Shown here: piece by piece, positions 1-64,000 of the stretch
Layout of the letters: every line of letters starts with the position of its first letter
Position numbering within the stretch: the first letter of the stretch is position 1
NCBI GenBank assembly: GCA_964640055.1
Contig: CAZXFH010000004.1
Location: forward strand, 26,016-90,015
Direction of reading: 5' to 3'
DNA from: an uncultured bacterium
Lineage (GTDB): Bacteria > Fidelibacterota > UBA2242 > JAFGTP01
DNA: 64,000 nucleotides
Notes under the pieces: model-generated
What the model was told of the DNA's origin: nothing
What the model saw: the letters and a program-made list of their open reading frames with translations, nothing else
The model's database searches: none
Translations under genes and position numbers: made by a program

Positions 1-508
1 GGGTATCAGCAGTCACTTTCTCTGTCTGTTTGATTACTGAAACCGATTCCCCGGTCAGAGGGGCTTCTTTCACCCGCAGCGCATTGGCTTCCGCCAGCCG
101 CAGATCCGCCGGCACAATATCTCCACCTTCCAGCAACACAATATCCCCGGGAACCAGCTTGTCCACGACAAGGTTGTATTCCTGACCCTGTCGCCGCACC
201 CGGGTGCGTTGCTTACCCATCGCCCGCAAAGCCTGCATGGAGCGCACCGCCCGGAGCTCACTGATAAATCCAATAGTCGTATTAACGATCAGCACGGCGA
301 TAATGGCAATCGCTTCAGGTAATTGGCCAAACAAAAAAGCAATCAGGGCAGCGACCAGCAGCAAAATCAAGACCAGGCTTTTGAACTGATCGATCAAGAT
401 AGTCACAGCACTGCGCCGCTTTTTAGTTCGCAGCCGATTGAGGCCATATTGCTGACGCCGGCGGGAAACCTGCTGTTTGTTAAGACCGGCCTCTATTTGG
501 GTATCCAA
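1..508 (-). CDS. P-type cation-transporting ATPase, N-terminal fragment (continues beyond window start)
   Basis: Absent from the ORF track because it is truncated by the window edge. Reverse-strand translation reads LDTQIEAGLNKQQVSRRRQQYGLNRL, then TM helices (LVLILLLVAALIAF, AIAIIAVLIVNTTIGF), then VDKLVPGDIVLLEGGDIVPADLRL and PLTGES. This is the Cation_ATPase_N plus actuator-domain pattern. The first in-frame start is TTG at 508, and an in-frame TGA lies at 545-547. Confidence 0.75.
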   Translation of the reverse strand, partial: MDTQIEAGLNKQQVSRRRQQYGLNRLRTKKRRSAVTILIDQFKSLVLILLLVAALIAFLFGQLPEAIAIIAVLIVNTTIGFISELRAVRSMQALRAMGKQRTRVRRQGQEYNLVVDKLVPGDIVLLEGGDIVPADLRLAEANALRVKEAPLTGESVSVIKQTEKVTADT

Positions 509-594
509 CTGGTCTGCTGCAGCCTCAACCCCGTGGGCATAATAATCAAATTCCATAATCGGATCCGGATGAGTCTGATTATCGACTGACACGT

Positions 595-1371
595 TTATTC
601 CATAATATTATTTTCAGATAACGGTCTGGTATCTAGCAGATAGGATTCCAGCTTTAAGATCATATTGCCAAAATTGGCTTTATTGATGATCATAACCGGC
701 AGGCGGTGCTGATCAGCGCTCAGATAGACCGTAATCTCATTTTTGTATTTCTCAAATAATTCACTTTTCCCACTCAACGGTTCCAGAACATAACAATCAA
801 AAGTACCGGCCGGTACGCTCACCATCTCCCGGTGCGACACTAGGATTTTAAAGGGTTTAAATTCATCGTTATCGAAATTATTAACAGAAATTATACGGCC
901 AATATGCAGCTTTCGGGTGCGTAAATAATAGAAGACCGACAGCCCATCGTGTATCCGCTCAGTGATACGGACTGTATCGCTATCCGAGCGGGCCAAAGAA
1001 TCCCGGTAGTCAAAACAAACAGCATAACTCTTATGATAACGGCCTTCGTTAATATCCTTTTTTAACTGCCGGGAAAAAAGGCCATCAATATCTACCCAGC
1101 TTTCAATGTGGTCATTCACCGGATAAAGCTTACCGATCAATCCGGTAGAACGGGTCCGGGAAATAATATGGTAGCTGGGAAAGCCCTCAATGGTATCGAT
1201 ACCGGCCACAAACATGCTGGCCTTCCCCCCTTTGATAAAGTTCAATGCGACGGTATAATTGAGACGCTCACCCACCTGAAAAGGAGCTGAGGGGTGCAGC
1301 TGAGCGCGGACATTACTACAAGAAAGTAATACCAAGGTAAAAAGAACTATGATGGGGTGTTTATTTTTCAT
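595..1371 (-). CDS. secreted/lipoprotein-like protein, DUF3108-like
   Basis: 258-aa ORF with N-terminal signal and lipobox-like MKNKHPIIVLFTLVLLSCS. The GERLNYTV...FIKGGKASMFV pattern is recalled from DUF3108. Only 4 nt separate it from the upstream kinase-like gene on the same strand. Confidence 0.5.
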   Translation of the reverse strand: MKNKHPIIVLFTLVLLSCSNVRAQLHPSAPFQVGERLNYTVALNFIKGGKASMFVAGIDTIEGFPSYHIISRTRSTGLIGKLYPVNDHIESWVDIDGLFSRQLKKDINEGRYHKSYAVCFDYRDSLARSDSDTVRITERIHDGLSVFYYLRTRKLHIGRIISVNNFDNDEFKPFKILVSHREMVSVPAGTFDCYVLEPLSGKSELFEKYKNEITVYLSADQHRLPVMIINKANFGNMILKLESYLLDTRPLSENNIME

Positions 1372-1375
1372 GGTA

Positions 1376-2176
1376 TCAGCGTATCCGCTGTAAAATTTCC
1401 TGCCGCAGCTGCCTTTTCTGCTTTTTAAGCCGCAAGCGCCAGCGATTGCGGTACAAGGCGCGGGTCAGGCGCAGGCTGTTTTTTTGACGCTCCCCCACGG
1501 CATAGTGTTCCAGAAAGGTCTGCCACAGGCAGTCCGCATGACATTCCTGCAAATCACAGCGGCACAGATTGATCCGGGCCACATCCCGCATCCGCCGGAC
1601 AGCGCTCAGACGACGCTGCGGTTTGGCCCGATTCAAATCAATCAAATAAAGCGGCCGGGCATCAGCCCGGGAGGCTAAAAAATTACCCCGTGTCAGATCA
1701 TTATGCAACCATCCGCGGGCATGCAATTTCGTCACCATCTTGGCTATTTCACCTACGATCTCCTGCTTTTTTTCCCAGGAAACCTGATCATCCCGCAATA
1801 ACTTGCGCACTCTGACAGCCTGAGGTACATGTTCCGTGATGGTAAAATTTTGACGCACAAATCCCCAAGATCGACGGGTGAACACCCCCAGTGGCGCTGG
1901 CACTTTAACACCAATTTTTAAGAGGTCATGACTCGCATCCCAATCCAACTGAGCCCGGGAGCGCATCAGCGGGCTAAGCAACTGACTGAGCATATTACGC
2001 CAACCAAAGTTTTTGACCAGCACGGTTTGATCCTTTTTATTGAGGGGCAGGGTCAGCCGGGCCACCAGATTGATCTCATCTTTATATATCTCAGTCGCAT
2101 TTTGCCGCAGCCAGGATTTATCACCCAAGCGCTGCAGCCAAACAGTTGATAAGGGTTGACCCAGATAAATATACAT
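1376..2176 (-). CDS. lipopolysaccharide kinase (Kdo/WaaP/InaA) family protein
   Basis: 266-aa ORF with a kinase catalytic loop GWLHNDLTRGNFL and LYLIDLNRAK, and a basic C-terminal tail. Tightly packed in the same-strand operon. Confidence 0.65.
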   Translation of the reverse strand: MYIYLGQPLSTVWLQRLGDKSWLRQNATEIYKDEINLVARLTLPLNKKDQTVLVKNFGWRNMLSQLLSPLMRSRAQLDWDASHDLLKIGVKVPAPLGVFTRRSWGFVRQNFTITEHVPQAVRVRKLLRDDQVSWEKKQEIVGEIAKMVTKLHARGWLHNDLTRGNFLASRADARPLYLIDLNRAKPQRRLSAVRRMRDVARINLCRCDLQECHADCLWQTFLEHYAVGERQKNSLRLTRALYRNRWRLRLKKQKRQLRQEILQRIR

Positions 2177-2177
2177 A

Positions 2178-3212
2178 TCACCAGTACCCGAACTTTTTAC
2201 GCGCTTTGTACTTGCGGAGCAGATTGAGGGGTTTGGATTTCAGCCGGGCGCTTAAATTCTCATCCAGGGCTTGTTGGGTTGCGTCCAGGACCCGCTGACT
2301 GTTGTGTCGGTCACGATAAGGGTGAATCTGGTCCAGCACTTTGTAGCGATTCCACTGGTCTTCCCAAGGGTATTGCCGGGCATGATCAACTGCCGCCCGT
2401 AATTTATCGAGGCTGGTTATATTAATTCCCTTTTCCAGGCGCACCCGGGCATCAATGGTAATTACCGGTTTATCCAGCAACATAAATTCATAAACGATCG
2501 AGGAGGTATCCGAGATCATCACATCCGCCACTTTTAACAAGGGGACATTGTCATGATGCTGATATACTTTGATTTTCTTGTTTGTCAGGTTCATAAAATG
2601 CTTCACTTCCGCCGCTGGCATCAGATCATGAAACTTTATCAGCCAGGTTTCATCATCTTTGGGAAGTGCTTGTAAATGAGCATATATTTTTAAGGAAGAT
2701 TTGAATTTAGGGCTGAAGGTTGGGCAGTAGGCAATCAGCTTATTTTGAGGATTAACCCCCAAGCGATTGCAGAGGGCCGACCGTTCAAAGGGTGCCAGCA
2801 GATAATCGACTTTGGGCCAGCCGGTTTCCCGGACTGCAAAATGCTGATAGTGCCAGGCGAGCTGCTGAAATTTCCGGGTGATCAGAGGCCCGGAAGTACA
2901 GTAGAGATCAAAAAATCCGGTGATCTTGTAATGACCGCCTTTTTCTTCACAAAGACCATGAAAGATCTGCACCTTGAGACCCGGTAGTTTGTCATGGACG
3001 ATATTGCCCGGCACAAAGACGGCCTGCGGATCAAAGGCCATGGCCTTTTCCAAATCCGTGGTCACGGGAAAATCAGCCGGCGCCAGCTGCGCCAGTTCAG
3101 GGAGCAGGTAAACCAGGGCGCGGTTGTCCGGGTTGCACCGGATCGCCGCCAGCAGGGGCTGCGCCACACTGAACGAATAGGGTTTGGTGATAAAGAGTAA
3201 ATAGCGCTGCAT
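2178..3212 (-). CDS. CDP-glycerol glycerophosphotransferase (TagF-like) family protein
   Basis: 344-aa ORF. The C-terminal motif VMISDTSSIVYEFMLLDKPVITID is typical of the Glyphos_transf family. Confidence 0.7.
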   Translation of the reverse strand: MQRYLLFITKPYSFSVAQPLLAAIRCNPDNRALVYLLPELAQLAPADFPVTTDLEKAMAFDPQAVFVPGNIVHDKLPGLKVQIFHGLCEEKGGHYKITGFFDLYCTSGPLITRKFQQLAWHYQHFAVRETGWPKVDYLLAPFERSALCNRLGVNPQNKLIAYCPTFSPKFKSSLKIYAHLQALPKDDETWLIKFHDLMPAAEVKHFMNLTNKKIKVYQHHDNVPLLKVADVMISDTSSIVYEFMLLDKPVITIDARVRLEKGINITSLDKLRAAVDHARQYPWEDQWNRYKVLDQIHPYRDRHNSQRVLDATQQALDENLSARLKSKPLNLLRKYKARKKFGYW

Positions 3213-4327
3213 CAGGAACGGCTCTCCCCTCGATGAGCAGCCAGACGCTGTTTTAAGTCGGCCACAACCCGGGCGGCTGCCTGACCATCCACCGGTCCCA
3301 AAAAGAAAGATTTGCGCTCTTTAATAATAGTATGACGCTGATCCGCATCCCTTAGCGCTTTAGTCAGCACTTGGGGTAATGCACCAGGTTTCGGCAAGTG
3401 ATAGGCAAAATCCATCCGGGGCAAAATTTTCGGGTCCAGGCGGTTTTTTCTGAAGCGACGATAAAACCACTTATGATGGCGACGTAAATGGTAAAAATCG
3501 CAAACCAGGGCCGGATTCTCAGTGGCCAGATATTCAAAAAGAGCGGATGAGGCTTCACTGATCAACAGATCAGACAGGGGGAACAAGGGAATAATATTGA
3601 ATATCTCCGGGGGGAGCAAATAGACATGAGCATATTTTTCGGACAGGCGCTGGAACAAACGCTGCTGATGCTGATACTTGGGCTTTGTCCAGGAAAATTG
3701 ATGGAGTTTGACCATTAGGTTGTAGCCCCGGGTTAACTCCGCCAGCTGCTCACCGAAAATCTCGATCGAGCTGGGATAGAAAGTGGGTGCATAGAGCAGC
3801 GTGGGCCGCTCCGGAGCCAGGTTCAGCTGGTCAGCCAGCGCTTTCGTCTCCTGAGCGTCGAACAGCAGATCCAGTTTGGGAAAGCCGGTCACCACCAGCG
3901 CTGTCGCCCCATCCCGCCTGCGCAACTCCTGATAACGGTAATCAGACTCCACATAGCGGACATCAATGCGGGGATGATAATCCGTATAATAACAGGATTT
4001 AATCCCGATACCGTGATAGAGTAAAACCGCCAGGGTGTCAGCACTGCAATAATCTCCGGCATGCCGGCTTTTCCCAAAGACCGTCACATCAAAATTAGCG
4101 GCTAAAATTTTGGCGCGGCGTTCCTTTTCATTCCGGGCCGTTAAAAATTCTCCGGGCAGATCCTGCACCGCCTGGCGGATCAAATTGTAATCCTGCCGCG
4201 AGTTATTCAGATGAGCCGTATAATATACCATAAAGTCCTGGTCCCGGTTCATGGCCTGGATGACCGGTATAAACTGGGGTAAATAATAGAGGTGATGAAT
4301 ATTAAAAAGGATGCGAATCGGCTTCAC
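3212..4327 (-). CDS. CDP-glycerol glycerophosphotransferase (TagF-like) family protein
   Basis: 371-aa ORF with motif LLISEASSALFEYLATENPALV. Its stop shares 1 nt with the start of the downstream TagF-like gene. Confidence 0.65.
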   Translation of the reverse strand: MKPIRILFNIHHLYYLPQFIPVIQAMNRDQDFMVYYTAHLNNSRQDYNLIRQAVQDLPGEFLTARNEKERRAKILAANFDVTVFGKSRHAGDYCSADTLAVLLYHGIGIKSCYYTDYHPRIDVRYVESDYRYQELRRRDGATALVVTGFPKLDLLFDAQETKALADQLNLAPERPTLLYAPTFYPSSIEIFGEQLAELTRGYNLMVKLHQFSWTKPKYQHQQRLFQRLSEKYAHVYLLPPEIFNIIPLFPLSDLLISEASSALFEYLATENPALVCDFYHLRRHHKWFYRRFRKNRLDPKILPRMDFAYHLPKPGALPQVLTKALRDADQRHTIIKERKSFFLGPVDGQAAARVVADLKQRLAAHRGESRS

Positions 4328-4363
4328 TTTCTGAATACTTTCTCCCCTTATTACAGTAAACTT

Positions 4364-5131
4364 TCAAGGATTAAAACTGCATATACGCGGTAAAACGGTT
4401 TTCTCTGCCGCTTGCAGGTCTTCCGGAAAATCGATCTCAATAGCCGGAATATCGGTGATATCGGTATAAAAAACCTTGTATTTGTCTAAAAGTCGGTCCA
4501 GGGCTTTTTCGAAAAAAGCCTTCTGATCACCTTCGTCAACCACGGCTTTCAGGCGTTTGGCAAAATCAGGAGCCATTTCTGCGGCAAAACGGGCAATGCC
4601 CACAAACTCACCCAAACTCTGCTCTAAATCCAGCTGCTTGCCGATCCGTAATACGCGGCCCTGTTGATCAACAATTACCTTGACCTCTTCCGCGCCGCAT
4701 TGTTTGACTTCCACACCCAAAACCTGCCCGTGATTGGAATTTAACAACCGACCCAACAGAGCAGGATGAAAAAGCACATCGGCATTGAAATAGAGAAAAT
4801 CACGGTGCTGAAAATAGTTTCGGGCCAGCCACAGGGAATAGACCGTATTGGTGGTGGCATAATCCTTATTTTCAACGTAGGTAATGTGCAGGTTTTTATA
4901 CTGATCACCAAATTTAGCAATGATCTGCTCTTTTAAAAATCCGACCACGATCACAACCTGGCCAACCCCATACTGATCCAGGGCATCCAGCTGATATTCC
5001 AGGATGGACTGGTCACCGATTTCCAATAAACATTTATGGCGGTTGTCGGTCAGGGGCGACAAACGTCGGGCCGAACCGGCTGCTAGTATAATGGCGATCT
5101 CTTGGCGTTTTCGAAACTTGGTATGACTCAT
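4364..5131 (-). CDS. LicC-like nucleotidyltransferase (phospho-alcohol/sugar-phosphate cytidylyltransferase)
   Basis: 255-aa ORF. N-terminal IAIILAAGSARRLSPLTDNRHKCLLEI is the NTP_transferase G-loop. TTNTVYSLWLA resembles the LicC NNxYSLYL motif. Confidence 0.7.
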   Translation of the reverse strand: MSHTKFRKRQEIAIILAAGSARRLSPLTDNRHKCLLEIGDQSILEYQLDALDQYGVGQVVIVVGFLKEQIIAKFGDQYKNLHITYVENKDYATTNTVYSLWLARNYFQHRDFLYFNADVLFHPALLGRLLNSNHGQVLGVEVKQCGAEEVKVIVDQQGRVLRIGKQLDLEQSLGEFVGIARFAAEMAPDFAKRLKAVVDEGDQKAFFEKALDRLLDKYKVFYTDITDIPAIEIDFPEDLQAAEKTVLPRICSFNP

Positions 5132-5151
5132 CGTCTTCGTTCCAAATGTTG

Positions 5152-5943
5152 TTAATTGTTTATATAATCCAATTCTTGCAGCAAAGCCACCACTGTATTG
5201 TTTTGCATCACCTTTTCAATCCGGGCCGCATGTTCCTTTTTCCGCCAGCGGCCGATAGAGTTGCTGTGCAGCTGCTGCAGGGATGAAAACCAGGCCCGGT
5301 TGCGGCGCACCCGGGTATGGTCATACCAGGCCCGCAGCTGCGGTACCAGCGGTTCCTCCAGAAAATCACAGATCCGGGTTAGGGTAGCTTCGAAATCCAG
5401 GATCAATGCTTCGTATTTCAGGGTCAGAACCCGGGGGTGATCCTTGACCGCCAGCCCGGCTTTAACATCCTCTACCCAGCGCTCAATGGGTATCCAATAG
5501 GCCTGGGGATCTTCAGGATGACGGGAGGTCAGCACATCCCGGCCATCACGGATCATATGGATCAGCCGGACCTCCTCCTGGTAATAATTCAGGATCTTTT
5601 TAAAATGAACCACATTCTTGGGCTTTTTCAGGCAGTAACGGGTTGCCGCGGACGGAATCCGGCGGAGCAGAATATAACGGTACAAACGATCCATGCGCCG
5701 GGGTACTTTTTTAACCTTTCCGTCGCGGGGATCCAACCGCTGATCCCATTGCAGAAAATTGCCGATCTCATCGGGCAGACTATAAATATGGGGGTGAGCG
5801 TCCAGGATAGCGACCAGCAGAGTGGTTCCGGAGCGACCGCAACCACCGATAACGATCTGCGGTGCACTGAAATGACGCTCGATCTTCCGGCGGCCCAAAG
5901 AGTTAATCAGCGGATTAATGGCCCGTTTAAAGGGATTTAACAC
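5152..5943 (-). CDS. sulfotransferase family protein
   Basis: 263-aa ORF with GGCGRSGTTLL (5'-PSB PAPS loop) and MIRDGRDVLTS (3'-PB-like motif). Confidence 0.7.
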   Translation of the reverse strand: MLNPFKRAINPLINSLGRRKIERHFSAPQIVIGGCGRSGTTLLVAILDAHPHIYSLPDEIGNFLQWDQRLDPRDGKVKKVPRRMDRLYRYILLRRIPSAATRYCLKKPKNVVHFKKILNYYQEEVRLIHMIRDGRDVLTSRHPEDPQAYWIPIERWVEDVKAGLAVKDHPRVLTLKYEALILDFEATLTRICDFLEEPLVPQLRAWYDHTRVRRNRAWFSSLQQLHSNSIGRWRKKEHAARIEKVMQNNTVVALLQELDYINN

Positions 5944-5944
5944 G

Positions 5945-7051
5945 CTATCTCCCCTCGTTGATAAATTGATAAATGGCCTTTGCTGCTCTTAGGGAGGACG
6001 GGGTGTCTTGCAGATCAATATATTCCGGTACCCGCTGGTACTGTAAAGCCTGATAGGGATTTTGGCCTTTCATCTCCGACAACACGTCCGGAAGTTTGGC
6101 AAACTCATTAATCACCGGTCCCAGCTCCCAGAACCGGAAGTTGACATTCCCCTGCCAGTCGATCTGATGGGGATTTAAAAAGATTGCAGGGCGGGGCTGC
6201 AGGGCCAGAAACTCATAGACCATACTGCTGACATCCCCCAGATAAATATCCGCCATACGCAGATAGGTGGTATCGATACTGTGAATACTGCCCAGATCAA
6301 TATGGATATGATCCGCTTTATAAGGTTCCAGATCCAGATCATAGCCGTGCCTGAACTGCCAGTGCTGCAGCTGGATGTGGGGGGCGAAAATCAGATTGTA
6401 ATCCGCAGAATGATAAAAATATTCCAGGATCTCTTTACCCCAGCGTGGATAGGAACTCAGCTTCGGTTTCCAGTGGGGCGTATAGATCACGATCGGCCGG
6501 CGCTCCTTGAACAGTGGCTTTTTTAAATTATGGGCCGGGACCGGATAGTCAAATTTGGGATAACCCACAATGCGGATCTTCGCTTCCGAAACCACCCCTT
6601 CCTTAACCAGGCGCTGGCGGTAATAAGGACCGGGAATCAGCAGCAGATCAAAGCGGTCCATGCCCGGATCAAAGCTGTAGCGCCGGTCACCACAACCGTG
6701 ATACTGATAGATCAGGGCCGGATGATCGAGTTTCAGTTTGCGGCTGCGCTTGCCCAGGGCATGCGAGGTGGCAATAATCGCTTTGGCATTCCGGAGATAA
6801 GGCCGGGCTTTAGGCAGGGTTTCCTGCAGAGCAGGGTAGACTTTCTTTTTAAAATTCAAGTGTTTAAACCGGAAGGGCAAGGGCAGGGTCACCAGCTGAC
6901 AGCGGTGATCGGGATAGTGAGCAGCAATGGACTGCAACAACTGGGTGTGGCGCCGGGTACAGCTGATCAGAATCACCGGATAGGTATCCTGCAGCCGGGA
7001 AAACTCCATGGCAGTCATCGCAGTATGCAATAACTGATGCCTGCCGTGCAA
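5945..7051 (-). CDS. CDP-glycerol glycerophosphotransferase (TagF-like) family protein
   Basis: 368-aa ORF with motif IYLGDVSSMVYEFLALQPRPAIFL. First gene of the minus-strand operon 7051->595. Confidence 0.65.
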   Translation of the reverse strand: MHGRHQLLHTAMTAMEFSRLQDTYPVILISCTRRHTQLLQSIAAHYPDHRCQLVTLPLPFRFKHLNFKKKVYPALQETLPKARPYLRNAKAIIATSHALGKRSRKLKLDHPALIYQYHGCGDRRYSFDPGMDRFDLLLIPGPYYRQRLVKEGVVSEAKIRIVGYPKFDYPVPAHNLKKPLFKERRPIVIYTPHWKPKLSSYPRWGKEILEYFYHSADYNLIFAPHIQLQHWQFRHGYDLDLEPYKADHIHIDLGSIHSIDTTYLRMADIYLGDVSSMVYEFLALQPRPAIFLNPHQIDWQGNVNFRFWELGPVINEFAKLPDVLSEMKGQNPYQALQYQRVPEYIDLQDTPSSLRAAKAIYQFINEGR

Positions 7052-7498
7052 GTATAGAAAGACAACTGAATTTTCCTGAGGCGTAACTTGTGAAATCAGG
7101 TATCCTTATGGTTTGGTCAGAGCGGCGCGCTTTCCCGCCGCTAAAATACGCCTAAATTTACTGTTTTCAGCCTATAAATGAAGTGAATTTATACCCTGAT
7201 TAGACCCAGATCCTGATAATTCTGGCTGAAAAAGGTCTATTTTGGTGCTTGTATTTTTGCATATTAACTGCCCCCTCAATTGAAGTTGGGATCTGATAAT
7301 TCTCACAATCAGCTCCCGCAATACCTGTCTGGTCGAAAGCCAGTCCGGCAAATGCCATCTGATCACATGGCCGGCTCTCGGGAAAGATGACAGTTGCCAT
7401 TAGCTTAAATAGTCTGTATTTTTAACCATAATAGATCATTCGAGCCCTGGAAAGTCATGTTAATAAAGCACATAAACTCCACGTTATTCCCAACAGGG

Positions 7499-7675
7499 AT
7501 TTTGAAAGCGTTGTAGAACAAGTTTGTAACTTGTTTATCAAATTCCTTCGGTAGAAGAATTTGATTGCTTTGGAGAGGGGTTAATGGGATTTTTGATGGG
7601 CTGTTATCCTGGAAGATAGCCATTTTCCCGGCCGGAAAAACGGCTAAACAATTTGGAAAATTGTTTTACAAGGGG
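7499..7675 (+). repeat. 177-bp direct repeat, copy 1 (REP-like, hairpin-rich), abutting the RAYT start codon
   Basis: Identical base for base to 8334..8510 by manual alignment. Contains GTAG(7513-7516) followed by the palindrome aacaagtt-tgt-aacttgtt (7517-7535). A second GTAG lies at 7551-7554 in cttc-ggta-gaag. Further hairpins are ttttcc-cggcc-ggaaaa and aaacaattt-gga-aaattgttt. Confidence 0.95.
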
Positions 7676-7677
7676 CA

Positions 7678-8322
7678 ATGACTGAAAAACCCAAATATTA
7701 CCACCGCAACTTACCGCATTATTTCATTCCCGGTGCCTGCTATTTTGTGACATTCCGGCTGGCTAATTCGCTACCCCGGAAGACATTCCAAAAATTGAAA
7801 CCCATATATCAGGCAAAACTTAACAGTATAAAATCCTCAAAAATAACCAGACAAAAACAAAACACCCAACTCAATAACACCTGGAAAAAATACTTCTCAG
7901 AAATTGATGAACTGCTCCACAAATATGCTGACAGCCCGAGATATTTACAGCAACACCGAATTGCAGCGCTCGTTGCCAATTCAATAAAATTCTATGACGG
8001 CAAAGAATATGATCTGATCTGTTACTGTATCATGCCGAATCATGTTCATTGTGTTTTTAAATTAAAGGAAAATTCCCGCCTACTGGAAAAAATCATACAA
8101 TCCCTGAAACGTTATACAGCAGCTAAAGCAAATAAAACATTGGTCAGGAGAGGACCCTTCTGGCAGCATGAAAATTATGACCATATTGTCCGGAACGAGC
8201 ATGAATTGGAGCGTATTATTGTATATGTACTGAATAATCCGGTCAAGGCCGGACTGGTGAAAAATCGTGATGATTGGAAATGGAATTATTGTAGATCACA
8301 TTTGCAGGAGACTATGCAATGA
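7678..8322 (+). CDS. REP-associated tyrosine transposase (RAYT) / IS200-like Y1 HUH transposase
   Basis: 214-aa ORF with NLPHYFIPGACYFVTFRL, the HUH motif IMPNHVHCVF, and WQHENYDHIV...YVLNNPVKAGLV (catalytic Tyr region). Both motifs are intact. Confidence 0.85.
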   Translation: MTEKPKYYHRNLPHYFIPGACYFVTFRLANSLPRKTFQKLKPIYQAKLNSIKSSKITRQKQNTQLNNTWKKYFSEIDELLHKYADSPRYLQQHRIAALVANSIKFYDGKEYDLICYCIMPNHVHCVFKLKENSRLLEKIIQSLKRYTAAKANKTLVRRGPFWQHENYDHIVRNEHELERIIVYVLNNPVKAGLVKNRDDWKWNYCRSHLQETMQ

Positions 8323-8333
8323 TCTTGGCAGAA

Positions 8334-8510
8334 ATTTTGAAAGCGTTGTAGAACAAGTTTGTAACTTGTTTATCAAATTCCTTCGGTAGAAGAATTTGAT
8401 TGCTTTGGAGAGGGGTTAATGGGATTTTTGATGGGCTGTTATCCTGGAAGATAGCCATTTTCCCGGCCGGAAAAACGGCTAAACAATTTGGAAAATTGTT
8501 TTACAAGGGG
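8334..8510 (+). repeat. 177-bp direct repeat, copy 2
   Basis: Perfect copy of 7499..7675. It begins 11 nt after the RAYT stop codon. Confidence 0.95.
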
Positions 8511-8674
8511 GCGTTTAATACTTTTTGCATAGTATATTATATTCATAGAATATACCATTTACATCTATTTTCAGCCTGCCAGCCGGTTTTATCCCTGCCA
8601 CAATCCATTCATTTTCTTTAAATTGGGCCTGCCAGAGATCATTGAATCCTTTTAACCCAAGCAAAGGAAAAGCC

Positions 8675-10048
8675 ATGGACGATATACAACCCACAGCCGG
8701 ACGTCCGGCACCTGACCCGACAGAAAAGCCGATCGTGATCTACGGCGGTCCCCTGTACGACGGCCAGGACACGGTTTATCAGGAAGGCTGTCTCTACATT
8801 GAAGACGGCAAAATCGCTTTAATCGGCAATGAAGAGGATGTTTATCCGGATATCCCCCGGGAGGTGGATGCCGAACTGCTGGATGCCCGCGGACGGGTCA
8901 TTTTTCCCGGCCTGATCAACCTGCACCATCATCTGGCCAATGCCTTTACCACCGGATTGGCACCCCATGCCCCGGTCAAGCACTTTCAGGACCGGTTAAC
9001 CCATTTCATCTGGAAATATGATGTGGCACATAACAAGGAATCGATCCAGATGGCTGCTTTGCTCTCCCTGCTGGACAGCGTGCGTTACGGTGTGACCACT
9101 GTTTTTGATCAACATTCCTCACCGCGTGATATCGAGAATAGTCTGGAAGTCATTGCCGCGGTCATTGAAAAAATGGGCATCAGTGGTGTTCTGGGCTATG
9201 AGATTTCCGACCGGGAGGAAAAGAGATACCGGCATCAGGCGATCACGGAAAACCAGCGGTTCATCGAAAAATATCAAAATAATCCCCGCATCCGGGGCCT
9301 GCTGGGCTTGCATGCTAACTTTACCCTTGACGAAGAATCCATGGCATTAATTGCCGATCTGTTCGAGCCGGACATCGGACTGCACATCCATTGGGGTGAA
9401 GCCTCCCTGGATAAGGCCTATTGTGAGGAACTCGGTTATCAGGGTTGTCTGGACCGGTTGGCGCACTTTGGCTTGTTAACCCCCAAAACCATCCTGGCTC
9501 ACGGGGTACATCAAAGCAAGGGAGATCTGGCGCGCCTGGAAAAAAGCCAGGCCATTCTGGTTCACAATCCCGAATCCAATGCCAACAGCGGGGTCGGTCA
9601 ATTAAACCTTCCGCTCTCTGATAAACTCACGATCGGACTGGGCAGCGACGGACTGGCAGCCAGCCTGCTGCACGTGTTGCGAGCCGCCTTTCTCAGTCAC
9701 CGACAGGCTGGCATCAGCAGCGATCTGTTGTATCAGAAACTACCCGGTTTCCTGTTCCAAAACAATGCCCGCGCTGCCGGTCGCTTTCTGCCCGGTGCGC
9801 CGGGTATTCTGGAAAAAGGGGCGCGGGCCGATGTGGCCATTTTCGACTACATTCCGGCGACGCCCTTCCACAGTCAAAATCTGTCCAAACATCTGATCAA
9901 TGGCATGTACAATGCCCGGGCGACCACTGTCCTGGCAGCCGGCAAACCGATCTTAAAAGAGGGTCTTTTTCTGACTGTTGACGAGCAGCTCATCCGGGAA
10001 GAGGCCCGTCAGATCAGTCATCAGATGTGGGAACGCTACGTAAAGTAA
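8675..10048 (+). CDS. amidohydrolase family protein (chlorohydrolase/SsnA-like aminohydrolase)
   Basis: Metal-binding FPGLINLHHHL motif, plus GLHIHWGE and LGSDG motifs. The track ORF starts at TTG 8642. ATG 8675, preceded by aaaggaaaa, is preferred. Confidence 0.7.
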   Translation: MDDIQPTAGRPAPDPTEKPIVIYGGPLYDGQDTVYQEGCLYIEDGKIALIGNEEDVYPDIPREVDAELLDARGRVIFPGLINLHHHLANAFTTGLAPHAPVKHFQDRLTHFIWKYDVAHNKESIQMAALLSLLDSVRYGVTTVFDQHSSPRDIENSLEVIAAVIEKMGISGVLGYEISDREEKRYRHQAITENQRFIEKYQNNPRIRGLLGLHANFTLDEESMALIADLFEPDIGLHIHWGEASLDKAYCEELGYQGCLDRLAHFGLLTPKTILAHGVHQSKGDLARLEKSQAILVHNPESNANSGVGQLNLPLSDKLTIGLGSDGLAASLLHVLRAAFLSHRQAGISSDLLYQKLPGFLFQNNARAAGRFLPGAPGILEKGARADVAIFDYIPATPFHSQNLSKHLINGMYNARATTVLAAGKPILKEGLFLTVDEQLIREEARQISHQMWERYVK

Positions 10049-10080
10049 TCTCCTCAATATTAGCATATAAGGATGGTCAT

Positions 10081-10911
10081 ATGCACACCTTAAAAAAGAG
10101 TTTTATCGGCCCCATCATCCTGGCTCTCTGGTGTGGTCTGCCCCAAGCCGCCCAGCTGGACACGCTCACTATTCCCAGTCCAGCCATGCAGCTGAATTTG
10201 TCCGCTGTAGTGGTAGTCCCGGAGCGCTATTTCGAACATTCCGAACCCTTTCCGGTGGTCTACCTGTTGCACGGCTGGTCCGGAAGTTATCGGGACTGGA
10301 GTCAGCACATGAACCTGCGGCCCCTGGCGGACCGCTATCAATTCATTATCCTCTGCCCGGACGGCGGCTATGCAGGCTGGTATCTGGACAGTCCCCGACA
10401 GGCCGACTCCCAGTATAATACTTACATCGCCAAAGAGGTGGTGGCCTATATGGATACGCACTACCGCACCATTGCAGACAGCAGCGGCCGTTTTATCTGC
10501 GGATTGAGTATGGGCGGCCACGGCGCGCTCACCTTGCTCTGCAAACATCCCGATACTTATATCGCAGCTGGCAGTATGAGTGGCGTGATGGAATTAACAG
10601 ATTCCAGTAAAAAATTCGGCCTGGTGCAGCTGCTCGGGGATTATGAATCCCATTCGCAGCGCTGGCAGGCCCATTCCGCGCTTTTCTTGATCGAAGAATT
10701 GGTGGGCAAACACCGTGGCATTATCCTGGACTGTGGCATCGATGACTTTCTGATTACCAGCAACCGGCAGCTGCATCAAAAAATGATGAGTCTGGGCCTG
10801 GCACATGACTATTACGAGCGGCCCGGTGGTCACGGCTGGGATTACTGGACCAATGCCGTGGCCTATCACCTGCTGTATTTTAGTAAATTCCGCCAACAGC
10901 AAAAACCATGA
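10081..10911 (+). CDS. secreted esterase / alpha-beta hydrolase (putative esterase family)
   Basis: VVYLLHGWSGSYRDW and nucleophile elbow GLSMGGHGAL. ATG 10081 gives a signal peptide MHTLKKSFIGPIILALWCGLPQAAQ and has aagga 7 nt upstream. The track start 10027 overlaps the previous gene. Confidence 0.7.
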   Translation: MHTLKKSFIGPIILALWCGLPQAAQLDTLTIPSPAMQLNLSAVVVVPERYFEHSEPFPVVYLLHGWSGSYRDWSQHMNLRPLADRYQFIILCPDGGYAGWYLDSPRQADSQYNTYIAKEVVAYMDTHYRTIADSSGRFICGLSMGGHGALTLLCKHPDTYIAAGSMSGVMELTDSSKKFGLVQLLGDYESHSQRWQAHSALFLIEELVGKHRGIILDCGIDDFLITSNRQLHQKMMSLGLAHDYYERPGGHGWDYWTNAVAYHLLYFSKFRQQQKP

Positions 10912-11005
10912 AGCGCCAATTTAGCGCTATGTAAAAAAGGTATTAATCCCTTAATTTCTGCAGGATCAGCCGGTTTATTTAAAATTTATCATTTAAAGCC
11001 AATAG

Positions 11006-11503
11006 TTGAACGATAGTATGATACAAAAAATATTTCAAAAAGGAACGGAGCAGGTAAAACAGCGACAGTTTAAGAAGGCGCGGGAGAACTTCAGCCGGGT
11101 GATCGAGCACGATCCCGAGGCGCTGTCGGCTTACCTGCACCGGGCCAACTGTCACCTGCATTTGAAAGACTATCAGGCGGCTGTAGCAGACCTGAGCAAA
11201 GCAATCGATCTGGATCCGATTTCGGAAGCCTATTACTATAACCGGGCCGCCGCTTATGTTAATCTGCAGCAATACGAGGCTGCAATTGAAGATTATACCG
11301 TGGCCGTGCATTTAAATCCGGAATATGCCAACGCTTTTTACAACCGCGGATCGGTTTATCTGAAGCAGGAACAGCATGAAAAGGCGATTCAGGATTTCAG
11401 GCAGGCGGCCAGGCTGGGCAATGAATACGCCCGGAAGCTGTTGCAATATTTTGAAGCCAAAGGGCGGGAGATCAACCAAAAACCAGAGGATGAGTCTGCT
11501 TGA
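11006..11503 (+). CDS. tetratricopeptide repeat protein
   Basis: 165-aa ORF with 34-aa TPR periodicity (A..Y..RA......Y..A..D...AI.L.P). An alternative ATG start lies at 11018. Confidence 0.7.
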   Translation: MNDSMIQKIFQKGTEQVKQRQFKKARENFSRVIEHDPEALSAYLHRANCHLHLKDYQAAVADLSKAIDLDPISEAYYYNRAAAYVNLQQYEAAIEDYTVAVHLNPEYANAFYNRGSVYLKQEQHEKAIQDFRQAARLGNEYARKLLQYFEAKGREINQKPEDESA

Positions 11504-11560
11504 TATGGCCCGGTCACCGCTGGCCCGTCCATCACTAATTCTAAACACAAGCGAGGAATC

Positions 11561-13195
11561 ATGAGATTTACAGGCATTTTGGGAATGCTGGTCTTATTGG
11601 GCATAGCGGTATTGCTTTCCAATAACCGCCGCCGCATCCGGCCGCGGGTGGTATTGTGGGGGCTGGGCCTGCAAATACTGTTTGCCACCATTATTCTGGG
11701 CAAAGGATTCCTGTCCTATGCCGCCATGTTGATATTTATACTCCTGATTCTGCTCTACCTGCATAAAGACTATATCAATTTTCCGGTGCAGCGTAAAAAC
11801 CAGATTCTGCGGGCTGGCCTGGTGGTGCTGGCTGTTCTGGCCGGCAGTGCGGTTCTGCTGTTGATCGCCCGGATAAACCTGTTAGGCTGGCTCTTCTGGT
11901 TATTCGTGCTGGCTCTGGTGATCAAAGCCATACTGCGTTTTAGCCCTTTTCAGAAAAGCATTGTTTCCGCGATCTTAACGAGTGGCTATGTCTGGATTGT
12001 AACTCAGCAACTGACCGGCAAAAAAATATTTGCCCTGATCAGTCAAAAGGTGGAACGCTTTCTGAGCCTGGCCGATCTGGGCGCGGAATTTTTGTTCGGC
12101 AACCTGGCCCTGAAGGAATTTTTCTTCACCAATACCGAGGGCTGGCCCGGCTTCGGTTACCAATTTGCCTTTACAGTTTTACCCGTCATCATTTTCTTTG
12201 CCTCCTTTATGGCCATTCTCTATCATCTGGGCATCATGCAAAAAGTGATCAAGGCTATGGCGCGCTTCATGCAATGGACCATGGGCACCAGCGGAGCGGA
12301 AACCCTCTCCTGTACAGCAAATATTTTTGTGGGGCAGACCGAAGCACCGCTCCTGATCCGGCCCTTTCTGGATCAAATGACCCCATCGGAGCTGCTGACA
12401 ATCATGGTTGGTGGATTTGCCACCATTGCCGGCGGCGTTCTGGCCGGCTATATTGCCATGGGGATCGATGCCGGTCATCTGATCGCGGCCAGTGTGATGT
12501 CAGCTCCGGCCGCCCTGGTCGTTGCCAAGATCATTTTTCCAGAGACAAAGGTCTCCCAAACCGCTGGCGAAGTGGAAATTCCCTCCGATATTATTAAATC
12601 CAGTAATCTGCTGGATGCCGCCTCCCATGGCGTGACCGACGGACTCAAGCTGGCTGCCAATGTGGCTGCCATGTTGATCGCTTTCATCGCGCTGATCGGA
12701 TTTGCCGATCTGCTGCTCTCTTTTGCGGACCGGCTGATCGATGGGAAACTACTGCACGGGACCTTTCAGAAATACGCCACCCAAAGCAGTATGTCTCCGG
12801 TACATGGGGAATACATCGGCATTTTCCCGGGCAGTATCAAGACCCTGTTCGGTAATCTACTGCGTCCCCTGGCCTGGGTGATGGGCGTTTCCTGGCAATA
12901 TGCCGATGAAGTGGGCAATCTGTTGGGCGTAAAACTGGCCTTGACCGAATTCGTGGCCTATGGTTCTCTGGCCGATCTGATCGCCAAAGATGTGCTCAGT
13001 GAAAAGGCTACGGTGATCACTACCTATGCCCTATGCGGATTTGCCAATTTTGCGTCAATTGGCATTCAGATCGGCGGCATCAGCGCCCTGGCGCCACACC
13101 GGCGCTCAGATCTTTCCAAAGTTGCGCTAAAAGCCATGTTCGGCGGAGCGATCGCCTCCTGGCTTACGGCTACCATTGCCGGTATCTTGTTATAG
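11561..13195 (+). CDS. NupC/NupG-family concentrative nucleoside transporter with N-terminal membrane extension
   Basis: 544-aa polytopic ORF. GQTEAPLLIRPFL and MTPSELLTIMVGGFATIAGGVLAGYI are CNT signatures. RBS gaggaa lies upstream. Confidence 0.75.
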   Translation: MRFTGILGMLVLLGIAVLLSNNRRRIRPRVVLWGLGLQILFATIILGKGFLSYAAMLIFILLILLYLHKDYINFPVQRKNQILRAGLVVLAVLAGSAVLLLIARINLLGWLFWLFVLALVIKAILRFSPFQKSIVSAILTSGYVWIVTQQLTGKKIFALISQKVERFLSLADLGAEFLFGNLALKEFFFTNTEGWPGFGYQFAFTVLPVIIFFASFMAILYHLGIMQKVIKAMARFMQWTMGTSGAETLSCTANIFVGQTEAPLLIRPFLDQMTPSELLTIMVGGFATIAGGVLAGYIAMGIDAGHLIAASVMSAPAALVVAKIIFPETKVSQTAGEVEIPSDIIKSSNLLDAASHGVTDGLKLAANVAAMLIAFIALIGFADLLLSFADRLIDGKLLHGTFQKYATQSSMSPVHGEYIGIFPGSIKTLFGNLLRPLAWVMGVSWQYADEVGNLLGVKLALTEFVAYGSLADLIAKDVLSEKATVITTYALCGFANFASIGIQIGGISALAPHRRSDLSKVALKAMFGGAIASWLTATIAGILL

Positions 13196-13338
13196 AAAGG
13201 CAAATGGTTGGCAGACCCTATGATCAGCCTGTTGTCGCGGTGCATAAAATTTGTGTTCAAATTCACCGATAAGTATTATAATTTAGCGGAAAAGAGGTAT
13301 CCGCAGAAGTTGGAAAGCAAGTTAACAGGAGCATGGTA

Positions 13339-13989
13339 ATGAAAATAATTCTTTTAGGCCCACCGGGAGTAGGCAAGGGGACCCAAGCCCAACAAATTGC
13401 CCGGGACTACACAGCTAAGCACATTTCGACCGGCGACATCCTGCGAGACGCCATAAAAAAGGAAACCCAGCTGGGCCGGAAAGCCAAAGAGTATATGGAT
13501 AAGGGCGAATTAGTCCCCGACGAAATCATGCTGGGGTTGATTGAAGAAACACTGTTCGGCGGACATCCCAAGGCTAACTATATCCTGGATGGATTTCCCC
13601 GCACTCTGCCTCAGGCCGAGGGGTTGACAGCGCTGTTCAGGAAACACAATACTGAAATTGACCGGGTTATTCTGTTAGAAGCGGATCAGGATGAAATTGT
13701 TTCCCGGCTCTCCGCCCGAAGGGTATGTGCAAACTGCCAGGCGGTCTATAATCTGCATACCAATCCGCCCCAACAGGACGGGATCTGCGATCAGTGCGGG
13801 GGCAGGCTGGTTCAGCGCAAAGATGATCAAAAGGAAACGATCTTGAAACGGCTTAAAGTCTATGCCGAGCAAACAGCTCCATTGATTGATTATTACCGGG
13901 ATAAAGGTAAATTGGACCCGGTTGACGCCAGCGGCTCACCGGATGAAGTCTATACCAAGCTGAAAAAAATTCTGGGTAAAATATCATGA
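13339..13989 (+). CDS. adk: adenylate kinase
   Basis: P-loop ILLGPPGVGKGTQ and a zinc lid CANC...CDQC. ATG 13339 has AGGAG 7 nt upstream. The track start 13333 is too close to that SD sequence. Confidence 0.9.
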   Translation: MKIILLGPPGVGKGTQAQQIARDYTAKHISTGDILRDAIKKETQLGRKAKEYMDKGELVPDEIMLGLIEETLFGGHPKANYILDGFPRTLPQAEGLTALFRKHNTEIDRVILLEADQDEIVSRLSARRVCANCQAVYNLHTNPPQQDGICDQCGGRLVQRKDDQKETILKRLKVYAEQTAPLIDYYRDKGKLDPVDASGSPDEVYTKLKKILGKIS

Positions 13990-14576
13990 TGGTAACCTTG
14001 GGAGTGACCGGCGGTCTTGGCTCCGGTAAAACCACCGCCTGTCAATTCTTAGCCGACCGGGGCGCTTATATTTTCAATGCTGATCAGGTGGCTAAAAAAA
14101 TCCTGCTGGAAAACGAAACAGTTCAGGAAGAGATCGAAGATGAATTTGGCACCCGTATTAAAAAAAGCGGACAGGTAGACACCCAAAAACTGGCCCGCAT
14201 TGCCTTTGCCAGTGAAGAAGACCAGACCACGCTGAATAATATTCTGCATCCGCTGGTGATTGAAAATTATTTAACGCAAGTGGACAAAGAAAAGGGGGAT
14301 TATCCCCTCTTTGTGGTAGATGCCCCCTTAATCTTTGAATCCGGTTTCGACAGTCATCTGGATTATACTGCTCTGATCTACACCAAATACAAGATCAGAC
14401 TGAGCCGGGCGATCCAGCGCGGTACCTTGTCACGGGAACAGATCCTAAAGCGCATGGCATTACAAATGCCCGAGAAAGAGAAACGCCAGTTGGCGAATTA
14501 TGTCATCGAAAACAACAAATCAATGGCTGCCCTGAAACAAAAAATGCAGCAGCTCTACGATGAGCTCGTTAGCTGA
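13986..14576 (+). CDS. coaE: dephospho-CoA kinase
   Basis: 196-aa ORF with LGVTGGLGSGKTT P-loop. ATGA overlap with adk. Confidence 0.85.
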   Translation: MMVTLGVTGGLGSGKTTACQFLADRGAYIFNADQVAKKILLENETVQEEIEDEFGTRIKKSGQVDTQKLARIAFASEEDQTTLNNILHPLVIENYLTQVDKEKGDYPLFVVDAPLIFESGFDSHLDYTALIYTKYKIRLSRAIQRGTLSREQILKRMALQMPEKEKRQLANYVIENNKSMAALKQKMQQLYDELVS

Positions 14577-14625
14577 CACAGGGATTGTTAAACAGCACAG
14601 AGCAGCCAACAAATTAACAGGTTAA

Positions 14626-17600
14626 ATGCGACCAAACCGGGGTAGGGTAACTAAACTTGTATTGGGATTAATACTAAGCGGCCTGCTACTCAGCAGGGAC
14701 GGCAAAGCACAGGACCTGTTTAAAATTGACCGCCTGAAATTGGTTGGCGAATCCATGCTTAACCAAGTTGTTGATCACCGCTTAAATATACGCTGGCATT
14801 ATTCCCACAGGGCAGCTACCTATAATGTGGAAATAAAAATCTACCAGGAAACCGATGCTGACCAGGATACCCTGATCTGGCAAAAAGAACTGACCGAACT
14901 GACCGAGACCACTTTCCAGATCGTCAATTTCGGTTTACTGCAGGACGGAAACACTTATCGCCTGGCAATCCGCGCCCGCCATCCGCGACTGGACTGGTCG
15001 CCATGGCGTCACCTGCAATTTACCATGAACAGTCCACCACGTGAGGTTGCTTTTTACTCATCGCCGGACACAATTTTCAGCGGGGATCAAATTGACTTCC
15101 GGTTAATACCTGCCGGAGATGCCCAGATCGCCACCACAGACATTATTTACGAATTCAAAATAAGCTCTGATTCCATGGGCGCTGAAATCATCAAATCAGA
15201 TTTGTGTTCGGGGCAGCTGCGGGCTCCGGATACGCTTTCATTATCTTTTCCTAATGATTTATCCGATAATAAGCGCTATTTCGCCTTTGTCCGGGCCTAT
15301 GATCAGGTCGAATATTCCCCATGGTCGGAAGCCCTGGCTTTCAGAGTCAATCGCCGGGAAGAACCCCCGGAAGGCTTACGGTTACATGCCAAAGGCGAGC
15401 TGGGTGTTGTTGGGGATTATCCCCTCCTGCGCTGGTCGGCGGCCCGGGACCCGGAAGCCCCAATTGGCGGAGGGATCGTTGAATACCGGGTTTATATAGC
15501 CGCGGACAGTCAGTTCCACCATATCCGGGAAACGATCCAACTATCGCCTCAGACTCTGACTTATCAGCCCCATAATATCCGCAACCATTGTAAATACTTC
15601 TGGCGGGTAATTGCACGTGATAAAGCTGGGCGTGAAACCGTCAGCTCCCACACGGGTCATTTCGTGCTCAACACCGGGAACATCCCGCCACCGGCCCCAA
15701 TTCTGATTGCTCCTAAAGACCAACATATTCTGCAACCCCGGGATTTTCTCAGCTGGCAACAACCATCGGATGAGCAACCGTGCGACCGGCTCGGATTCCG
15801 GGTCTTGATCACCGACTCCCAAGGCATTGATACGCTGGTTAGCCATTACCTGTCTGACACCTTGGTAGCAGCAGCCCAAAAGATCCCCATGCCGGGATTT
15901 ATGATTACCTATGATAACCGGTTTCGCCTGCGGCTGGAACAGCTGGATGCTCTGAGCCAACTTTCTGATGCTCAGTTCTATCAATTCCAGGTAGCCGTTT
16001 TTGACAACTGGGGGGATACCACTTTTTCCGACTGGCAGAACGCCACATTTCAATATGACGACAATATTAATCAGCCACCCCAAGCCCCCACCAAGGGCTT
16101 TGCACCAGACGGAATCATCGTGAATACTTATCAACCCTGCTTCAGCTGGCACCCCGGGTTTGATGCGGATGTGGGTGATCGCTTGCGCTATGAGATTATA
16201 CTCAGCCGGGATAAAAATTTCCAAAGCCGCACGCACATCCGCATGGAAACCAAATACGGACAGAACGGAATCACCATGCAAACCCCCTTGCTGGAAAACT
16301 CACGCTACTTTTGGAAAGTCCGTTCCCTGGACCTCTATGATAAGGCCTCCCCCTGGTCGCGGGTCAATTATTTCTGGATCAATACGATTAATGAAGCCCC
16401 CAACGGGCCGGTCGAGCCCCTGCGTCCGCCAAGTTTAACTGAAGTCGCACCCGACGATTATTTCTGGTGGCTGCCGGTCACAGATCCCGATCCCGGCGAT
16501 CAGGTTCGGTATCATCTGGAAATCGCGACCCGGCCCCATTTCAAAGATCCGCTCATTCAACATACACTTGACACACTGTTCCGCGCCGCCACAGAGCAAG
16601 CGGATAAATCACTGCCAGCCCATTCGGTGGGCCTCATCCTGAAAAACATCCCGCAGCTGGACCGCTTACAGGACAATCAGCTCTATTACTGGCGCATTCT
16701 GGCCCGGGACAATAACGGTCTGCAAAGTCCGGGCCCCCGCCGGCCACCACGCATCGCCTATAACTCCCAAAATGACCCTCCTCTACCGGTAACCCGTGGA
16801 TTCCATCCCGCCAACGGTGCCATCATCAACAGCCAACAACCCACGATCCAATGGACGGCAGTCAACGATCCGGATTTCCGGGACTTTACTTATCGCCTGA
16901 CCTATGATCTGCAATTGTCCTTATCAGCAAATTTCGAGTCGGATTCACTCAGGTCCTATCAAACGTCACCCGGAGAAAGCAGACTGAAAATCCCGGAGCC
17001 TCTGACGGAAAATAAATCCTGGTATTACCGGGTGCGGGCAATGGATGAACACGGCGCTGCATCCGACTGGTCCCTCCCCCAGCACTTGATCATCAATGCG
17101 TTCAACGAGCCCCCTTATACAGTCAGCGAAGGGTTTTTACCCAAGGATTCAATGCTGGTGGATGTGCTGACGCCAGTGCTCAGCTGGCATACGGTTTCCG
17201 ATCCCGATCCGGCACAGGATGAGCATGACATTCATTATCTGATCCGCTATGTGCCCGCTGAATACCTGGGAACCAGTAAGGAGCATAAAAAAAGCAAGGT
17301 TGTAAAAAGCAAACATCACGTGAACAGTCTACGGTTACCGCCGCTCGCAGAAAATATATATTACGCTTATCAGATCGCTGCTCAGGATCCGGACGGCGAA
17401 CGGGCTCCTTGGTCGGACTGGCACATTTTCGGGGTCAATAGTATTGACGAGGCGCCGCGCTCCTTCAGCCTGCTCTATCCCACCTATCAAAGCGACTCAG
17501 TGGCGGTGAGCACAGCCTTTAGCTGGCAAAACACCCGGGATGCGGATCCGGGCAATTATATCAACTATACACTCTATTACAGTGCTGATAGCTTATTTCA

Positions 17601-18093
17601 TTCTGCTGTCGAGAAAATCGATCTGGAGGCTCCCCGTGGAGATACGGTGGTCTTTCAGCCGATGCACCCTCTGCAGCCAGCCAGAAAATATTTCTGGAAA
17701 GTGGCAGCCAAAGACAACACCGGCTTGATCCGCTGGGGATCGAATTCAGATCAACACCCCTTTGTCTTCCGCACTCAGGGCTTTCAACGGGCATTGGGTA
17801 AGCCGGCCGGGGCGAACCGCTTTTACCTCTACCAGAACTCCCCCAACCCCTTCAATGAAATCACCCGTATCCGCTATGAAGTGGCCGAATACAGTAATAT
17901 ATCAATGACTATCTATAATGTATTGGGAAAGAAGATCAAAACCCTGACCTCGGCCCCCCATAGCGCCGGCACCCACGAAACCTACTGGGACGGTACAGAT
18001 ATGTATGGCAACCGTGTGCCAGGAGGAATGTACCTGTGTCAGATGAGGGCCAAGGATTACATCACCCATCGCAAGGTTGTTTTATTACGCTGA
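14626..18093 (+). CDS. large secreted repeat protein (about nine FN3-like modules) with T9SS/FlgD-Ig-like C-terminal sorting domain
   Basis: 1155-aa ORF with a signal peptide. Module ends recur: YFWRVIARDKAGRE, YFWKVRSLDLYDKASPWS, YYWRILARDNNGLQS, WYYRVRAMDEHGAASDWS, YFWKVAAKDNTGL. The C-terminus NSPNPFNEITRIRYEV...MTIYNVLGKKIKTL...GTHETYWDGTDMYGNRVPGGMYLCQM fits a sorting domain. Confidence 0.75.
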   Translation: MRPNRGRVTKLVLGLILSGLLLSRDGKAQDLFKIDRLKLVGESMLNQVVDHRLNIRWHYSHRAATYNVEIKIYQETDADQDTLIWQKELTELTETTFQIVNFGLLQDGNTYRLAIRARHPRLDWSPWRHLQFTMNSPPREVAFYSSPDTIFSGDQIDFRLIPAGDAQIATTDIIYEFKISSDSMGAEIIKSDLCSGQLRAPDTLSLSFPNDLSDNKRYFAFVRAYDQVEYSPWSEALAFRVNRREEPPEGLRLHAKGELGVVGDYPLLRWSAARDPEAPIGGGIVEYRVYIAADSQFHHIRETIQLSPQTLTYQPHNIRNHCKYFWRVIARDKAGRETVSSHTGHFVLNTGNIPPPAPILIAPKDQHILQPRDFLSWQQPSDEQPCDRLGFRVLITDSQGIDTLVSHYLSDTLVAAAQKIPMPGFMITYDNRFRLRLEQLDALSQLSDAQFYQFQVAVFDNWGDTTFSDWQNATFQYDDNINQPPQAPTKGFAPDGIIVNTYQPCFSWHPGFDADVGDRLRYEIILSRDKNFQSRTHIRMETKYGQNGITMQTPLLENSRYFWKVRSLDLYDKASPWSRVNYFWINTINEAPNGPVEPLRPPSLTEVAPDDYFWWLPVTDPDPGDQVRYHLEIATRPHFKDPLIQHTLDTLFRAATEQADKSLPAHSVGLILKNIPQLDRLQDNQLYYWRILARDNNGLQSPGPRRPPRIAYNSQNDPPLPVTRGFHPANGAIINSQQPTIQWTAVNDPDFRDFTYRLTYDLQLSLSANFESDSLRSYQTSPGESRLKIPEPLTENKSWYYRVRAMDEHGAASDWSLPQHLIINAFNEPPYTVSEGFLPKDSMLVDVLTPVLSWHTVSDPDPAQDEHDIHYLIRYVPAEYLGTSKEHKKSKVVKSKHHVNSLRLPPLAENIYYAYQIAAQDPDGERAPWSDWHIFGVNSIDEAPRSFSLLYPTYQSDSVAVSTAFSWQNTRDADPGNYINYTLYYSADSLFHSAVEKIDLEAPRGDTVVFQPMHPLQPARKYFWKVAAKDNTGLIRWGSNSDQHPFVFRTQGFQRALGKPAGANRFYLYQNSPNPFNEITRIRYEVAEYSNISMTIYNVLGKKIKTLTSAPHSAGTHETYWDGTDMYGNRVPGGMYLCQMRAKDYITHRKVVLLR

Positions 18094-18179
18094 AACGGTT
18101 CAGAGGTCCACTGTTGAAATAAGGCGCGGAGGTCGGCAAACAGCCGGCTGTTTTGGGCGCTAGCCTTTAAATATTTTTC

Positions 18180-18208
18180 TTGCTAATTCCCACCTGAGTA
18201 TTTATAAT
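18180..18208 (+). promoter_or_regulatory. candidate sigma70-type promoter for the ACP/acyl-CoA synthetase pair
   Basis: TTGCTA (18180-18185), 17-nt spacer, TATAAT (18203-18208), about 47 nt upstream of the ACP start. The consensus may not apply if the host uses FCB-type promoters. Confidence 0.35.
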
Positions 18209-18254
18209 AAGACTCACGCTAAAATTGGAATAAAGCTAAAAACAGGAGGATTGT

Positions 18255-18497
18255 ATGGAAACCAAAGAGGTTGAAGCCAAAGTCAAGAAGGTGATCTCAG
18301 AAGTATTAAAGATCGATGATTCTGAAATAACCAATGATGCCAACTTTATTTTCGATCTGGGTGCTGATTCGGCTCAAAGCTTAGAGTTGGTCGCGGCTTT
18401 TGAAGAAGAGTTTGACATTGAAATGGATGAAGATAAGGCACTGGAGATACAGAATGTTTCCGATGCAGTGGAATTTATCAACGAGTATCTGGATTAA
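18255..18497 (+). CDS. acyl carrier protein (stand-alone)
   Basis: 80-aa acidic ORF. The phosphopantetheine-site context is FDLGADSAQSLELVAAFEEEFDIEMDED. Strong RBS aggagg. Confidence 0.8.
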   Translation: METKEVEAKVKKVISEVLKIDDSEITNDANFIFDLGADSAQSLELVAAFEEEFDIEMDEDKALEIQNVSDAVEFINEYLD

Positions 18498-18516
18498 ATA
18501 AAGGAGAACCTAACCC

Positions 18517-20652
18517 ATGCCCAAGGATAACGATAATACCAAACAGAATTCTTTAGAAAAGATCTTCTATCCGGAATCTGTTGCAGTGGTAGGGGCCAAT
18601 AAAGTGCCGGGTACGGTCCCCCATGATATCATTCACAATATTCTCAAAGCCGATTTTCAAGGCATTGTCTATCCGGTCAGTCCCCGTGAAAAATTCATTT
18701 CCGGGTCCAAAGCCTACAAATATGTGGTTGATATTGAAGATCCCGTCGATCTGGCCATTATTGTCTTTCCCAGCTCAGTGGTACATCTGGCCCTGGAGCA
18801 GTGCGGGAAAAAGGGCGTCAAGGCCGCGATCATCATTTCCGCAGGCTTCAAGGAAGTTAGTGGTGAGGGGCGCAAACGGGAAGAGAACCTGTTAAAAATT
18901 GCCAAGAAATATGGCATCTCTTTTATCGGGCCAAATTGTCTGGGGGTGATCAATACCGACCGGAAAACATCGCTAAACGCCTCTTTTGCCCGTCAAATGC
19001 CTGAGGAAGGCAATATTGGTTTCCTGTCGCAAAGTGGCGCTCTGTGTACGGCGGTACTGGACTATGCCCGGGCCAATCATATCGGCTTTTCCAAATTTGT
19101 CAGCTTCGGCAATAAAGCCGATATCAATGAGATCGATCTACTCTATTATCTGGGGGAAGACCCCAAGACCGATGTCATTTTACTCTACCTGGAGGAGATT
19201 CGTGACGGCCGCGCACTGATGAAAGCCGCCGATCATATTATCCGGGAAACCGGCAAACCGATCCTGGCGTTGAAATCCGGCCGCACCGAAGCCGGAGCCT
19301 CAGCCGCTGCCTCCCACACCGGTTCTCTGGCCGGGAGTGATGAGATCACCGAAGCGGCCTTACGCCAAGCCGGTATCATTCGCTGCCGGGACATTGAGGA
19401 GATGTTCAACAAGGCCATTGCCATGGCCTACCAAAACCTGCCGGATAACGACAATATCGCTATTATCACCAATGCCGGCGGTCCGGGCGTGCTGACCACC
19501 GATGCCGCCATCAAAGAAGGATTGTCTTTGGCTAAATTTTCAGACCAGACCACTTCTGTTTTGAAAAAAAGTCTACCCAAGACTGCCAATATCAAAAATC
19601 CGGTGGACGTGATCGGAGATGCCCGGGCTGAGCGTTATAAGATCGCCCTTTCACAGATCCTGAAAGATGTTAATGTTGACGGTGCTTTTGTCATCCTGAC
19701 CCCCCAATCCATGACCGACATCGATACCATCGCCCGGGAGGTCGCCAACGTGGTCGAACAATACGACAAGCCGGTCTATACCTCTTTTATGGGCAAGGCG
19801 GATGTGGCTTCGGGGGTGGATATTCTACAACGTAATAAAATCCCCCATTATCAATTACCCGAGACCATGTGTAAAGCCTTTGCCACGGCTTACCGCTTCC
19901 ATACCCACCGCCAATCAGAGTTGGACACCTCACAAGTCTACGAAGACGTGGACAAGCAAAAAGCCCGCACCATCCTGAACAAAGCTGTTAAGGAAGGCAA
20001 GAAATACCTGCCCGAACATGAAGCCGTCAAAGTACTGCAAACCTACCGGCTCACCCTGCCGGAAGAAAAACTGGCCACCTCTAAAGAAAAGGCTGTCCGG
20101 TTCGCCAAAGATATCGGCTTTCCGGTGGTAATGAAAGTTATGTCCAAGGATGTGGTGCATAAATTCGACGCCAAAGGCGTGATCCTCAACATTAATTCCA
20201 ACCAGGAAGCCGAACAAGCCTATGACCGTATCCATAAGAATGTGCAAAAAAAGCATCCCGGGGCCAAAATCGACGGCATTCTGGTCGAGCAAATGATCCC
20301 GGAAGGTCAGGAGGTTATTCTGGGCGTCAAACGGGATCCCTCTTTCGGCCCGGTGATTATGTTCGGTCTAGGCGGCATCTATGTGGAAATCTTCAAGGAT
20401 GTCAGCTTCCGCGTAGCGCCCCTGGATAAAGAAACCGCCCAGGAAATGATCAATGATACTCGGGCCGCAACCCTGCTGAAAGGGGCCCGGGGACTCTCGG
20501 CGCGTGATATGAATGCCCTGCAGGATGCGATCATTCGCCTGGGACAACTGGCCATGGATTGCCCCCAGATCAAGGAATTAGATATCAATCCTCTGATCGT
20601 ACTTGAAAAGGATCAGGGCTGCTATGTGGCAGACGCCCGGATCATGCTATAG
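18517..20652 (+). CDS. ADP-forming acetyl/acyl-CoA synthetase (fused alpha-beta, acetate--CoA ligase family)
   Basis: 711-aa ORF. It has a CoA-binding N-terminus (SVAVVGANKVPGTV) and succinyl-CoA-synthetase-like GPNCLG and SQSGAL. The phosphohistidine segment is ASHTGSLAGS. The C-terminal half is ATP-grasp-like. Confidence 0.8.
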   Translation: MPKDNDNTKQNSLEKIFYPESVAVVGANKVPGTVPHDIIHNILKADFQGIVYPVSPREKFISGSKAYKYVVDIEDPVDLAIIVFPSSVVHLALEQCGKKGVKAAIIISAGFKEVSGEGRKREENLLKIAKKYGISFIGPNCLGVINTDRKTSLNASFARQMPEEGNIGFLSQSGALCTAVLDYARANHIGFSKFVSFGNKADINEIDLLYYLGEDPKTDVILLYLEEIRDGRALMKAADHIIRETGKPILALKSGRTEAGASAAASHTGSLAGSDEITEAALRQAGIIRCRDIEEMFNKAIAMAYQNLPDNDNIAIITNAGGPGVLTTDAAIKEGLSLAKFSDQTTSVLKKSLPKTANIKNPVDVIGDARAERYKIALSQILKDVNVDGAFVILTPQSMTDIDTIAREVANVVEQYDKPVYTSFMGKADVASGVDILQRNKIPHYQLPETMCKAFATAYRFHTHRQSELDTSQVYEDVDKQKARTILNKAVKEGKKYLPEHEAVKVLQTYRLTLPEEKLATSKEKAVRFAKDIGFPVVMKVMSKDVVHKFDAKGVILNINSNQEAEQAYDRIHKNVQKKHPGAKIDGILVEQMIPEGQEVILGVKRDPSFGPVIMFGLGGIYVEIFKDVSFRVAPLDKETAQEMINDTRAATLLKGARGLSARDMNALQDAIIRLGQLAMDCPQIKELDINPLIVLEKDQGCYVADARIML

Positions 20653-20692
20653 ATTTAAGTGAATCATCATTATTTAACGAAAGGAGTTTAAG

Positions 20693-21502
20693 ATGAGAAT
20701 TTTGATCCAAGATAACTATCAATGTCTCAGCAAATGGGTGGCCTATTATGTGGTCAAGAAAATAAAGGACTTTAAGCCTACGAAGGACAGCCCTTTTGTT
20801 TTGGGGCTGCCGACCGGTTCTTCCCCACTGGGGACCTATCAGGAACTGATCGAGCTTTACAAAGAGGGAAAAATTTCCTTTGAAAATGTGGTCACCTTTA
20901 ATATGGATGAATATGTGGGGCTGGCTGAAGATCATCCCCAGAGCTACCATTATTTTATGCACAGCAACTTCTTCAGCCATATTGATATCCCGGATGAAAA
21001 CATCAATATACTGGACGGCAATGCCGATGACCTCGATAAGGAATGCGAAGAATACGAAGCCAAAATCAAAAAAGCAGGCGGAATTCACATCTTTCTGGGC
21101 GGTATCGGTCCCGACGGCCATATTGCCTTTAACGAACCAGGCTCTTCACTCTCTTCCCGTACCCGGCTGAAAACCCTGACCTACGATACACGTGTGGCCA
21201 ATTCCCGCTTCTTTGATAATGATATCAACAAGGTGCCCAAGCTGGCTTTAACCGTGGGCGTGGGAACTGTAATGGACGCTGACGAAGTTCTGATCATTAT
21301 CAATGGCTATAAGAAAGCCCGGGCCGTGCGTATGGCCGTAGAAGGGGGCGTGAATCACATGTGGACCGTATCTGCCCTGCAGTTGCACAAGCACGGCATC
21401 ATCATATGTGATGACGATTCCACCATGGAACTGAAAGTGGGTACTGTTAAATATTTCAAAGATATTGAAAAAGAGGCCCTGGAAAATCTGCCGCAACTTT
21501 AA
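20693..21502 (+). CDS. nagB: glucosamine-6-phosphate deaminase
   Basis: 269-aa ORF with [22 protein letters not shown] and [17 protein letters not shown]. Confidence 0.9.
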
Positions 21503-21584
21503 TAATATAAGTAAGGGGGAGAAGCTATTGCAGCCAACTTTCCCGGTATATATTTTGAACCATTGGAAATAATGAAGGAAAATC

Positions 21585-23567
21585 ATGAAATATCGAGCAC
21601 TTACTGCTGCTGAAATTGAACAATTAGAAAAACAAGGCTGCCGGGCCACAGACTGGCAAAATGTTCAGGTAAGCGAAGAATTTCGTCCGGATCCACTGGT
21701 CAACGTTCACTTTCAAGGAAAGGTCCATCTGGGCCGTTTTGAAAAAGAGATTGAAATCCAGGCGGGCATCACCAAACAGAGCGGCCTGCAGGATTGCTTT
21801 ATCCAGGATTGCACCCTGGCGGATAATGTTTACGTAAATGGGGTCAAAAATCTGGTGGGCTACCATCTCTATCCGGAAGCGGCTATTGAAAATGTCGGCA
21901 GTCTGACCGTCACCGGAGAGTCCACATTCGGTAATGGCACTGAGATCGAGGTCCTGAACGAAGGCGGCGGCCGGGAGCTACCGCTCTACAACCAGCTGAC
22001 CGCCCAGATCGCCTACCTGCTGGTTAATTACCGTCATAATCAGGATTTTATTAAACAACTGCAGAAACTGATCTGGGATTATGTGCATCAACAGAAAGCT
22101 TCCCACGGTACCGTTGAAACAGGAGCCCGCATCCTGAACAGCAGCACGGTCCGCGATCTGAATATCGGTTCGCATGCCGTAATTAACGGGGCCTTGACCC
22201 TGGAAAACGGTACTCTGGTCAGCTCGGCCGAGGCACCGGCTACCATTGGCAGCGATGTTATTGCCCGCGATTTTATTGCCCAGGAGGGCTCCAAAATCGA
22301 AGACGGGGCCGTGGTAGAAAATTGTTTTATCGGACAAGCCGTAACCATCGGCAAACAGTTTTCCGCTGAGCATTCCGCCATCTTCGCCAATTCAGAGTTC
22401 TTTCACGGCGAAGGGCTCAGTATCTTTGCCGGTCCCTACACCGTCTCCCATCACAAATCCTCCCTATTGATTGCCGGACTCTTCTCTTTTTATAATGCGG
22501 GCAGCGGCACAAATCAGAGTAACCATATGTACAAACTCGGCCCTTTGCATCAGGGTATTCTGGAACGGGGCTCAAAAACCGGGTCCTTTTCCTACCTGCT
22601 CTGGCCGGCCCGGATCGGGGCTTTTACCGCGGTGATCGGTAAACACTATAGCAATTTTGACACGACTACGTTCCCCTTTTCCTATCTGGAAGAAGATGAA
22701 GGTAAAAGTGTACTGACGCCGGCCATGAACCTGCTGACCGTGGGCACCCTGCGCGACAGCCGCAAATGGCCCAACCGGGATAAACGCCAGAGTCAGGACA
22801 AATTGGACCTGATCAATTTCGAACTCTTCAGCCCCTATACCATCGGCCGGGTGCTGATAGCCATCGACTTGTTAAAATCCCTTTATGAAACGGCTTCCAG
22901 AAAACAGGAATATGTTAAATATAAGGGCGTTCACATCAAGCGCTTATTACTGCGCACAACCCGTAAATACTATCAGATCGCGATCAATATTTACCTGGGT
23001 AACGAGATCGTGAAAAGATTAAAGGGCCAGCTGGATTCCAAAACCAGCTTCAAAGCCCTGAAACCGAAGCTTTTTGCCCATGCAGGCGATATCAGTCAGA
23101 CCTGGACCGATCTCTCCGGTATGATCGCACCCATGGACAAGCTCAACCGACTGGTGGCGGATGTTACCGATCTAAAGATTACCGATATTCAGGGCATGCG
23201 TCAGGCGCTGCAGGAGATCCATGATGCCTATGCGGAAGATAATTGGTACTGGTGCCTGGATCTGCTGCAAGGACAATTGAAAAAACCCCTGACCAACATC
23301 ACCAACCAGGACATTATGGAAGTGATCGAAATCTGGAAAGATAATGTCATTAAACTGAACAACATGATCCTGAAAGATGCCCGCAAGGAATTTGATCCCA
23401 ACAGCCGCTTCGGATATGGTCTCGACGGTGATGAAGATGTCAAAGCCCGTGATTTTGCAGCCGTGCGCGGGGCCTATGATCAGAATAGTTTTGTGACCGG
23501 CCTGCAAGCTGAAAATGAACAGGTGGCGGAAACGGCTGAGCAACTGATTCAATTGTTGAAAAAGTAA
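21585..23567 (+). CDS. large conserved hypothetical protein, probably DUF4954 family (beta-helix-like N-terminal half)
   Basis: 660-aa ORF. The N-terminus YRALTAAEIEQLEKQGCRATDWQNVQV is recalled from DUF4954 proteins. Good RBS. The family name is from memory only. Confidence 0.45.
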   Translation: MKYRALTAAEIEQLEKQGCRATDWQNVQVSEEFRPDPLVNVHFQGKVHLGRFEKEIEIQAGITKQSGLQDCFIQDCTLADNVYVNGVKNLVGYHLYPEAAIENVGSLTVTGESTFGNGTEIEVLNEGGGRELPLYNQLTAQIAYLLVNYRHNQDFIKQLQKLIWDYVHQQKASHGTVETGARILNSSTVRDLNIGSHAVINGALTLENGTLVSSAEAPATIGSDVIARDFIAQEGSKIEDGAVVENCFIGQAVTIGKQFSAEHSAIFANSEFFHGEGLSIFAGPYTVSHHKSSLLIAGLFSFYNAGSGTNQSNHMYKLGPLHQGILERGSKTGSFSYLLWPARIGAFTAVIGKHYSNFDTTTFPFSYLEEDEGKSVLTPAMNLLTVGTLRDSRKWPNRDKRQSQDKLDLINFELFSPYTIGRVLIAIDLLKSLYETASRKQEYVKYKGVHIKRLLLRTTRKYYQIAINIYLGNEIVKRLKGQLDSKTSFKALKPKLFAHAGDISQTWTDLSGMIAPMDKLNRLVADVTDLKITDIQGMRQALQEIHDAYAEDNWYWCLDLLQGQLKKPLTNITNQDIMEVIEIWKDNVIKLNNMILKDARKEFDPNSRFGYGLDGDEDVKARDFAAVRGAYDQNSFVTGLQAENEQVAETAEQLIQLLKK

Positions 23568-23657
23568 ATTGTTATAAATATCTTAAATCAATATCAGGAC
23601 TTCCCTGCTTAAAATTCCAGGGAAGTTCCTGGTTTATAATCCAATTTATGAGGTACA

Positions 23658-24614
23658 ATGGCAAAAAAAACCGTCGAGATCAACGGCGTTGATCCGCTTT
23701 CGGTTCTGGGTGTCAATGATAAAAACCTGAAACTGTTGCGGGAAAATTTCCCTCTGAAAATCCATGCCCGTGGCAATAAAATCACCCTGCAAGGTCCGCA
23801 AGCGCAAATCCAGCAAATGGAGCGCATTCTGGGCGAAATGTTTCTGACCATCAACCAGAAAGGCTATATCGACGAAGCTGATATTAAAACCCTGATCAAG
23901 GTGGAAACCGGCGGCGCGGAACGGAAAGAGACGATCACGCCGGAAACCGTAATCCTGTTCAAAAAAGACGGGGCGATCAAACCGCGTTCGCCCAATCAGG
24001 AAAAATATTATCGCTCCACCCAAAAGAATGATATTGTCTTCTCCATTGGCCCGGCCGGAACCGGTAAAACCTATCTGGCCGTAGCCATTGCCGTCGCTGC
24101 TTTCCGCAACCATGATGTGCGCCGGATTGTCCTGACCCGGCCGGCTGTGGAGGCTGGCGAGAGTCTCGGCTTTCTGCCCGGTGACCTAAGGGAAAAAATC
24201 GAACCCTACCTGGCGCCCCTTTATGACGCGCTCTATGAAATGATGCCGGCCGATAAACTGAAAAACCTGACCGACCAGAAGGTGGTTGAGATCCTGCCCC
24301 TGGCCTATATGCGCGGCCGCACCCTGAACAACGCCTTTGTAATCCTGGACGAAGCCCAGAACACCACCAACATGCAGATGAAGATGTTCCTTACCCGCCT
24401 GGGCGCTAATTCCAAAGCCATTGTGACCGGTGATATCACCCAGATCGATCTGCCCAGCCGGAATAATTCCGGGCTGATCCAGGCCCGCGATATCCTCAGC
24501 GGTATCGAGGGTATTGATTTTATCTATTTTGATGAACGGGATGTGGTGCGCCATCCCCTGGTCAAACAGATCATCCGCGCCTATAACGAGGAAAACCCGC
24601 CGGAGCAGAGCTAA
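23658..24614 (+). CDS. phoH: PhoH-family ATPase
   Basis: 318-aa ORF with Walker [14 protein letters not shown], and ILDEAQNTT and [11 protein letters not shown] motifs. Confidence 0.9.
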
Positions 24615-24624
24615 AGCGTATAAC

Positions 24625-24710
24625 TCATCCCCTTTTAAAAGATTTTCGCAAGCGGGAGATAATGCAAACTCCCCTTCTCTTGCCAAGAGAAGGGGCCGGG
24701 GGATAAGTTC
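24625..24710 (+). repeat. partial (3'-module) copy of the hairpin-dense repeat that brackets the R-M island
   Basis: tcatcccc...cgcaagcgg...ccccttctcttGCCaagagaagggg...ggggataagttc parallels 35255..35340 (tcatccct...gcgcaagcgg...ccccttctcttCACaagagaagggg...ggggatgagttc). This copy is diverged. Confidence 0.7.
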
Positions 24711-24778
24711 AAAACCAACCAGTACCGCAGGGCATTAACCCCCAACTTCAGTTGGGGGCAGCAACAAAACCGAATACC

Positions 24779-24942
24779 CGAGAACGGTTTCAACCGTTTC
24801 CAGCAATAAAGCCCTTAAAAGGGCTCCGAGAGTTAGTTGCTATTATATACCCCCGGTTGAAACCGGGGGCTAATCCTAATCTTTTTTATATGTCATCCCT
24901 ATTTGTCGATTGGCGCAAGCGGAATGTCCTGTTTATTCCCCT
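24779..24942 (+). repeat. 164-bp direct repeat, left copy (A), bounding the type I R-M operon
   Basis: Matches 35142..35305 with 2 mismatches (24802, 24901) by manual alignment. It has three palindromes: aacggtt-tc-aaccgtt (24783-24798), agccctt-aa-aagggct (24810-24825) and cccccggtt-ga-aaccggggg (24850-24869). Weaker similarity extends upstream to about 24733 (attaaccccca). Confidence 0.9.
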
Positions 24943-24967
24943 CAACACGCCTCAGAAGGTCATTCTT

Positions 24968-27900
24968 TCAGTAAGATTTCTGACTGGTGCGCCAGCGCTG
25001 AAAATCGGTAAACAACATATGTAAAAGCGCTTGCTGAAAATCCTTATCATCATTGAATTTTTTATAAAAATCAAAGTTCTCATCAATCATCTGACGGGCA
25101 TGTTCTTTGGCTTTGTCATCAAAGGTGAGTTTGGCGTTTTCCGGAGGATTGACCACCGCACTTTTCTGCACCGCTTCATCCTGATAAAGGCGCTCGCGAA
25201 AGGATTGAAACACTTTATCGCTTTCCTCAAAGTCTGTCCCGAAGCGTTCATTAAGGACTCTGATAATCTCTGAAAGGGATTCCAATTCAGCTGTCCGGCT
25301 GCCGGTTTCACCATCCAGACTATCCGGTTCAATCTCGCCTTCTCCCCGGTCGAGAGAAATCTTGCCCTTGTGCATGCGTTGCAGGCGATAGGAATCCATA
25401 TCCACTTGCTGCGTTACCTCCCGGGGCAATTTGGAAGGCCGCAAGGAGATCAACCGCAGCAAATACTTGCCAAACACATACAATTTTTCCAGATCAACAT
25501 CGGCAAAGGGCAGGATCTGAGCCAGAAAGGCATAGGTGCGCACATATTTGGATAATTTGCGATAGAAATCCCGTCTTTCGTCTTCGGACAGTTCCGCATA
25601 GCGGTCCTTTACCGGATTTAAAATAGCATATAAACGGGCTTGCCGGACTTTTTTGCCGAAATAATGGCTGGCAAACTGATCAATATCCAGATCAGAATAG
25701 AGATGAAAGGCTTGCAGGTCCTCCATCAAATTATAAAGGACATTCGGATCTGTGCTCTCACTGAGAAAGGTTTTTTCATAATAGGGATCAAACGCCGCTT
25801 TAATGGCCGCGGCTTCATTGACAAAATCAAGGACCATGGTATCTTTTTTATGGGGATGGATACGATTCAGCCGGCTCAGGGTTTGTACCGCATTTATACC
25901 GCCTAATTTTTTATCCACATACATGGTATGCAACAGGGGCTCGTCAAAACCGGTCTGGAATTTGTTCGCCACCACCAGAAATCGGTAGGCCTGGTGTTTA
26001 AATTGTTCCCGGGTTTGGGCCTGGGGTATTGCGTTCAATCCGCTCTCGGTAAAGGATTGACCGGTATCCGGGTCCTTGACGGTTCCGGAAAAAGCCACCA
26101 GGGCCTGGTAAGGGTATTGCCGTTCTTTCAGGTATTTTTTCAAGGCCAGAAAAAAGCGCACCGCATGCAGCCGGGAACGGGTCACCACCATGGCTTTGGC
26201 CTGGTGCTGAATGGCCGGCGCCACAAATTTATGAAAATGTTGAACGATAATATCCGTCTTGTTGCCAATTGCATGCTCATGCAGATCCACAAAAGATCTT
26301 AACAGGGCCGACGCCTTCTGGCGGTCATACTGGGGATCATCCGCAATGGCTTTCAACAGTTTGAAATAACTTTTATAAGTGGTGTAATTTTCCAGCACAT
26401 CCAGAATAAAGTGCTCTTCAATGGCCTGCCGCATGGTGTACAGGCTGAAAGGTTCCTGTTTGCCGGAATCAGTGACCGTTCCAAACAGCTCCAACGTCTT
26501 TTTCTTGGGCGTCGCGGTAAAAGCAAAATAGCTCACATTCGGGAGTTGCCCGCGGCTTTTGATCATCTTTTCAATCCGGTCAACCAGGTCTTCTTCGGTC
26601 ACATCATCCTGCTGCGCCGCTTCTTCCAGCGAAACCGGGGCCAAGACCTCATTCATCTGGCGGGTGCTTTCACCGGCCATAGAGGAGTGGGCCTCATCGA
26701 TCAGCACGGCAAATTTCGTTCCTTTGAAATCCCGCATGGCCTCCGAGATCACCGGGAATTTCTGCAGGGTGGTGGTGATGATCTTCTTGCGCTTTTCGAG
26801 CGCATCCTTCAGATCCTGACTGGTATCGTCATCGCCAATCGGCTGGACCACGCCGGGCGTATTCTGAAATTGCAAGACCACATTCCGGAGCTGCTTATCC
26901 AGAATTCTGCGATCAGTGATAACAATAATCGTGTCAAAAACCGGCTCATCCGCGTAGGTATGTAAGCCGGACAGCTGATGGGCCAGCCAGGCAATGGTAT
27001 TGCTCTTGCCGCTGCCGGCACTGTGCTGAATCAGATAGGTCTGACCCACGCCATTTTCCCGGGCATGATTGACCATGCTGCGCACTGCTTGCAGCTGATG
27101 ATAACGCGGGAAGATCAGCTGCTCGGTCTTTTTATCCTGGCCGGTGCGGGCATCATTCTCAGTCACTTCCAAGGTGTGGATAAAGTGCTGGATCAAATTC
27201 AAAATACTGTCCCGGGTCCAGATCTTTTCCCACAGGTAGCTGGTGGCATATTGCTCATCACCCAGAGGTGTGGGATTGCCGGCACCGCCTTCCCGGCCTT
27301 TATTAAAGGGTAAAAAATAGGTCTGGCCTTTCTCTAAATGGGTGGTATAGTAAACCTCATTGGGATCAACCGCAAAATGGGCCAGGCAGCGCTTGAACCG
27401 GAACAGGGGCTCCCGGGGATCCCGGTCGCTCCGGTACTGCGCCATCGCATCTTCCACATTCTGACCGTTCAGCGGATTTTTCAATTCGGCTGTGAAAAGC
27501 GGCAAGCCATTCAAAAAAATTACCAGATCCAGACTCTGTTCGGTCTCCTCGCTGTATTTTAACTGCCGGATCACGGCAAAAGAATTGGCGCGGTACTTCT
27601 TCCGCAAGGCAACATTGAAACCGGTATTGGGCCGGAAATAGGCCAGGTGAAAACGGCAACCCGATATTTTTAAAGGATGGCGCAGACAATGCAGGGTGCC
27701 GCGCCGCTCTATCTGGCGCCTGAGCCGCTGCAAGAGCTGCGAACGGGCATCGCCGGCCGTCACTTTCTGAAACTTACGCCACTCAGCGGGTTGGGTGGCA
27801 CGGATGAAATTCAGGAGCTCTGCCGGCAGTAAACAGAGCGCCCGGTCATAGTCCTGAGTGGTGCGGCGCTGAAAACCACCCGGCTGACCCGCAACCTCAT

Positions 27901-28006
27901 AGGCCCGGAACGGCTCAGTACTGCGCTCCGGAGCCAAGTCCCGCTCCTGCAACAGGGTGGCTTCCAGATCAGTTTCAAAATACTTTTCACGGATTTGCTG
28001 GCTCAT
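24968..28006 (-). CDS. hsdR: type I restriction endonuclease subunit R
   Basis: 1012-aa ORF with Walker A HSAGSGKSNT, DEAH box VLIDEAHSS and helicase motif VI-like FQTGFDEPLL. ATGA overlap with hsdS. Confidence 0.9.
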   Translation of the reverse strand: MSQQIREKYFETDLEATLLQERDLAPERSTEPFRAYEVAGQPGGFQRRTTQDYDRALCLLPAELLNFIRATQPAEWRKFQKVTAGDARSQLLQRLRRQIERRGTLHCLRHPLKISGCRFHLAYFRPNTGFNVALRKKYRANSFAVIRQLKYSEETEQSLDLVIFLNGLPLFTAELKNPLNGQNVEDAMAQYRSDRDPREPLFRFKRCLAHFAVDPNEVYYTTHLEKGQTYFLPFNKGREGGAGNPTPLGDEQYATSYLWEKIWTRDSILNLIQHFIHTLEVTENDARTGQDKKTEQLIFPRYHQLQAVRSMVNHARENGVGQTYLIQHSAGSGKSNTIAWLAHQLSGLHTYADEPVFDTIIVITDRRILDKQLRNVVLQFQNTPGVVQPIGDDDTSQDLKDALEKRKKIITTTLQKFPVISEAMRDFKGTKFAVLIDEAHSSMAGESTRQMNEVLAPVSLEEAAQQDDVTEEDLVDRIEKMIKSRGQLPNVSYFAFTATPKKKTLELFGTVTDSGKQEPFSLYTMRQAIEEHFILDVLENYTTYKSYFKLLKAIADDPQYDRQKASALLRSFVDLHEHAIGNKTDIIVQHFHKFVAPAIQHQAKAMVVTRSRLHAVRFFLALKKYLKERQYPYQALVAFSGTVKDPDTGQSFTESGLNAIPQAQTREQFKHQAYRFLVVANKFQTGFDEPLLHTMYVDKKLGGINAVQTLSRLNRIHPHKKDTMVLDFVNEAAAIKAAFDPYYEKTFLSESTDPNVLYNLMEDLQAFHLYSDLDIDQFASHYFGKKVRQARLYAILNPVKDRYAELSEDERRDFYRKLSKYVRTYAFLAQILPFADVDLEKLYVFGKYLLRLISLRPSKLPREVTQQVDMDSYRLQRMHKGKISLDRGEGEIEPDSLDGETGSRTAELESLSEIIRVLNERFGTDFEESDKVFQSFRERLYQDEAVQKSAVVNPPENAKLTFDDKAKEHARQMIDENFDFYKKFNDDKDFQQALLHMLFTDFQRWRTSQKSY

Positions 28007-29319
28007 GCACTAACCTCCTCAACAGGTACTTCATCCCGCACATCTATTTTACCGGTAACGGTGGCCGAAATCAAGGCCTGGCGGTATTCTTTTAAATGCT
28101 GTATGCTGTTTTCTATTTGAATAATTGTGTGATCAATCACCGCAGTCTTCCGGTCGAGGAAGGTGGCGATGGCGCGTTGTTCGGGGAGGGGAGGTAAAAT
28201 TACTGGAATACCTCCCATAACGCTTTGATTTAATTTGTCACGAGTTGAACCCCAGATATAATCTTTATAATTAACCACATTTAAATACGATTTAAGATAA
28301 TCAGTATCGATATTTTTATTAGGTAGAAGCACATGAACATGGTTATTTACCCATACTTTTCCAATCACCTTAAAAGCAACGTCTTTAAATTTCTCGAAAA
28401 AAGGGGCTCCATCTTCACCGAGCAGTATTAATTCATTATCGAATAAATAGTCATTGATATAATCTACAATTCCATTCGCACCCCAGTATGGGATGTTGCC
28501 TTTAATCTGTGATCGCTCCTCTGAATTAAGTGGGATACGCTTACTATCTAGACACTTTGTATAATATCTAAGTCTTGAGCGTTTCCAATAGCTTGGTATT
28601 TCCCCAATCCACTCAATTCCCGAGGATTTCATGGGCGCATCCGGGTCCAGGCCTTTGGTCACCGCTTTGGTGATCAGCGCCTGGCGCTTTTCCTTGAGCC
28701 GCGCGATGAGCTGCTCTTTCTTCTCAATCAGCTGGTCAATGGCGGCGGTCTTGCGGTCGAGGAAGGCAGCGATGGCGCGTTGTTCGGGGAGGGGAGGGAG
28801 AGAAATATCGATGCTTCGTACGTCATAAGTACTTAAACCATATCGGGTAATACCATTGGCTCTCAAACCAAATTCTTCTCGGTATTTTTTAGATTGAAGC
28901 AGTCTAAAAAGATAGCCTCCGAGTATTTCTCTTCCCTTGCATTTAATTAGTGATAAATGATAACCACATACTAGATTATCTTTGATCTCTTTTACCAATG
29001 CAGGAACTGCAATATCATCCGCTATTTCCGAATCCTTTGTGATGATAATGTCATCAAGTTCTAACTTAAACTTTTCTATCTGACTATTGGTAGCAGTCGC
29101 TTTCATAAATTCAATATCATTAGTAATGAACTCATTATAATAGACATCTGTATAATTGCATAAATCGACTTCTATTTCGTTTTCATCCGTTTTTTTATTC
29201 ACATTCGACGGATTTGTATTCGAAACAAATTTTAACTTTTTTATACTCCATTTTTCCGGTACTAATCCAATCCACTCAATTCCCGACTCTTTCAGTTCAT
29301 TTTGTTTACGGTAGCGCAT
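28003..29319 (-). CDS. hsdS: type I restriction-modification specificity subunit S (two TRDs)
   Basis: 438-aa ORF with a duplicated conserved region: LPPLPEQRAIAAFLDRKTAAIDQLI and LPPLPEQRAIATFLDRKTAVIDHTI. The N-terminal SGIEWIG motif is also duplicated. The AT-rich TRDs alternate with GC-rich conserved helices. Confidence 0.9.
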   Translation of the reverse strand: MRYRKQNELKESGIEWIGLVPEKWSIKKLKFVSNTNPSNVNKKTDENEIEVDLCNYTDVYYNEFITNDIEFMKATATNSQIEKFKLELDDIIITKDSEIADDIAVPALVKEIKDNLVCGYHLSLIKCKGREILGGYLFRLLQSKKYREEFGLRANGITRYGLSTYDVRSIDISLPPLPEQRAIAAFLDRKTAAIDQLIEKKEQLIARLKEKRQALITKAVTKGLDPDAPMKSSGIEWIGEIPSYWKRSRLRYYTKCLDSKRIPLNSEERSQIKGNIPYWGANGIVDYINDYLFDNELILLGEDGAPFFEKFKDVAFKVIGKVWVNNHVHVLLPNKNIDTDYLKSYLNVVNYKDYIWGSTRDKLNQSVMGGIPVILPPLPEQRAIATFLDRKTAVIDHTIIQIENSIQHLKEYRQALISATVTGKIDVRDEVPVEEVSA

Positions 29320-29473
29320 GTTAATATTGGGTTGCTTTTTTTGTCTGCACCATGATTTTCCCGATTGGCATGATTACCTGGTTTTTGGGTGATTTTGCTC
29401 TAGTTGTTAAAATCATGTAATATCCTAAATCATAGTGCAGACGATTTGCGGGTGAGTGGTAGCATATTAACAA

Positions 29474-31297
29474 TCATCCTACTATTTCTTCAAATTTTTC
29501 ATGGTTCCAAATCTTCTTACAAATTTCATAATACAATTGTTGCCGTTTTTTCATTTCATCTGATTTAAATGTTTCATACGGTTCAAATGGAAGGCCATAG
29601 TATTCTTTCATCTTTAAAAATCCTGGATTCTTTTCATAGCATAATGGATTTAGCGATTTCGCTAATAGATTTTGGCCAAAATAGTGTTCCCTTTTAATTC
29701 TATATTCTCTATCGCTGTAACTTTGGTTAAACTTACGCGGTAACAGGAGTAGGCCTCCGAAGTTATTCCGGAATTCACGGAACTCATACTCGTTATCAAA
29801 CTCATCAGTGTGTCGTTGGTACTTATCCGCCCATATATGCTCAATTTGGTATATATTTTTCTTTACATTTAAATATCCTGAAATATCAGAGGGCATATCC
29901 GATTCCGTCTCAATAAAATGGGTCATGCGTGCTAAAATATAGAACAAATACTTTTTCGTAAAATTATTCATCCTAACTGTTAGAATTCCATCAATTTGAT
30001 AGGGATTGGTTTTTATCCATTCTAACAATATATCAGCTAAATTTGAAATACTTTTATCTCGTAATCTTCTCCCTAATTGAAACATGCTATAATACATATC
30101 TGAATAGGAAACACTTTTGTAATTCACGACTCTCTGCATAAAATAATAGTCCATAAAATATGTAATTAATCTGATCTTGGTTTCAGTTGTGGACTGAGGA
30201 TCACTCGGGTCTAAGGAAGAAAGGACTAGTTGATATTGAAGGGTAAAATTATTGTTCGCATTGAAAAAGACTTTATCATATTTATCAGTCAATTCAATTG
30301 ACCATTGTCTCAAATTTTTGTACCAGCGTAGATAAAACTCATAATCCTGTTCAAGAAATCGTTCGAAATCTGCTGAACTATTCAACCCAATTTTGTTATT
30401 ATTATCTCTGATCCATTTGTGGTATCGAGCAATTTCCTCAAAATCTTTATTCTCCGCTCCGCGTTTCCTTTCTCTTATCGATTCCGCATATTTTGCACGA
30501 AACCAGGCACGGAAAAAATCCGAATCCTCTTCTTTTGAAAATTTTCGCAAGTCATGAATACTTATTTTCCAAGCCTCATTTAATCGATCACGAACACTTT
30601 CTTGCGAAATATTCGCCAACAGATATCCCTTAAGCATATCAGTTGAAGTAAGTTGCTGCCCACGATCATTCATCGTTTCAAATATCAGATATGCATCTTC
30701 ATCAGAATATGCGGTTATCTGCACGAGATCGACGTTATCCTTCAACCAATCAATAAAATATGGTAGTGCTCCATTCTTAATATCTTCCGGAAATTCTCGT
30801 TCAATATCCTGATATCGGTTCCAAATATTTTGATTGGACTCAGATTCATCAGAAACATCAAAATCATTTCCTTCATATATTGCTTTGATTACTTTTGTCC
30901 GGTCCTCGATGTCGATATTGAATGTTTTAGTTCCATATTTTTCAGAGAAGATTAAATCATTTATATCAACTTTCATGTCATGAGATTTCTGTAAATGGTT
31001 TAAATATATCAGCAGTAGAGTTAGAGAAGTCAATCGTTGCTGTCCATCAACAATATATTTTTGACCTCCTCGTTCACATACAATTATTGCCCCGAGATAG
31101 TAACGAGTATATTTCTCGACTGCGCTTCTCCCATCTCCTTTTTGATATGACTCAAAAAATTTGCCCGAAAAATCATCTAACAGTTCCTGAATATGCTTTT
31201 CTTCCCACCGATACTCTCGTTGGTAATAATCGATAGTATACTTCGTTTTGGTCAACAATTCACTAACCGTTTTCTCTTTGCCTTGGATTTTATACAT
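29474..31297 (-). CDS. DUF262-DUF1524 (GmrSD-like) putative modification-dependent nuclease
   Basis: 607-aa ORF. The N-terminus has YYQREYRWEEKHI and DGQQRLTSL (ParB-like DUF262 NTPase motifs). The C-terminus has QIEHIWADKY...LLLLPRKFNQS (His-Me/DUF1524-like). The DNA is markedly AT-rich. Confidence 0.8.
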   Translation of the reverse strand: MYKIQGKEKTVSELLTKTKYTIDYYQREYRWEEKHIQELLDDFSGKFFESYQKGDGRSAVEKYTRYYLGAIIVCERGGQKYIVDGQQRLTSLTLLLIYLNHLQKSHDMKVDINDLIFSEKYGTKTFNIDIEDRTKVIKAIYEGNDFDVSDESESNQNIWNRYQDIEREFPEDIKNGALPYFIDWLKDNVDLVQITAYSDEDAYLIFETMNDRGQQLTSTDMLKGYLLANISQESVRDRLNEAWKISIHDLRKFSKEEDSDFFRAWFRAKYAESIRERKRGAENKDFEEIARYHKWIRDNNNKIGLNSSADFERFLEQDYEFYLRWYKNLRQWSIELTDKYDKVFFNANNNFTLQYQLVLSSLDPSDPQSTTETKIRLITYFMDYYFMQRVVNYKSVSYSDMYYSMFQLGRRLRDKSISNLADILLEWIKTNPYQIDGILTVRMNNFTKKYLFYILARMTHFIETESDMPSDISGYLNVKKNIYQIEHIWADKYQRHTDEFDNEYEFREFRNNFGGLLLLPRKFNQSYSDREYRIKREHYFGQNLLAKSLNPLCYEKNPGFLKMKEYYGLPFEPYETFKSDEMKKRQQLYYEICKKIWNHEKFEEIVG

Positions 31298-31357
31298 AAA
31301 AAAACTCCTGATTCTTGACTTGGGACAGACTTGGGACGATGTTGTCCCCGGTTTAAT

Positions 31358-32926
31358 TCACAATTTTTCCAAATACTTTTTGCCGATCTCCGTAATGGTG
31401 TATTTCTGCTCCGGATGTCTCGGCGCGTCGGGATACAGATACTCAATCAGACCGTAATCCATAAGATTATTCACCATTCGGCGAAAATGGCCTGTTCGTT
31501 TTGTCAAACCCATCTCACGCAGCAATTCATTGAGCGAACTTGGACCGCTGTCCAGTGTTTGAAGAATTCCCGTTTCGGTAGGATTCAAGGAGTCCGGGAG
31601 AGCTTGGTCCCCAGCTTGGTCCCTAGCTTGGCCCCCAGCTTGGACCCCCACTCGAGCTTCCTCATGGATTGGGATGTGTGCAAGGAAGTAACTTGCCTTA
31701 TCATCCGTTTCAAAATGCGGTTCCGGAGATCCGTTGTTCTCCATTGCAGCGTAAATTTTCGGAAAGCCGGTTGCCCGTCCCTCTGTGAGACGCAGTTCCT
31801 TCAGAAATTCGCCAATACGACGATTTCTGTACGTTCTTGCTACTATGCGTCTCTCCTGGAGCTTCTTATTATCCACAGGGGGAAGGGGGCCCGGAAAACT
31901 CAACACTTCAATCTGATCTTGACGGATATTCACTTCTATGGGATCATGATGATCATAACTCCGGTGATAAACCGCATTGGCGATCACTTCTTCGATTGCA
32001 GCGTAGGGATAATTGTAGAATCTTTCTACCTCCGCTTGATTGGGAACTTTGCGCACCTGCTCGGCGATAACGTTAGTCTCGATATAATGCAGTGCATCTC
32101 TTAATTGATGGTGTATCGGCCCCGTGAAAGATTTTTCCGAGAACTCGTCGCCAACGTCATCACGATATACAACAACATCGATTTGTGCCCCAGGGAAAAA
32201 CTGTTCCGGATGTTCATTGAACATAAGCAATCCCACATTAACCGGCTGCAGATTCTCCTCTGCGCCCTTTGCAATCTTCATCCGCTGACACAGATCTTTG
32301 AATGCAATGGAATCCACTTCCTCATAAAGTTGGCTATCCACTTCCGACAGAAAGCTCTTCACAAGACTTTTGTCTATATCATCCAGTGAGGCTTGGTGGT
32401 TGACCCTGTCATCATAGGGTACATTGGCAGCAAGCTCATGTAATTGTTGTTTTTCCTCTCTATCCGCCTGCACCGTTGAACTATATCTTCTAATCCATTG
32501 TCTTCGTCCTGTCGATTTATCACCTAACGACACCGGTGCATCATAGGGACGGTTATCACCACCGGGACACCAAAGAACAAGGATATGTTCTCCTTGGTAT
32601 TCAGTGAAATGAGTTAGGGCATAATAATTTGGCAGAATCTTTTTGCTAAGTTGAATGAGATCTTTCTGGATAGAATCGAATTGATTGACATTTAAGCCTT
32701 CTGGGGGCAAAACAGGTTGCCCATCTTTATCCTCTTCTATCCCTATGATAATGTACCCACCGCCAAGGTTATTAATGTCATTTCCAAAAGCGCACATGGT
32801 GTGCATTACAGGCTGCGGATTCCATCCTCTTTTAAACTCTTTGCGCTCGTCTTCCACAATGGAGCCGGTTATCAATTCTTCGATATTTATGGGAAGTGCC
32901 ATGGTATTAGTCGGAAATAACCTCAC
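31358..32926 (-). CDS. AlbA_2 (Schlafen-like) + HATPase_c_4-like + C-terminal wHTH protein (divergent AAA / putative DNA-binding ATPase)
   Basis: 522-aa ORF with EDERKEFKRGWNP (AlbA_2), AIEEVIANAVYHRSY...IEVLSFPGPLPP and RNRRIGEFLKELRLTEGRATGFPKI. A C-terminal winged-helix-like segment follows. It overlaps the hsdM stop by 20 nt. Confidence 0.75.
   Translation of the reverse strand: MRLFPTNTMALPINIEELITGSIVEDERKEFKRGWNPQPVMHTMCAFGNDINNLGGGYIIIGIEEDKDGQPVLPPEGLNVNQFDSIQKDLIQLSKKILPNYYALTHFTEYQGEHILVLWCPGGDNRPYDAPVSLGDKSTGRRQWIRRYSSTVQADREEKQQLHELAANVPYDDRVNHQASLDDIDKSLVKSFLSEVDSQLYEEVDSIAFKDLCQRMKIAKGAEENLQPVNVGLLMFNEHPEQFFPGAQIDVVVYRDDVGDEFSEKSFTGPIHHQLRDALHYIETNVIAEQVRKVPNQAEVERFYNYPYAAIEEVIANAVYHRSYDHHDPIEVNIRQDQIEVLSFPGPLPPVDNKKLQERRIVARTYRNRRIGEFLKELRLTEGRATGFPKIYAAMENNGSPEPHFETDDKASYFLAHIPIHEEARVGVQAGGQARDQAGDQALPDSLNPTETGILQTLDSGPSSLNELLREMGLTKRTGHFRRMVNNLMDYGLIEYLYPDAPRHPEQKYTITEIGKKYLEKL
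31601..31648 (-). repeat. in-frame 12-bp tandem repeat x4 inside the AlbA_2-family gene
   Basis: Plus strand reads agcttggtcccc agcttggtccct agcttggccccc agcttggacccc. It encodes (V/G/R)(G/D)QA x4, i.e. VQAGGQARDQAGDQA, in the linker before the wHTH. Confidence 0.9.
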
Positions 32927-34949
32927 TGAGCAGTTCCTGAATCTCCGATTCCAGGGATTTTATTTCACCTTCAATCTCCTCGATGGGACGCGGCGGCTCA
33001 TAGGTATAGAAATGGCGGGTAAAGGGAATCTCGTAGCCCACACGCCCCACTTTACCATCCTTGTGGTCGCAATATTCGGGATCAATCCAGGCATCGGGTA
33101 CATGGGGCTTGACTTCCCGTTCAAAATAGACATAGACATCTTCATTCAGGGGCACATTCTCATAATCACGTAAATCCGTGTCCGGTTCGGGCTGGCCCTC
33201 TTTATCCCGCACGATATCGGCTTCCTCATCCTGCTCACCAATGGCGCGGACAACAGCATTGATCAGACTCTGCTTGGGTTTGTAATCCTGTTCCCGACAG
33301 CGCTCCTTGAAGTGTTCCAGGAAATCTTTCCGGTTGGTAAACAGTTCATCCTGCATGGCGTGCAGGATATTGAGAATGAGTTCCTGCTCCTGTTTCCCTG
33401 TGCTAATCTCCTGTTCCTTGGCTTCGGGGTTCTTCTTCCGACTTTTAGCCAGATTCTGGAATACACTTTCCGCTTGCAAGCGCTCGATCCGTTCCGGAAC
33501 AGCATGGAAGTTTAACCGCAGCGGCTGCTCTACTCTGAGCTTGCGGAAGCCGAGTTCTTCATTATCAAAAATCTTGACTTTTTCACCCTCGGTAAACCCG
33601 GAATAGAGCACGGCGATTTCCTGAATCTGTTCATCCGAGATCTCACGGCGCTTATCCCCTAAGCTTTTGCGCATGGGCACCCAGATATCCGTAGCGTCGA
33701 TCAATTGCACTTTGCCTTTCCGTGGGGCTGATTTCCGATTGGTCAAAAACCATATATAGGTGGCGATTCCGGTATTATAAAACAGTTGCTCCGGCAGGGC
33801 GATAATAGCTTCCAGCCAATCATTTTCCAGAATCCAGCGCCGGATCTCACTTTCACCGCTGCCGGCATCACCGGTGAAGAGAGGCGACCCGTTATGAATC
33901 ACAGCGATTCGACTGCCGCCGCCAGCCTCTTGCAGGGGTGCCCGATGGGCCAGCATATCCAGGGTAAACAGCAGTTGCCCGTCACTGCTGCGGGGTAATC
34001 CCGCTCCAAAGCGTCCGGCATAGCCCCTCTGATATTCATCCTCAACAGCCTGTTTATCGCGTTTCCAATCCTTGCCATAGGGTGGGTTGGCCAGGATATA
34101 ATTGAAGGTGTCACCGGTGTGCGCTGGATCCGCAAGCGTACTGCCCTGGAAGATATTCTCGGCATCGCCGCCACCACCGGTTTTCAGAAAGAAATCGCTC
34201 TTACAGACAGCATAGGTTTCAGGGTTCAGCTCCTGGCCATAGACGCGCACATCTGCCTGGGGGTTATAATCATGAATCTTTTGCTTGGTGATGCTGAGCA
34301 TGCCGCCTGTCCCGCAGGCTGGATCGTAAACCTTGATGACCTTACCGGCTTCGTGTAAGCCTTCGATATCAGGTGACAGCAGGATTTCCGCCATCAGATG
34401 AATCACTTCCCGCGGTGTAAAGTGTTCACCGGGATTTTCATTGGTGGCTTCATTGAATTTGCGGATCAATTCCTCAAAAATATAACCCATTTCCGTATTA
34501 CTAACCGCATCAGGGTGGAGGTCGATTTCGTTGAATCGCTTGAGTACCAGATATACCAACTTATGATCTTCCAGCTTGCGGATCGTGTTTTCAAAATCAA
34601 AGTTATAGAGCACTTCCCGCATATTCTCGGAAAAAGCATTGATATAGCGCATCAAATTATTGGCGATATGGTCAGGATCATTGAGCAATTTTTCGAAATC
34701 ATACCGGGAAGTATTATAAAATGCATAGCCCGCTGCCTGACGCAATAAATCGTCCAGATCATCTAGTTTGTCTTTATACTGATGATAGGTTTTCAGAACA
34801 TTTGCTTTGGTCGGTTTTAAAACACTATCGACCCGCCGGAGTACGGTAAAAGGTAAGATGACATCCTGGTATTTACCGCGTTTGAAGCTATCGCGGATTA
34901 AGTCGGCAATCGACCAGATAAAATTGACTTTGTTGCTGAAATTCTGCAT
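32907..34949 (-). CDS. hsdM: type I restriction-modification methyltransferase subunit M (N6-adenine)
   Basis: 680-aa ORF with HsdM_N-like FIWSIADLIRDSFKRGKYQDVILPFTVLRR, SAM motif VYDPACGTGGML, and catalytic ILANPPYG. Confidence 0.9.
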   Translation of the reverse strand: MQNFSNKVNFIWSIADLIRDSFKRGKYQDVILPFTVLRRVDSVLKPTKANVLKTYHQYKDKLDDLDDLLRQAAGYAFYNTSRYDFEKLLNDPDHIANNLMRYINAFSENMREVLYNFDFENTIRKLEDHKLVYLVLKRFNEIDLHPDAVSNTEMGYIFEELIRKFNEATNENPGEHFTPREVIHLMAEILLSPDIEGLHEAGKVIKVYDPACGTGGMLSITKQKIHDYNPQADVRVYGQELNPETYAVCKSDFFLKTGGGGDAENIFQGSTLADPAHTGDTFNYILANPPYGKDWKRDKQAVEDEYQRGYAGRFGAGLPRSSDGQLLFTLDMLAHRAPLQEAGGGSRIAVIHNGSPLFTGDAGSGESEIRRWILENDWLEAIIALPEQLFYNTGIATYIWFLTNRKSAPRKGKVQLIDATDIWVPMRKSLGDKRREISDEQIQEIAVLYSGFTEGEKVKIFDNEELGFRKLRVEQPLRLNFHAVPERIERLQAESVFQNLAKSRKKNPEAKEQEISTGKQEQELILNILHAMQDELFTNRKDFLEHFKERCREQDYKPKQSLINAVVRAIGEQDEEADIVRDKEGQPEPDTDLRDYENVPLNEDVYVYFEREVKPHVPDAWIDPEYCDHKDGKVGRVGYEIPFTRHFYTYEPPRPIEEIEGEIKSLESEIQELLSEVISD

Positions 34950-35106
34950 AACTACCTAATTGTTACAATTTAGAGCTAATACAAATATGGTCATCAGTGA
35001 AAATTTCCATCTTTAAATTCAATTTAGCCATATTTTCTTTATATCTAAATAGAATTTTAGCCTGTTTTTAAAATCCTGACAGGATAATGATCCTGTATTA
35101 GAGCGG

Positions 35107-35340
35107 ATTAACCCCCAGGAATCAGCAAGACAACGCAAGAACGAGAACGGTTTCAACCGTTTCCGGCAATAAAGCCCTTAAAAGGGCTCCGAGAGTTAGT
35201 TGCTATTATATACCCCCGGTTGAAACCGGGGGCTAATCCTAATCTTTTTTATATGTCATCCCTTTTTGTCGATTGGCGCAAGCGGAATGTCCTGTTTATT
35301 CCCCTTCTCTTCACAAGAGAAGGGGCTAGGGGATGAGTTC
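35107..35340 (+). repeat. right, complete copy (B) of the hairpin-dense repeat (164-bp core 35142..35305 plus an 11-bp-stem hairpin 35301..35325)
   Basis: The core equals copy A with 2 mismatches. It continues into ccccttctctt-cac-aagagaagggg and ggggatgagttc, which copy A lacks. Possible closing helix tcatccc(35255-35261)/gggatga(35330-35336). Confidence 0.85.
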
Positions 35341-35350
35341 CATCTTCCCG

Positions 35351-36088
35351 CTACTCCCGCAGGGCGGCTTTGGTGAACCGGTAAGCCGGGATATCCACAT
35401 TGAATGCAATAGATTCAATGATATATTCCGTACCTTCGCCCCGAGACAACATATCCTTGAAGACCATCTTTTTCGGATACCAGCGGTTTTGCTGGCGCAT
35501 GACTTCCTTAACCAGCGTGCTTTTCAGGAGCTTTCCGCTCTTGGCATACCGGTTTTCCTGCAAAGCGATCATCCGCTCCTGGTCGACCCACATCTTGCGG
35601 GAATGATAAGCAATATCCTCTTTTTTGGCGGTCAGCGCCAGCACCCAGCAGAGGCGGCCGTTCAGAGTGTCCTCACCCGCCACTTCCGCGCTATACATAT
35701 GCTCCAGTTTGGGATCTTCCATCAGGTCTTCATAGGAGAGGTCGGAGCCCATCACCGACTGGCGCAACATATGGCCGGCAATCCGGATGGTACGGTCGGT
35801 TTGGGGCGAATACATCCAGAGCTGGTCTGCCAGCTTCAGCATTTTGGTGCCGGCTTCCCGCGGTGGTGACAGGTATTCGGTAAAGGATTTTTCCGTACCC
35901 TGGATCCAGGATTTGGCGGTGATGGACCGGCTGGCACGCCGTCCGTGGATGATCATGGTGGTGGTTGCCACCATGTTCTCCGCCGAAAGATTCTGGTCGA
36001 TTTGCTGCAAGATCTCGCTCCCGGATGGAGCCTGCGCGATTCCAAGCAGGGGAATAAAAATGATAAGAGCTAACATTAACTGTTTCAT
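35351..36088 (-). CDS. LolA-like outer membrane lipoprotein-sorting protein family
   Basis: 245-aa ORF with signal peptide MKQLMLALIIFIPLLGIAQA. The SEILQQID...TMIIHGRRASRSITAKSW...LWMYSPQTDRTIRI pattern is recalled from the LolA_like family. ATGA overlap with the upstream permease. Confidence 0.6.
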   Translation of the reverse strand: MKQLMLALIIFIPLLGIAQAPSGSEILQQIDQNLSAENMVATTTMIIHGRRASRSITAKSWIQGTEKSFTEYLSPPREAGTKMLKLADQLWMYSPQTDRTIRIAGHMLRQSVMGSDLSYEDLMEDPKLEHMYSAEVAGEDTLNGRLCWVLALTAKKEDIAYHSRKMWVDQERMIALQENRYAKSGKLLKSTLVKEVMRQQNRWYPKKMVFKDMLSRGEGTEYIIESIAFNVDIPAYRFTKAALRE

Positions 36089-37362
36089 TGCACTTCCAAT
36101 TCTTTAAAGAGTTGCGCGGTTTCGCGTTTATAAATCCCCAGGCCGGCGATCATGGACCCCAGGGTGGTCGCCAGGAACCCCGGGAAAAACCCGATGTAAT
36201 AGCTGGTAACAGTCACCCGGGCCCGGATGACATTGGGCATCAGCATGGTGGAACCGCTCATCATATCCTCCATGTTGACGCCGTGGGCCTGCATATAATA
36301 AGAGGCGGCCAGTCCCAGGGCCGTGCCGATTACCGAGCCGATAAAGCCGATCATCACCGCTTCGCCGATCATGGTGCGGTAGATGTGTCCCTTGTCCTCG
36401 CCGATGGCGAGCCGCACCCCGTATTCACCATAGCGGCGCAGGGTGCCCATCAAACCGGTATTCCACAGAACAATTGACATGACAACCACAAAGATAGCCA
36501 CAATGATCCCGGAGAGGTAATCCACATACTGGAGCATACTGCCCAGATCATTCTGCTCGCTGAGCTTTAATATAGTCGGGGTGAATTCGCTATCATCGGA
36601 TTGGGAAAGGGATGCAAATTCCTGAACAACGGCGCTGGCCCGCTTTTCCTCATATCGCCCATCCTTGAAAAACCCCAGCAATTCGCCAGCGGCGTCTTCC
36701 ATATTCAGTGCTGCCTGAATCCCACTGATATCAGCGATGACACCGCCGCGATCCATGGCCTGCACACCGAAATGGACTGTGCCCACTATCTTGAAATTCT
36801 GCATGGCCATCCCGCCGTACATGCCGGAGCTGATCAGCGTGGCTTGGTTGCCCAGCTCTATTTCCAGCTGCTGGGCGAAATTCTCGCTGACCAGGATTTC
36901 AAAGGACTCTTGGGGCAATCGCCCCTGCACCAGAGCACCCCGGATATCCAGTCGCTCCACTTCTCTACTGGACGGATGCAGCAGATCAACGGCTATACCG
37001 GTGGCCGGACCCTGGGAGCGGGTCTCGCCCTGTTCATTCGGAATATCAATCAAGCCACCAAACATCATACGGGGAGTCCACTGCAGTTCCGGGAATTGCT
37101 GCGCGAGTTTCCGGCGCAATTCCCCGACATTAAGCAGAGCCAAATCATTGGGTACCTGTTCCATCTGGGCTTGATAGGCTTTAGTGACGACCTTGACATG
37201 CCCGGTATAAAAATTGGCATTTGTACTAATGATATCGGTCATTTCACCTTTCATGAAGCTGTAGAGAAAAACCGTGATAAAGACACCCATGGCAGTAACA
37301 ATCAGCGGAAAAAGCGAGCGGGAACGATCCCGGATCAAGCCGGTAAAAAGAAACCAGATCAT
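36085..37362 (-). CDS. ABC transporter permease, FtsX/MacB-like (pair 1, 425 aa)
   Basis: N-terminal TM, large periplasmic domain and C-terminal FtsX-type 3-TM bundle. Same length as 38650..39927 and colinear with it. Both end in LFKELEVQ. Confidence 0.8.
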   Translation of the reverse strand: MIWFLFTGLIRDRSRSLFPLIVTAMGVFITVFLYSFMKGEMTDIISTNANFYTGHVKVVTKAYQAQMEQVPNDLALLNVGELRRKLAQQFPELQWTPRMMFGGLIDIPNEQGETRSQGPATGIAVDLLHPSSREVERLDIRGALVQGRLPQESFEILVSENFAQQLEIELGNQATLISSGMYGGMAMQNFKIVGTVHFGVQAMDRGGVIADISGIQAALNMEDAAGELLGFFKDGRYEEKRASAVVQEFASLSQSDDSEFTPTILKLSEQNDLGSMLQYVDYLSGIIVAIFVVVMSIVLWNTGLMGTLRRYGEYGVRLAIGEDKGHIYRTMIGEAVMIGFIGSVIGTALGLAASYYMQAHGVNMEDMMSGSTMLMPNVIRARVTVTSYYIGFFPGFLATTLGSMIAGLGIYKRETAQLFKELEVQ

Positions 37363-38531
37363 GACATTTTCCCCCTCAATGCATCGGTTGGTTTCAGGTT
37401 TGCGATTTTACGGGTCGGCAGGTAACTCACAATGGTGACGCTTACGAAAATCAGAATGGTTGTGCCAATAACGAGGCTGGCACCGTAGGTTGGATAGAGT
37501 GCCTCGCCCAGCGGAATGCCAAAATCGCTGGCATACTCCGGCATGGCAAAGCCGGTATTCGCAAACCAGGTTAACAGCGGAACGCCGTAGACAGCCCCCA
37601 ACAGGATCGCCAAAATGGCATGCATGGCGCCTTCCAGGGTGAACAGCCGGATCAACATGCCGCGGGTCATGCCCAGGGAAATCAGCGTGCCCATCTCCTT
37701 GCGGCGCCGCCAGAGGGACAATACCTGGGTATCGAATATCGCCAGCAGCGCCATCGCGAGCAGCAGAATATAGACAATCGAACCGGCGACTGTTTTTGTC
37801 TGGACGATCTCATCGATCTCCTTGGTCAGATACTGTAAATCCCGGAAAACCCAGCCATCGGCCTGGGTGATATTTTGAGCCTCCTCGCCGCGGACGACCA
37901 GCGTGGCTTCGCCGGGCATGCCCAGCATGGATTGCAGCGTTTCCAGGGGCAGCCAGATCTGGCCCTTATCTACTGAGGAAACTGTGGTATGCATGATCTC
38001 CACAATTTTCACCTCTTTGGCATCAAAGGTCCCCTGGGCGTCACGCCAGCGAACAGTGATGTAATCGCCCCGCTCAAGTTTCGAATTCTGGGCCATGCGC
38101 GTACCAATGACGCCCGGGAGCTCTGCTTCCGCGGTCTTCATGGCCTGGGTGGGAATACCCAGGATGTCCTGTTCCGGAGGGATGCCTTTCAGGGCAATGG
38201 TTTTGATCCGGCCTTCCGGATAAATGGTGCCCTGGGTGATCAGGATCGGAGCCACTTCGCCCCGGACGGCAGCCGCCTGCAAATTTTCCGGGATTTTTCC
38301 GTGGCTGTCCTCCAGGGTCAGCGGATCATAGGGATCGTATTCCGGATGCCAGAACTGGCCCGTGCCCATTTCCATCTGGATCAGGGCATCTTTGGCCCGG
38401 TCAGCCATTCCTTTGTACAAGCCCTGCAAACCGATAATCAGAACGAAAGCCAGCGAAAGTACGATCACATTCAGCCAGGTGCGTACCCCCGCCCCGATTA
38501 TATTTTTTAAAGCTAAATGAAACGTTAACAT
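37359..38531 (-). CDS. ABC transporter permease, FtsX/MacB-like (pair 1, 390 aa)
   Basis: FtsX-type topology with WRRRKEMGTLISLGM. Paralog of 39924..41096. Confidence 0.8.
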   Translation of the reverse strand: MLTFHLALKNIIGAGVRTWLNVIVLSLAFVLIIGLQGLYKGMADRAKDALIQMEMGTGQFWHPEYDPYDPLTLEDSHGKIPENLQAAAVRGEVAPILITQGTIYPEGRIKTIALKGIPPEQDILGIPTQAMKTAEAELPGVIGTRMAQNSKLERGDYITVRWRDAQGTFDAKEVKIVEIMHTTVSSVDKGQIWLPLETLQSMLGMPGEATLVVRGEEAQNITQADGWVFRDLQYLTKEIDEIVQTKTVAGSIVYILLLAMALLAIFDTQVLSLWRRRKEMGTLISLGMTRGMLIRLFTLEGAMHAILAILLGAVYGVPLLTWFANTGFAMPEYASDFGIPLGEALYPTYGASLVIGTTILIFVSVTIVSYLPTRKIANLKPTDALRGKMS

Positions 38532-38649
38532 AATGACCTTCCTATGATAGCTGAAAGGATGCTCCTAGAGATATCCTGTTGTCCAGGTGTTGGTATAAGT
38601 GTCCCCTGCGGAATAATTATTAATAGAATAGAAAACAAGTATATGTGTT

Positions 38650-39927
38650 TCATTGAACTTCCAATTCTTTGAAGAGTGCGGCGGTTTCGCGTCTGTAGAT
38701 GCCGATCCCGGCAATCATGGACCCAAGGGTGGTGGCCCCAAATCCAGGGATAAATCCCACATAATAGCAGCCCGTGGTTATCCGCGCCGTAATAACATCC
38801 GGGATGAGCAGGGTGGCATTGCCCATTAAATCCCCGATATCAATTCCGTGGGACTGCATATAATAGGCAGCTGCCAGCCCCAGCAGCGTGCCGAGCACTG
38901 ACCCGACAAACCCGATTATCAGAGATTCAGCGATCATGAACCGATAGATATGTCCCTTGTCTTCGCCAATCGCCAGCCGGATACCATATTCACCGTAGCG
39001 ACGCAACATGCCCATCAAACGGGAATTCCAGAGCACAATTGACATGACCAGAATAAAGATCACCACCATAATACTGGATACCACATCTACATAGGCCAAC
39101 ATGGAATCCAGATCATTCTGGTCGGTCAGTTTGAGGATTGTGGGCGCGAATTCACCCTTCTCTGAGCCATACAGATCGGCAAATTTTTGGACCACAGCCT
39201 GGGCCCGCTCACGGGTATATTGACCATCTTTGAAATAACCCAACAACTCACTGGCACCGTCATCCATATTAAGTGCTTGGCGGATCCCGCTAATATCGGC
39301 GATAAGTCCGCCGCGATCCATGGCCTGGATGCCAAAATGGACTGTTCCGACCACTTTGAAATTCTGCATGGCCATGCCGCCATACATGCCGGAGCTGATC
39401 AGGGTCGCTTGTTTACCATTCTCAATTTCCAGATCATGGGCAAATTCCGCACTAATCAGAATTTCAAAAGGCGTCTGTGACAAACGCCCGCTGACCAGTC
39501 CGTCCCGGATGTCCAGGCGTTCCAGCTCATCACTGGCGGGATTCAACAGATCCACAGCCATACCAGCGGCTGGTCCCTGGGCCCGGGTCTCCCCCTGCTC
39601 ATCCGGAATGTCCAGCAATCCGCTGAAATGGATGCGCGGTACCCATTGAATCTGCGGAAACTGGCGAACCAGTTTTTCCTGTAATTCCGGGACTTCAAGC
39701 AGCGCCAAATCGTTGGGCGCCTGTTCAATATGGTCAGCATAAGCCCGAGTGACGACTTTCACATGGCCAGTCTGAAAGTCCGCATTGCTGGTGATGATAC
39801 CCGTGATTTCACCCTGGATAAAACTATATACAAAGACGGTCAGCATCACCCCCAGGGAGGTCACCACTAACGGAAAAAGGCTCCGCGACCGATCACGCAA
39901 TAATCCGATCAACAAAAACCAAGTCAT
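38650..39927 (-). CDS. ABC transporter permease, FtsX/MacB-like (pair 2, 425 aa)
   Basis: Colinear paralog of 36085..37362, for example ATLISSGMYGGMAMQNFK and RRYGEYG(V/I)RLAIGEDKGHIYR. Confidence 0.8.
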   Translation of the reverse strand: MTWFLLIGLLRDRSRSLFPLVVTSLGVMLTVFVYSFIQGEITGIITSNADFQTGHVKVVTRAYADHIEQAPNDLALLEVPELQEKLVRQFPQIQWVPRIHFSGLLDIPDEQGETRAQGPAAGMAVDLLNPASDELERLDIRDGLVSGRLSQTPFEILISAEFAHDLEIENGKQATLISSGMYGGMAMQNFKVVGTVHFGIQAMDRGGLIADISGIRQALNMDDGASELLGYFKDGQYTRERAQAVVQKFADLYGSEKGEFAPTILKLTDQNDLDSMLAYVDVVSSIMVVIFILVMSIVLWNSRLMGMLRRYGEYGIRLAIGEDKGHIYRFMIAESLIIGFVGSVLGTLLGLAAAYYMQSHGIDIGDLMGNATLLIPDVITARITTGCYYVGFIPGFGATTLGSMIAGIGIYRRETAALFKELEVQ

Positions 39928-41096
39928 GAGAATTTCCCCCTGAGTGCATCGGTCGGCTCCAGTTTGGCGATTTTCTTAGTCGGTAGGTAACTCACGATGG
40001 TTACTGCGATAAAGACCAGGATAATCGTACCGATGACCAATCCGGCGCCGTATGCCGGATACATGGTTCTACCTAGCGCCATTCCATAGGATTCCACGTA
40101 CTCCGGCATGGTAAAGCCGGTTCGTGCAAACCAAGTGAGCAACGGAATCCCGTAAACCGCCCCCAACAGAATCGCCAAGATTGCATGCAGCGCTCCTTCT
40201 AGGGTAAACAACCGGATCAGCATGCCGCGCGGCATGCCCAGGGCCATCAGGGTGCCCATCTCCTTGCGGCGCCGCCAGATGGAAAGCACTTGGGTATCGA
40301 AAACCGCCAGGAGTCCCATGCCGAGCAGAAAGAAGTACAGGAAGGATAGGGAGACATCCGACATCTGCTGGATCTCATCGATTTCTTTGGTTAGATATTT
40401 GACATCCCGGAAAACCCAATCCCCTGCGGAAGTCATGTCCCGGATGGCATCCCCACGCACAATCAGGGTCGCTTCACGCGGCATGCCCAGCATCTTCTGC
40501 AATTGCGCCAATGGCAACCAGATCTGGCCGTTATCTATTGACTGCACAATGGTTTCCATGATCTGCACAATGCGCACATCAGCCGCATCATAGGTGCCAT
40601 GGACATCCCGCCAGCGGACCGTGATATAGTCACCCACACTCAGGTTGGAATGCTCCGCCATATTGCTCCCGATTAAGGCTGGAATATCCGCTTCACCGAC
40701 AGCCAGAGAACGGGTTGGCATTTCAAGGATGCTCTGTTCAGGGGGAATACCTTTCAGCAGAATAGGCTTGATCCGCCCCTCCGGAAAGATCGTCCCCTGA
40801 GTAATCAAAACCGGAACAGCATCTCCTTCGGCAACTGCGTTCTGCAAATTTGCCGGAATCTGTTCGTGGCTTTCATTCAGCGCGAAGGGATCATAGGGGT
40901 CGTATTCCGGATGCCAGAACTGACCGGCGCCCAGCGCCATGCGAATCATGGCATCCCTGGCGCGGTCGAGCATGCCCCGGTACAACCCCTGCATGCCAAT
41001 GATCGTGACAAAAGCCACGGAGAGCACGATCACATTCAGCCAGGTGCGCCCTCCGGCACCCATGATATTTTTAAAAGCCAGACGCAAAGTGACCAT
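39924..41096 (-). CDS. ABC transporter permease, FtsX/MacB-like (pair 2, 390 aa)
   Basis: Colinear paralog of 37359..38531, for example GQFWHPEYDPYDP and LIRLFTLEGA(M/L)HAILAILLGAVYG. Confidence 0.8.
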   Translation of the reverse strand: MVTLRLAFKNIMGAGGRTWLNVIVLSVAFVTIIGMQGLYRGMLDRARDAMIRMALGAGQFWHPEYDPYDPFALNESHEQIPANLQNAVAEGDAVPVLITQGTIFPEGRIKPILLKGIPPEQSILEMPTRSLAVGEADIPALIGSNMAEHSNLSVGDYITVRWRDVHGTYDAADVRIVQIMETIVQSIDNGQIWLPLAQLQKMLGMPREATLIVRGDAIRDMTSAGDWVFRDVKYLTKEIDEIQQMSDVSLSFLYFFLLGMGLLAVFDTQVLSIWRRRKEMGTLMALGMPRGMLIRLFTLEGALHAILAILLGAVYGIPLLTWFARTGFTMPEYVESYGMALGRTMYPAYGAGLVIGTIILVFIAVTIVSYLPTKKIAKLEPTDALRGKFS

Positions 41097-41106
41097 AAAA
41101 AATATC

Positions 41107-41808
41107 CTATGCCTTTACGATTTCATCGGCCGCAACCTTGCCATCTGCCAGCGATATCTTGCGGCGCAAATATTGGATAACCTTTTCATCATGGGTGGCA
41201 AAGATAAAGGTGGTCTGCAGCTCCCGGTTCAACTTTTCCATCATCTTTAGAATATTGTGGGAATTGGCTGCGTCCAGATTGGCCGTGGGTTCATCAGCCA
41301 GGACAAGGGCCGGCTTTTTGACCATGGCCCGGGCCACGGCAACCCGCTGGCACTCACCACCGGAGAGCTGCGCCGGCTTGGATTTAATCTTATCCATGAG
41401 TCCCACCCATTCCAGGGCATCGCGGATCATGGTATCCATCTCCTTGGCGGTCAGCTTTTTCAAGAGCAGCAGCGGCAACTTTACATTTTCATAGACCGTG
41501 TAGACCGGCAGCAAATTATAGGTCTGGAAAATAAATCCCATGTGATGGTTGCGCAGGGCTGCCGCCTCCTTATGGGAGAGCTGGCTAATCGGCTTGTCCA
41601 GCACCAGGGTTTCTCCTTCTGTGGGCGAATCCAGAGACCCGATAATGTTCAACAGGGTCGTCTTGCCCGATCCGCTGGGCCCGACAACACCGGTAAATTC
41701 CCCTTTGTCAAAGGTGAGATTGATATCCTCCAAAGCGCGAAAGGTGCGCCAGCCTTTGGTATAATCCTTGACTAACGACCGGATCTCGATCAGGGCTGCA
41801 TTCTTCAT
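41107..41808 (-). CDS. ABC transporter ATP-binding protein (LolD/MacB-type)
   Basis: 233-aa ORF with Walker A GPSGSGKTT, signature LSGGECQRVAVARA and Walker B LVLADEPT. Confidence 0.9.
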   Translation of the reverse strand: MKNAALIEIRSLVKDYTKGWRTFRALEDINLTFDKGEFTGVVGPSGSGKTTLLNIIGSLDSPTEGETLVLDKPISQLSHKEAAALRNHHMGFIFQTYNLLPVYTVYENVKLPLLLLKKLTAKEMDTMIRDALEWVGLMDKIKSKPAQLSGGECQRVAVARAMVKKPALVLADEPTANLDAANSHNILKMMEKLNRELQTTFIFATHDEKVIQYLRRKISLADGKVAADEIVKA

Positions 41809-41824
41809 GGTTCACCTACCTTAT

Positions 41825-42916
41825 TTAATGATTATATATAAACATAACCTGCCCCCCGTAGCCAGCTCCGGTCTGACCAGTCGGAACGGTTGCTTGGCTG
41901 CGGGGATAATGGAAAAGAGCCAGATTTAAGATTATATTATCATAAGTGCGCTGCCAACTGAAATATTTATAAAAGTCCCCCGTCTCCCAGGTATAGAACC
42001 CGATTGCAGAGAGATTATCAAAGATTCCCACCGGATAATTTGCCATCAAGGCCGATACATGGATCATGTCACTAGTGTGCAGAAGGTCCTCATAGTAACG
42101 ATTAAACATATGTTCACCAACGACGTAGAGACCATTACCGATCCCAAAAGTATAATCGCAACCGACGGTCATTGTCTGATCCCACAACTCAGAGAATTCC
42201 CTAAAACGGTTGAACTGCACGGCTTCAAACCAAAACCCGACCACAATGTCCCAGCGGCCGTCAAGTGCTAATCGGGATTCCCGTGATTCCCGAATCCCAT
42301 TATCAACCATACGCCGGTGAAATGTGCAGGCCATTTCTCCGCGGGGAAACGGCAGCTGCAGGCGCCCGCCAAACTCTGGTTTTTTTCCCTGAGTAGGATA
42401 GACCTCCAGTCCTTTGGGGTCTTCGTTGCCATACAGACCCCATAACCATACATTGGCATTATTCAGGGTATAATAGCGGGTCAAGAGCCCCCAAACCCCA
42501 TCGGTTACCCCCAACGGATCGCGCGGATCCAACCGGTCAAACCACATTAAAGCCCGTAAGAGCCGGGCAGGACCAAAATTGATTTTCTGTAATCCGCCCC
42601 GGAGCTCCCAGCGGCGGGTGGCCAACCGTAGCTTCAGACGATAAAGATCTGCCTTAACAGCCGGGTCGGCTTGGGTATCGGCGTAATTGTCCAGCGCGGC
42701 TTCCAGCTCCCATTGGTAGCGATTTTGCTGCGGGGTATACAGGTATATCCTGGGAATATAGCGCATCCCTAATTGACCATCATATTGGTCCTGCTCATAA
42801 AAACCGGTCCCGTAGGCTGACAGCTGTCCGCGAAATTTATATTCCCTGGCATTTAAACCCAGTGATAATAGGCAAGCCCATAATATGATCATGCGTTTCT
42901 TAATAATTACCCCCAC
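41825..42916 (-). CDS. secreted hypothetical protein, possible outer-membrane beta-barrel
   Basis: 363-aa ORF with a signal peptide (MIILWACLLSLGLNA). Alternating aromatic/Gly-rich strands are suggestive. No family was recognised. Confidence 0.4.
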   Translation of the reverse strand: MGVIIKKRMIILWACLLSLGLNAREYKFRGQLSAYGTGFYEQDQYDGQLGMRYIPRIYLYTPQQNRYQWELEAALDNYADTQADPAVKADLYRLKLRLATRRWELRGGLQKINFGPARLLRALMWFDRLDPRDPLGVTDGVWGLLTRYYTLNNANVWLWGLYGNEDPKGLEVYPTQGKKPEFGGRLQLPFPRGEMACTFHRRMVDNGIRESRESRLALDGRWDIVVGFWFEAVQFNRFREFSELWDQTMTVGCDYTFGIGNGLYVVGEHMFNRYYEDLLHTSDMIHVSALMANYPVGIFDNLSAIGFYTWETGDFYKYFSWQRTYDNIILNLALFHYPRSQATVPTGQTGAGYGGQVMFIYNH

Positions 42917-43518
42917 TATTCCTGATTTCTTGCTCGGACATCATCGGCCACAAAACCATAGGCAAAAAAGGCATTAACTTCCCGGATAAAGGCTTTATAA
43001 TCAGGGTACAGAGCAGCCAGTTGCTTATTCCGCAAGACTTCAGTCATCTTGTCAGCCAAAGCGATCAGTAATTCCGGTCTTACATCCGGACGGACTTCTC
43101 CACGCTCTTTAGCTCTTTCTATAAATTGTTTGAAACGCTGATAACTGCGGGCTTCATAATCCTTTAAAAATTCCTTTAAATCGGGATTTCTCGCTAAATA
43201 TTCGGCAATCATCTGATCACTCAACTGACTTAGAAAATCATTCTTGAATTCGATAATCTTTCTGATCTTCTCGGCAAAGGAGATCGGCATGGCTTCGATT
43301 TCCGCTACCCGGGCATAGCCCTCTTCCAGCCATCTATTCAGCACATGTTTAACCAAATCATTTTTGTTGTTAAAATAGCGGTAAAAGGTCATCTTGCTGG
43401 CTCCGGCTTGCTGACAGATTTCCGTCACCGTGACCCGTTTGATGCCAAAGCGCTGAAACAACGCCTCGCCCGCGTTGACGATCTGATAAAATTTTTTGGT
43501 TTTTTTTAAAGGCGACAT
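42916..43518 (-). CDS. TetR/AcrR family transcriptional regulator
   Basis: 200-aa ORF with N-terminal HTH RVTVTEICQQAGASKMTFYRYFNNK. First gene of the ABC operon. Confidence 0.85.
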   Translation of the reverse strand: MSPLKKTKKFYQIVNAGEALFQRFGIKRVTVTEICQQAGASKMTFYRYFNNKNDLVKHVLNRWLEEGYARVAEIEAMPISFAEKIRKIIEFKNDFLSQLSDQMIAEYLARNPDLKEFLKDYEARSYQRFKQFIERAKERGEVRPDVRPELLIALADKMTEVLRNKQLAALYPDYKAFIREVNAFFAYGFVADDVRARNQE

Positions 43519-43592
43519 CTTTGCCCTTTATAATTTCTAATGTCGATTTCCCTCTAATCTAAGCCTCCCCGCCTTACGTGTCAAGTAATATA

Positions 43593-43626
43593 TTACGATA
43601 TGTGTAATTGTATACTACAATCGTAA
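43593..43626. promoter_or_regulatory. candidate TetR operator (nested palindromes) in the divergent intergenic region
   Basis: ttacgat...atcgtaa outer arms (43593-43599 / 43620-43626), with inner attgta-tac-tacaat (43607-43621). It lies 75-110 nt upstream of the tetR-family start. Confidence 0.4.
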
Positions 43627-43713
43627 CATTATATGATAAGTGTCTACAAACACGCTTTCTTACAAAATAATTTCATATAAGACTGCCCATTTTTTAGCGA
43701 AATCGCTTAAATT

Positions 43714-44838
43714 ATGGCAGTTGTAGCAACGGAGTCAGATGTGATACAATCCGCTCTCCTGTCAAAAGAAAAGCAATATAACCGCAATAAGATCACTATC
43801 TCGGTGGTTGAATTTATCTTGGGACTGCTTTTTTTAAGCCTGTTTGTCACTCTGGGATACAGTCTCAAATTGGAGGGCTGGCTACGACAATCTCTACAGC
43901 ATGATTATCTGGTGCTGATTCTGTTCGTTATCATCCTGGGCACATTAGAGTCGCTGCTCTTGTTTCCCCTCTCTTTTATCTCCGGATATGTGCTGGAACA
44001 CCGCTACGAACTGAGCAATCAGACCCTGGGCAGCTGGTTATGGGAGAAGCTCAAAGGGGTACTGGTAGCCGCACCGCTGGGTCTGATCCTGCTGTTGATT
44101 TTCTACTGGGTCCTACGCCATTTTCCACAAACCTGGTGGCTGATCATGGGCACGGTCATGTTGCTGTTTTCCGTGGTGCTGGCTGAGCTGGCGCCGGTAT
44201 TGATCTTTCCCTTGTTTTATAAATTCAAGCCACTTGATGATCAGGATCTGGCGGATGATGTCCGAAAATTATGTCATCAAGTCGGTATGCAATTAGAAGG
44301 CGTTTATCAATTCAATCTCAGCAAGAGCACCAAAAAGGGCAACGCCGCCTTTACCGGACTGGGCAAAACCAAGCGGGTCCTCTTGGGCGACACCCTGCTT
44401 GACAACCTGAAAAAACCGGAAATATTGAGCGTCTTAGCCCACGAGCTGGGCCATTACAAATTAAAACACATGTGGAAAAATATACTTGTAAGTATGCTGA
44501 CCACCTATCTGGGTTTATATTTAGTGGCCTTGATCTATAAGCAACTCTACCCAAGCTACGGGGAGCACCCCTGGTCTGTTGCGGCCCTGCCCCTGATGGC
44601 CATCATCCTGACCCTATACCAGTTCGTCACCACTCCGGTCGTCAATGCCTATTCACGATACAACGAGCGTCAGGCTGATGACTTTGCCAGACAATTGATC
44701 GGGGCAAGTGAACCGCTCATTACGGGTTTGCAACAGCTCTCCCAACAGAATCTGGCCGATGAAGACCCTCATCCGCTGGTGGAATTATTTTTCTACAGCC
44801 ATCCGCCGATCAAAAAACGACTTGCCCGCCTGCAGTAG
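43714..44838 (+). CDS. M48A (Ste24/CAAX prenyl protease 1-like) zinc metallopeptidase
   Basis: 374-aa polytopic ORF with HEXXH as LAHELGHYKLKH, an N-terminal multi-TM region like Peptidase_M48_N, and a C-terminal SHPPIKKR. Confidence 0.75.
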   Translation: MAVVATESDVIQSALLSKEKQYNRNKITISVVEFILGLLFLSLFVTLGYSLKLEGWLRQSLQHDYLVLILFVIILGTLESLLLFPLSFISGYVLEHRYELSNQTLGSWLWEKLKGVLVAAPLGLILLLIFYWVLRHFPQTWWLIMGTVMLLFSVVLAELAPVLIFPLFYKFKPLDDQDLADDVRKLCHQVGMQLEGVYQFNLSKSTKKGNAAFTGLGKTKRVLLGDTLLDNLKKPEILSVLAHELGHYKLKHMWKNILVSMLTTYLGLYLVALIYKQLYPSYGEHPWSVAALPLMAIILTLYQFVTTPVVNAYSRYNERQADDFARQLIGASEPLITGLQQLSQQNLADEDPHPLVELFFYSHPPIKKRLARLQ

Positions 44839-44882
44839 GCCCTACTTCCAAATCTTACCTTCAAAGCGAGGGATAACAATCT

Positions 44883-45413
44883 ATGGCAAAAGAAACAAAA
44901 GCGGCACCGCAACCCCGGAAGCACCAGCCCAACCTGGCCGGTGAGCACCATTGGGGAGATGCCGGACAGCTGCTCCTGTTATTCGTTTTTCTCCTGGTTT
45001 ATACGATCGATTCTTTCTGGCTGGAATATTCAACCTTCCTGAATGAGCTTATCTCACCCTACATTCGCATTCCGCTGGGCATTGTTTTTTGCGGCTTGGC
45101 GGGCTGGTTATCTTTTACCGGTTTATACACTGTTTTTGGCAAGCACGATACCACTGCCCGGGTCATACAGGAAACAGTTTTCCGCTTTCTGCGGCATCCG
45201 ATCTACCTGGGCGCTATTTTGGTCTATCTGGGGCTGTTAATGTTCTCCCTGTCTCTCTTGGCTGCCCTGGTCTGGATTGTGATCATCTATTTCTATCACT
45301 TTTTAGCCATCTATGAAGAGAAGTTACTTTTAAAAAAGTTCGGCGAAGAATATGCGGCCTATATGCAGACGGTGCCCCGCTGGATGCCCCGGCTACGACG
45401 CAACGCTCCTTAA
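44883..45413 (+). CDS. isoprenylcysteine carboxyl methyltransferase (ICMT)/phospholipid methyltransferase family protein
   Basis: 176-aa membrane ORF with FRFLRHPIYLGAIL and C-terminal EEKLLLKKFGEEYAAYMQTVPRW, typical of the ICMT/PEMT fold. Confidence 0.7.
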   Translation: MAKETKAAPQPRKHQPNLAGEHHWGDAGQLLLLFVFLLVYTIDSFWLEYSTFLNELISPYIRIPLGIVFCGLAGWLSFTGLYTVFGKHDTTARVIQETVFRFLRHPIYLGAILVYLGLLMFSLSLLAALVWIVIIYFYHFLAIYEEKLLLKKFGEEYAAYMQTVPRWMPRLRRNAP

Positions 45414-45483
45414 ATACCAGTATTCCAATCGACAAGCTGAACTGAATTCGCTATTTTAAACCACGTCTGATCGGATTATTGTT

Positions 45484-46386
45484 ATGCAAAAACAGACCCA
45501 GGCCTATCTGTACACTGCCCTGGCCATCCTGTTCTGGTCAACCGTAGCCACGGCGTTTAAGCTCTCCCTGCGCTATTTAACGCCCCTTTTGCTACTGTTT
45601 TTTGCCAGCTTGACCGCTACTCTGGCTTTGTTCCTGATATTGATCGTCCAGGGCAAGCTACACCTGCTGACCCAGACCAGGCCCCGGGATTATCTCCGTT
45701 CCGCCGGGCTGGGGATAATTAATCCCCTAGCCTATTATCTGATTCTCTTCCGGGCCTATGAACTGCTGCCGGCTCAAATTGCGCAGCCGGTCAACTGTAC
45801 CTGGGCGGTGCTCCTGGTCTTATTTTCCATTCCACTGCTAAAGCAAAAGATCGGCTGGCCCAGCATAGGAGCGATATGCATCAGCTTTATGGGGGTCTTT
45901 GTGGTAACAACCCGTGGCAATCTCAGCCTTTTCAAACTGGCCGATTCCTACGGAGTCTGCCTGGCACTGATCAGTTCTGTTTTCTGGGCATTGTACTGGA
46001 TCTTTAATATACGGGACAAACGCGAGGAGGTCAGCAAACTATTTCTTAATTTCCTGTTTGGGAGTGTGTATATCACGCTGGTGGTACTGGCGACCGGGGC
46101 ACTGTCCGAGGTAGATCTCAGAGGTCTGCCCGGTGGTATTTATGTCGGCTTGTTTGAAATGGGCCTCACCTTTTTTGTCTGGCTCAAAGCGTTACAACTT
46201 TCGGAAAACACAGCCCAGGTCTCAAATTACATCTATCTTTTTCCTTTTCTTTCACTGATCTTCATCCGGTTGCTGGTGGGTGAAATAGTCCTACCCAGCT
46301 CTGTGATCGGATTGTTCTTTATTGTCGGGGGAATTTTATTACAGAATTATATACAGCGAAAAAAGTTTAGCCGGCGGCCCCGGTGA
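45484..46386 (+). CDS. DMT-superfamily (EamA-like) transporter
   Basis: 300-aa ORF with about 10 TM helices in two EamA-like halves. Confidence 0.7.
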   Translation: MQKQTQAYLYTALAILFWSTVATAFKLSLRYLTPLLLLFFASLTATLALFLILIVQGKLHLLTQTRPRDYLRSAGLGIINPLAYYLILFRAYELLPAQIAQPVNCTWAVLLVLFSIPLLKQKIGWPSIGAICISFMGVFVVTTRGNLSLFKLADSYGVCLALISSVFWALYWIFNIRDKREEVSKLFLNFLFGSVYITLVVLATGALSEVDLRGLPGGIYVGLFEMGLTFFVWLKALQLSENTAQVSNYIYLFPFLSLIFIRLLVGEIVLPSSVIGLFFIVGGILLQNYIQRKKFSRRPR

Positions 46387-46411
46387 AACAAATTATACAT
46401 ACCAGGGGTTA

Positions 46412-47815
46412 TTACTGCCGCTTCCACTCGGTTCCTCCGGGAGTATCTTTAAGGAGAATGCCCTTGTTCTGCAGCTTTTCGCGAATCCGGTCAGCTTTGG
46501 CAAAATCCTTTGCTTGACGGGCCTGCTCCCGTTCCCGAATCAGCGTTTTTTCCTCAGCTGTCAAGCCCTTTTCCTCCGTCGGTTGTAACACGTCCAGAAT
46601 CTGATCAGTGTCCTGCAGAAAGACTTTGAGCTGTCCGGCATCCTGAGCTGACAGTTTCTGTGTTTCTCGGTAGGTGTTAACTTCCCGCACCAATGCAAAT
46701 AAAGCGCCAAGGGCCCCGGAAATATTGAGATCATCATCCAGAGCGGCGGCAAAATCATCGGCTGCCTTGGTGATCAGGTCTGCTAAATCCGCTTTTTTGG
46801 CAGAATCTGTCTCCCGGTTCAGGGACTGCTGGAATTCCCGCAGGCGTTGGATATTTTTGGCTGCATCGGCGACTTGTTTAAAGGTGAAGTTCAACTTTTG
46901 ACGGTAATGTGTACTCAGCAGGGTCAACCGAACCGCCACCGCATCCCGGCCCATATCCAGCAACTGCCGCAGGGTATACTGATTGCCCAAGGATTTGCTC
47001 ATCTTATGGCCTTCCACGATCAGGTGTTCACAATGCAGCCAGTAATTCACAAACTTTTGTCCGGTAGCCCCTTCACTTTGGGCGATTTCGTTTTCATGAT
47101 GGGGAAAAATATTATCCACCCCACCGCAATGAATATCAAAATGATTGCCCAGATAGTGTGTACTCATGGCGGAACACTCAATATGCCAGCCGGGCCGCCC
47201 TTTGCCCAGCTCGGTTTCCCAAAAAACATCCTTATCCTCTGGTTTCCAGGCTTTCCAGAGGGCAAAATCACGCAGTTCCTCTTTTTGTGCATACTCATCA
47301 CTAGCCACCCGGCTGCCCTGCCGCATCTCCGCAAGATTTAAATTGGCCAGCTGGCCATATGCAGGAAACTTGCCGACTTGAAAATAAACCGATCCGTCTT
47401 CTGCTCTATAGGCCAGTCCCTTACCCAGCAGTTGCTTGACCATGGCCACCATCTCATCAATATGATCGGTAGCCGCCGGATAGTGTTCGGCCCGTTCAAT
47501 CCGCAGCGTATCCAGGTCCTCAAAAAAGGCCTTTTTAAAGGGTTGCGTATACTCCCGGAAAGAAACCTGCGCCTGGCGGGAATCGCGGATGATCTTGTCA
47601 TCAATATCGGTCAGGTTCATCACCTGTTTAACCTGGTAGCCTTTAAACTTCAGGTAGCGCCGCAGCAGATCCTCAAACATATAGGCCCGGAAGTTGCCGA
47701 TATGGGCGTAATTATAGACTGTGGGCCCACAGGTATATAGCCGCACCCGGCCTTGCTTGATAGGCTGAAAATACTCTTTTTTACGGGTCAGGGTGTTGTA
47801 AAAACGCAGGGTCAT
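46412..47815 (-). CDS. cysS: cysteine--tRNA ligase
   Basis: 467-aa ORF with HIGN (YAHIGNFRAY), KMSKS (HKMSKSLGN) and a Zn-site GWHIECS. Confidence 0.95.
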   Translation of the reverse strand: MTLRFYNTLTRKKEYFQPIKQGRVRLYTCGPTVYNYAHIGNFRAYMFEDLLRRYLKFKGYQVKQVMNLTDIDDKIIRDSRQAQVSFREYTQPFKKAFFEDLDTLRIERAEHYPAATDHIDEMVAMVKQLLGKGLAYRAEDGSVYFQVGKFPAYGQLANLNLAEMRQGSRVASDEYAQKEELRDFALWKAWKPEDKDVFWETELGKGRPGWHIECSAMSTHYLGNHFDIHCGGVDNIFPHHENEIAQSEGATGQKFVNYWLHCEHLIVEGHKMSKSLGNQYTLRQLLDMGRDAVAVRLTLLSTHYRQKLNFTFKQVADAAKNIQRLREFQQSLNRETDSAKKADLADLITKAADDFAAALDDDLNISGALGALFALVREVNTYRETQKLSAQDAGQLKVFLQDTDQILDVLQPTEEKGLTAEEKTLIREREQARQAKDFAKADRIREKLQNKGILLKDTPGGTEWKRQ

Positions 47816-48393
47816 TTGTCTATCCCCAGAGGTAAACTGATCTTTTTCTTTTTGCGGTCTGAGAGAGGCTTCAAATGCCTGAAATCCACCTGTACCCGAT
47901 AGGAGGTTTGGATGGCGTCCAGAGAGATGACAAAGCGGCGCTCATTTTCAACATCTTGGACTTTGCCGACAACTCCCCGCAGACTCCCCCTGGTGACCTC
48001 CACCAGCTCACCTTTACGAAAATAATGACTGGGCTGCATTTCGGCTTGTTTGTTAAGGGTTTTCTTAAGGGCATCAATCTGAAAATCCGGAATAGGGGCA
48101 TATTGCCGGTTAAAAGTCACAAAACGCACCGTACCATAAATTTGCAATACAGGTAATGATTGGGTCAGGGGTATGCGCACAAAAACATAGCCTTTGATCA
48201 AGGGCTCTTTGATCCATTTTTTACGGTCACTCCACTGGCGACAGCTTTTCTGGAGTGGCACATAGGCTTCAATATTTTGTTCTGTCAGTTTTTCGTAAAC
48301 CTTTTTCTCGTGCTTCGGGCGAGTATAAACAGCATACCAACGGGGTGAATGCCGCGGATCATCATCGGGATAAATCGGGTAATTAGCTGACAT
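47812..48393 (-). CDS. UpxY-like NusG-family transcription antiterminator
   Basis: 193-aa ORF with NGN-like WYAVYTRPKHEKKVYEKLTEQNIEAYVPL and KOW-like GELVEVTRGSLRGVVGKV. Confidence 0.7.
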   Translation of the reverse strand: MSANYPIYPDDDPRHSPRWYAVYTRPKHEKKVYEKLTEQNIEAYVPLQKSCRQWSDRKKWIKEPLIKGYVFVRIPLTQSLPVLQIYGTVRFVTFNRQYAPIPDFQIDALKKTLNKQAEMQPSHYFRKGELVEVTRGSLRGVVGKVQDVENERRFVISLDAIQTSYRVQVDFRHLKPLSDRKKKKISLPLGIDK

Positions 48394-49405
48394 CAGTGAC
48401 CTCTTTGTATTTCGTCTGGCGCTGCATACCCAATGCGATGATCTGTTCCAACAGCTCGGTAAAGCTGTATCCGGCTGCCTGGGCCGCTTTGGGCACCAGA
48501 CTGGTATCGGTCATGCCCGGCAAAGTGTTCAGCTCCAGAAAATAGGGGGTACCATCCTCTCCCAGACGGATATCCATTCGTCCGTAACCCGCGCATTTAA
48601 GCGCTTTGAAGCCTAAAACAGCGCACTGCTGAATACGCCGGGCTAAGGCGAGTTCCAGGGTGGCCGGCACAATATAGCGGCTCATTCCTTGGGTATATTT
48701 ACAATCATAATCATAGATGCCATGGCGGGGAATAATCTCAACGATCGGCAGCGCTTGATCCCCCAGCAAGGCCACAGTGATTTCCCGGCCCGGAATGAAT
48801 TTTTCCGCAATAATCTCATTGTTATATTGCAGGGCGTTTTCAATCGCTGGCCCCAGCTGCTCTTTGGCTGAGACGACTGTCAAGCCCACGGTTGAGCCCT
48901 CATTGCTGGGTTTTACCACCAAAGGAAAATCAAGAGTGGTCAGCACATCGTTCTCGATCTTGGGCACTGTATAGGCATTGGCGCGGTTAAAATGCTGCCA
49001 GTCAGGAGTGGGGATATTGTAGCGTTCAAACAACAATTTTGAGACCACTTTATCCATGGCAATCGCACAGCCTTCCGTGGCAGAGCCATTGAAAGCATAG
49101 CCCATGAGCTGCAGTACAGCCTGTAAATGTCCGTTTTCACCACTGCCTCCGTGCAGAGCATTGAAAATAAAATCAGCCGACCGAACCTGTGGTGTAGTTA
49201 AGAGCTGCAACACATTTGTAGCCCCGGCTTGCAGATGGCCCGGGGTAACTGCCACAGAGTGCTCCAGTTGCTCAAGGGGCAGGACCGTATCCAGGGTGAT
49301 GAGCTCGTGTCCCTCTTCCTGCAGGGCCTGCGAGATCTTATCCCCGCTGTGCAGTGAGACTTCCCGTTCTGATGAAGTGCCTCCTTTTAAAACCACAATT
49401 TTCAT
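48383..49405 (-). CDS. ddl: D-alanine--D-alanine ligase
   Basis: 340-aa ORF with GGTSSEREVSLHSG, ALHGGSGENG and ELNTLPGMT. Confidence 0.9.
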   Translation of the reverse strand: MKIVVLKGGTSSEREVSLHSGDKISQALQEEGHELITLDTVLPLEQLEHSVAVTPGHLQAGATNVLQLLTTPQVRSADFIFNALHGGSGENGHLQAVLQLMGYAFNGSATEGCAIAMDKVVSKLLFERYNIPTPDWQHFNRANAYTVPKIENDVLTTLDFPLVVKPSNEGSTVGLTVVSAKEQLGPAIENALQYNNEIIAEKFIPGREITVALLGDQALPIVEIIPRHGIYDYDCKYTQGMSRYIVPATLELALARRIQQCAVLGFKALKCAGYGRMDIRLGEDGTPYFLELNTLPGMTDTSLVPKAAQAAGYSFTELLEQIIALGMQRQTKYKEVTDVS

Positions 49406-49968
49406 TGCACCTGCGACTCCCTTTCTATCTCATCAATTAATTTAGCCGCTGTAAGTAAATTATCAACAATATAATCCGGTGCCGACCGCCACTGTTGTGC
49501 TGCTTCAGGCGGAACATTGCGGATGCCACTGAGTACCAGAACGGTTTTACAACCGGCGCGGGCCCCGGTTTCAATATCGCGCCAGGAATCACCGATAAAA
49601 TAGGATCTTGCCAAATCAATATCATGCTCAGCCGCGGCTTGCTCAATATTGGCAGTTCCGGGTTTACGGCACAGACAATTTTCATCGGGATGGTGGGGGC
49701 ACCAATAGATCCCATCCAGGGTCACGCTCCGGGCCGTCAGATCCTGCTGCATGGCCCCATGGATACGTTGCAATTCCTGACGGGTAATTAAGCCCCGGGC
49801 CAGAGCGGACTGGTTACTGATAATGATCAGCTTAAACCCGCTGTCCTGTAAACGCCGCAGGGCTTCACCGGTAAAACTGAACAGCTGAAATTCAGCTAAA
49901 CTTTTTACATAATCCTTACGGTCATAATTCAGGGTACCATCCCGGTCAAGGAAGATAGCTCTAGGCAT
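49402..49968 (-). CDS. gmhB: D-glycero-D-manno-heptose 1,7-bisphosphate phosphatase (HAD-IIIA)
   Basis: 188-aa ORF with FLDRDGTLN and the zinc motif CPHHPDENCLCRKPG. Confidence 0.8.
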   Translation of the reverse strand: MPRAIFLDRDGTLNYDRKDYVKSLAEFQLFSFTGEALRRLQDSGFKLIIISNQSALARGLITRQELQRIHGAMQQDLTARSVTLDGIYWCPHHPDENCLCRKPGTANIEQAAAEHDIDLARSYFIGDSWRDIETGARAGCKTVLVLSGIRNVPPEAAQQWRSAPDYIVDNLLTAAKLIDEIERESQVQ

Positions 49969-49981
49969 ACTTAATTTTATT

Positions 49982-51076
49982 TCAGGTTGCTTGTTTTAAA
50001 ATATCGACAATCCGTTCGGCCGCCTTACCATCCCAGAATTTGGGCGTCTCTCCTTTTTTAACCTCACCCTCCAGAATAGCCTTGGCTCTGGTTTCAATTT
50101 TTTGCGGATCAGGACCGATCAACTCATTGGTACCCTCCCGGATAGTAATGGCGCGTTCTGTGTTTTTACGCAATGTTAAACAGGGAACGCCCAACACAGT
50201 GGTTTCTTCCTGTATGCCCCCGGAATCGGTCAATACCAGGCGAGCATCTTTTTGCAATTTCATAAAATCCAGATACCCCAAAGGCTCTGTCACCAGGAGT
50301 TTTTCATGCTTATTGATCAGCTCCTCAACCCCGAATTGGCCTAACATTTTGCGGGTGCGCGGATGCATGGGAAAGATCACCGGCAAACGGCGCGATAGCG
50401 CTCCCAGAGTACTAAATATTCCCTTCAGGACTTCAACCTCATCTACGTTGGAAGGCCGGTGTAAGGTCACTAAAATATAATTACCCGCTTTGATATGCAG
50501 GTCACTCTGGATCTGCCGCTCATCCAGGCGTGGTAAATAGTGATGCAGGGAATCAATCATGGTATTGCCGACAAAAAATATGCGGGAACCGTCGATGCCT
50601 TCCGCCTTTAAGTTTTCATCTGCTTCCTGACAGGTTGTGAACAGGTAGTCACAAATACGGTCCGTTACAACCCGGTTGATCTCTTCCGGCATATGCCAAT
50701 CATGACTGCGTAGTCCGGCTTCCACATGACCAGTCTTGACATGTAGTTTGACCGCTACCAAGCTGCAGGCCATGGTCGAATTGACATCGCCGACGACCAG
50801 GACCAGATCCGGTCGCTCCGCCAGCAGGACCTTTTCGTAAGCCATCATGATTTTTCCGGTTTGCTCACCATGCCGACCAGAACCGATGCCCAGATAAATA
50901 TCCGGTTCGGGCAGTCCCAATTCCTGAAAAAACAGTTGCGACATATTCTTGTCATAATGTTGACCGGTATGCACCAGTCGGGGGATAAAATCCTTTTCAA
51001 GTTCTTTTAACAGTCGATAAATGGGAGCGGCTTTCATATAATTAGGGCGGGCTCCCACAATCAAATCAATCTTCAT
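49982..51076 (-). CDS. wecB: UDP-N-acetylglucosamine 2-epimerase (non-hydrolysing)
   Basis: 364-aa ORF with VGARPNYMKAAP, HVEAGLRS and TDSGGIQEE. Confidence 0.9.
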   Translation of the reverse strand: MKIDLIVGARPNYMKAAPIYRLLKELEKDFIPRLVHTGQHYDKNMSQLFFQELGLPEPDIYLGIGSGRHGEQTGKIMMAYEKVLLAERPDLVLVVGDVNSTMACSLVAVKLHVKTGHVEAGLRSHDWHMPEEINRVVTDRICDYLFTTCQEADENLKAEGIDGSRIFFVGNTMIDSLHHYLPRLDERQIQSDLHIKAGNYILVTLHRPSNVDEVEVLKGIFSTLGALSRRLPVIFPMHPRTRKMLGQFGVEELINKHEKLLVTEPLGYLDFMKLQKDARLVLTDSGGIQEETTVLGVPCLTLRKNTERAITIREGTNELIGPDPQKIETRAKAILEGEVKKGETPKFWDGKAAERIVDILKQAT

Positions 51077-51441
51077 CCTAATCTTACCTCATAAATTGTT
51101 GGACGTGTTATTATCCGGAAACTCTTTTAAAGCTAAGGGATTAGGGGCTAAACTCAAATGAAATTTTACCCTTTCCCGGCCCTCAGCTTGACCAGGTAAT
51201 AATAGATTAGCCAGACAGCTGCCTCTGTTCCCTTAAAAATATTAGGATCGAACAATTGCCAGGATGACGCTGATTATCTTCAACACAGCCTTTTCTTAAG
51301 ACCTAGATATCCGCTTCAGCGTGTCTGACCTAAAAGAGGGCCCAACGGCATCTTTTACTTTATTTCTATTGCTTAATAGTGTAAAAAATAATATTTTGCA
51401 AGGGTATTGAAAACAGTGTTACAAGGGTTAAACCAGTCCCA

Positions 51442-52170
51442 TTGAACAAATGGCTAGCAAATAAACCCAATCCCCTCCGAGAATATGATCAACGCATTGA
51501 GCGTTTTCTGTCCGGGGGGAGAACCCAGGAAGCGCTCTGGGTAGCCAAAGAGCAGCTTTATTTGTCGAAATCCATCTACGGAGAGCAGCATGCCGAAACC
51601 GCAGCGGTGTTAAACAACCTGGGGTGGTTATACAACCTGGAAGGTGACGACCAAAAAGCGGAAAATTACTATCGGCAGGCCCTGTCGATCAAGGAACATG
51701 TCTTTGGTAAAAAATCCCGCGAGCTGGTCCCGACCCTGGAAAATTTAAAAACCCTCTATATCGCTCAAAAACAATATCAAGCCGCCCGTAAAATACTTTA
51801 TCGTCTCAGTAGATTGGTAAACACCCAAGCCGATTTTCTGCGCCTGCGCAAGGCCAATTATCTGTGTCAACTGGCTGAGATTGAAATACAAAGCCGAAAC
51901 GATAAATATGCCGAACACCTGCTGTTTGAAGCCCTGAGTTTTTTAAAGACCAATTATGGGGCCCGCCATGCCAATACCGGCCGGGTGCTGGCCAAAATTG
52001 CTGACTTGTATCTAAAACAAGCGGCCTATTCCAAGGCTGAATATTTTTATTTGCGTGCCCTTAAAATTTTAAAAAAACAATTATCCAAAAAAGATCCCGA
52101 TCTGGCCTTTATCCGCCACAAACTACAAAGACTGTATGAAAAGTTCGACGTGATAACCAAAATCCCCTGA
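51442..52170 (+). CDS. tetratricopeptide repeat protein
   Basis: 242-aa ORF with TPR_12-like repeats (LNNLGWLYNLEGDDQKAENYYRQAL). TTG start, so the start is uncertain. Confidence 0.6.
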   Translation: MNKWLANKPNPLREYDQRIERFLSGGRTQEALWVAKEQLYLSKSIYGEQHAETAAVLNNLGWLYNLEGDDQKAENYYRQALSIKEHVFGKKSRELVPTLENLKTLYIAQKQYQAARKILYRLSRLVNTQADFLRLRKANYLCQLAEIEIQSRNDKYAEHLLFEALSFLKTNYGARHANTGRVLAKIADLYLKQAAYSKAEYFYLRALKILKKQLSKKDPDLAFIRHKLQRLYEKFDVITKIP

Positions 52171-52177
52171 TTAAAGT

Positions 52178-53113
52178 ATGTATATTTTCTTTTTACTGAC
52201 CGGTCTGATCCTCTTATGCTACGGCGCCAATTTTTTAGTCAAAGGTAGTTCAACCATCGCGCTAACCTTTGGGGTAAAAAAAATGGTGGTGGGGCTGACC
52301 GTGGTGGCGCTGGGCACTTCCATGCCGGAATTTGTAGTGAGTCTGTTTGGTGCTCTGAAAAAAGTGGACAACGTCAGTGTGGGTAATATCGTGGGAAGTA
52401 ATGTGGCAAACATTTTACTGGTGCTGGGTCTGTCCGGCATTTTCCGCCCCTTCCGAGCTGAAAAACGTATTTTCCAATTAGACTTGCCGGTGCTGCTAAT
52501 CATTACTATGCTGTTCCTTTTATTCTGCCGGAACGGACTCCTCTCCGGACTGGAGGCAGGAAGCATGCTGGTGTTTTTTATCATGTACATGACCTTTATT
52601 ATCAAAAACCGGCGTATCGCAGATTTTGACCGTAGTACCCTGGAAAACGTTGAATCCGGACATGTGTTGAAAAATGTGGTGTTCTCCTTAATCGGTATTG
52701 CCGGGCTGGTGGTGGGTGGCAATTTAACGGTGCGCGGCGGTGTGGAACTGGCGCGGGTATTGGGTATTTCCGAGCTGACCATCGGCCTGTCTGTAATTGC
52801 CCTGGGCACTTCTCTACCGGAGCTGTTTACCAGTGTAGTGGCCGCCGTCAAAAAGGAGCATGAACTCTCCATCGGCAACATCATCGGCAGCAACCTGTTC
52901 AACACGGCTTTTGTTCTGGGTATTGTCCCTATTATTCATCCCTTGAGCATTGACCCGAAAGTGATCCGTGTTGACAACATTTTTATGCTGGCGATCACCC
53001 TCTTGTTATCTATCTGTCTATACATTGGAAAAAAATTAACCCGCTGGGAAAGCTCTCTGTTTCTTATTTTATATATTCTATTTATTTTAAACCTGCGATT
53101 CCGGTTTATCTGA
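52178..53113 (+). CDS. calcium/sodium antiporter (CaCA, YrbG-like)
   Basis: 311-aa ORF with duplicated alpha-repeats GTSMPEF...GNIVGSNVANILLVLG and GTSLPELF...GNIIGSNLFN. Confidence 0.85.
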   Translation: MYIFFLLTGLILLCYGANFLVKGSSTIALTFGVKKMVVGLTVVALGTSMPEFVVSLFGALKKVDNVSVGNIVGSNVANILLVLGLSGIFRPFRAEKRIFQLDLPVLLIITMLFLLFCRNGLLSGLEAGSMLVFFIMYMTFIIKNRRIADFDRSTLENVESGHVLKNVVFSLIGIAGLVVGGNLTVRGGVELARVLGISELTIGLSVIALGTSLPELFTSVVAAVKKEHELSIGNIIGSNLFNTAFVLGIVPIIHPLSIDPKVIRVDNIFMLAITLLLSICLYIGKKLTRWESSLFLILYILFILNLRFRFI

Positions 53114-53158
53114 CCCCAGCATAAAACCGATATAAACTTTTTTATACCCAGGAGAATC

Positions 53159-53953
53159 ATGAAACTGGCCCTTTATCAATTTAACCCCCAATTTGGTGCT
53201 AAAGCTGCTAATTTAAATCGCATCCGGGAGGTTATCCGCGGCCATCAGGATATCGAGCTGTGGATATTGCCTGAACTCTGTACTACCGGATATCAATTTA
53301 TCTCCCTGGCGGAAGCTAACAAACTGGCCGAGCCCTTTCCGGGAGGCACAACCGCAGCGCTGCTCCGGGAGCTGAGCGCCACTCAGCAAACCGCCATCAT
53401 CACAGGTGTGGCTGAAAAAGGGTCTTCCCGCCCCTATAACAGCGCAGTGTTATTCGATCAGGGTCATTACCGGGGGAGCTACCGTAAAATCCATCTGTTT
53501 GCCGACGAAAAACGCTGGTTTGCAGCCGGTCAGGATCCGCCGCCTCTCTTTGAGGTGCAGGGCGTGAAAATCGGTCTGATGATCTGCTTTGACTGGCTAT
53601 TCCCGGAAATATGCCGCCGGCTGGCCTTGCAGGGTGCCCAAATGATTGCTCATCCGGCCAATTTAGTGCTACCCTATTGTCAGGATGCCATGCTTACCCG
53701 TAGTATTGAAAACCGGGTGTTTACCGCTACGGCCAATCGCATTGGCCGGGAACAGCGCAGCTCTCCGGCCCTTACCTTTACCGGCCAAAGTCAGGTAACC
53801 GCACCACAAGGTGTCCGGCTGGCCCAATCGGCGGAAGGGGAAGAGGTGTTGGCCGTGAATATTGATCCGGATGAAGCCCTGGACAAACAGATCACCCCGC
53901 AGAACCACATTTTCAAAGACCGCCGGCCCACCCTATATGAGATGGAGAGTTGA
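53159..53953 (+). CDS. carbon-nitrogen hydrolase (nitrilase superfamily) protein
   Basis: 264-aa ORF with the E-K-C triad context: LPELCTTGY, YRKIHLF and IGLMICFDWLFPE. Confidence 0.8.
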   Translation: MKLALYQFNPQFGAKAANLNRIREVIRGHQDIELWILPELCTTGYQFISLAEANKLAEPFPGGTTAALLRELSATQQTAIITGVAEKGSSRPYNSAVLFDQGHYRGSYRKIHLFADEKRWFAAGQDPPPLFEVQGVKIGLMICFDWLFPEICRRLALQGAQMIAHPANLVLPYCQDAMLTRSIENRVFTATANRIGREQRSSPALTFTGQSQVTAPQGVRLAQSAEGEEVLAVNIDPDEALDKQITPQNHIFKDRRPTLYEMES

Positions 53954-54136
53954 TATGATATCAAAAAAAAGTGGCAACTAATTTAATTGTGTTTCGGTTG
54001 AAAATCTCCATCGGTTATTATAATTTTAATTGAAATAGATTTAGAAGACTTATTATAGGTATCAAAACTGATATAGTAATTAACAAGATTTTGCTTACGA
54101 ACATATTCTGGTGACCAAGCTTATATTACCATTGAT

Positions 54137-54415
54137 ATGATTTCCAAAAAAGACCAGGAGGCCCGGGCAAAAGAAGCCCTTGATATGCAATGGTTACGCA
54201 GCTATACCGATCTGATTGTGGTTAAGCTGCGTACGGAAGAATTTAATGAATCCCGGGCTATTATCTTTCTGGAAAAGGTGAAACAAAAAATCTTAGCCCG
54301 TTTTCCGGACTGTGAACGAGAATATGAACTGATCTACGGGCGGCGCTTTAAACGCATTCTGCTGCGCAAGGGAGTGCTGCTGCCGCTGAACATGCCGGCG
54401 GCATCCCCCAGCTAG
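54137..54415 (+). CDS. hypothetical protein
   Basis: 92-aa ORF in an otherwise empty 620-bp interval. No motif was recognised, so coding status is uncertain. Confidence 0.3.
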   Translation: MISKKDQEARAKEALDMQWLRSYTDLIVVKLRTEEFNESRAIIFLEKVKQKILARFPDCEREYELIYGRRFKRILLRKGVLLPLNMPAASPS

Positions 54416-54573
54416 CCCGGCAGTTGACCGCTCATCCCCGAGAGGCACATCTTTCTAACTCAAGGTCTGTACTTCGGACGTCTTGCACCGGGATTATAAA
54501 ACCCTTAAGTTAACAGGGATTTAAAACTTGAGTAATAAGATGTTTCATATCTATTGATAGGGCTCCAATAACA

Positions 54574-55041
54574 ATGGCAAAACCCCTAAATGAATTCGGT
54601 GGCTGGCTCCGGTTTTTTCAGATCATTTGCTATCTGAACATAGTGTTCTCTATAACGGTAATTTTCATGTCACTGGGAACTCTGCTGGAGGGCATCCACA
54701 TTATTAATAACCTGTTGGCCCTAGCCCAACTCGTTCTGATAACCTTATTTCTTATCCGGATTGTCCGTGTTGTGAGCTTGCGGAACCCGGAAACCGTTAC
54801 CTTGATATCCGATTATCTGTACAAAATGTTCCTAGTGGCGGTAGGCTATTTCCTCCTGGATACATTGATTACCATGCTTAAAAATGACTGGTCCTGGTCA
54901 CTGGAAAACACCCAGGCACTGGGTGCGGCGATCCAGACCATGCTGTGGTGTGCCATCTGGCGCACTTATTTTGCCAGATCCCGGCGGGTCAAAGCCTATT
55001 ATCAGATTGAGAACCCCTCACGACAAGGGCCTGCAGCATAA
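54574..55041 (+). CDS. DUF2569-like membrane protein
   Basis: 155-aa ORF with 4 TM helices. The N-terminal FGGWLRFFQI is recalled from DUF2569. Confidence 0.5.
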   Translation: MAKPLNEFGGWLRFFQIICYLNIVFSITVIFMSLGTLLEGIHIINNLLALAQLVLITLFLIRIVRVVSLRNPETVTLISDYLYKMFLVAVGYFLLDTLITMLKNDWSWSLENTQALGAAIQTMLWCAIWRTYFARSRRVKAYYQIENPSRQGPAA

Positions 55042-55240
55042 AACAAATTAGCTATTGCTCCGGCTCACGACCTAAACGGGACTTTACAGATAAAACAAAG
55101 CGCAACACCCTGCTAAGTACATAAAATATCATTGAAATTGGTGGCTATATTTAGTATTCTTTTTATGCTGATATGTTACTCATCTGCCCGACAGGTGACA
55201 ATTAAATCAAAAGGAGCTCATTAACCAAAAAGGAGTCGGC

Positions 55241-55816
55241 ATGCAAAACCGGGACACAGCCTGGAATCTTTTATGCCAATATACCCAATCAAAAAATCTG
55301 CGTAAACATGGCTTGGCCGTGGAGGCTGCCATGCGACACTATGCGCGACACTTTAACCAGGATGAAGAGCTGTGGGGTATTACCGGCCTACTACATGATT
55401 TTGATTATGAAAAGTATCCCGATGCGCAAAACCACCCCTATCGCGGGAATGAAATCCTGAAAGCCGAGGGATACCCGGAAAAGCTGCGCAAGGCTATCAT
55501 GGGACATGCCAGCTATACCGGTGTTCCCCGGGATAGCTTAATGGCCAAAACCCTGTTTGCCGTGGATGAGCTGGCCGGATTTATTATTGCTGTTGCTCTG
55601 GTAAGACCGTCCAAGAGCATTTATGATGTCAAACCCAAATCAGTTAAGAAAAAATTCAAGCAAAAAGCCTTTGCCGCCAAGGTGGATCGTGATGAGATTA
55701 AAGCGGGGATCCAAGCCCTGGGTGTTGACGAAACCGAACATGTTCAACGGGTGGTTGACGCCCTGAAATCCATTGCCAAAGAACTTGGTTTAGAAGGAGA
55801 GATCACCTATGAGTAA
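55241..55816 (+). CDS. HD/HDIG domain phosphohydrolase
   Basis: 191-aa ORF with LRKHGLAVE and GLLHDFDYEKY (the H...HD motif). Confidence 0.75.
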   Translation: MQNRDTAWNLLCQYTQSKNLRKHGLAVEAAMRHYARHFNQDEELWGITGLLHDFDYEKYPDAQNHPYRGNEILKAEGYPEKLRKAIMGHASYTGVPRDSLMAKTLFAVDELAGFIIAVALVRPSKSIYDVKPKSVKKKFKQKAFAAKVDRDEIKAGIQALGVDETEHVQRVVDALKSIAKELGLEGEITYE

Positions 55817-56096
55817 AGCATGTTCTTACTGTGGAGTCAGCCTAGCAGAGGGTATGAATTACTGCCCGCAATGCGGACACGCCCAGCATGTTAAAAAATT
55901 TTATCGCTCGGATCATGATTCCAAAATCCTGGGGCTCTGCGGCGGTCTGGGGGAATACTTTAATACCGATGCCAACCTGGTACGGGTTATTGTGGCCTTA
56001 ATTATTCTCTGGACCGGAATTGTCCCGGGATTGATTATATATTTTCTGCTGGGTATTTTCATTCCCGTAAATCCGGGGCATGTTTCGGAAAAATAA
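55809..56096 (+). CDS. zinc-ribbon + PspC domain membrane protein
   Basis: 95-aa ORF with CSYC...CPQCG, then the PspC motif ILGLCGGLGEYFNTDANLVRVIVAL. It overlaps the HD gene by 8 nt. Confidence 0.7.
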   Translation: MSKACSYCGVSLAEGMNYCPQCGHAQHVKKFYRSDHDSKILGLCGGLGEYFNTDANLVRVIVALIILWTGIVPGLIIYFLLGIFIPVNPGHVSEK

Positions 56097-56257
56097 TATC
56101 CTGCTTTTCCAGGACAAAATACCCTTTGGACACCCCAGGTCGCTTTCAATTTTAGGCCTTAGCACCTATTTAATCCTTTGCATGGCACCTGATATGCACT
56201 TATTTTTAAGTGCCTCCGTTTGACAGCCCTGTAAACTAACAATCAATCCCATAGATT

Positions 56258-58777
56258 TTGACAGCTATTAAAAACGCGCAACAACTATTTAATCACATCC
56301 TACCTCAGGTTGAGAAACCCGGCCGCTATGTTGGCAACGAACTAAATATCCGGCGCAAAGACCCGGGACAGGTAACGACTAAAATCGCGCTGGCCTTTCC
56401 GGATCTCTATGATGTGGGCATGTCCTACTATGGCTTCCAGATTCTATATCATATCCTTAACCGGGATCCTCACATCGCAGCCGAGCGCGTCTATGCCCCC
56501 TGGCCCGACTTTGAACAGCAGCTGCGTAAAAATAAGATTCCTCTCTATAGCCTGGAAAACTATCTGCCTTTGGCTCAATTTGATATGATCGGATTTTCTC
56601 TGAACTATGAGCTCAATTACACCAACGTACTGAATATGCTCTCACTGAGTCATATTCCCGTCCGTGCAAAGGATCGCAGTGCGGGGGACCCCCTGATTCT
56701 GGCCGGAGGTAGCTGTGCCTATAATCCCGAGCCCATGGCTGCCTTTATCGATCTGTTCGTAATTGGGGATGCCGAACATGTGCTTCCGGACATTCTGAAA
56801 TTCATTTCCTGGCAAAAAAAACAAAACAACTCCCGTCAGGCTATCCTCAAAACCGTAGTCAAAAAATTCAGTGGGCTCTATGCCCCTGCATTATACAAAA
56901 CCAGGCGCAGCCCCCAAGGTTATCAGATAGCTTATCCCGGTTCTCCGGAGTTTCCGTCGTCCATTAAAGCCAATCGTATCAAACAGCTGAAGCCCCGGGA
57001 TTATCCTGACAAACCCCTGGTACCTCTGGTCGACATTGCTCAGAATCGGCTGGCCATGGAGATCATGCGTGGTTGTACCCAGGGCTGCCGTTTTTGTCAA
57101 GCCGGGATGATCTACCGCCCCGTGCGCGAACGCCCCCCCAAGGAAGTCAAGCAACAGGCTGAAAAGGCGCTTTACCAGACCGGACATGCTGATCTGACCT
57201 TGCTTTCACTCTCTACTTCAGATTATGTCGGTTTGGCGGATAGCATATCCCGCATGCAAACTGTTTTTCGCCAGTTGCCTACCTCCCTGTCACTGCCATC
57301 CATGCGGTTGGATAGTTTCACTGAGGAAATAGCCGTTATCGCGGCCCAGAGGCGCAAATCAGGGCTGACTTTTGCCCCGGAAGCGGGTTCCGCACGCTTA
57401 CGCCGGATCATCAACAAGCATGTCACCACAAAGGAACTGATTGACGCTGCCCGGATCGCAGTCCGTTATAAATGGCGCTCTATCAAACTGTATTTCATGC
57501 TGGGACTACCCGCAGAAACCCAGACCGACCTGGAAGCCATTGCCACGCTATGTGGACAGGTTTTACAGGCGGGAGAGAACCGTTTATCCCTGAAGGTTAC
57601 CCTCTCCCCTTTTGTGCCCAAGCCCTTCACCCCCTTTCAATGGGAAGTCCAGGACTCCAGGGAGCAAATCCAGGCCAAGCTGGATTTTGTAAAACCACAG
57701 CTTAGAGGGTTAAAACGAATCAAGGTTATGGGCCGTGACCCCCATTATTCCTGGCTGGAGGGCATTATTTCCCGGGGCGATCGGCGCCTGGGGGATGTTA
57801 TTTACAGTGCCTGGCAGGCCGGGGCTAAATTTGATGCCTGGCAGGAACATTTTGATGCCAGGCGCTGGGAGCAAGCCTTTGCATCAACCGGTATAAAGCC
57901 TGCCTTCTACACGCGCGCCCGCCACCCCCATGAACAGCTGCCCTGGGAGATTATTGACGCGCGTCTCTCCCGTGAGTACCTGCGCCGGGAAAAACAAAAG
58001 GCCATGTCCGGGGAAATAACGGTTGACTGCCGGAGAGGATGTACCGGTTGCGGGGTGTGCCTGGCCGGTGAACTGGAAATGGATATCCATCCCTCAAAAC
58101 CAGTTAGAGAAACAAACCCGGCGGAAACAGCTGCAGCGGATCAAAATAATCGCTACGTCTATCGTCTGAAGTATGAGAAAAATCAAGCGGCCCGCTTTAC
58201 CTCTCACCTGGATACCCTGCGTATCTTTCAGCAGGGGTTACGCCGCAGCGGTTTACCACTGCTTTATACCCAGGGTTTTCATCAGAAGCCCAAAATATCA
58301 GCCGGCTTTCCGCTACCCTTCGGCTGCACCTCACGGGCCGAGTATCTGGACTGTTTTCTGTCCAGAGCGGTTGATAATGTCGCCGCCCGGCTACAAGGGA
58401 ACTTCCCTGAAGGATTTCGTATAAATAAAGTCTGCAGGATCTCACCAAAAGAAGATTCTATCTTTTCTCAAGTAATTGGTTTAGATTATAGGGTGTCTTT
58501 TGATGTGGCTTTGCAGGTCGAGATACTTGAAAACATCGATACATTACTAAACTCAGAGGACTGGATTATCCGGCGTCATAAGGAAAAAAAGACGCGGCCA
58601 CTGGATATCCGGCCTTTCATAGAAGATATTTTACATAAGGATAATTCCTTAATTCTATATTTAAGGGTTTTAGCGGGTCGCACGGTGAAAGTCAAGGAAA
58701 TTTTAGCCGCGCTCCAAACACCACCGCCCTGTCATGTTCACCGCTTGCAGATCCATTTAAAAAACGATCCGGGTTAG
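56258..58777 (+). CDS. B12-binding-domain radical SAM protein (TIGR03960-like) fused to a DUF2344/TIGR03936-like C-terminal domain
   Basis: 839-aa ORF with KPGRYVGNELN and the radical SAM cluster motif MRGCTQGCRFCQAG. The C-terminal YVYRLKYEKNQAARFTSHLDTLRIFQQGLRRSGLPL is DUF2344-like. TTG start. Confidence 0.75.
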   Translation: MTAIKNAQQLFNHILPQVEKPGRYVGNELNIRRKDPGQVTTKIALAFPDLYDVGMSYYGFQILYHILNRDPHIAAERVYAPWPDFEQQLRKNKIPLYSLENYLPLAQFDMIGFSLNYELNYTNVLNMLSLSHIPVRAKDRSAGDPLILAGGSCAYNPEPMAAFIDLFVIGDAEHVLPDILKFISWQKKQNNSRQAILKTVVKKFSGLYAPALYKTRRSPQGYQIAYPGSPEFPSSIKANRIKQLKPRDYPDKPLVPLVDIAQNRLAMEIMRGCTQGCRFCQAGMIYRPVRERPPKEVKQQAEKALYQTGHADLTLLSLSTSDYVGLADSISRMQTVFRQLPTSLSLPSMRLDSFTEEIAVIAAQRRKSGLTFAPEAGSARLRRIINKHVTTKELIDAARIAVRYKWRSIKLYFMLGLPAETQTDLEAIATLCGQVLQAGENRLSLKVTLSPFVPKPFTPFQWEVQDSREQIQAKLDFVKPQLRGLKRIKVMGRDPHYSWLEGIISRGDRRLGDVIYSAWQAGAKFDAWQEHFDARRWEQAFASTGIKPAFYTRARHPHEQLPWEIIDARLSREYLRREKQKAMSGEITVDCRRGCTGCGVCLAGELEMDIHPSKPVRETNPAETAAADQNNRYVYRLKYEKNQAARFTSHLDTLRIFQQGLRRSGLPLLYTQGFHQKPKISAGFPLPFGCTSRAEYLDCFLSRAVDNVAARLQGNFPEGFRINKVCRISPKEDSIFSQVIGLDYRVSFDVALQVEILENIDTLLNSEDWIIRRHKEKKTRPLDIRPFIEDILHKDNSLILYLRVLAGRTVKVKEILAALQTPPPCHVHRLQIHLKNDPG

Positions 58778-59000
58778 GCTCACCGTTTTTCAGACGCCCC
58801 GTATTAAGGTCGCCCGGATCAAAAACACAAGATTTTTACAAATTATTACACTGCTTGATACCCGAAATTTTACCGCCTCTGCTTGCATTGCATACAGACA
58901 GCGCTGACCTTCGGGTAGTTGTTAAAGCGGTTTGCTTTATTACGCAGGATTGGGCGTCGTCCGGCAGTTAAATCAAACCTGTCATAGAAAAGGATTTATA

Positions 59001-60551
59001 ATGGACAAGAAAATTTTGATTAGTCAGACGTCACGGGAAACCCGTCTCGCCATTCTGGAAAGCGGCGAATTAGTGGAATTCTTCGTGGAAAAACCCGACA
59101 AAAGCCGGCTGGTGGGGAATATCTATAAAGGTAAAATTGAAAATGTCGTCAAAGGTATCCAGGCCGCTTTTGTAGATATTGGTATGGAACAGAATGCCTT
59201 TTTACCTTTTTCCGAGATCAGCGATCCGGAACTGGTCAATACTTTAATGCAAAACATACAAAAGAAGCGCCCCTATCACCAACGACTTACCCGGAAATCT
59301 CGCAATGATAACGCTAAAGAATCAGGAGAGATCAAACTGGCTTCGGGACAGGATATACTGGTGCAGGTCATAAAAGAACCTTTTGCCGGAAAAGGCCCGC
59401 GAGTCACGACCGACATTGCCATTCCGGGACGATTTTTGGTGTTGGTGCCCAATGCCAATTATGTGGGAATCTCCAAAAAAATCCGTCATCGGGGTGAAAA
59501 AAGCCGCTTGCGCAAAATTGCCCACGAAATTAAACCCAAGGGCTTTGGGGTAATAATTCGCACGGTAGCCGATTCCCAGGACCGGAAAAGCCTGCGGAGT
59601 GATCTGGATAATCTGTTCGCAACCTGGAAACAGCTGGAAGAAAAGGTCCGCAACAGTGAGAACATTGAATGTGTTTATACTGACATGGAAACCACCTCCT
59701 CAGTCATTCGTGATCTGTTAACCCCGGATGTGGATAAAATCATCATCGACAACAAGGGGTTATATAAAAAACTGCAAGCCTATATTAAATCTGTATCCCC
59801 GGAATTTATTAAAAAAATGGCATATTATCATTCCCGCCAACCCCTGTTTGATCATTATAATGTGGAAAAACAATTCCAGAAATCGCTCAATAAAAAAATA
59901 TGGCTGAAAAACGGGGGGTTTATTGTGATTGAACATACCGAGGCCATGACCACCGTGGATGTCAATAGCGGTAAATTTGTGGGTCGCAAAGACCATGAAA
60001 AAACCTCATTAAAAACCAATGTATTGGCTGCGCGAGAGATTGCCCGGCAGCTGCGCCTGCGCGATATCGGGGGGCTGATCGTTATCGATTTCATCGATAT
60101 GGAAGTTGAGGAAAATAAAAGGAAAATTTCCGGCGAGCTGAAAAAGGAATTATCCCGGGATAAAGCCAAAGTTTCCTTGTTGCCGATCTCGGATTTTGGC
60201 TTACTGGAAATGACACGCGAGCGTACGCGCCCCCATCTCCTCTATACAGTCAGTGAAGAGTGCCCCTTATGCCATGGCTCCGGACGCATTCCTTCCAAGG
60301 CCACCCTGGTCACACGCATTGAAGGCTGGTTTCGCCGCTTTAAGCCCCATCGCGAGACCGGGCGCAAGCTTATTTTACATTGTCACCCCGAGCTAGCGGA
60401 ATATATCAAATCCGGAGCAAAAAATCTGTTCCGTAAAATACAGTGGAAATACTTCCTGCGGGTGAAAATACATGAGGATCCCCATTTAAACTTAGATGAA
60501 TTCAAGGTTTACTCCCAAAAACAAAAAACGGACATAACCGATGAATATTAG
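59001..60551 (+). CDS. rng: Rne/Rng-family ribonuclease (RNase G-like)
   Basis: S1 domain GNIYKGKIENVVKGIQAAFVDIG. The catalytic core has VDVNSGKF and GGLIVIDFIDM. Zn-link CPLCHGSG. ATG 59001, with RBS aaagga, is preferred over track TTG 58932. Confidence 0.85.
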   Translation: MDKKILISQTSRETRLAILESGELVEFFVEKPDKSRLVGNIYKGKIENVVKGIQAAFVDIGMEQNAFLPFSEISDPELVNTLMQNIQKKRPYHQRLTRKSRNDNAKESGEIKLASGQDILVQVIKEPFAGKGPRVTTDIAIPGRFLVLVPNANYVGISKKIRHRGEKSRLRKIAHEIKPKGFGVIIRTVADSQDRKSLRSDLDNLFATWKQLEEKVRNSENIECVYTDMETTSSVIRDLLTPDVDKIIIDNKGLYKKLQAYIKSVSPEFIKKMAYYHSRQPLFDHYNVEKQFQKSLNKKIWLKNGGFIVIEHTEAMTTVDVNSGKFVGRKDHEKTSLKTNVLAAREIARQLRLRDIGGLIVIDFIDMEVEENKRKISGELKKELSRDKAKVSLLPISDFGLLEMTRERTRPHLLYTVSEECPLCHGSGRIPSKATLVTRIEGWFRRFKPHRETGRKLILHCHPELAEYIKSGAKNLFRKIQWKYFLRVKIHEDPHLNLDEFKVYSQKQKTDITDEY

Positions 60552-60553
60552 GC

Positions 60554-60582
60554 TTGACAAAGCTCTCTATGTTTTTTAATTT
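60554..60582 (+). promoter_or_regulatory. candidate promoter for rplU-rpmA
   Basis: TTGACA (60554-60559), 17 nt, TAATTT (60577-60582), about 30 nt upstream of the rplU start. Confidence 0.35.
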
Positions 60583-60613
60583 TCAAAGCTTTCACAAAAG
60601 GAGATTCTGAGTT

Positions 60614-61159
60614 ATGCCCAAAAGAGAAAATTACGCCGTGGCCGAAATAGCCGGAAAACAAATTATTTTAGAGCCCGGGAAAAAAGTTAAAGTTCCCAAA
60701 CTCGATCTAAAACAAGGTGCTGAATTCAAAGCCGACAAAATTATGTATTTACGCCAGAACGATCAGATCGACGTTGGCAAACCCTATTTAAAAGATGTGC
60801 ATATCAACACGGTGGTCGCTGAACATGACCGCGACGAGAAAGTAATCGTCTACAAAAAGAAACGGCGCAACCGGTATCAGGTCAAAAAGGGACACAGACA
60901 GTCATATACACTTCTGGAAGTCAAGGATTTCTCATCCAAAAAGTCCAAGCCCACGGCTAAGAAAGAGACCCAGCCCAAACCGAAAAAGACCACTAAAACC
61001 ACCACCAAAGCCAAAGCCGCACCCGCTAAATCACAGAAAAAAACAAGCGCCAAACGTAAAACCGCGGCCCCTAAAAAGACCACCCAGGAAAAAAGCACAA
61101 AAGCCACTAGCAAATCCGCTGAAAGCGCAAAAAGCAAACAAACCAAGGAGAAAATATAA
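60614..61159 (+). CDS. rplU: 50S ribosomal protein L21 with Lys/Thr/Ala-rich C-terminal extension
   Basis: The N-terminal core YAVAEIAGKQIILEPG...HRQSYTLLEV is L21. The remaining roughly 75 aa are low-complexity and basic (KKSKPTAKKETQPKPKKTTKTTTKAKAAPAKSQKK). Confidence 0.9.
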   Translation: MPKRENYAVAEIAGKQIILEPGKKVKVPKLDLKQGAEFKADKIMYLRQNDQIDVGKPYLKDVHINTVVAEHDRDEKVIVYKKKRRNRYQVKKGHRQSYTLLEVKDFSSKKSKPTAKKETQPKPKKTTKTTTKAKAAPAKSQKKTSAKRKTAAPKKTTQEKSTKATSKSAESAKSKQTKEKI

Positions 61160-61414
61160 ATGGCTCATAAAAAAGGTGTGGGCAGTTCCCAAAATGGTCG
61201 TGACAGTCATGCCAAACGGTTAGGCGTCAAGCGGTATGGCGGTCAGCCGATCAAAGCCGGGGGAATAATCATTCGTCAGCGTGGTACTAAAATCCATCCC
61301 GGGATCAATGTAGGCCGGGGTAGTGATGACACCCTCTTTGCCAAAGCCGACGGTGTGGTTCAATTCGAACGCCGCGGCCGCGACCGTAAAATCGCCAACG
61401 TTATCCAAGCCTAG
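61160..61414 (+). CDS. rpmA: 50S ribosomal protein L27
   Basis: [29 protein letters not shown]. It starts immediately after the rplU stop. Confidence 0.95.
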
Positions 61415-61418
61415 CTAC

Positions 61419-61480
61419 ATCCCGCAATAATTCCCGTATATCCACTTTACTCAACCTATTGCGGGATTATTTTACTCTTT
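61419..61480 (+). terminator. candidate terminator hairpin after rpmA
   Basis: 11-bp stem atcccgcaata (61419-61429) / tattgcgggat (61457-61467), followed by tattttactctttt. The large loop makes it atypical. A second 11-bp hairpin lies at 61503-61529. Confidence 0.4.
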
Positions 61481-61551
61481 TAAAACTGGCCCACATTGCC
61501 TAAAATCCAGTTGTTTTCAACTGGATTTCCAATATATACGGAGGGCTTAAC

Positions 61552-61899
61552 ATGGTTGCCAAGCAATCCTTAGAAGCATTTGAAGCGGAACGAAAACGGT
61601 TAAACGAAATTGTTTTATCCCATGCCGGGAAAAACACCAAACGCTTTTTTAGTCTGGACACAGCTGTCTATCGCGAGGGGGCTTTACCCGCCCAAACAAA
61701 GGAAATGTTAGGACTGGTTGCCTCACTGGTCCTGCGCTGTGACGCCTGTATTCGATATCACCTGGCCCAGTGCTATCGGCAAGAGGTGTCTGATGAGGTC
61801 CTGGAAGAAATTATTTCTGTTGCCCTAATCGTAGGTGGTTCTATCACGATCCCCCACATCCGCAAAGCCCTCGAATTTTGGGATCAATTGAAAAAATAA
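61552..61899 (+). CDS. carboxymuconolactone decarboxylase / AhpD-like family protein
   Basis: 115-aa ORF with the CxxCxxxH motif (LRCDACIRYH). Confidence 0.7.
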   Translation: MVAKQSLEAFEAERKRLNEIVLSHAGKNTKRFFSLDTAVYREGALPAQTKEMLGLVASLVLRCDACIRYHLAQCYRQEVSDEVLEEIISVALIVGGSITIPHIRKALEFWDQLKK

Positions 61900-61948
61900 G
61901 CCTTAGCCACACCCAAGCTGCCAAGATCGGTAGCCAGGGGTCATATCT

Positions 61949-63214
61949 TTAATACAAATAATACTGTTTAGCGCTTTTGGCAAAGGCTGCTGCTTCTTGG
62001 GCCCAGTGGTCGAGCATTTCAGCAACAGAGCCGTCCTGATCCAGCGTTTCCCGCAACTCACTACTGCCGCTCAGTAAATCAATGCGGCGCTGGTAAAATT
62101 GAAAATCCTGCGGATACAGTTGCTTGATCTGTGCCAAGAGCCACACCGTCATGGGAATCGGTTCAAATTTATTACGGTCAGTGACCCTCAAGCGCAATCC
62201 CTGGCAGCGCTGGTCTTCATATTTGGGATGCAGGGCCCGCTCCGGCATGTTTTTAGGAGTAAAGGTTACCGTCTCAAAAGCGACACCGGCCAGATCCAGG
62301 GCTTCCATTTTCACCAGCAGTTCATCGGCCACGATCCAAGGCGCGCCAAAGGCCAAAAAAGGCAAATCCGTGCCACGGCCCTCAGATATATTGACACCCT
62401 CCAGAAAACACATCCCCGGATATACTATAGCTGTCTGTAGATCAGGCATATTAGGGGAAGGCGCAATCCATGGCAGATCGGTTTGGTCGTACCACAATTC
62501 GCGATCCCATCCGTTGATTTCCACCACCGATAGATCGACCTGCACATCATCTTTTAAATAGCCTTCCTGATTAATCAATATCGCCAGTTCACCACAGGTT
62601 AAGCCATACCGCACCGGAATGGGGTGCATGCCCACAAAGGAGCGATATTGGGGATCCAGCCGGGCTCCTTCCACCCGGTCTCCCCGGATCGGATTGGGTC
62701 GGTCCAGCACCACAAAAGGAATAGGATGCTCAGCCGCCGCTTCCATGGCATAGCTCATGGTCGAAATATAGGTATAGAAGCGCACGCCCACATCCTGAAT
62801 ATCATAGACCAGGACATCGATGTTCTGCAGCATTTCAGGGGTGGGTTTACGCAGTTTGCCATAAAGACTAAAAATAGGTGCGCCGGTTTTAACATCAATA
62901 TTATCCTGGATCTGTTTACCACCCGATTCCTCGCCGCGAAACCCATGTTCCGGCGCAAAAATTGCCCTTAGCTCACACTGCGCATTTTTATGGAACAGAT
63001 CTGCCACATGCCGCCCCTGCTTATCCCGGGCGGTATGATTACAGATCAGGCCTACCCTTTGCCCGGCAAACTGCTTGAAGCCAGTCGCCACTACATGATC
63101 CAGACCGGATTCCACTTGTTTTGTGGTCTGTCCGGTTCGTGGTTGACAACTATAATAAATGATCAGTACTAACAGCACAGTTAAAAATCTGGGCACTGAC
63201 TTTAAATGAAACAT
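61949..63214 (-). CDS. DUF1343 family protein (NamZ-like exo-beta-N-acetylmuramidase)
   Basis: 421-aa ORF with a signal peptide, and FAPEHGFRG and LVYDIQDVGVRFYTYISTM motifs. Confidence 0.7.
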   Translation of the reverse strand: MFHLKSVPRFLTVLLVLIIYYSCQPRTGQTTKQVESGLDHVVATGFKQFAGQRVGLICNHTARDKQGRHVADLFHKNAQCELRAIFAPEHGFRGEESGGKQIQDNIDVKTGAPIFSLYGKLRKPTPEMLQNIDVLVYDIQDVGVRFYTYISTMSYAMEAAAEHPIPFVVLDRPNPIRGDRVEGARLDPQYRSFVGMHPIPVRYGLTCGELAILINQEGYLKDDVQVDLSVVEINGWDRELWYDQTDLPWIAPSPNMPDLQTAIVYPGMCFLEGVNISEGRGTDLPFLAFGAPWIVADELLVKMEALDLAGVAFETVTFTPKNMPERALHPKYEDQRCQGLRLRVTDRNKFEPIPMTVWLLAQIKQLYPQDFQFYQRRIDLLSGSSELRETLDQDGSVAEMLDHWAQEAAAFAKSAKQYYLY

Positions 63215-63322
63215 ATTTCCCCCTGCTTAATACCTGAATAACTTAAGTAAAACCCCTCTGATTATAGAAGAATATTTTTTATTTGCAGAAATTATTGGGC
63301 GTCAAAGGAAAAGGATAGCAAA

Positions 63323-63359
63323 CAAAAAGCCCGGCCACTGTAAAACAGCAGACCGGGCT
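63323..63359 (-). terminator. rho-independent terminator downstream of the ferredoxin gene
   Basis: On the minus strand, stem agcccgg/ccgggct (63353-63359 / 63328-63334) is followed by TTTTTGTTT. Confidence 0.6.
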
Positions 63360-63372
63360 TTAAAACCAATTC

Positions 63373-63540
63373 TTACGCCGGTGAAATAGCCTCTACCGGA
63401 CAAACATCAGCGCAGGCGCCACAATCCGTACATAATTCTTCATCAATTTGGTAAATATCGCCTTCACTAATGGCTTCCACCGGACATTCATCCATGCAGG
63501 CCCCACAGGCCGTACAATCATCAGATATTACATAAGCCAT
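63373..63540 (-). CDS. 2x[4Fe-4S] ferredoxin (55 aa)
   Basis: Below the ORF-track size cutoff. It translates to MAYVISDDCTACGACMDECPVEAISEGDIYQIDEELCTDCGACADVCPVEAISPA, with two CxxCxxCxxxCP motifs. GGAG lies 9 nt upstream. Confidence 0.9.
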   Translation of the reverse strand: MAYVISDDCTACGACMDECPVEAISEGDIYQIDEELCTDCGACADVCPVEAISPA

Positions 63541-63625
63541 ATGCGAATTCTCCTTTCAATCAATTTCAAAACGGCAGGAATTTAAATATTCTTTAATTTT
63601 TAAACAACCGCTAATTGCCGAGTGA

Positions 63626-64000
63626 CTATTCGATAATAGCCGCCTCTATACTGCACCCTTTTTTGCGCACTTTATCCACCCGTTTCAAAGCCAGGGCAAA
63701 GATAACCCCCGCAATGCCCAGAGAAGCAAACATGAGCATGGTATCGGTATAATCAATAACCGGGATGCTTTCACCATTCACCTGCTTTACCACCGTATTG
63801 GCATCCGCGAGTTTGCCGGCGATAAAGGGAAACAGCATTAAGCCCACATTTTGCACATACCCGACGACGCCAAAGGCGGTACCTAATTTTCGTTCTTTAA
63901 CCATCATCGGAATCGCCGCCCAGAGCGCCGCCGGCACCAATGAGAGAGAAATACCGACTACAAAGAGGGGAATAATTGGCGGGAAACGGGTTAATCCCAG
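63626..64000 (-). CDS. MFS transporter, C-terminal fragment (continues beyond window end)
   Basis: The open frame extends from the window edge (LGLTRFPPIIPLFVVGISLSLVPAALWAAIPMM...) to the stop at 63626. The hydrophobic TM pattern includes GVVGYVQNVGLMLFPFIAG. Confidence 0.6.
   Translation of the reverse strand: MGLTRFPPIIPLFVVGISLSLVPAALWAAIPMMVKERKLGTAFGVVGYVQNVGLMLFPFIAGKLADANTVVKQVNGESIPVIDYTDTMLMFASLGIAGVIFALALKRVDKVRKKGCSIEAAIIE

What the first reader, a model, noticed from the sequence alone, without database searches (positions are those of the whole stretch)
24625..35340. Complete type I R-M operon bracketed by 164-bp near-identical direct repeats, with no integrase or transposase: a candidate repeat-mediated mobile R-M unit
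Repeat A (24779-24942) and repeat B (35142-35305) differ at 2 positions. They enclose only the 5-gene operon plus its AT-rich promoter spacer. The hsdR stop is 25 nt from A.

Copy A is cut off exactly where copy B continues into an 11-bp-stem hairpin. That pattern is expected if a circular molecule carrying one repeat copy recombined with a chromosomal copy, or if insertion duplicated a long target. The flanks (phoH and the LolA-like/ABC operon) look like core genes.

Comparative work has described R-M units flanked by long direct repeats (insertion with long target duplication). This would be a clean example, and it predicts excision to a single repeat copy.
Basis: partly seen in the sequence, partly recalled or inferred. 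Interest (0 to 1): 0.7.

Follow-up and report, generated by a model that had tools for sequence, protein, structure and literature searches.

The report
Defence operon flanked by direct repeats
A 10-kb restriction-modification defence operon in an uncultured marine-type bacterium (Marinimicrobia) sits between two near-identical 164-bp copies of hairpin-rich intergenic DNA. This layout is already known for restriction systems that inserted with a long duplication of their target, and nothing here shows that it still moves.

Summary
Positions 24779-24942 and 35142-35305 are 164-nt direct repeats with 2 mismatches. They enclose only hsdM, a Schlafen/AlbA_2-ATPase gene, GmrSD, hsdS and hsdR, plus an AT-rich leader.

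- Homology continues about 45 nt left of the repeat at much lower identity.
- The first ~95 nt of the repeat is a decayed REPIN-like REP doublet. Its right hairpin is identical to that of a GTAG-tagged REP family common in unrelated metagenomes.
- The last 50 nt belong to an ~84-88-nt hairpin element that has another copy beside phoH.
- The repeat ends 5 nt inside that element's hairpin stem.

Best reading (about 0.5): the operon entered the phoH/lolA-like intergenic region with a long target duplication, the class described by Nobusato 2000 and Furuta 2010. One end was probably anchored by imperfect homology and the other joined illegitimately in a hairpin.

No empty site could be found. The closest relatives are only 74-79% identical in protein and are not syntenic. 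The genome-wide copy number of the repeat is unknown. Mobility is therefore inferred, not shown. I rate it a new member of a known kind, of modest interest.

The parts
23658..24614 (+). phoH, the left flanking core gene, convergent with the operon
   Evidence: Pfam PhoH, E = 1.8e-95. The identical gene lies on Logan contig L001, which ends 83 nt after the stop codon.
24622..24709 (+). Copy 1 of an ~84-88-nt hairpin element. Its ends are AACTCATCCCC and GGGGATAAGTT, and the inner hairpin has an 11-12-bp stem (24671-24695).
   Evidence: 75% identical to 35260-35340 (family D2). Terminal motifs, inner hairpin, fold.
24729..24770 (+). 'A-left': the chromosomal side of the low-identity homology that continues left of the repeat. 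It includes hairpin H0 (24739-24758).
   Evidence: Local alignment to 35102-35134 scores 12.5 against 7.6 +/- 1.3 in shuffles, 5 of 2000. Alignment. Nothing further left.
24779..24942 (+). Direct repeat copy A (164 nt). 24779-24873 is the REPIN-like doublet: degenerate left REP within 24780-24801, inner hairpin 24810-24825, right REP 24850-24869 plus CTAA. 24893-24942 is the first 50 nt of a truncated third copy of the hairpin element.
24943..24967 (.). 25-nt junction between copy A and the hsdR stop codon. This is the hsdR-side end of the inserted DNA and has no homology to the other side.
24968..28006 (-). hsdR, the type I restriction subunit (1012 aa, full length)
   Evidence: Pfam HSDR_N, SWI2_SNF2, ResIII and T1R_D3-like. 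PADLOC REase_I. C-terminus compared with homologues. Codon usage is host-like, z = -1.2.
28003..29319 (-). hsdS, the specificity subunit, with an internal 65-nt repeat (28130-28194 / 28733-28797)
   Evidence: Pfam Methylase_S, two stretches. PADLOC Specificity_I. Repeat. GC 0.40.
29474..31297 (-). GmrSD-type (DUF262/DUF1524) type IV restriction gene: low-GC cargo in the variable slot of the operon
   Evidence: Pfam GmrSD_N and GmrSD_C. PADLOC HEC-06, mREase_IV and SspE-like. GC 0.34 and codon-usage z = +2.2.
31358..32926 (-). Schlafen/AlbA_2 + HATPase_c_4 + Fic-like_C gene, conserved next to hsdM in this operon family
   Evidence: Pfam. The same gene follows hsdM in L212, L214-L217.
32907..34949 (-). 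hsdM, the type I methyltransferase
   Evidence: Pfam N6_Mtase and HsdM_N. PADLOC MTase_I, E = 1e-275. The nearest database homologue is 79% identical.
34950..35101 (-). AT-rich leader of the operon (26.5% GC over 34950-35096). It holds a sigma-70-like site (35082-35054, minus strand) and a triple palindrome ATCCTG-A-CAGGAT-AATG-ATCCTG (35073-35095). It is unique to the insert.
35102..35134 (+). 'B-left': the inner, insert-side counterpart of A-left. It is diverged, and the 3' half of hairpin H0 is missing.
35142..35305 (+). Direct repeat copy B (164 nt). It continues without a break into the rest of the hairpin element.
35256..35339 (+). Complete copy 2 of the hairpin element (outer stem TCATCCC/GGGATGA, inner hairpin 35301-35325). 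The repeat boundary at 35305 lies 5 nt inside the inner stem.
35351..36088 (-). LolA-like lipoprotein-sorting gene, the last gene of a TetR-ABC-FtsX operon and the right flanking gene
   Evidence: Pfam LolA_like, E = 2e-55. Context in L002.

Best explanation
Segment 24943-35141 (10,199 bp) is a horizontally acquired defence operon. It holds a type I R-M system (hsdM, hsdS, hsdR), a conserved Schlafen/AlbA_2-ATPase gene and a swapped-in low-GC GmrSD type IV nuclease.

The operon entered the short intergenic region between the convergent genes phoH and lolA-like in a Marinimicrobia (Fidelibacterota) genome. That region already held an old REPIN-like REP doublet and an ~84-88-nt hairpin element. 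The insertion left the 164 bp between its two joints duplicated. [quoted passage not shown]

Most likely route (inferred):
- Linear incoming DNA was anchored at its hsdM-upstream end by imperfect homology (B-left to A-left, a shared hairpin-module type).
- Its hsdR end was joined illegitimately inside the stem of the element's hairpin.
- A Campbell-type crossover with a circle that carried its own copy of the segment would give the same product.

Consequences (inferred, not shown):
- RecA-dependent recombination between the copies can delete the operon as a 10,363-bp circle, leaving phoH, one repeat and lolA-like, with a 373-bp intergenic region.
- It can also re-insert the operon or amplify it.

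What is shown: the gene content, the repeat, its composite anatomy, and the mobility of this operon family among phyla. What is inferred: the insertion event, its mechanism, and any present-day mobility.
For: - Repeat and its exclusive content.
- Collapsing the repeat restores an intact hairpin element and a 373-bp convergent intergenic region.
- Both copies share the same decayed left REP and the same altered tags. Identity runs 69 nt past the REPIN's right tag into a different element. The two copies therefore come from duplication of one chromosomal segment, not from two REPIN transpositions.
- The right boundary is sharp, with no homology beyond it. On the left, diverged collinear homology lies on the inside of copy B. 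This is what a homology anchor at one end plus an illegitimate joint at the other would give.
- The operon family sits in unrelated contexts elsewhere: an integrase + CBASS island in Fodinibius, between integrase and ISL3 fragments in L212, and other contexts in L214-L218.
- HsdM is 76% identical across phyla where PhoH is ~51% identical.
- The locus is a synteny breakpoint in the nearest relatives.
- No mobility gene, tRNA or Rfam family is involved.
- Published cases have repeats of 46-423 bp. They include a type I system interrupted by a regulator and an ATP-binding gene (PMC2853133).
Against: - No empty site, excision junction or circle junction was seen. The databases searched hold no strain or species closer than 74-79% protein identity.
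- The copy number of the repeat outside this 64 kb is unknown.
- The repeat is made of REP/REPIN-type modules, which are typically dispersed repeats.
- In another genome, the 78%-identical hsdM is bracketed by repeats that are plainly dispersed.
- hsdM and hsdR have host-like GC and codon usage. The operon is therefore either old here or came from a close relative.
- The 99% to ~70% step in identity is not what a simple one-step duplication predicts.
- The left edge of the repeat coincides, within 0-3 nt, with the REPIN's left end. This hints at an element boundary rather than a random staggered cut.
Confidence: 0.5

Rival explanations
1. The two copies are members of a dispersed REP/REPIN-BIME-like repeat family that sits at the 3' ends of transcription units. 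Copy B lies downstream of the lolA-like operon. Copy A lies downstream of hsdR and phoH. The operon lies between them by chance, or arrived by recombination between such copies. Their near-identity reflects recent spread or homogenisation of the family, not a target duplication.
For: - The right REP hairpin is 20/20 identical to that of a GTAG-tagged REP family. In the metagenome hits it is followed by CTAC in 64 of 154 occurrences, and it forms inverted doublets in 17 loci with a similar inner hairpin and spacing.
- REPs lie mainly downstream of genes, between unidirectional or convergent ORFs (PMC3733652).
- The genome encodes a RAYT flanked by two 99%-identical REPINs.
- The left edge of identity equals the REPIN's left end.
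- In L214/L215 the homologous hsdM is bracketed by 158-nt, 96%-identical repeats. These belong to multi-copy units seen in three intergenic regions within 10 kb.
Against: - In 64 kb, with roughly 40 genes, the unit and its GC-rich hairpins occur only at these two places.
- The left REP and both tags are decayed identically in both copies.
- Identity extends 69 nt beyond the REPIN into part of another element and stops inside its hairpin. This is not expected for RAYT-mediated copying.
- The window's RAYT is flanked by a different REP type.
Confidence: 0.22
2. The operon is an old resident and is not itself the mobile unit. An older duplication of about 215 bp has been partly re-homogenised by gene conversion, with the edges eroding. 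Alternatively, only the 164-nt segment was copied later from the lolA-like side to the hsdR side by a hairpin-dependent event. The repeats then say little about R-M mobility.
For: - Identity is mosaic: 2 differences in 164 nt, against about 12 differences plus a 9-nt gap in the adjoining ~45 nt (p = 5e-8).
- hsdM and hsdR are indistinguishable from host genes in GC3 and codon usage.
- Both edges of the identical tract lie at the feet of hairpins.
Against: - Gene conversion needs flanking identity that the ~70% region does not offer.
- There is no eroded homology on the right side.
- The nearest relatives lack both the operon and the synteny, so long residence cannot be shown.
- The sequences just 5' of the two copies differ (ATACC vs AAGAA). 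This argues against IS200-type targeted insertion.
Confidence: 0.15
3. Assembly artefact. The chromosome holds a single copy (phoH, repeat, lolA-like), and a separate circular or amplified molecule carries the operon plus one copy. The assembler threaded the cycle into the chromosome.
For: Logan 31-mer contigs support the four junction halves but cannot link them across the repeat. The last mismatch is 41 nt from the edge.
Against: - The two copies differ at two positions and were phased by the assembler of the source contig.
- A 10.4-kb circle with no replication gene is unlikely to persist at chromosome-like abundance in several samples.
- Even if true, this would be the excised form that the main model predicts.
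Confidence: 0.04

Closest known systems
R-M insertion with long target duplication (Nobusato et al. 2000, Gene 259:99; Furuta et al. 2010, NAR 38:2428, PMC2853133). The nearest single case is the Haemophilus influenzae 86-028NP type I system NTHI0188-0193.
   Same: - A complete R-M unit under 20 kb with no integrase or transposase.
- Direct repeats of host intergenic DNA that abut gene ends.
- A type I operon interrupted by regulator-like and ATP-binding genes.
- Repeat length within the published range of 46-423 bp, at comparable identity.
   Different: - The published cases were defined by an empty site in a sister genome. None is available here.
- Here the homology extends past the repeat at low identity.
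- The duplicated segment is itself made of REP-type hairpin modules.
- The phylum (Marinimicrobia/Fidelibacterota) is new for this class.
REP/REPIN elements and their RAYT transposases (Bertels & Rainey 2011, PMC3337134; Di Nocera et al. 2013, PMC3733652)
   Same: - The first ~95 nt of the repeat is an inverted REP doublet with an inner hairpin.
- Its right hairpin is identical to that of a GTAG-tagged family.
- It lies downstream of genes.
- The two copies are near-identical.
- A RAYT gene flanked by REPINs lies 16.6 kb away.
   Different: - The tags are altered (CTAA rather than CTAC, and the left tag is lost), and the left outer stem is decayed.
- The identical tract is 69 nt longer than the doublet.
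- Only two copies are seen.
- The local RAYT is flanked by another REP type.
Homology-facilitated illegitimate recombination during natural transformation (de Vries & Wackernagel 2002; Prudhomme et al. 2002). Cited from my own knowledge and not checked in the paper library.
   Same: One end of the foreign DNA is held by a short, imperfect homologous anchor. The other end is joined without homology. The joints fall within a few hundred bp of each other.
   Different: The described events usually delete recipient DNA rather than duplicate it. Competence of this organism is unknown. The resemblance is a lead, not a test.
Type I R-M operons in integrase-borne defence islands, for example the Fodinibius sp. 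SL11 locus (L217)
   Same: The operon backbone is the same: hsdM, AlbA_2/HATPase_c_4, a variable slot, hsdS, hsdR, at 76% HsdM identity. Defence modules there are also separated by repeated ~205-nt intergenic blocks.
   Different: That island carries a tyrosine integrase, AlpA and a D5 primase. The window has none of these.

Membership tests
R-M insertion with long target duplication (criteria of Furuta et al. 2010) | Both R and M gene homologues lie inside the inserted sequence | tested here: met
   hsdR, hsdS and hsdM, plus GmrSD.
R-M insertion with long target duplication (criteria of Furuta et al. 2010) | Inserted sequence shorter than 20 kb | tested here: met
   10,199 bp between the copies.
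R-M insertion with long target duplication (criteria of Furuta et al. 2010) | Flanking direct repeat longer than 30 bp, at high identity | tested here: met
   164 nt, 162/164 identical.
R-M insertion with long target duplication (criteria of Furuta et al. 2010) | No linked mobility gene; repeat not a tRNA or site-specific attachment site | tested here: met
   No integrase or transposase in the unit or in ~10 kb on either side. No tRNA, tmRNA or Rfam family. The nearest mobility gene is a RAYT 16.6 kb away.
R-M insertion with long target duplication (criteria of Furuta et al. 2010) | Repeat is low-copy (unique) in the genome | tested here: inconclusive
   Only two copies in the 64 kb. The metagenome scan returned only unrelated contigs. 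The ORF-translation search found nothing.
R-M insertion with long target duplication (criteria of Furuta et al. 2010) | A related genome shows an empty site where both copies align to one sequence | not testable with these tools
   The nearest PhoH, LolA-like and HsdM relatives are 74-79% identical, and the locus is not syntenic in them. Identical proteins occur only in Logan runs with the same arrangement.
REP/REPIN (RAYT-mobilised) element | [quoted passage not shown] | tested here: met
   The cores CGGTTTCAACCG (24785-24796) and CGGTTGAAACCG (24854-24865) are reverse complements. The inner hairpin and spacing match the metagenomic doublets.
REP/REPIN (RAYT-mobilised) element | Conserved GTAG/CTAC tag next to each hairpin | tested here: not met
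   The right tag is CTAA, one mismatch from CTAC. The left tag position reads CCCG.
REP/REPIN (RAYT-mobilised) element | Many dispersed copies and a cognate RAYT flanked by the same REP | tested here: inconclusive
   Two copies in 64 kb. The RAYT present (NF047646, 95 bits against a cut-off of 80) is flanked by a different REP, GTAG-AACAAGTTTGTAACTTGTT. The rest of the genome was not seen.
Type I restriction-modification system | HsdM, HsdS with two target-recognition domains, and HsdR with a nuclease N-terminus plus an SF2 motor | tested here: met
   Activity was not tested.
Integrase-mediated genomic island | Tyrosine or serine recombinase with att repeats, often at a tRNA | tested here: not met
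   No recombinase and no tRNA.

The most novel reading that the evidence does not exclude
Both ends of the identical tract lie at the feet of REP-type hairpins. The left end is at the REPIN's left edge, and the right end is 5 nt into the stem of the hairpin element. The genome also encodes a RAYT.

Suppose a hairpin-directed nuclease makes the two staggered cuts. This could be a RAYT/HUH enzyme or a structure-specific nuclease acting on extruded hairpins. 'Long target duplication' would then have a concrete mechanism, and REP/REPIN clusters would act as integrase-free landing pads for defence operons.

A related hairpin-plus-GGGGAT motif, within multi-copy repeat units, lies upstream and downstream of the 78%-identical hsdM in a second genome. 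This fits the idea only weakly.
Probability: 0.07. Interest if true: 0.7.

Novelty: new member of a known kind. Interest (0 to 1): 0.3.

Why it matters
If the insertion reading is right, this extends the integrase-free 'long target duplication' route of R-M spread to an uncultured, globally abundant marine phylum.

It would also give a case whose joints can be read at base resolution. One joint lies next to a diverged homologous anchor. The other lies inside a hairpin stem. Those details bear on the mechanism, which remains unknown (Furuta et al. 2010 only suggested that DNA double-strand breakage is involved).

The arrangement predicts simple loss, re-insertion and amplification of a three-system defence operon by host recombination.

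If the dispersed-repeat reading is right instead, the finding is ordinary.

Tried and rejected
- **Empty-site search.** The PhoH scan of GTDB genomes gave a best hit of 74%, and the downstream genes differ. LolA-like homologues reach at most 79% and have other neighbours, such as a DUF433/DUF5615 pair or 1.4 kb of hairpin-rich non-coding DNA. No empty site could be found.
- **Exact-protein look-ups** of PhoH, LolA-like, HsdR and HsdM returned only Logan contigs with the same arrangement, broken at the repeat.
This was a poor pattern choice for finding relatives, although it revealed the REP family.
- **Open-frame translation search.** I translated the frame that stays open across the repeat and searched the protein database for miscalled ORFs at other copies. 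Nothing was found, which is uninformative.
- **Viral contigs.** No copy of the repeat was found, and only one copy of the hairpin + GGGGATGAGTT motif.
- **Rfam.** Only a sub-threshold Acido-Lenti-1 hit on the hairpin (21 bits against a gathering score of 37). Nothing reached gathering thresholds, in the window or in four metagenomic doublet loci.
- **hsdM upstream regions** of five operons share no conserved sequence that would mark a unit end. The hsdR downstream sequences also differ.
- **Plasmid database.** HsdM is below 50% identical to anything there.
- **Composite transposon idea** (REPIN, cargo, REPIN, moved by a HUH enzyme) rejected. It does not explain the 69 identical nt beyond the right REP tag of copy A.
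- **tRNA or att-site origin** rejected.
- **Terminator scan.** The hairpins lack U-tracts, so they are not canonical intrinsic terminators.


Full report
**1. Observation**

The repeat is real. Positions 24779-24942 and 35142-35305 are 164 nt long, in direct orientation and 10,363 nt apart. They differ only at 24802/35165 (A/G) and 24901/35264 (A/T). A 22-nt piece of the repeat occurs nowhere else in the 64 kb and is not expected by chance.

Five minus-strand genes lie between the copies:
- hsdM (34949-32907)
- an AlbA_2/Schlafen + HATPase_c_4 + Fic-like_C gene (32926-31358)
- a GmrSD DUF262/DUF1524 nuclease (31297-29474)
- hsdS (29319-28003)
- hsdR (28006-24968)

hsdM overlaps the next gene by 20 nt, and hsdS overlaps hsdR by 4 nt. 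The hsdR stop is 25 nt from copy A. A 192-nt leader separates hsdM from copy B. Its 34950-35096 part is 26.5% GC.

The flanks are phoH on one side and a LolA-like gene on the other. The LolA-like gene closes a TetR-ABC-FtsX operon. There is no integrase, transposase, tRNA or Rfam family at the locus.

**2.

(a) *The homology does not stop at the left edge of the repeat.* Positions 24729-24770 align collinearly with 35102-35134. They share ATTAACCCCCA and CAGCAA, with a 9-nt gap that removes the 3' half of hairpin H0.
- The alignment scores 12.5 against 7.6 +/- 1.3 in shuffles, and 5 of 2000 shuffles reach it.
- The mismatch density differs from that of the repeat at p = 5e-8.
- Nothing aligns further left, and nothing aligns on the right.

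(b) *The last 50 nt of the repeat are the start of an ~84-88-nt structured element.* It has an outer stem TCATCCC/GGGATGA and an inner hairpin with an 11-bp stem.
- Copy B runs on into the complete element (35256-35339).
- Copy A is cut 5 nt inside the inner stem (CCCCT|TCTCTT).
- A third copy, 75% identical, lies 8 nt after the phoH stop (24622-24709).

(c) *The first ~95 nt of the repeat are a REPIN-like doublet.* The 20-nt hairpin CCCCCGGTTGAAACCGGGGG was used for the one metagenome scan.
- In those contigs the hairpin is followed by CTAC in 64 of 154 occurrences.
- In 17 loci it forms inverted doublets, GTAG-hairpin ... hairpin-CTAC, 148-241 nt long.
- These doublets have an inner GCCCGC/GCGGGC hairpin at the same spacing as the inner hairpin of the repeat.
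- This is the GTAG-tagged REP/REPIN architecture of the literature (PMC3733652, PMC3337134).

In the window the right REP is intact but tagged CTAA. The left REP keeps the 12-nt core and has lost its outer stem and tag. The left edge of the 99% identity falls within 0-3 nt of the doublet's left end.

Strong GC-rich hairpins of this kind occur only at the two flanks of the operon in the whole window.

**3. Who and where**

The organism is a member of Marinimicrobia/Fidelibacterota.
- The best PhoH matches in GTDB species representatives are 73-74% identical, in Neomarinimicrobiota MAGs.
- The best LolA-like match is 79%.
- The best HsdM match is 79%.

In those relatives neither the gene downstream of phoH nor the gene downstream of lolA-like is conserved. 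One relative has a DUF433/DUF5615 pair there. Another has 1.4 kb of hairpin-rich non-coding DNA. The locus is therefore a synteny breakpoint, and no empty site can be obtained.

Identical proteins occur only on short Logan contigs from SRR7048218, SRR7048219 and SRR7048228. Their ends fall exactly where a 31-mer graph must break at a two-copy repeat: 30 nt into the repeat from either unique side, or 30 nt past the first mismatch. This confirms the four half-junctions in independent data but cannot link them across 164 nt.

**4. Is the operon foreign?**

On an evolutionary scale, yes. HsdM is 76% identical in Fodinibius sp. SL11 (Balneolaceae), whose PhoH is ~51% identical.

The backbone hsdM, AlbA_2/HATPase_c_4, a variable slot, hsdS, hsdR recurs in unrelated settings:
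- an integrase/AlpA/D5-primase island next to CBASS (L217)
- between an integrase fragment and an ISL3 fragment (L212)
- other contexts (L214-L218)

The slot holds different cargo in each: GmrSD here, RelE/MqsA plus PDDEXK_3 in L212, DUF4268 in L217, PDDEXK_3 in L214-L216.

Within the window, hsdM and hsdR are indistinguishable from host genes in GC3 and codon usage (z = -1.2). GmrSD is clearly foreign (GC 0.34, z = +2.2), and hsdS has low GC. The backbone is therefore either long resident or came from a compositionally similar donor. The cargo is a later swap.

**5. How the repeat most likely arose**

Three features must be explained together:
- a sharp right edge inside a hairpin stem, with no homology beyond it
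- 99% identity over a composite of a decayed REPIN plus 69 further nt
- a step down to ~70% identity on the left, with the diverged copy on the inside of copy B

Two independent REPIN transpositions do not fit. Both copies share the same decayed REP and altered tags, and the identity overruns the doublet.

The simplest account is a segmental duplication tied to the arrival of the operon. This is the class defined by Nobusato et al. (2000) and Furuta et al. (2010). In that class, complete R-M units under 20 kb with no mobility genes are flanked by 46-423-bp repeats of the target, often spanning gene ends. One case is a type I operon interrupted by regulator-like and ATP-binding genes.

The mosaic left edge is explained if the hsdM-upstream end of the incoming DNA carried a related hairpin module (B-left). 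That module paired imperfectly with A-left. The hsdR end was joined without homology in the hairpin at 24942/24943. The 164 bp between the two joints then appear on both sides.

Homology between donor and recipient would end at the REPIN if the donor's module lacked one. That would account for the coincidence of the left edge with the REPIN's left end. A Campbell-type crossover with a circle carrying its own version of the segment gives the same product.

All of this is inference. Confidence in the insertion-with-duplication class is about 0.5.

**6. Rivals**

(i) *Dispersed REP/BIME-like clusters at operon ends (0.22).*
- For: the REPIN nature of the repeat; the typical REP location downstream of genes; and L214/L215, where the 78%-identical hsdM is bracketed by 158-nt, 96%-identical repeats that are plainly multi-copy.
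- Against: there are no further copies in 64 kb, and the identity overruns the doublet by 69 nt.

(ii) *Old resident operon with later gene conversion or copying of the 164-nt segment (0.15).*
- For: the mosaic identity and the host-like codon usage.
- Against: the conversion tract has no flanking identity to start from, and there is no erosion on the right.

(iii) *Assembly artefact or episome (0.04).* Logan unitigs cannot exclude it, but two phased SNPs and the lack of any replication function make it unlikely.

**7. Comparison and novelty**

The structure works like a long-target-duplication R-M insertion, and it is probably one. It meets four of that class's criteria (R and M genes in the insert, insert size, repeat length, no mobility gene or tRNA origin).

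The two criteria that define the published cases are unmet or untestable here. These are an empty site in a sister genome and uniqueness of the repeat in the genome.

It is not an active REPIN: the tags test was not met. It is not an integrase island.

I rate it a new member of a known kind, in a new phylum. Its joints are informative, but mobility has not been demonstrated. Interest is 0.3.

The most novel reading still open is hairpin-directed cutting that turns REP clusters into landing pads for defence operons. I give it about 0.07.

Noticed in passing
window 7494-8510: A 214-aa REP-associated tyrosine transposase (RAYT) lies at 7678-8322 (NCBIfam NF047646, 95 bits against a cut-off of 80; Pfam Y1_Tnp). 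It has low GC (0.39) and atypical codon usage. It is flanked 2 nt and 6 nt from its ends by two 182-nt, 99%-identical direct repeats (7494-7675 and 8329-8510) with clean edges. Each repeat is itself a REPIN: GTAG-AACAAGTTTGTAACTTGTT ... AAACAATTTGGAAAATTGTTT-TAC. In two unrelated loci (L111, L102) the RAYT is flanked by inverted REPs instead.
   Followed up: partly
window 24622-24709 and 35256-35339; L214 2833-2889, 8991-9047, 9699-9755; L215/L216; L051 1549-1696; L220 5746-5784: A hairpin CCCCTTCTCTT-N3-AAGAGAAGGGG followed 2-7 nt later by GGGGAT(G/A)AGTT recurs in intergenic DNA of other FCB-group contigs. In one it forms an inverted pair. It also occurs in one IMG/VR viral contig. It is not in Rfam and its function is unknown. 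In L214/L215 it is part of 450-700-nt multi-copy units.
   Followed up: partly
L092-L211 (metagenome loci); e.g. L123 4155-4302: GTAG-CCCCCGGTTTCAACCGGGGG ... CCCCCGGTTGAAACCGGGGG-CTAC doublets of 148-241 nt, with inner GCCCGC/GCGGGC hairpins, form a widespread REPIN family in mostly 58-66% GC soil-type contigs. Tandem arrays of the same hairpin with a 69-72-nt period occur in L111 (10159-10463) and L139. In L111 the units between hairpins are near-identical, so that array is not CRISPR-like.
   Followed up: partly
window 29320-31357; L212 13996-15295; L217 13946-14863; L214 7478-7858: The slot between the AlbA_2/HATPase_c_4 gene and hsdS holds different cargo in each relative of this operon: GmrSD here (34% GC), RelE/MqsA plus PDDEXK_3, DUF4268, or PDDEXK_3 alone. 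It looks like a hotspot for embedded defence or toxin-antitoxin (TA) genes.
   Followed up: partly
L217 3921-4127 and 9369-9576 (Fodinibius sp. SL11): A CBASS operon (SMODS, E1/E2, JAB, SAVED) is bracketed by ~205-nt direct repeats at 76-94% identity. The second copy lies just upstream of the homologous hsdM, so defence modules in that integrase island are separated by repeated intergenic blocks.
   Followed up: no
window 35073-35095: A triple palindrome, ATCCTG-A-CAGGAT-AATG-ATCCTG, overlaps the -35 of the only sigma-70-like site upstream of hsdM (35082-35054, minus strand). It is a candidate operator, possibly for the wHTH-bearing AlbA_2/HATPase_c_4 protein.
   Followed up: no
window 36085-38531 vs 38650-41096: The pair of FtsX-type permease genes (425 aa + 390 aa) is tandemly duplicated with a period of 2565 nt, at 71-83% DNA identity.
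   Followed up: no
window 31601-31648; L212 13518-13622; L217 13510-13638: An in-frame 12-nt x 4 tandem repeat (AGCTTGGTCCCC, encoding a xQAG-type linker) lies in the AlbA_2/HATPase_c_4 gene. Homologues carry different short tandem repeats at the same place.
   Followed up: no
L087 3588-5026: In a Marinimicrobia relative (LolA-like 79% identical), the gene is followed by 1.4 kb with no called gene. That stretch is full of short GC-rich hairpins of the same style as those at the window's locus.
   Followed up: no
L001 end (= window 24697): The Logan phoH contig stops right after the hairpin of element copy 1. No repeat in the window explains this break. It suggests a length polymorphism in the following G-run, or another copy of that hairpin elsewhere in the sample.
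   Followed up: no
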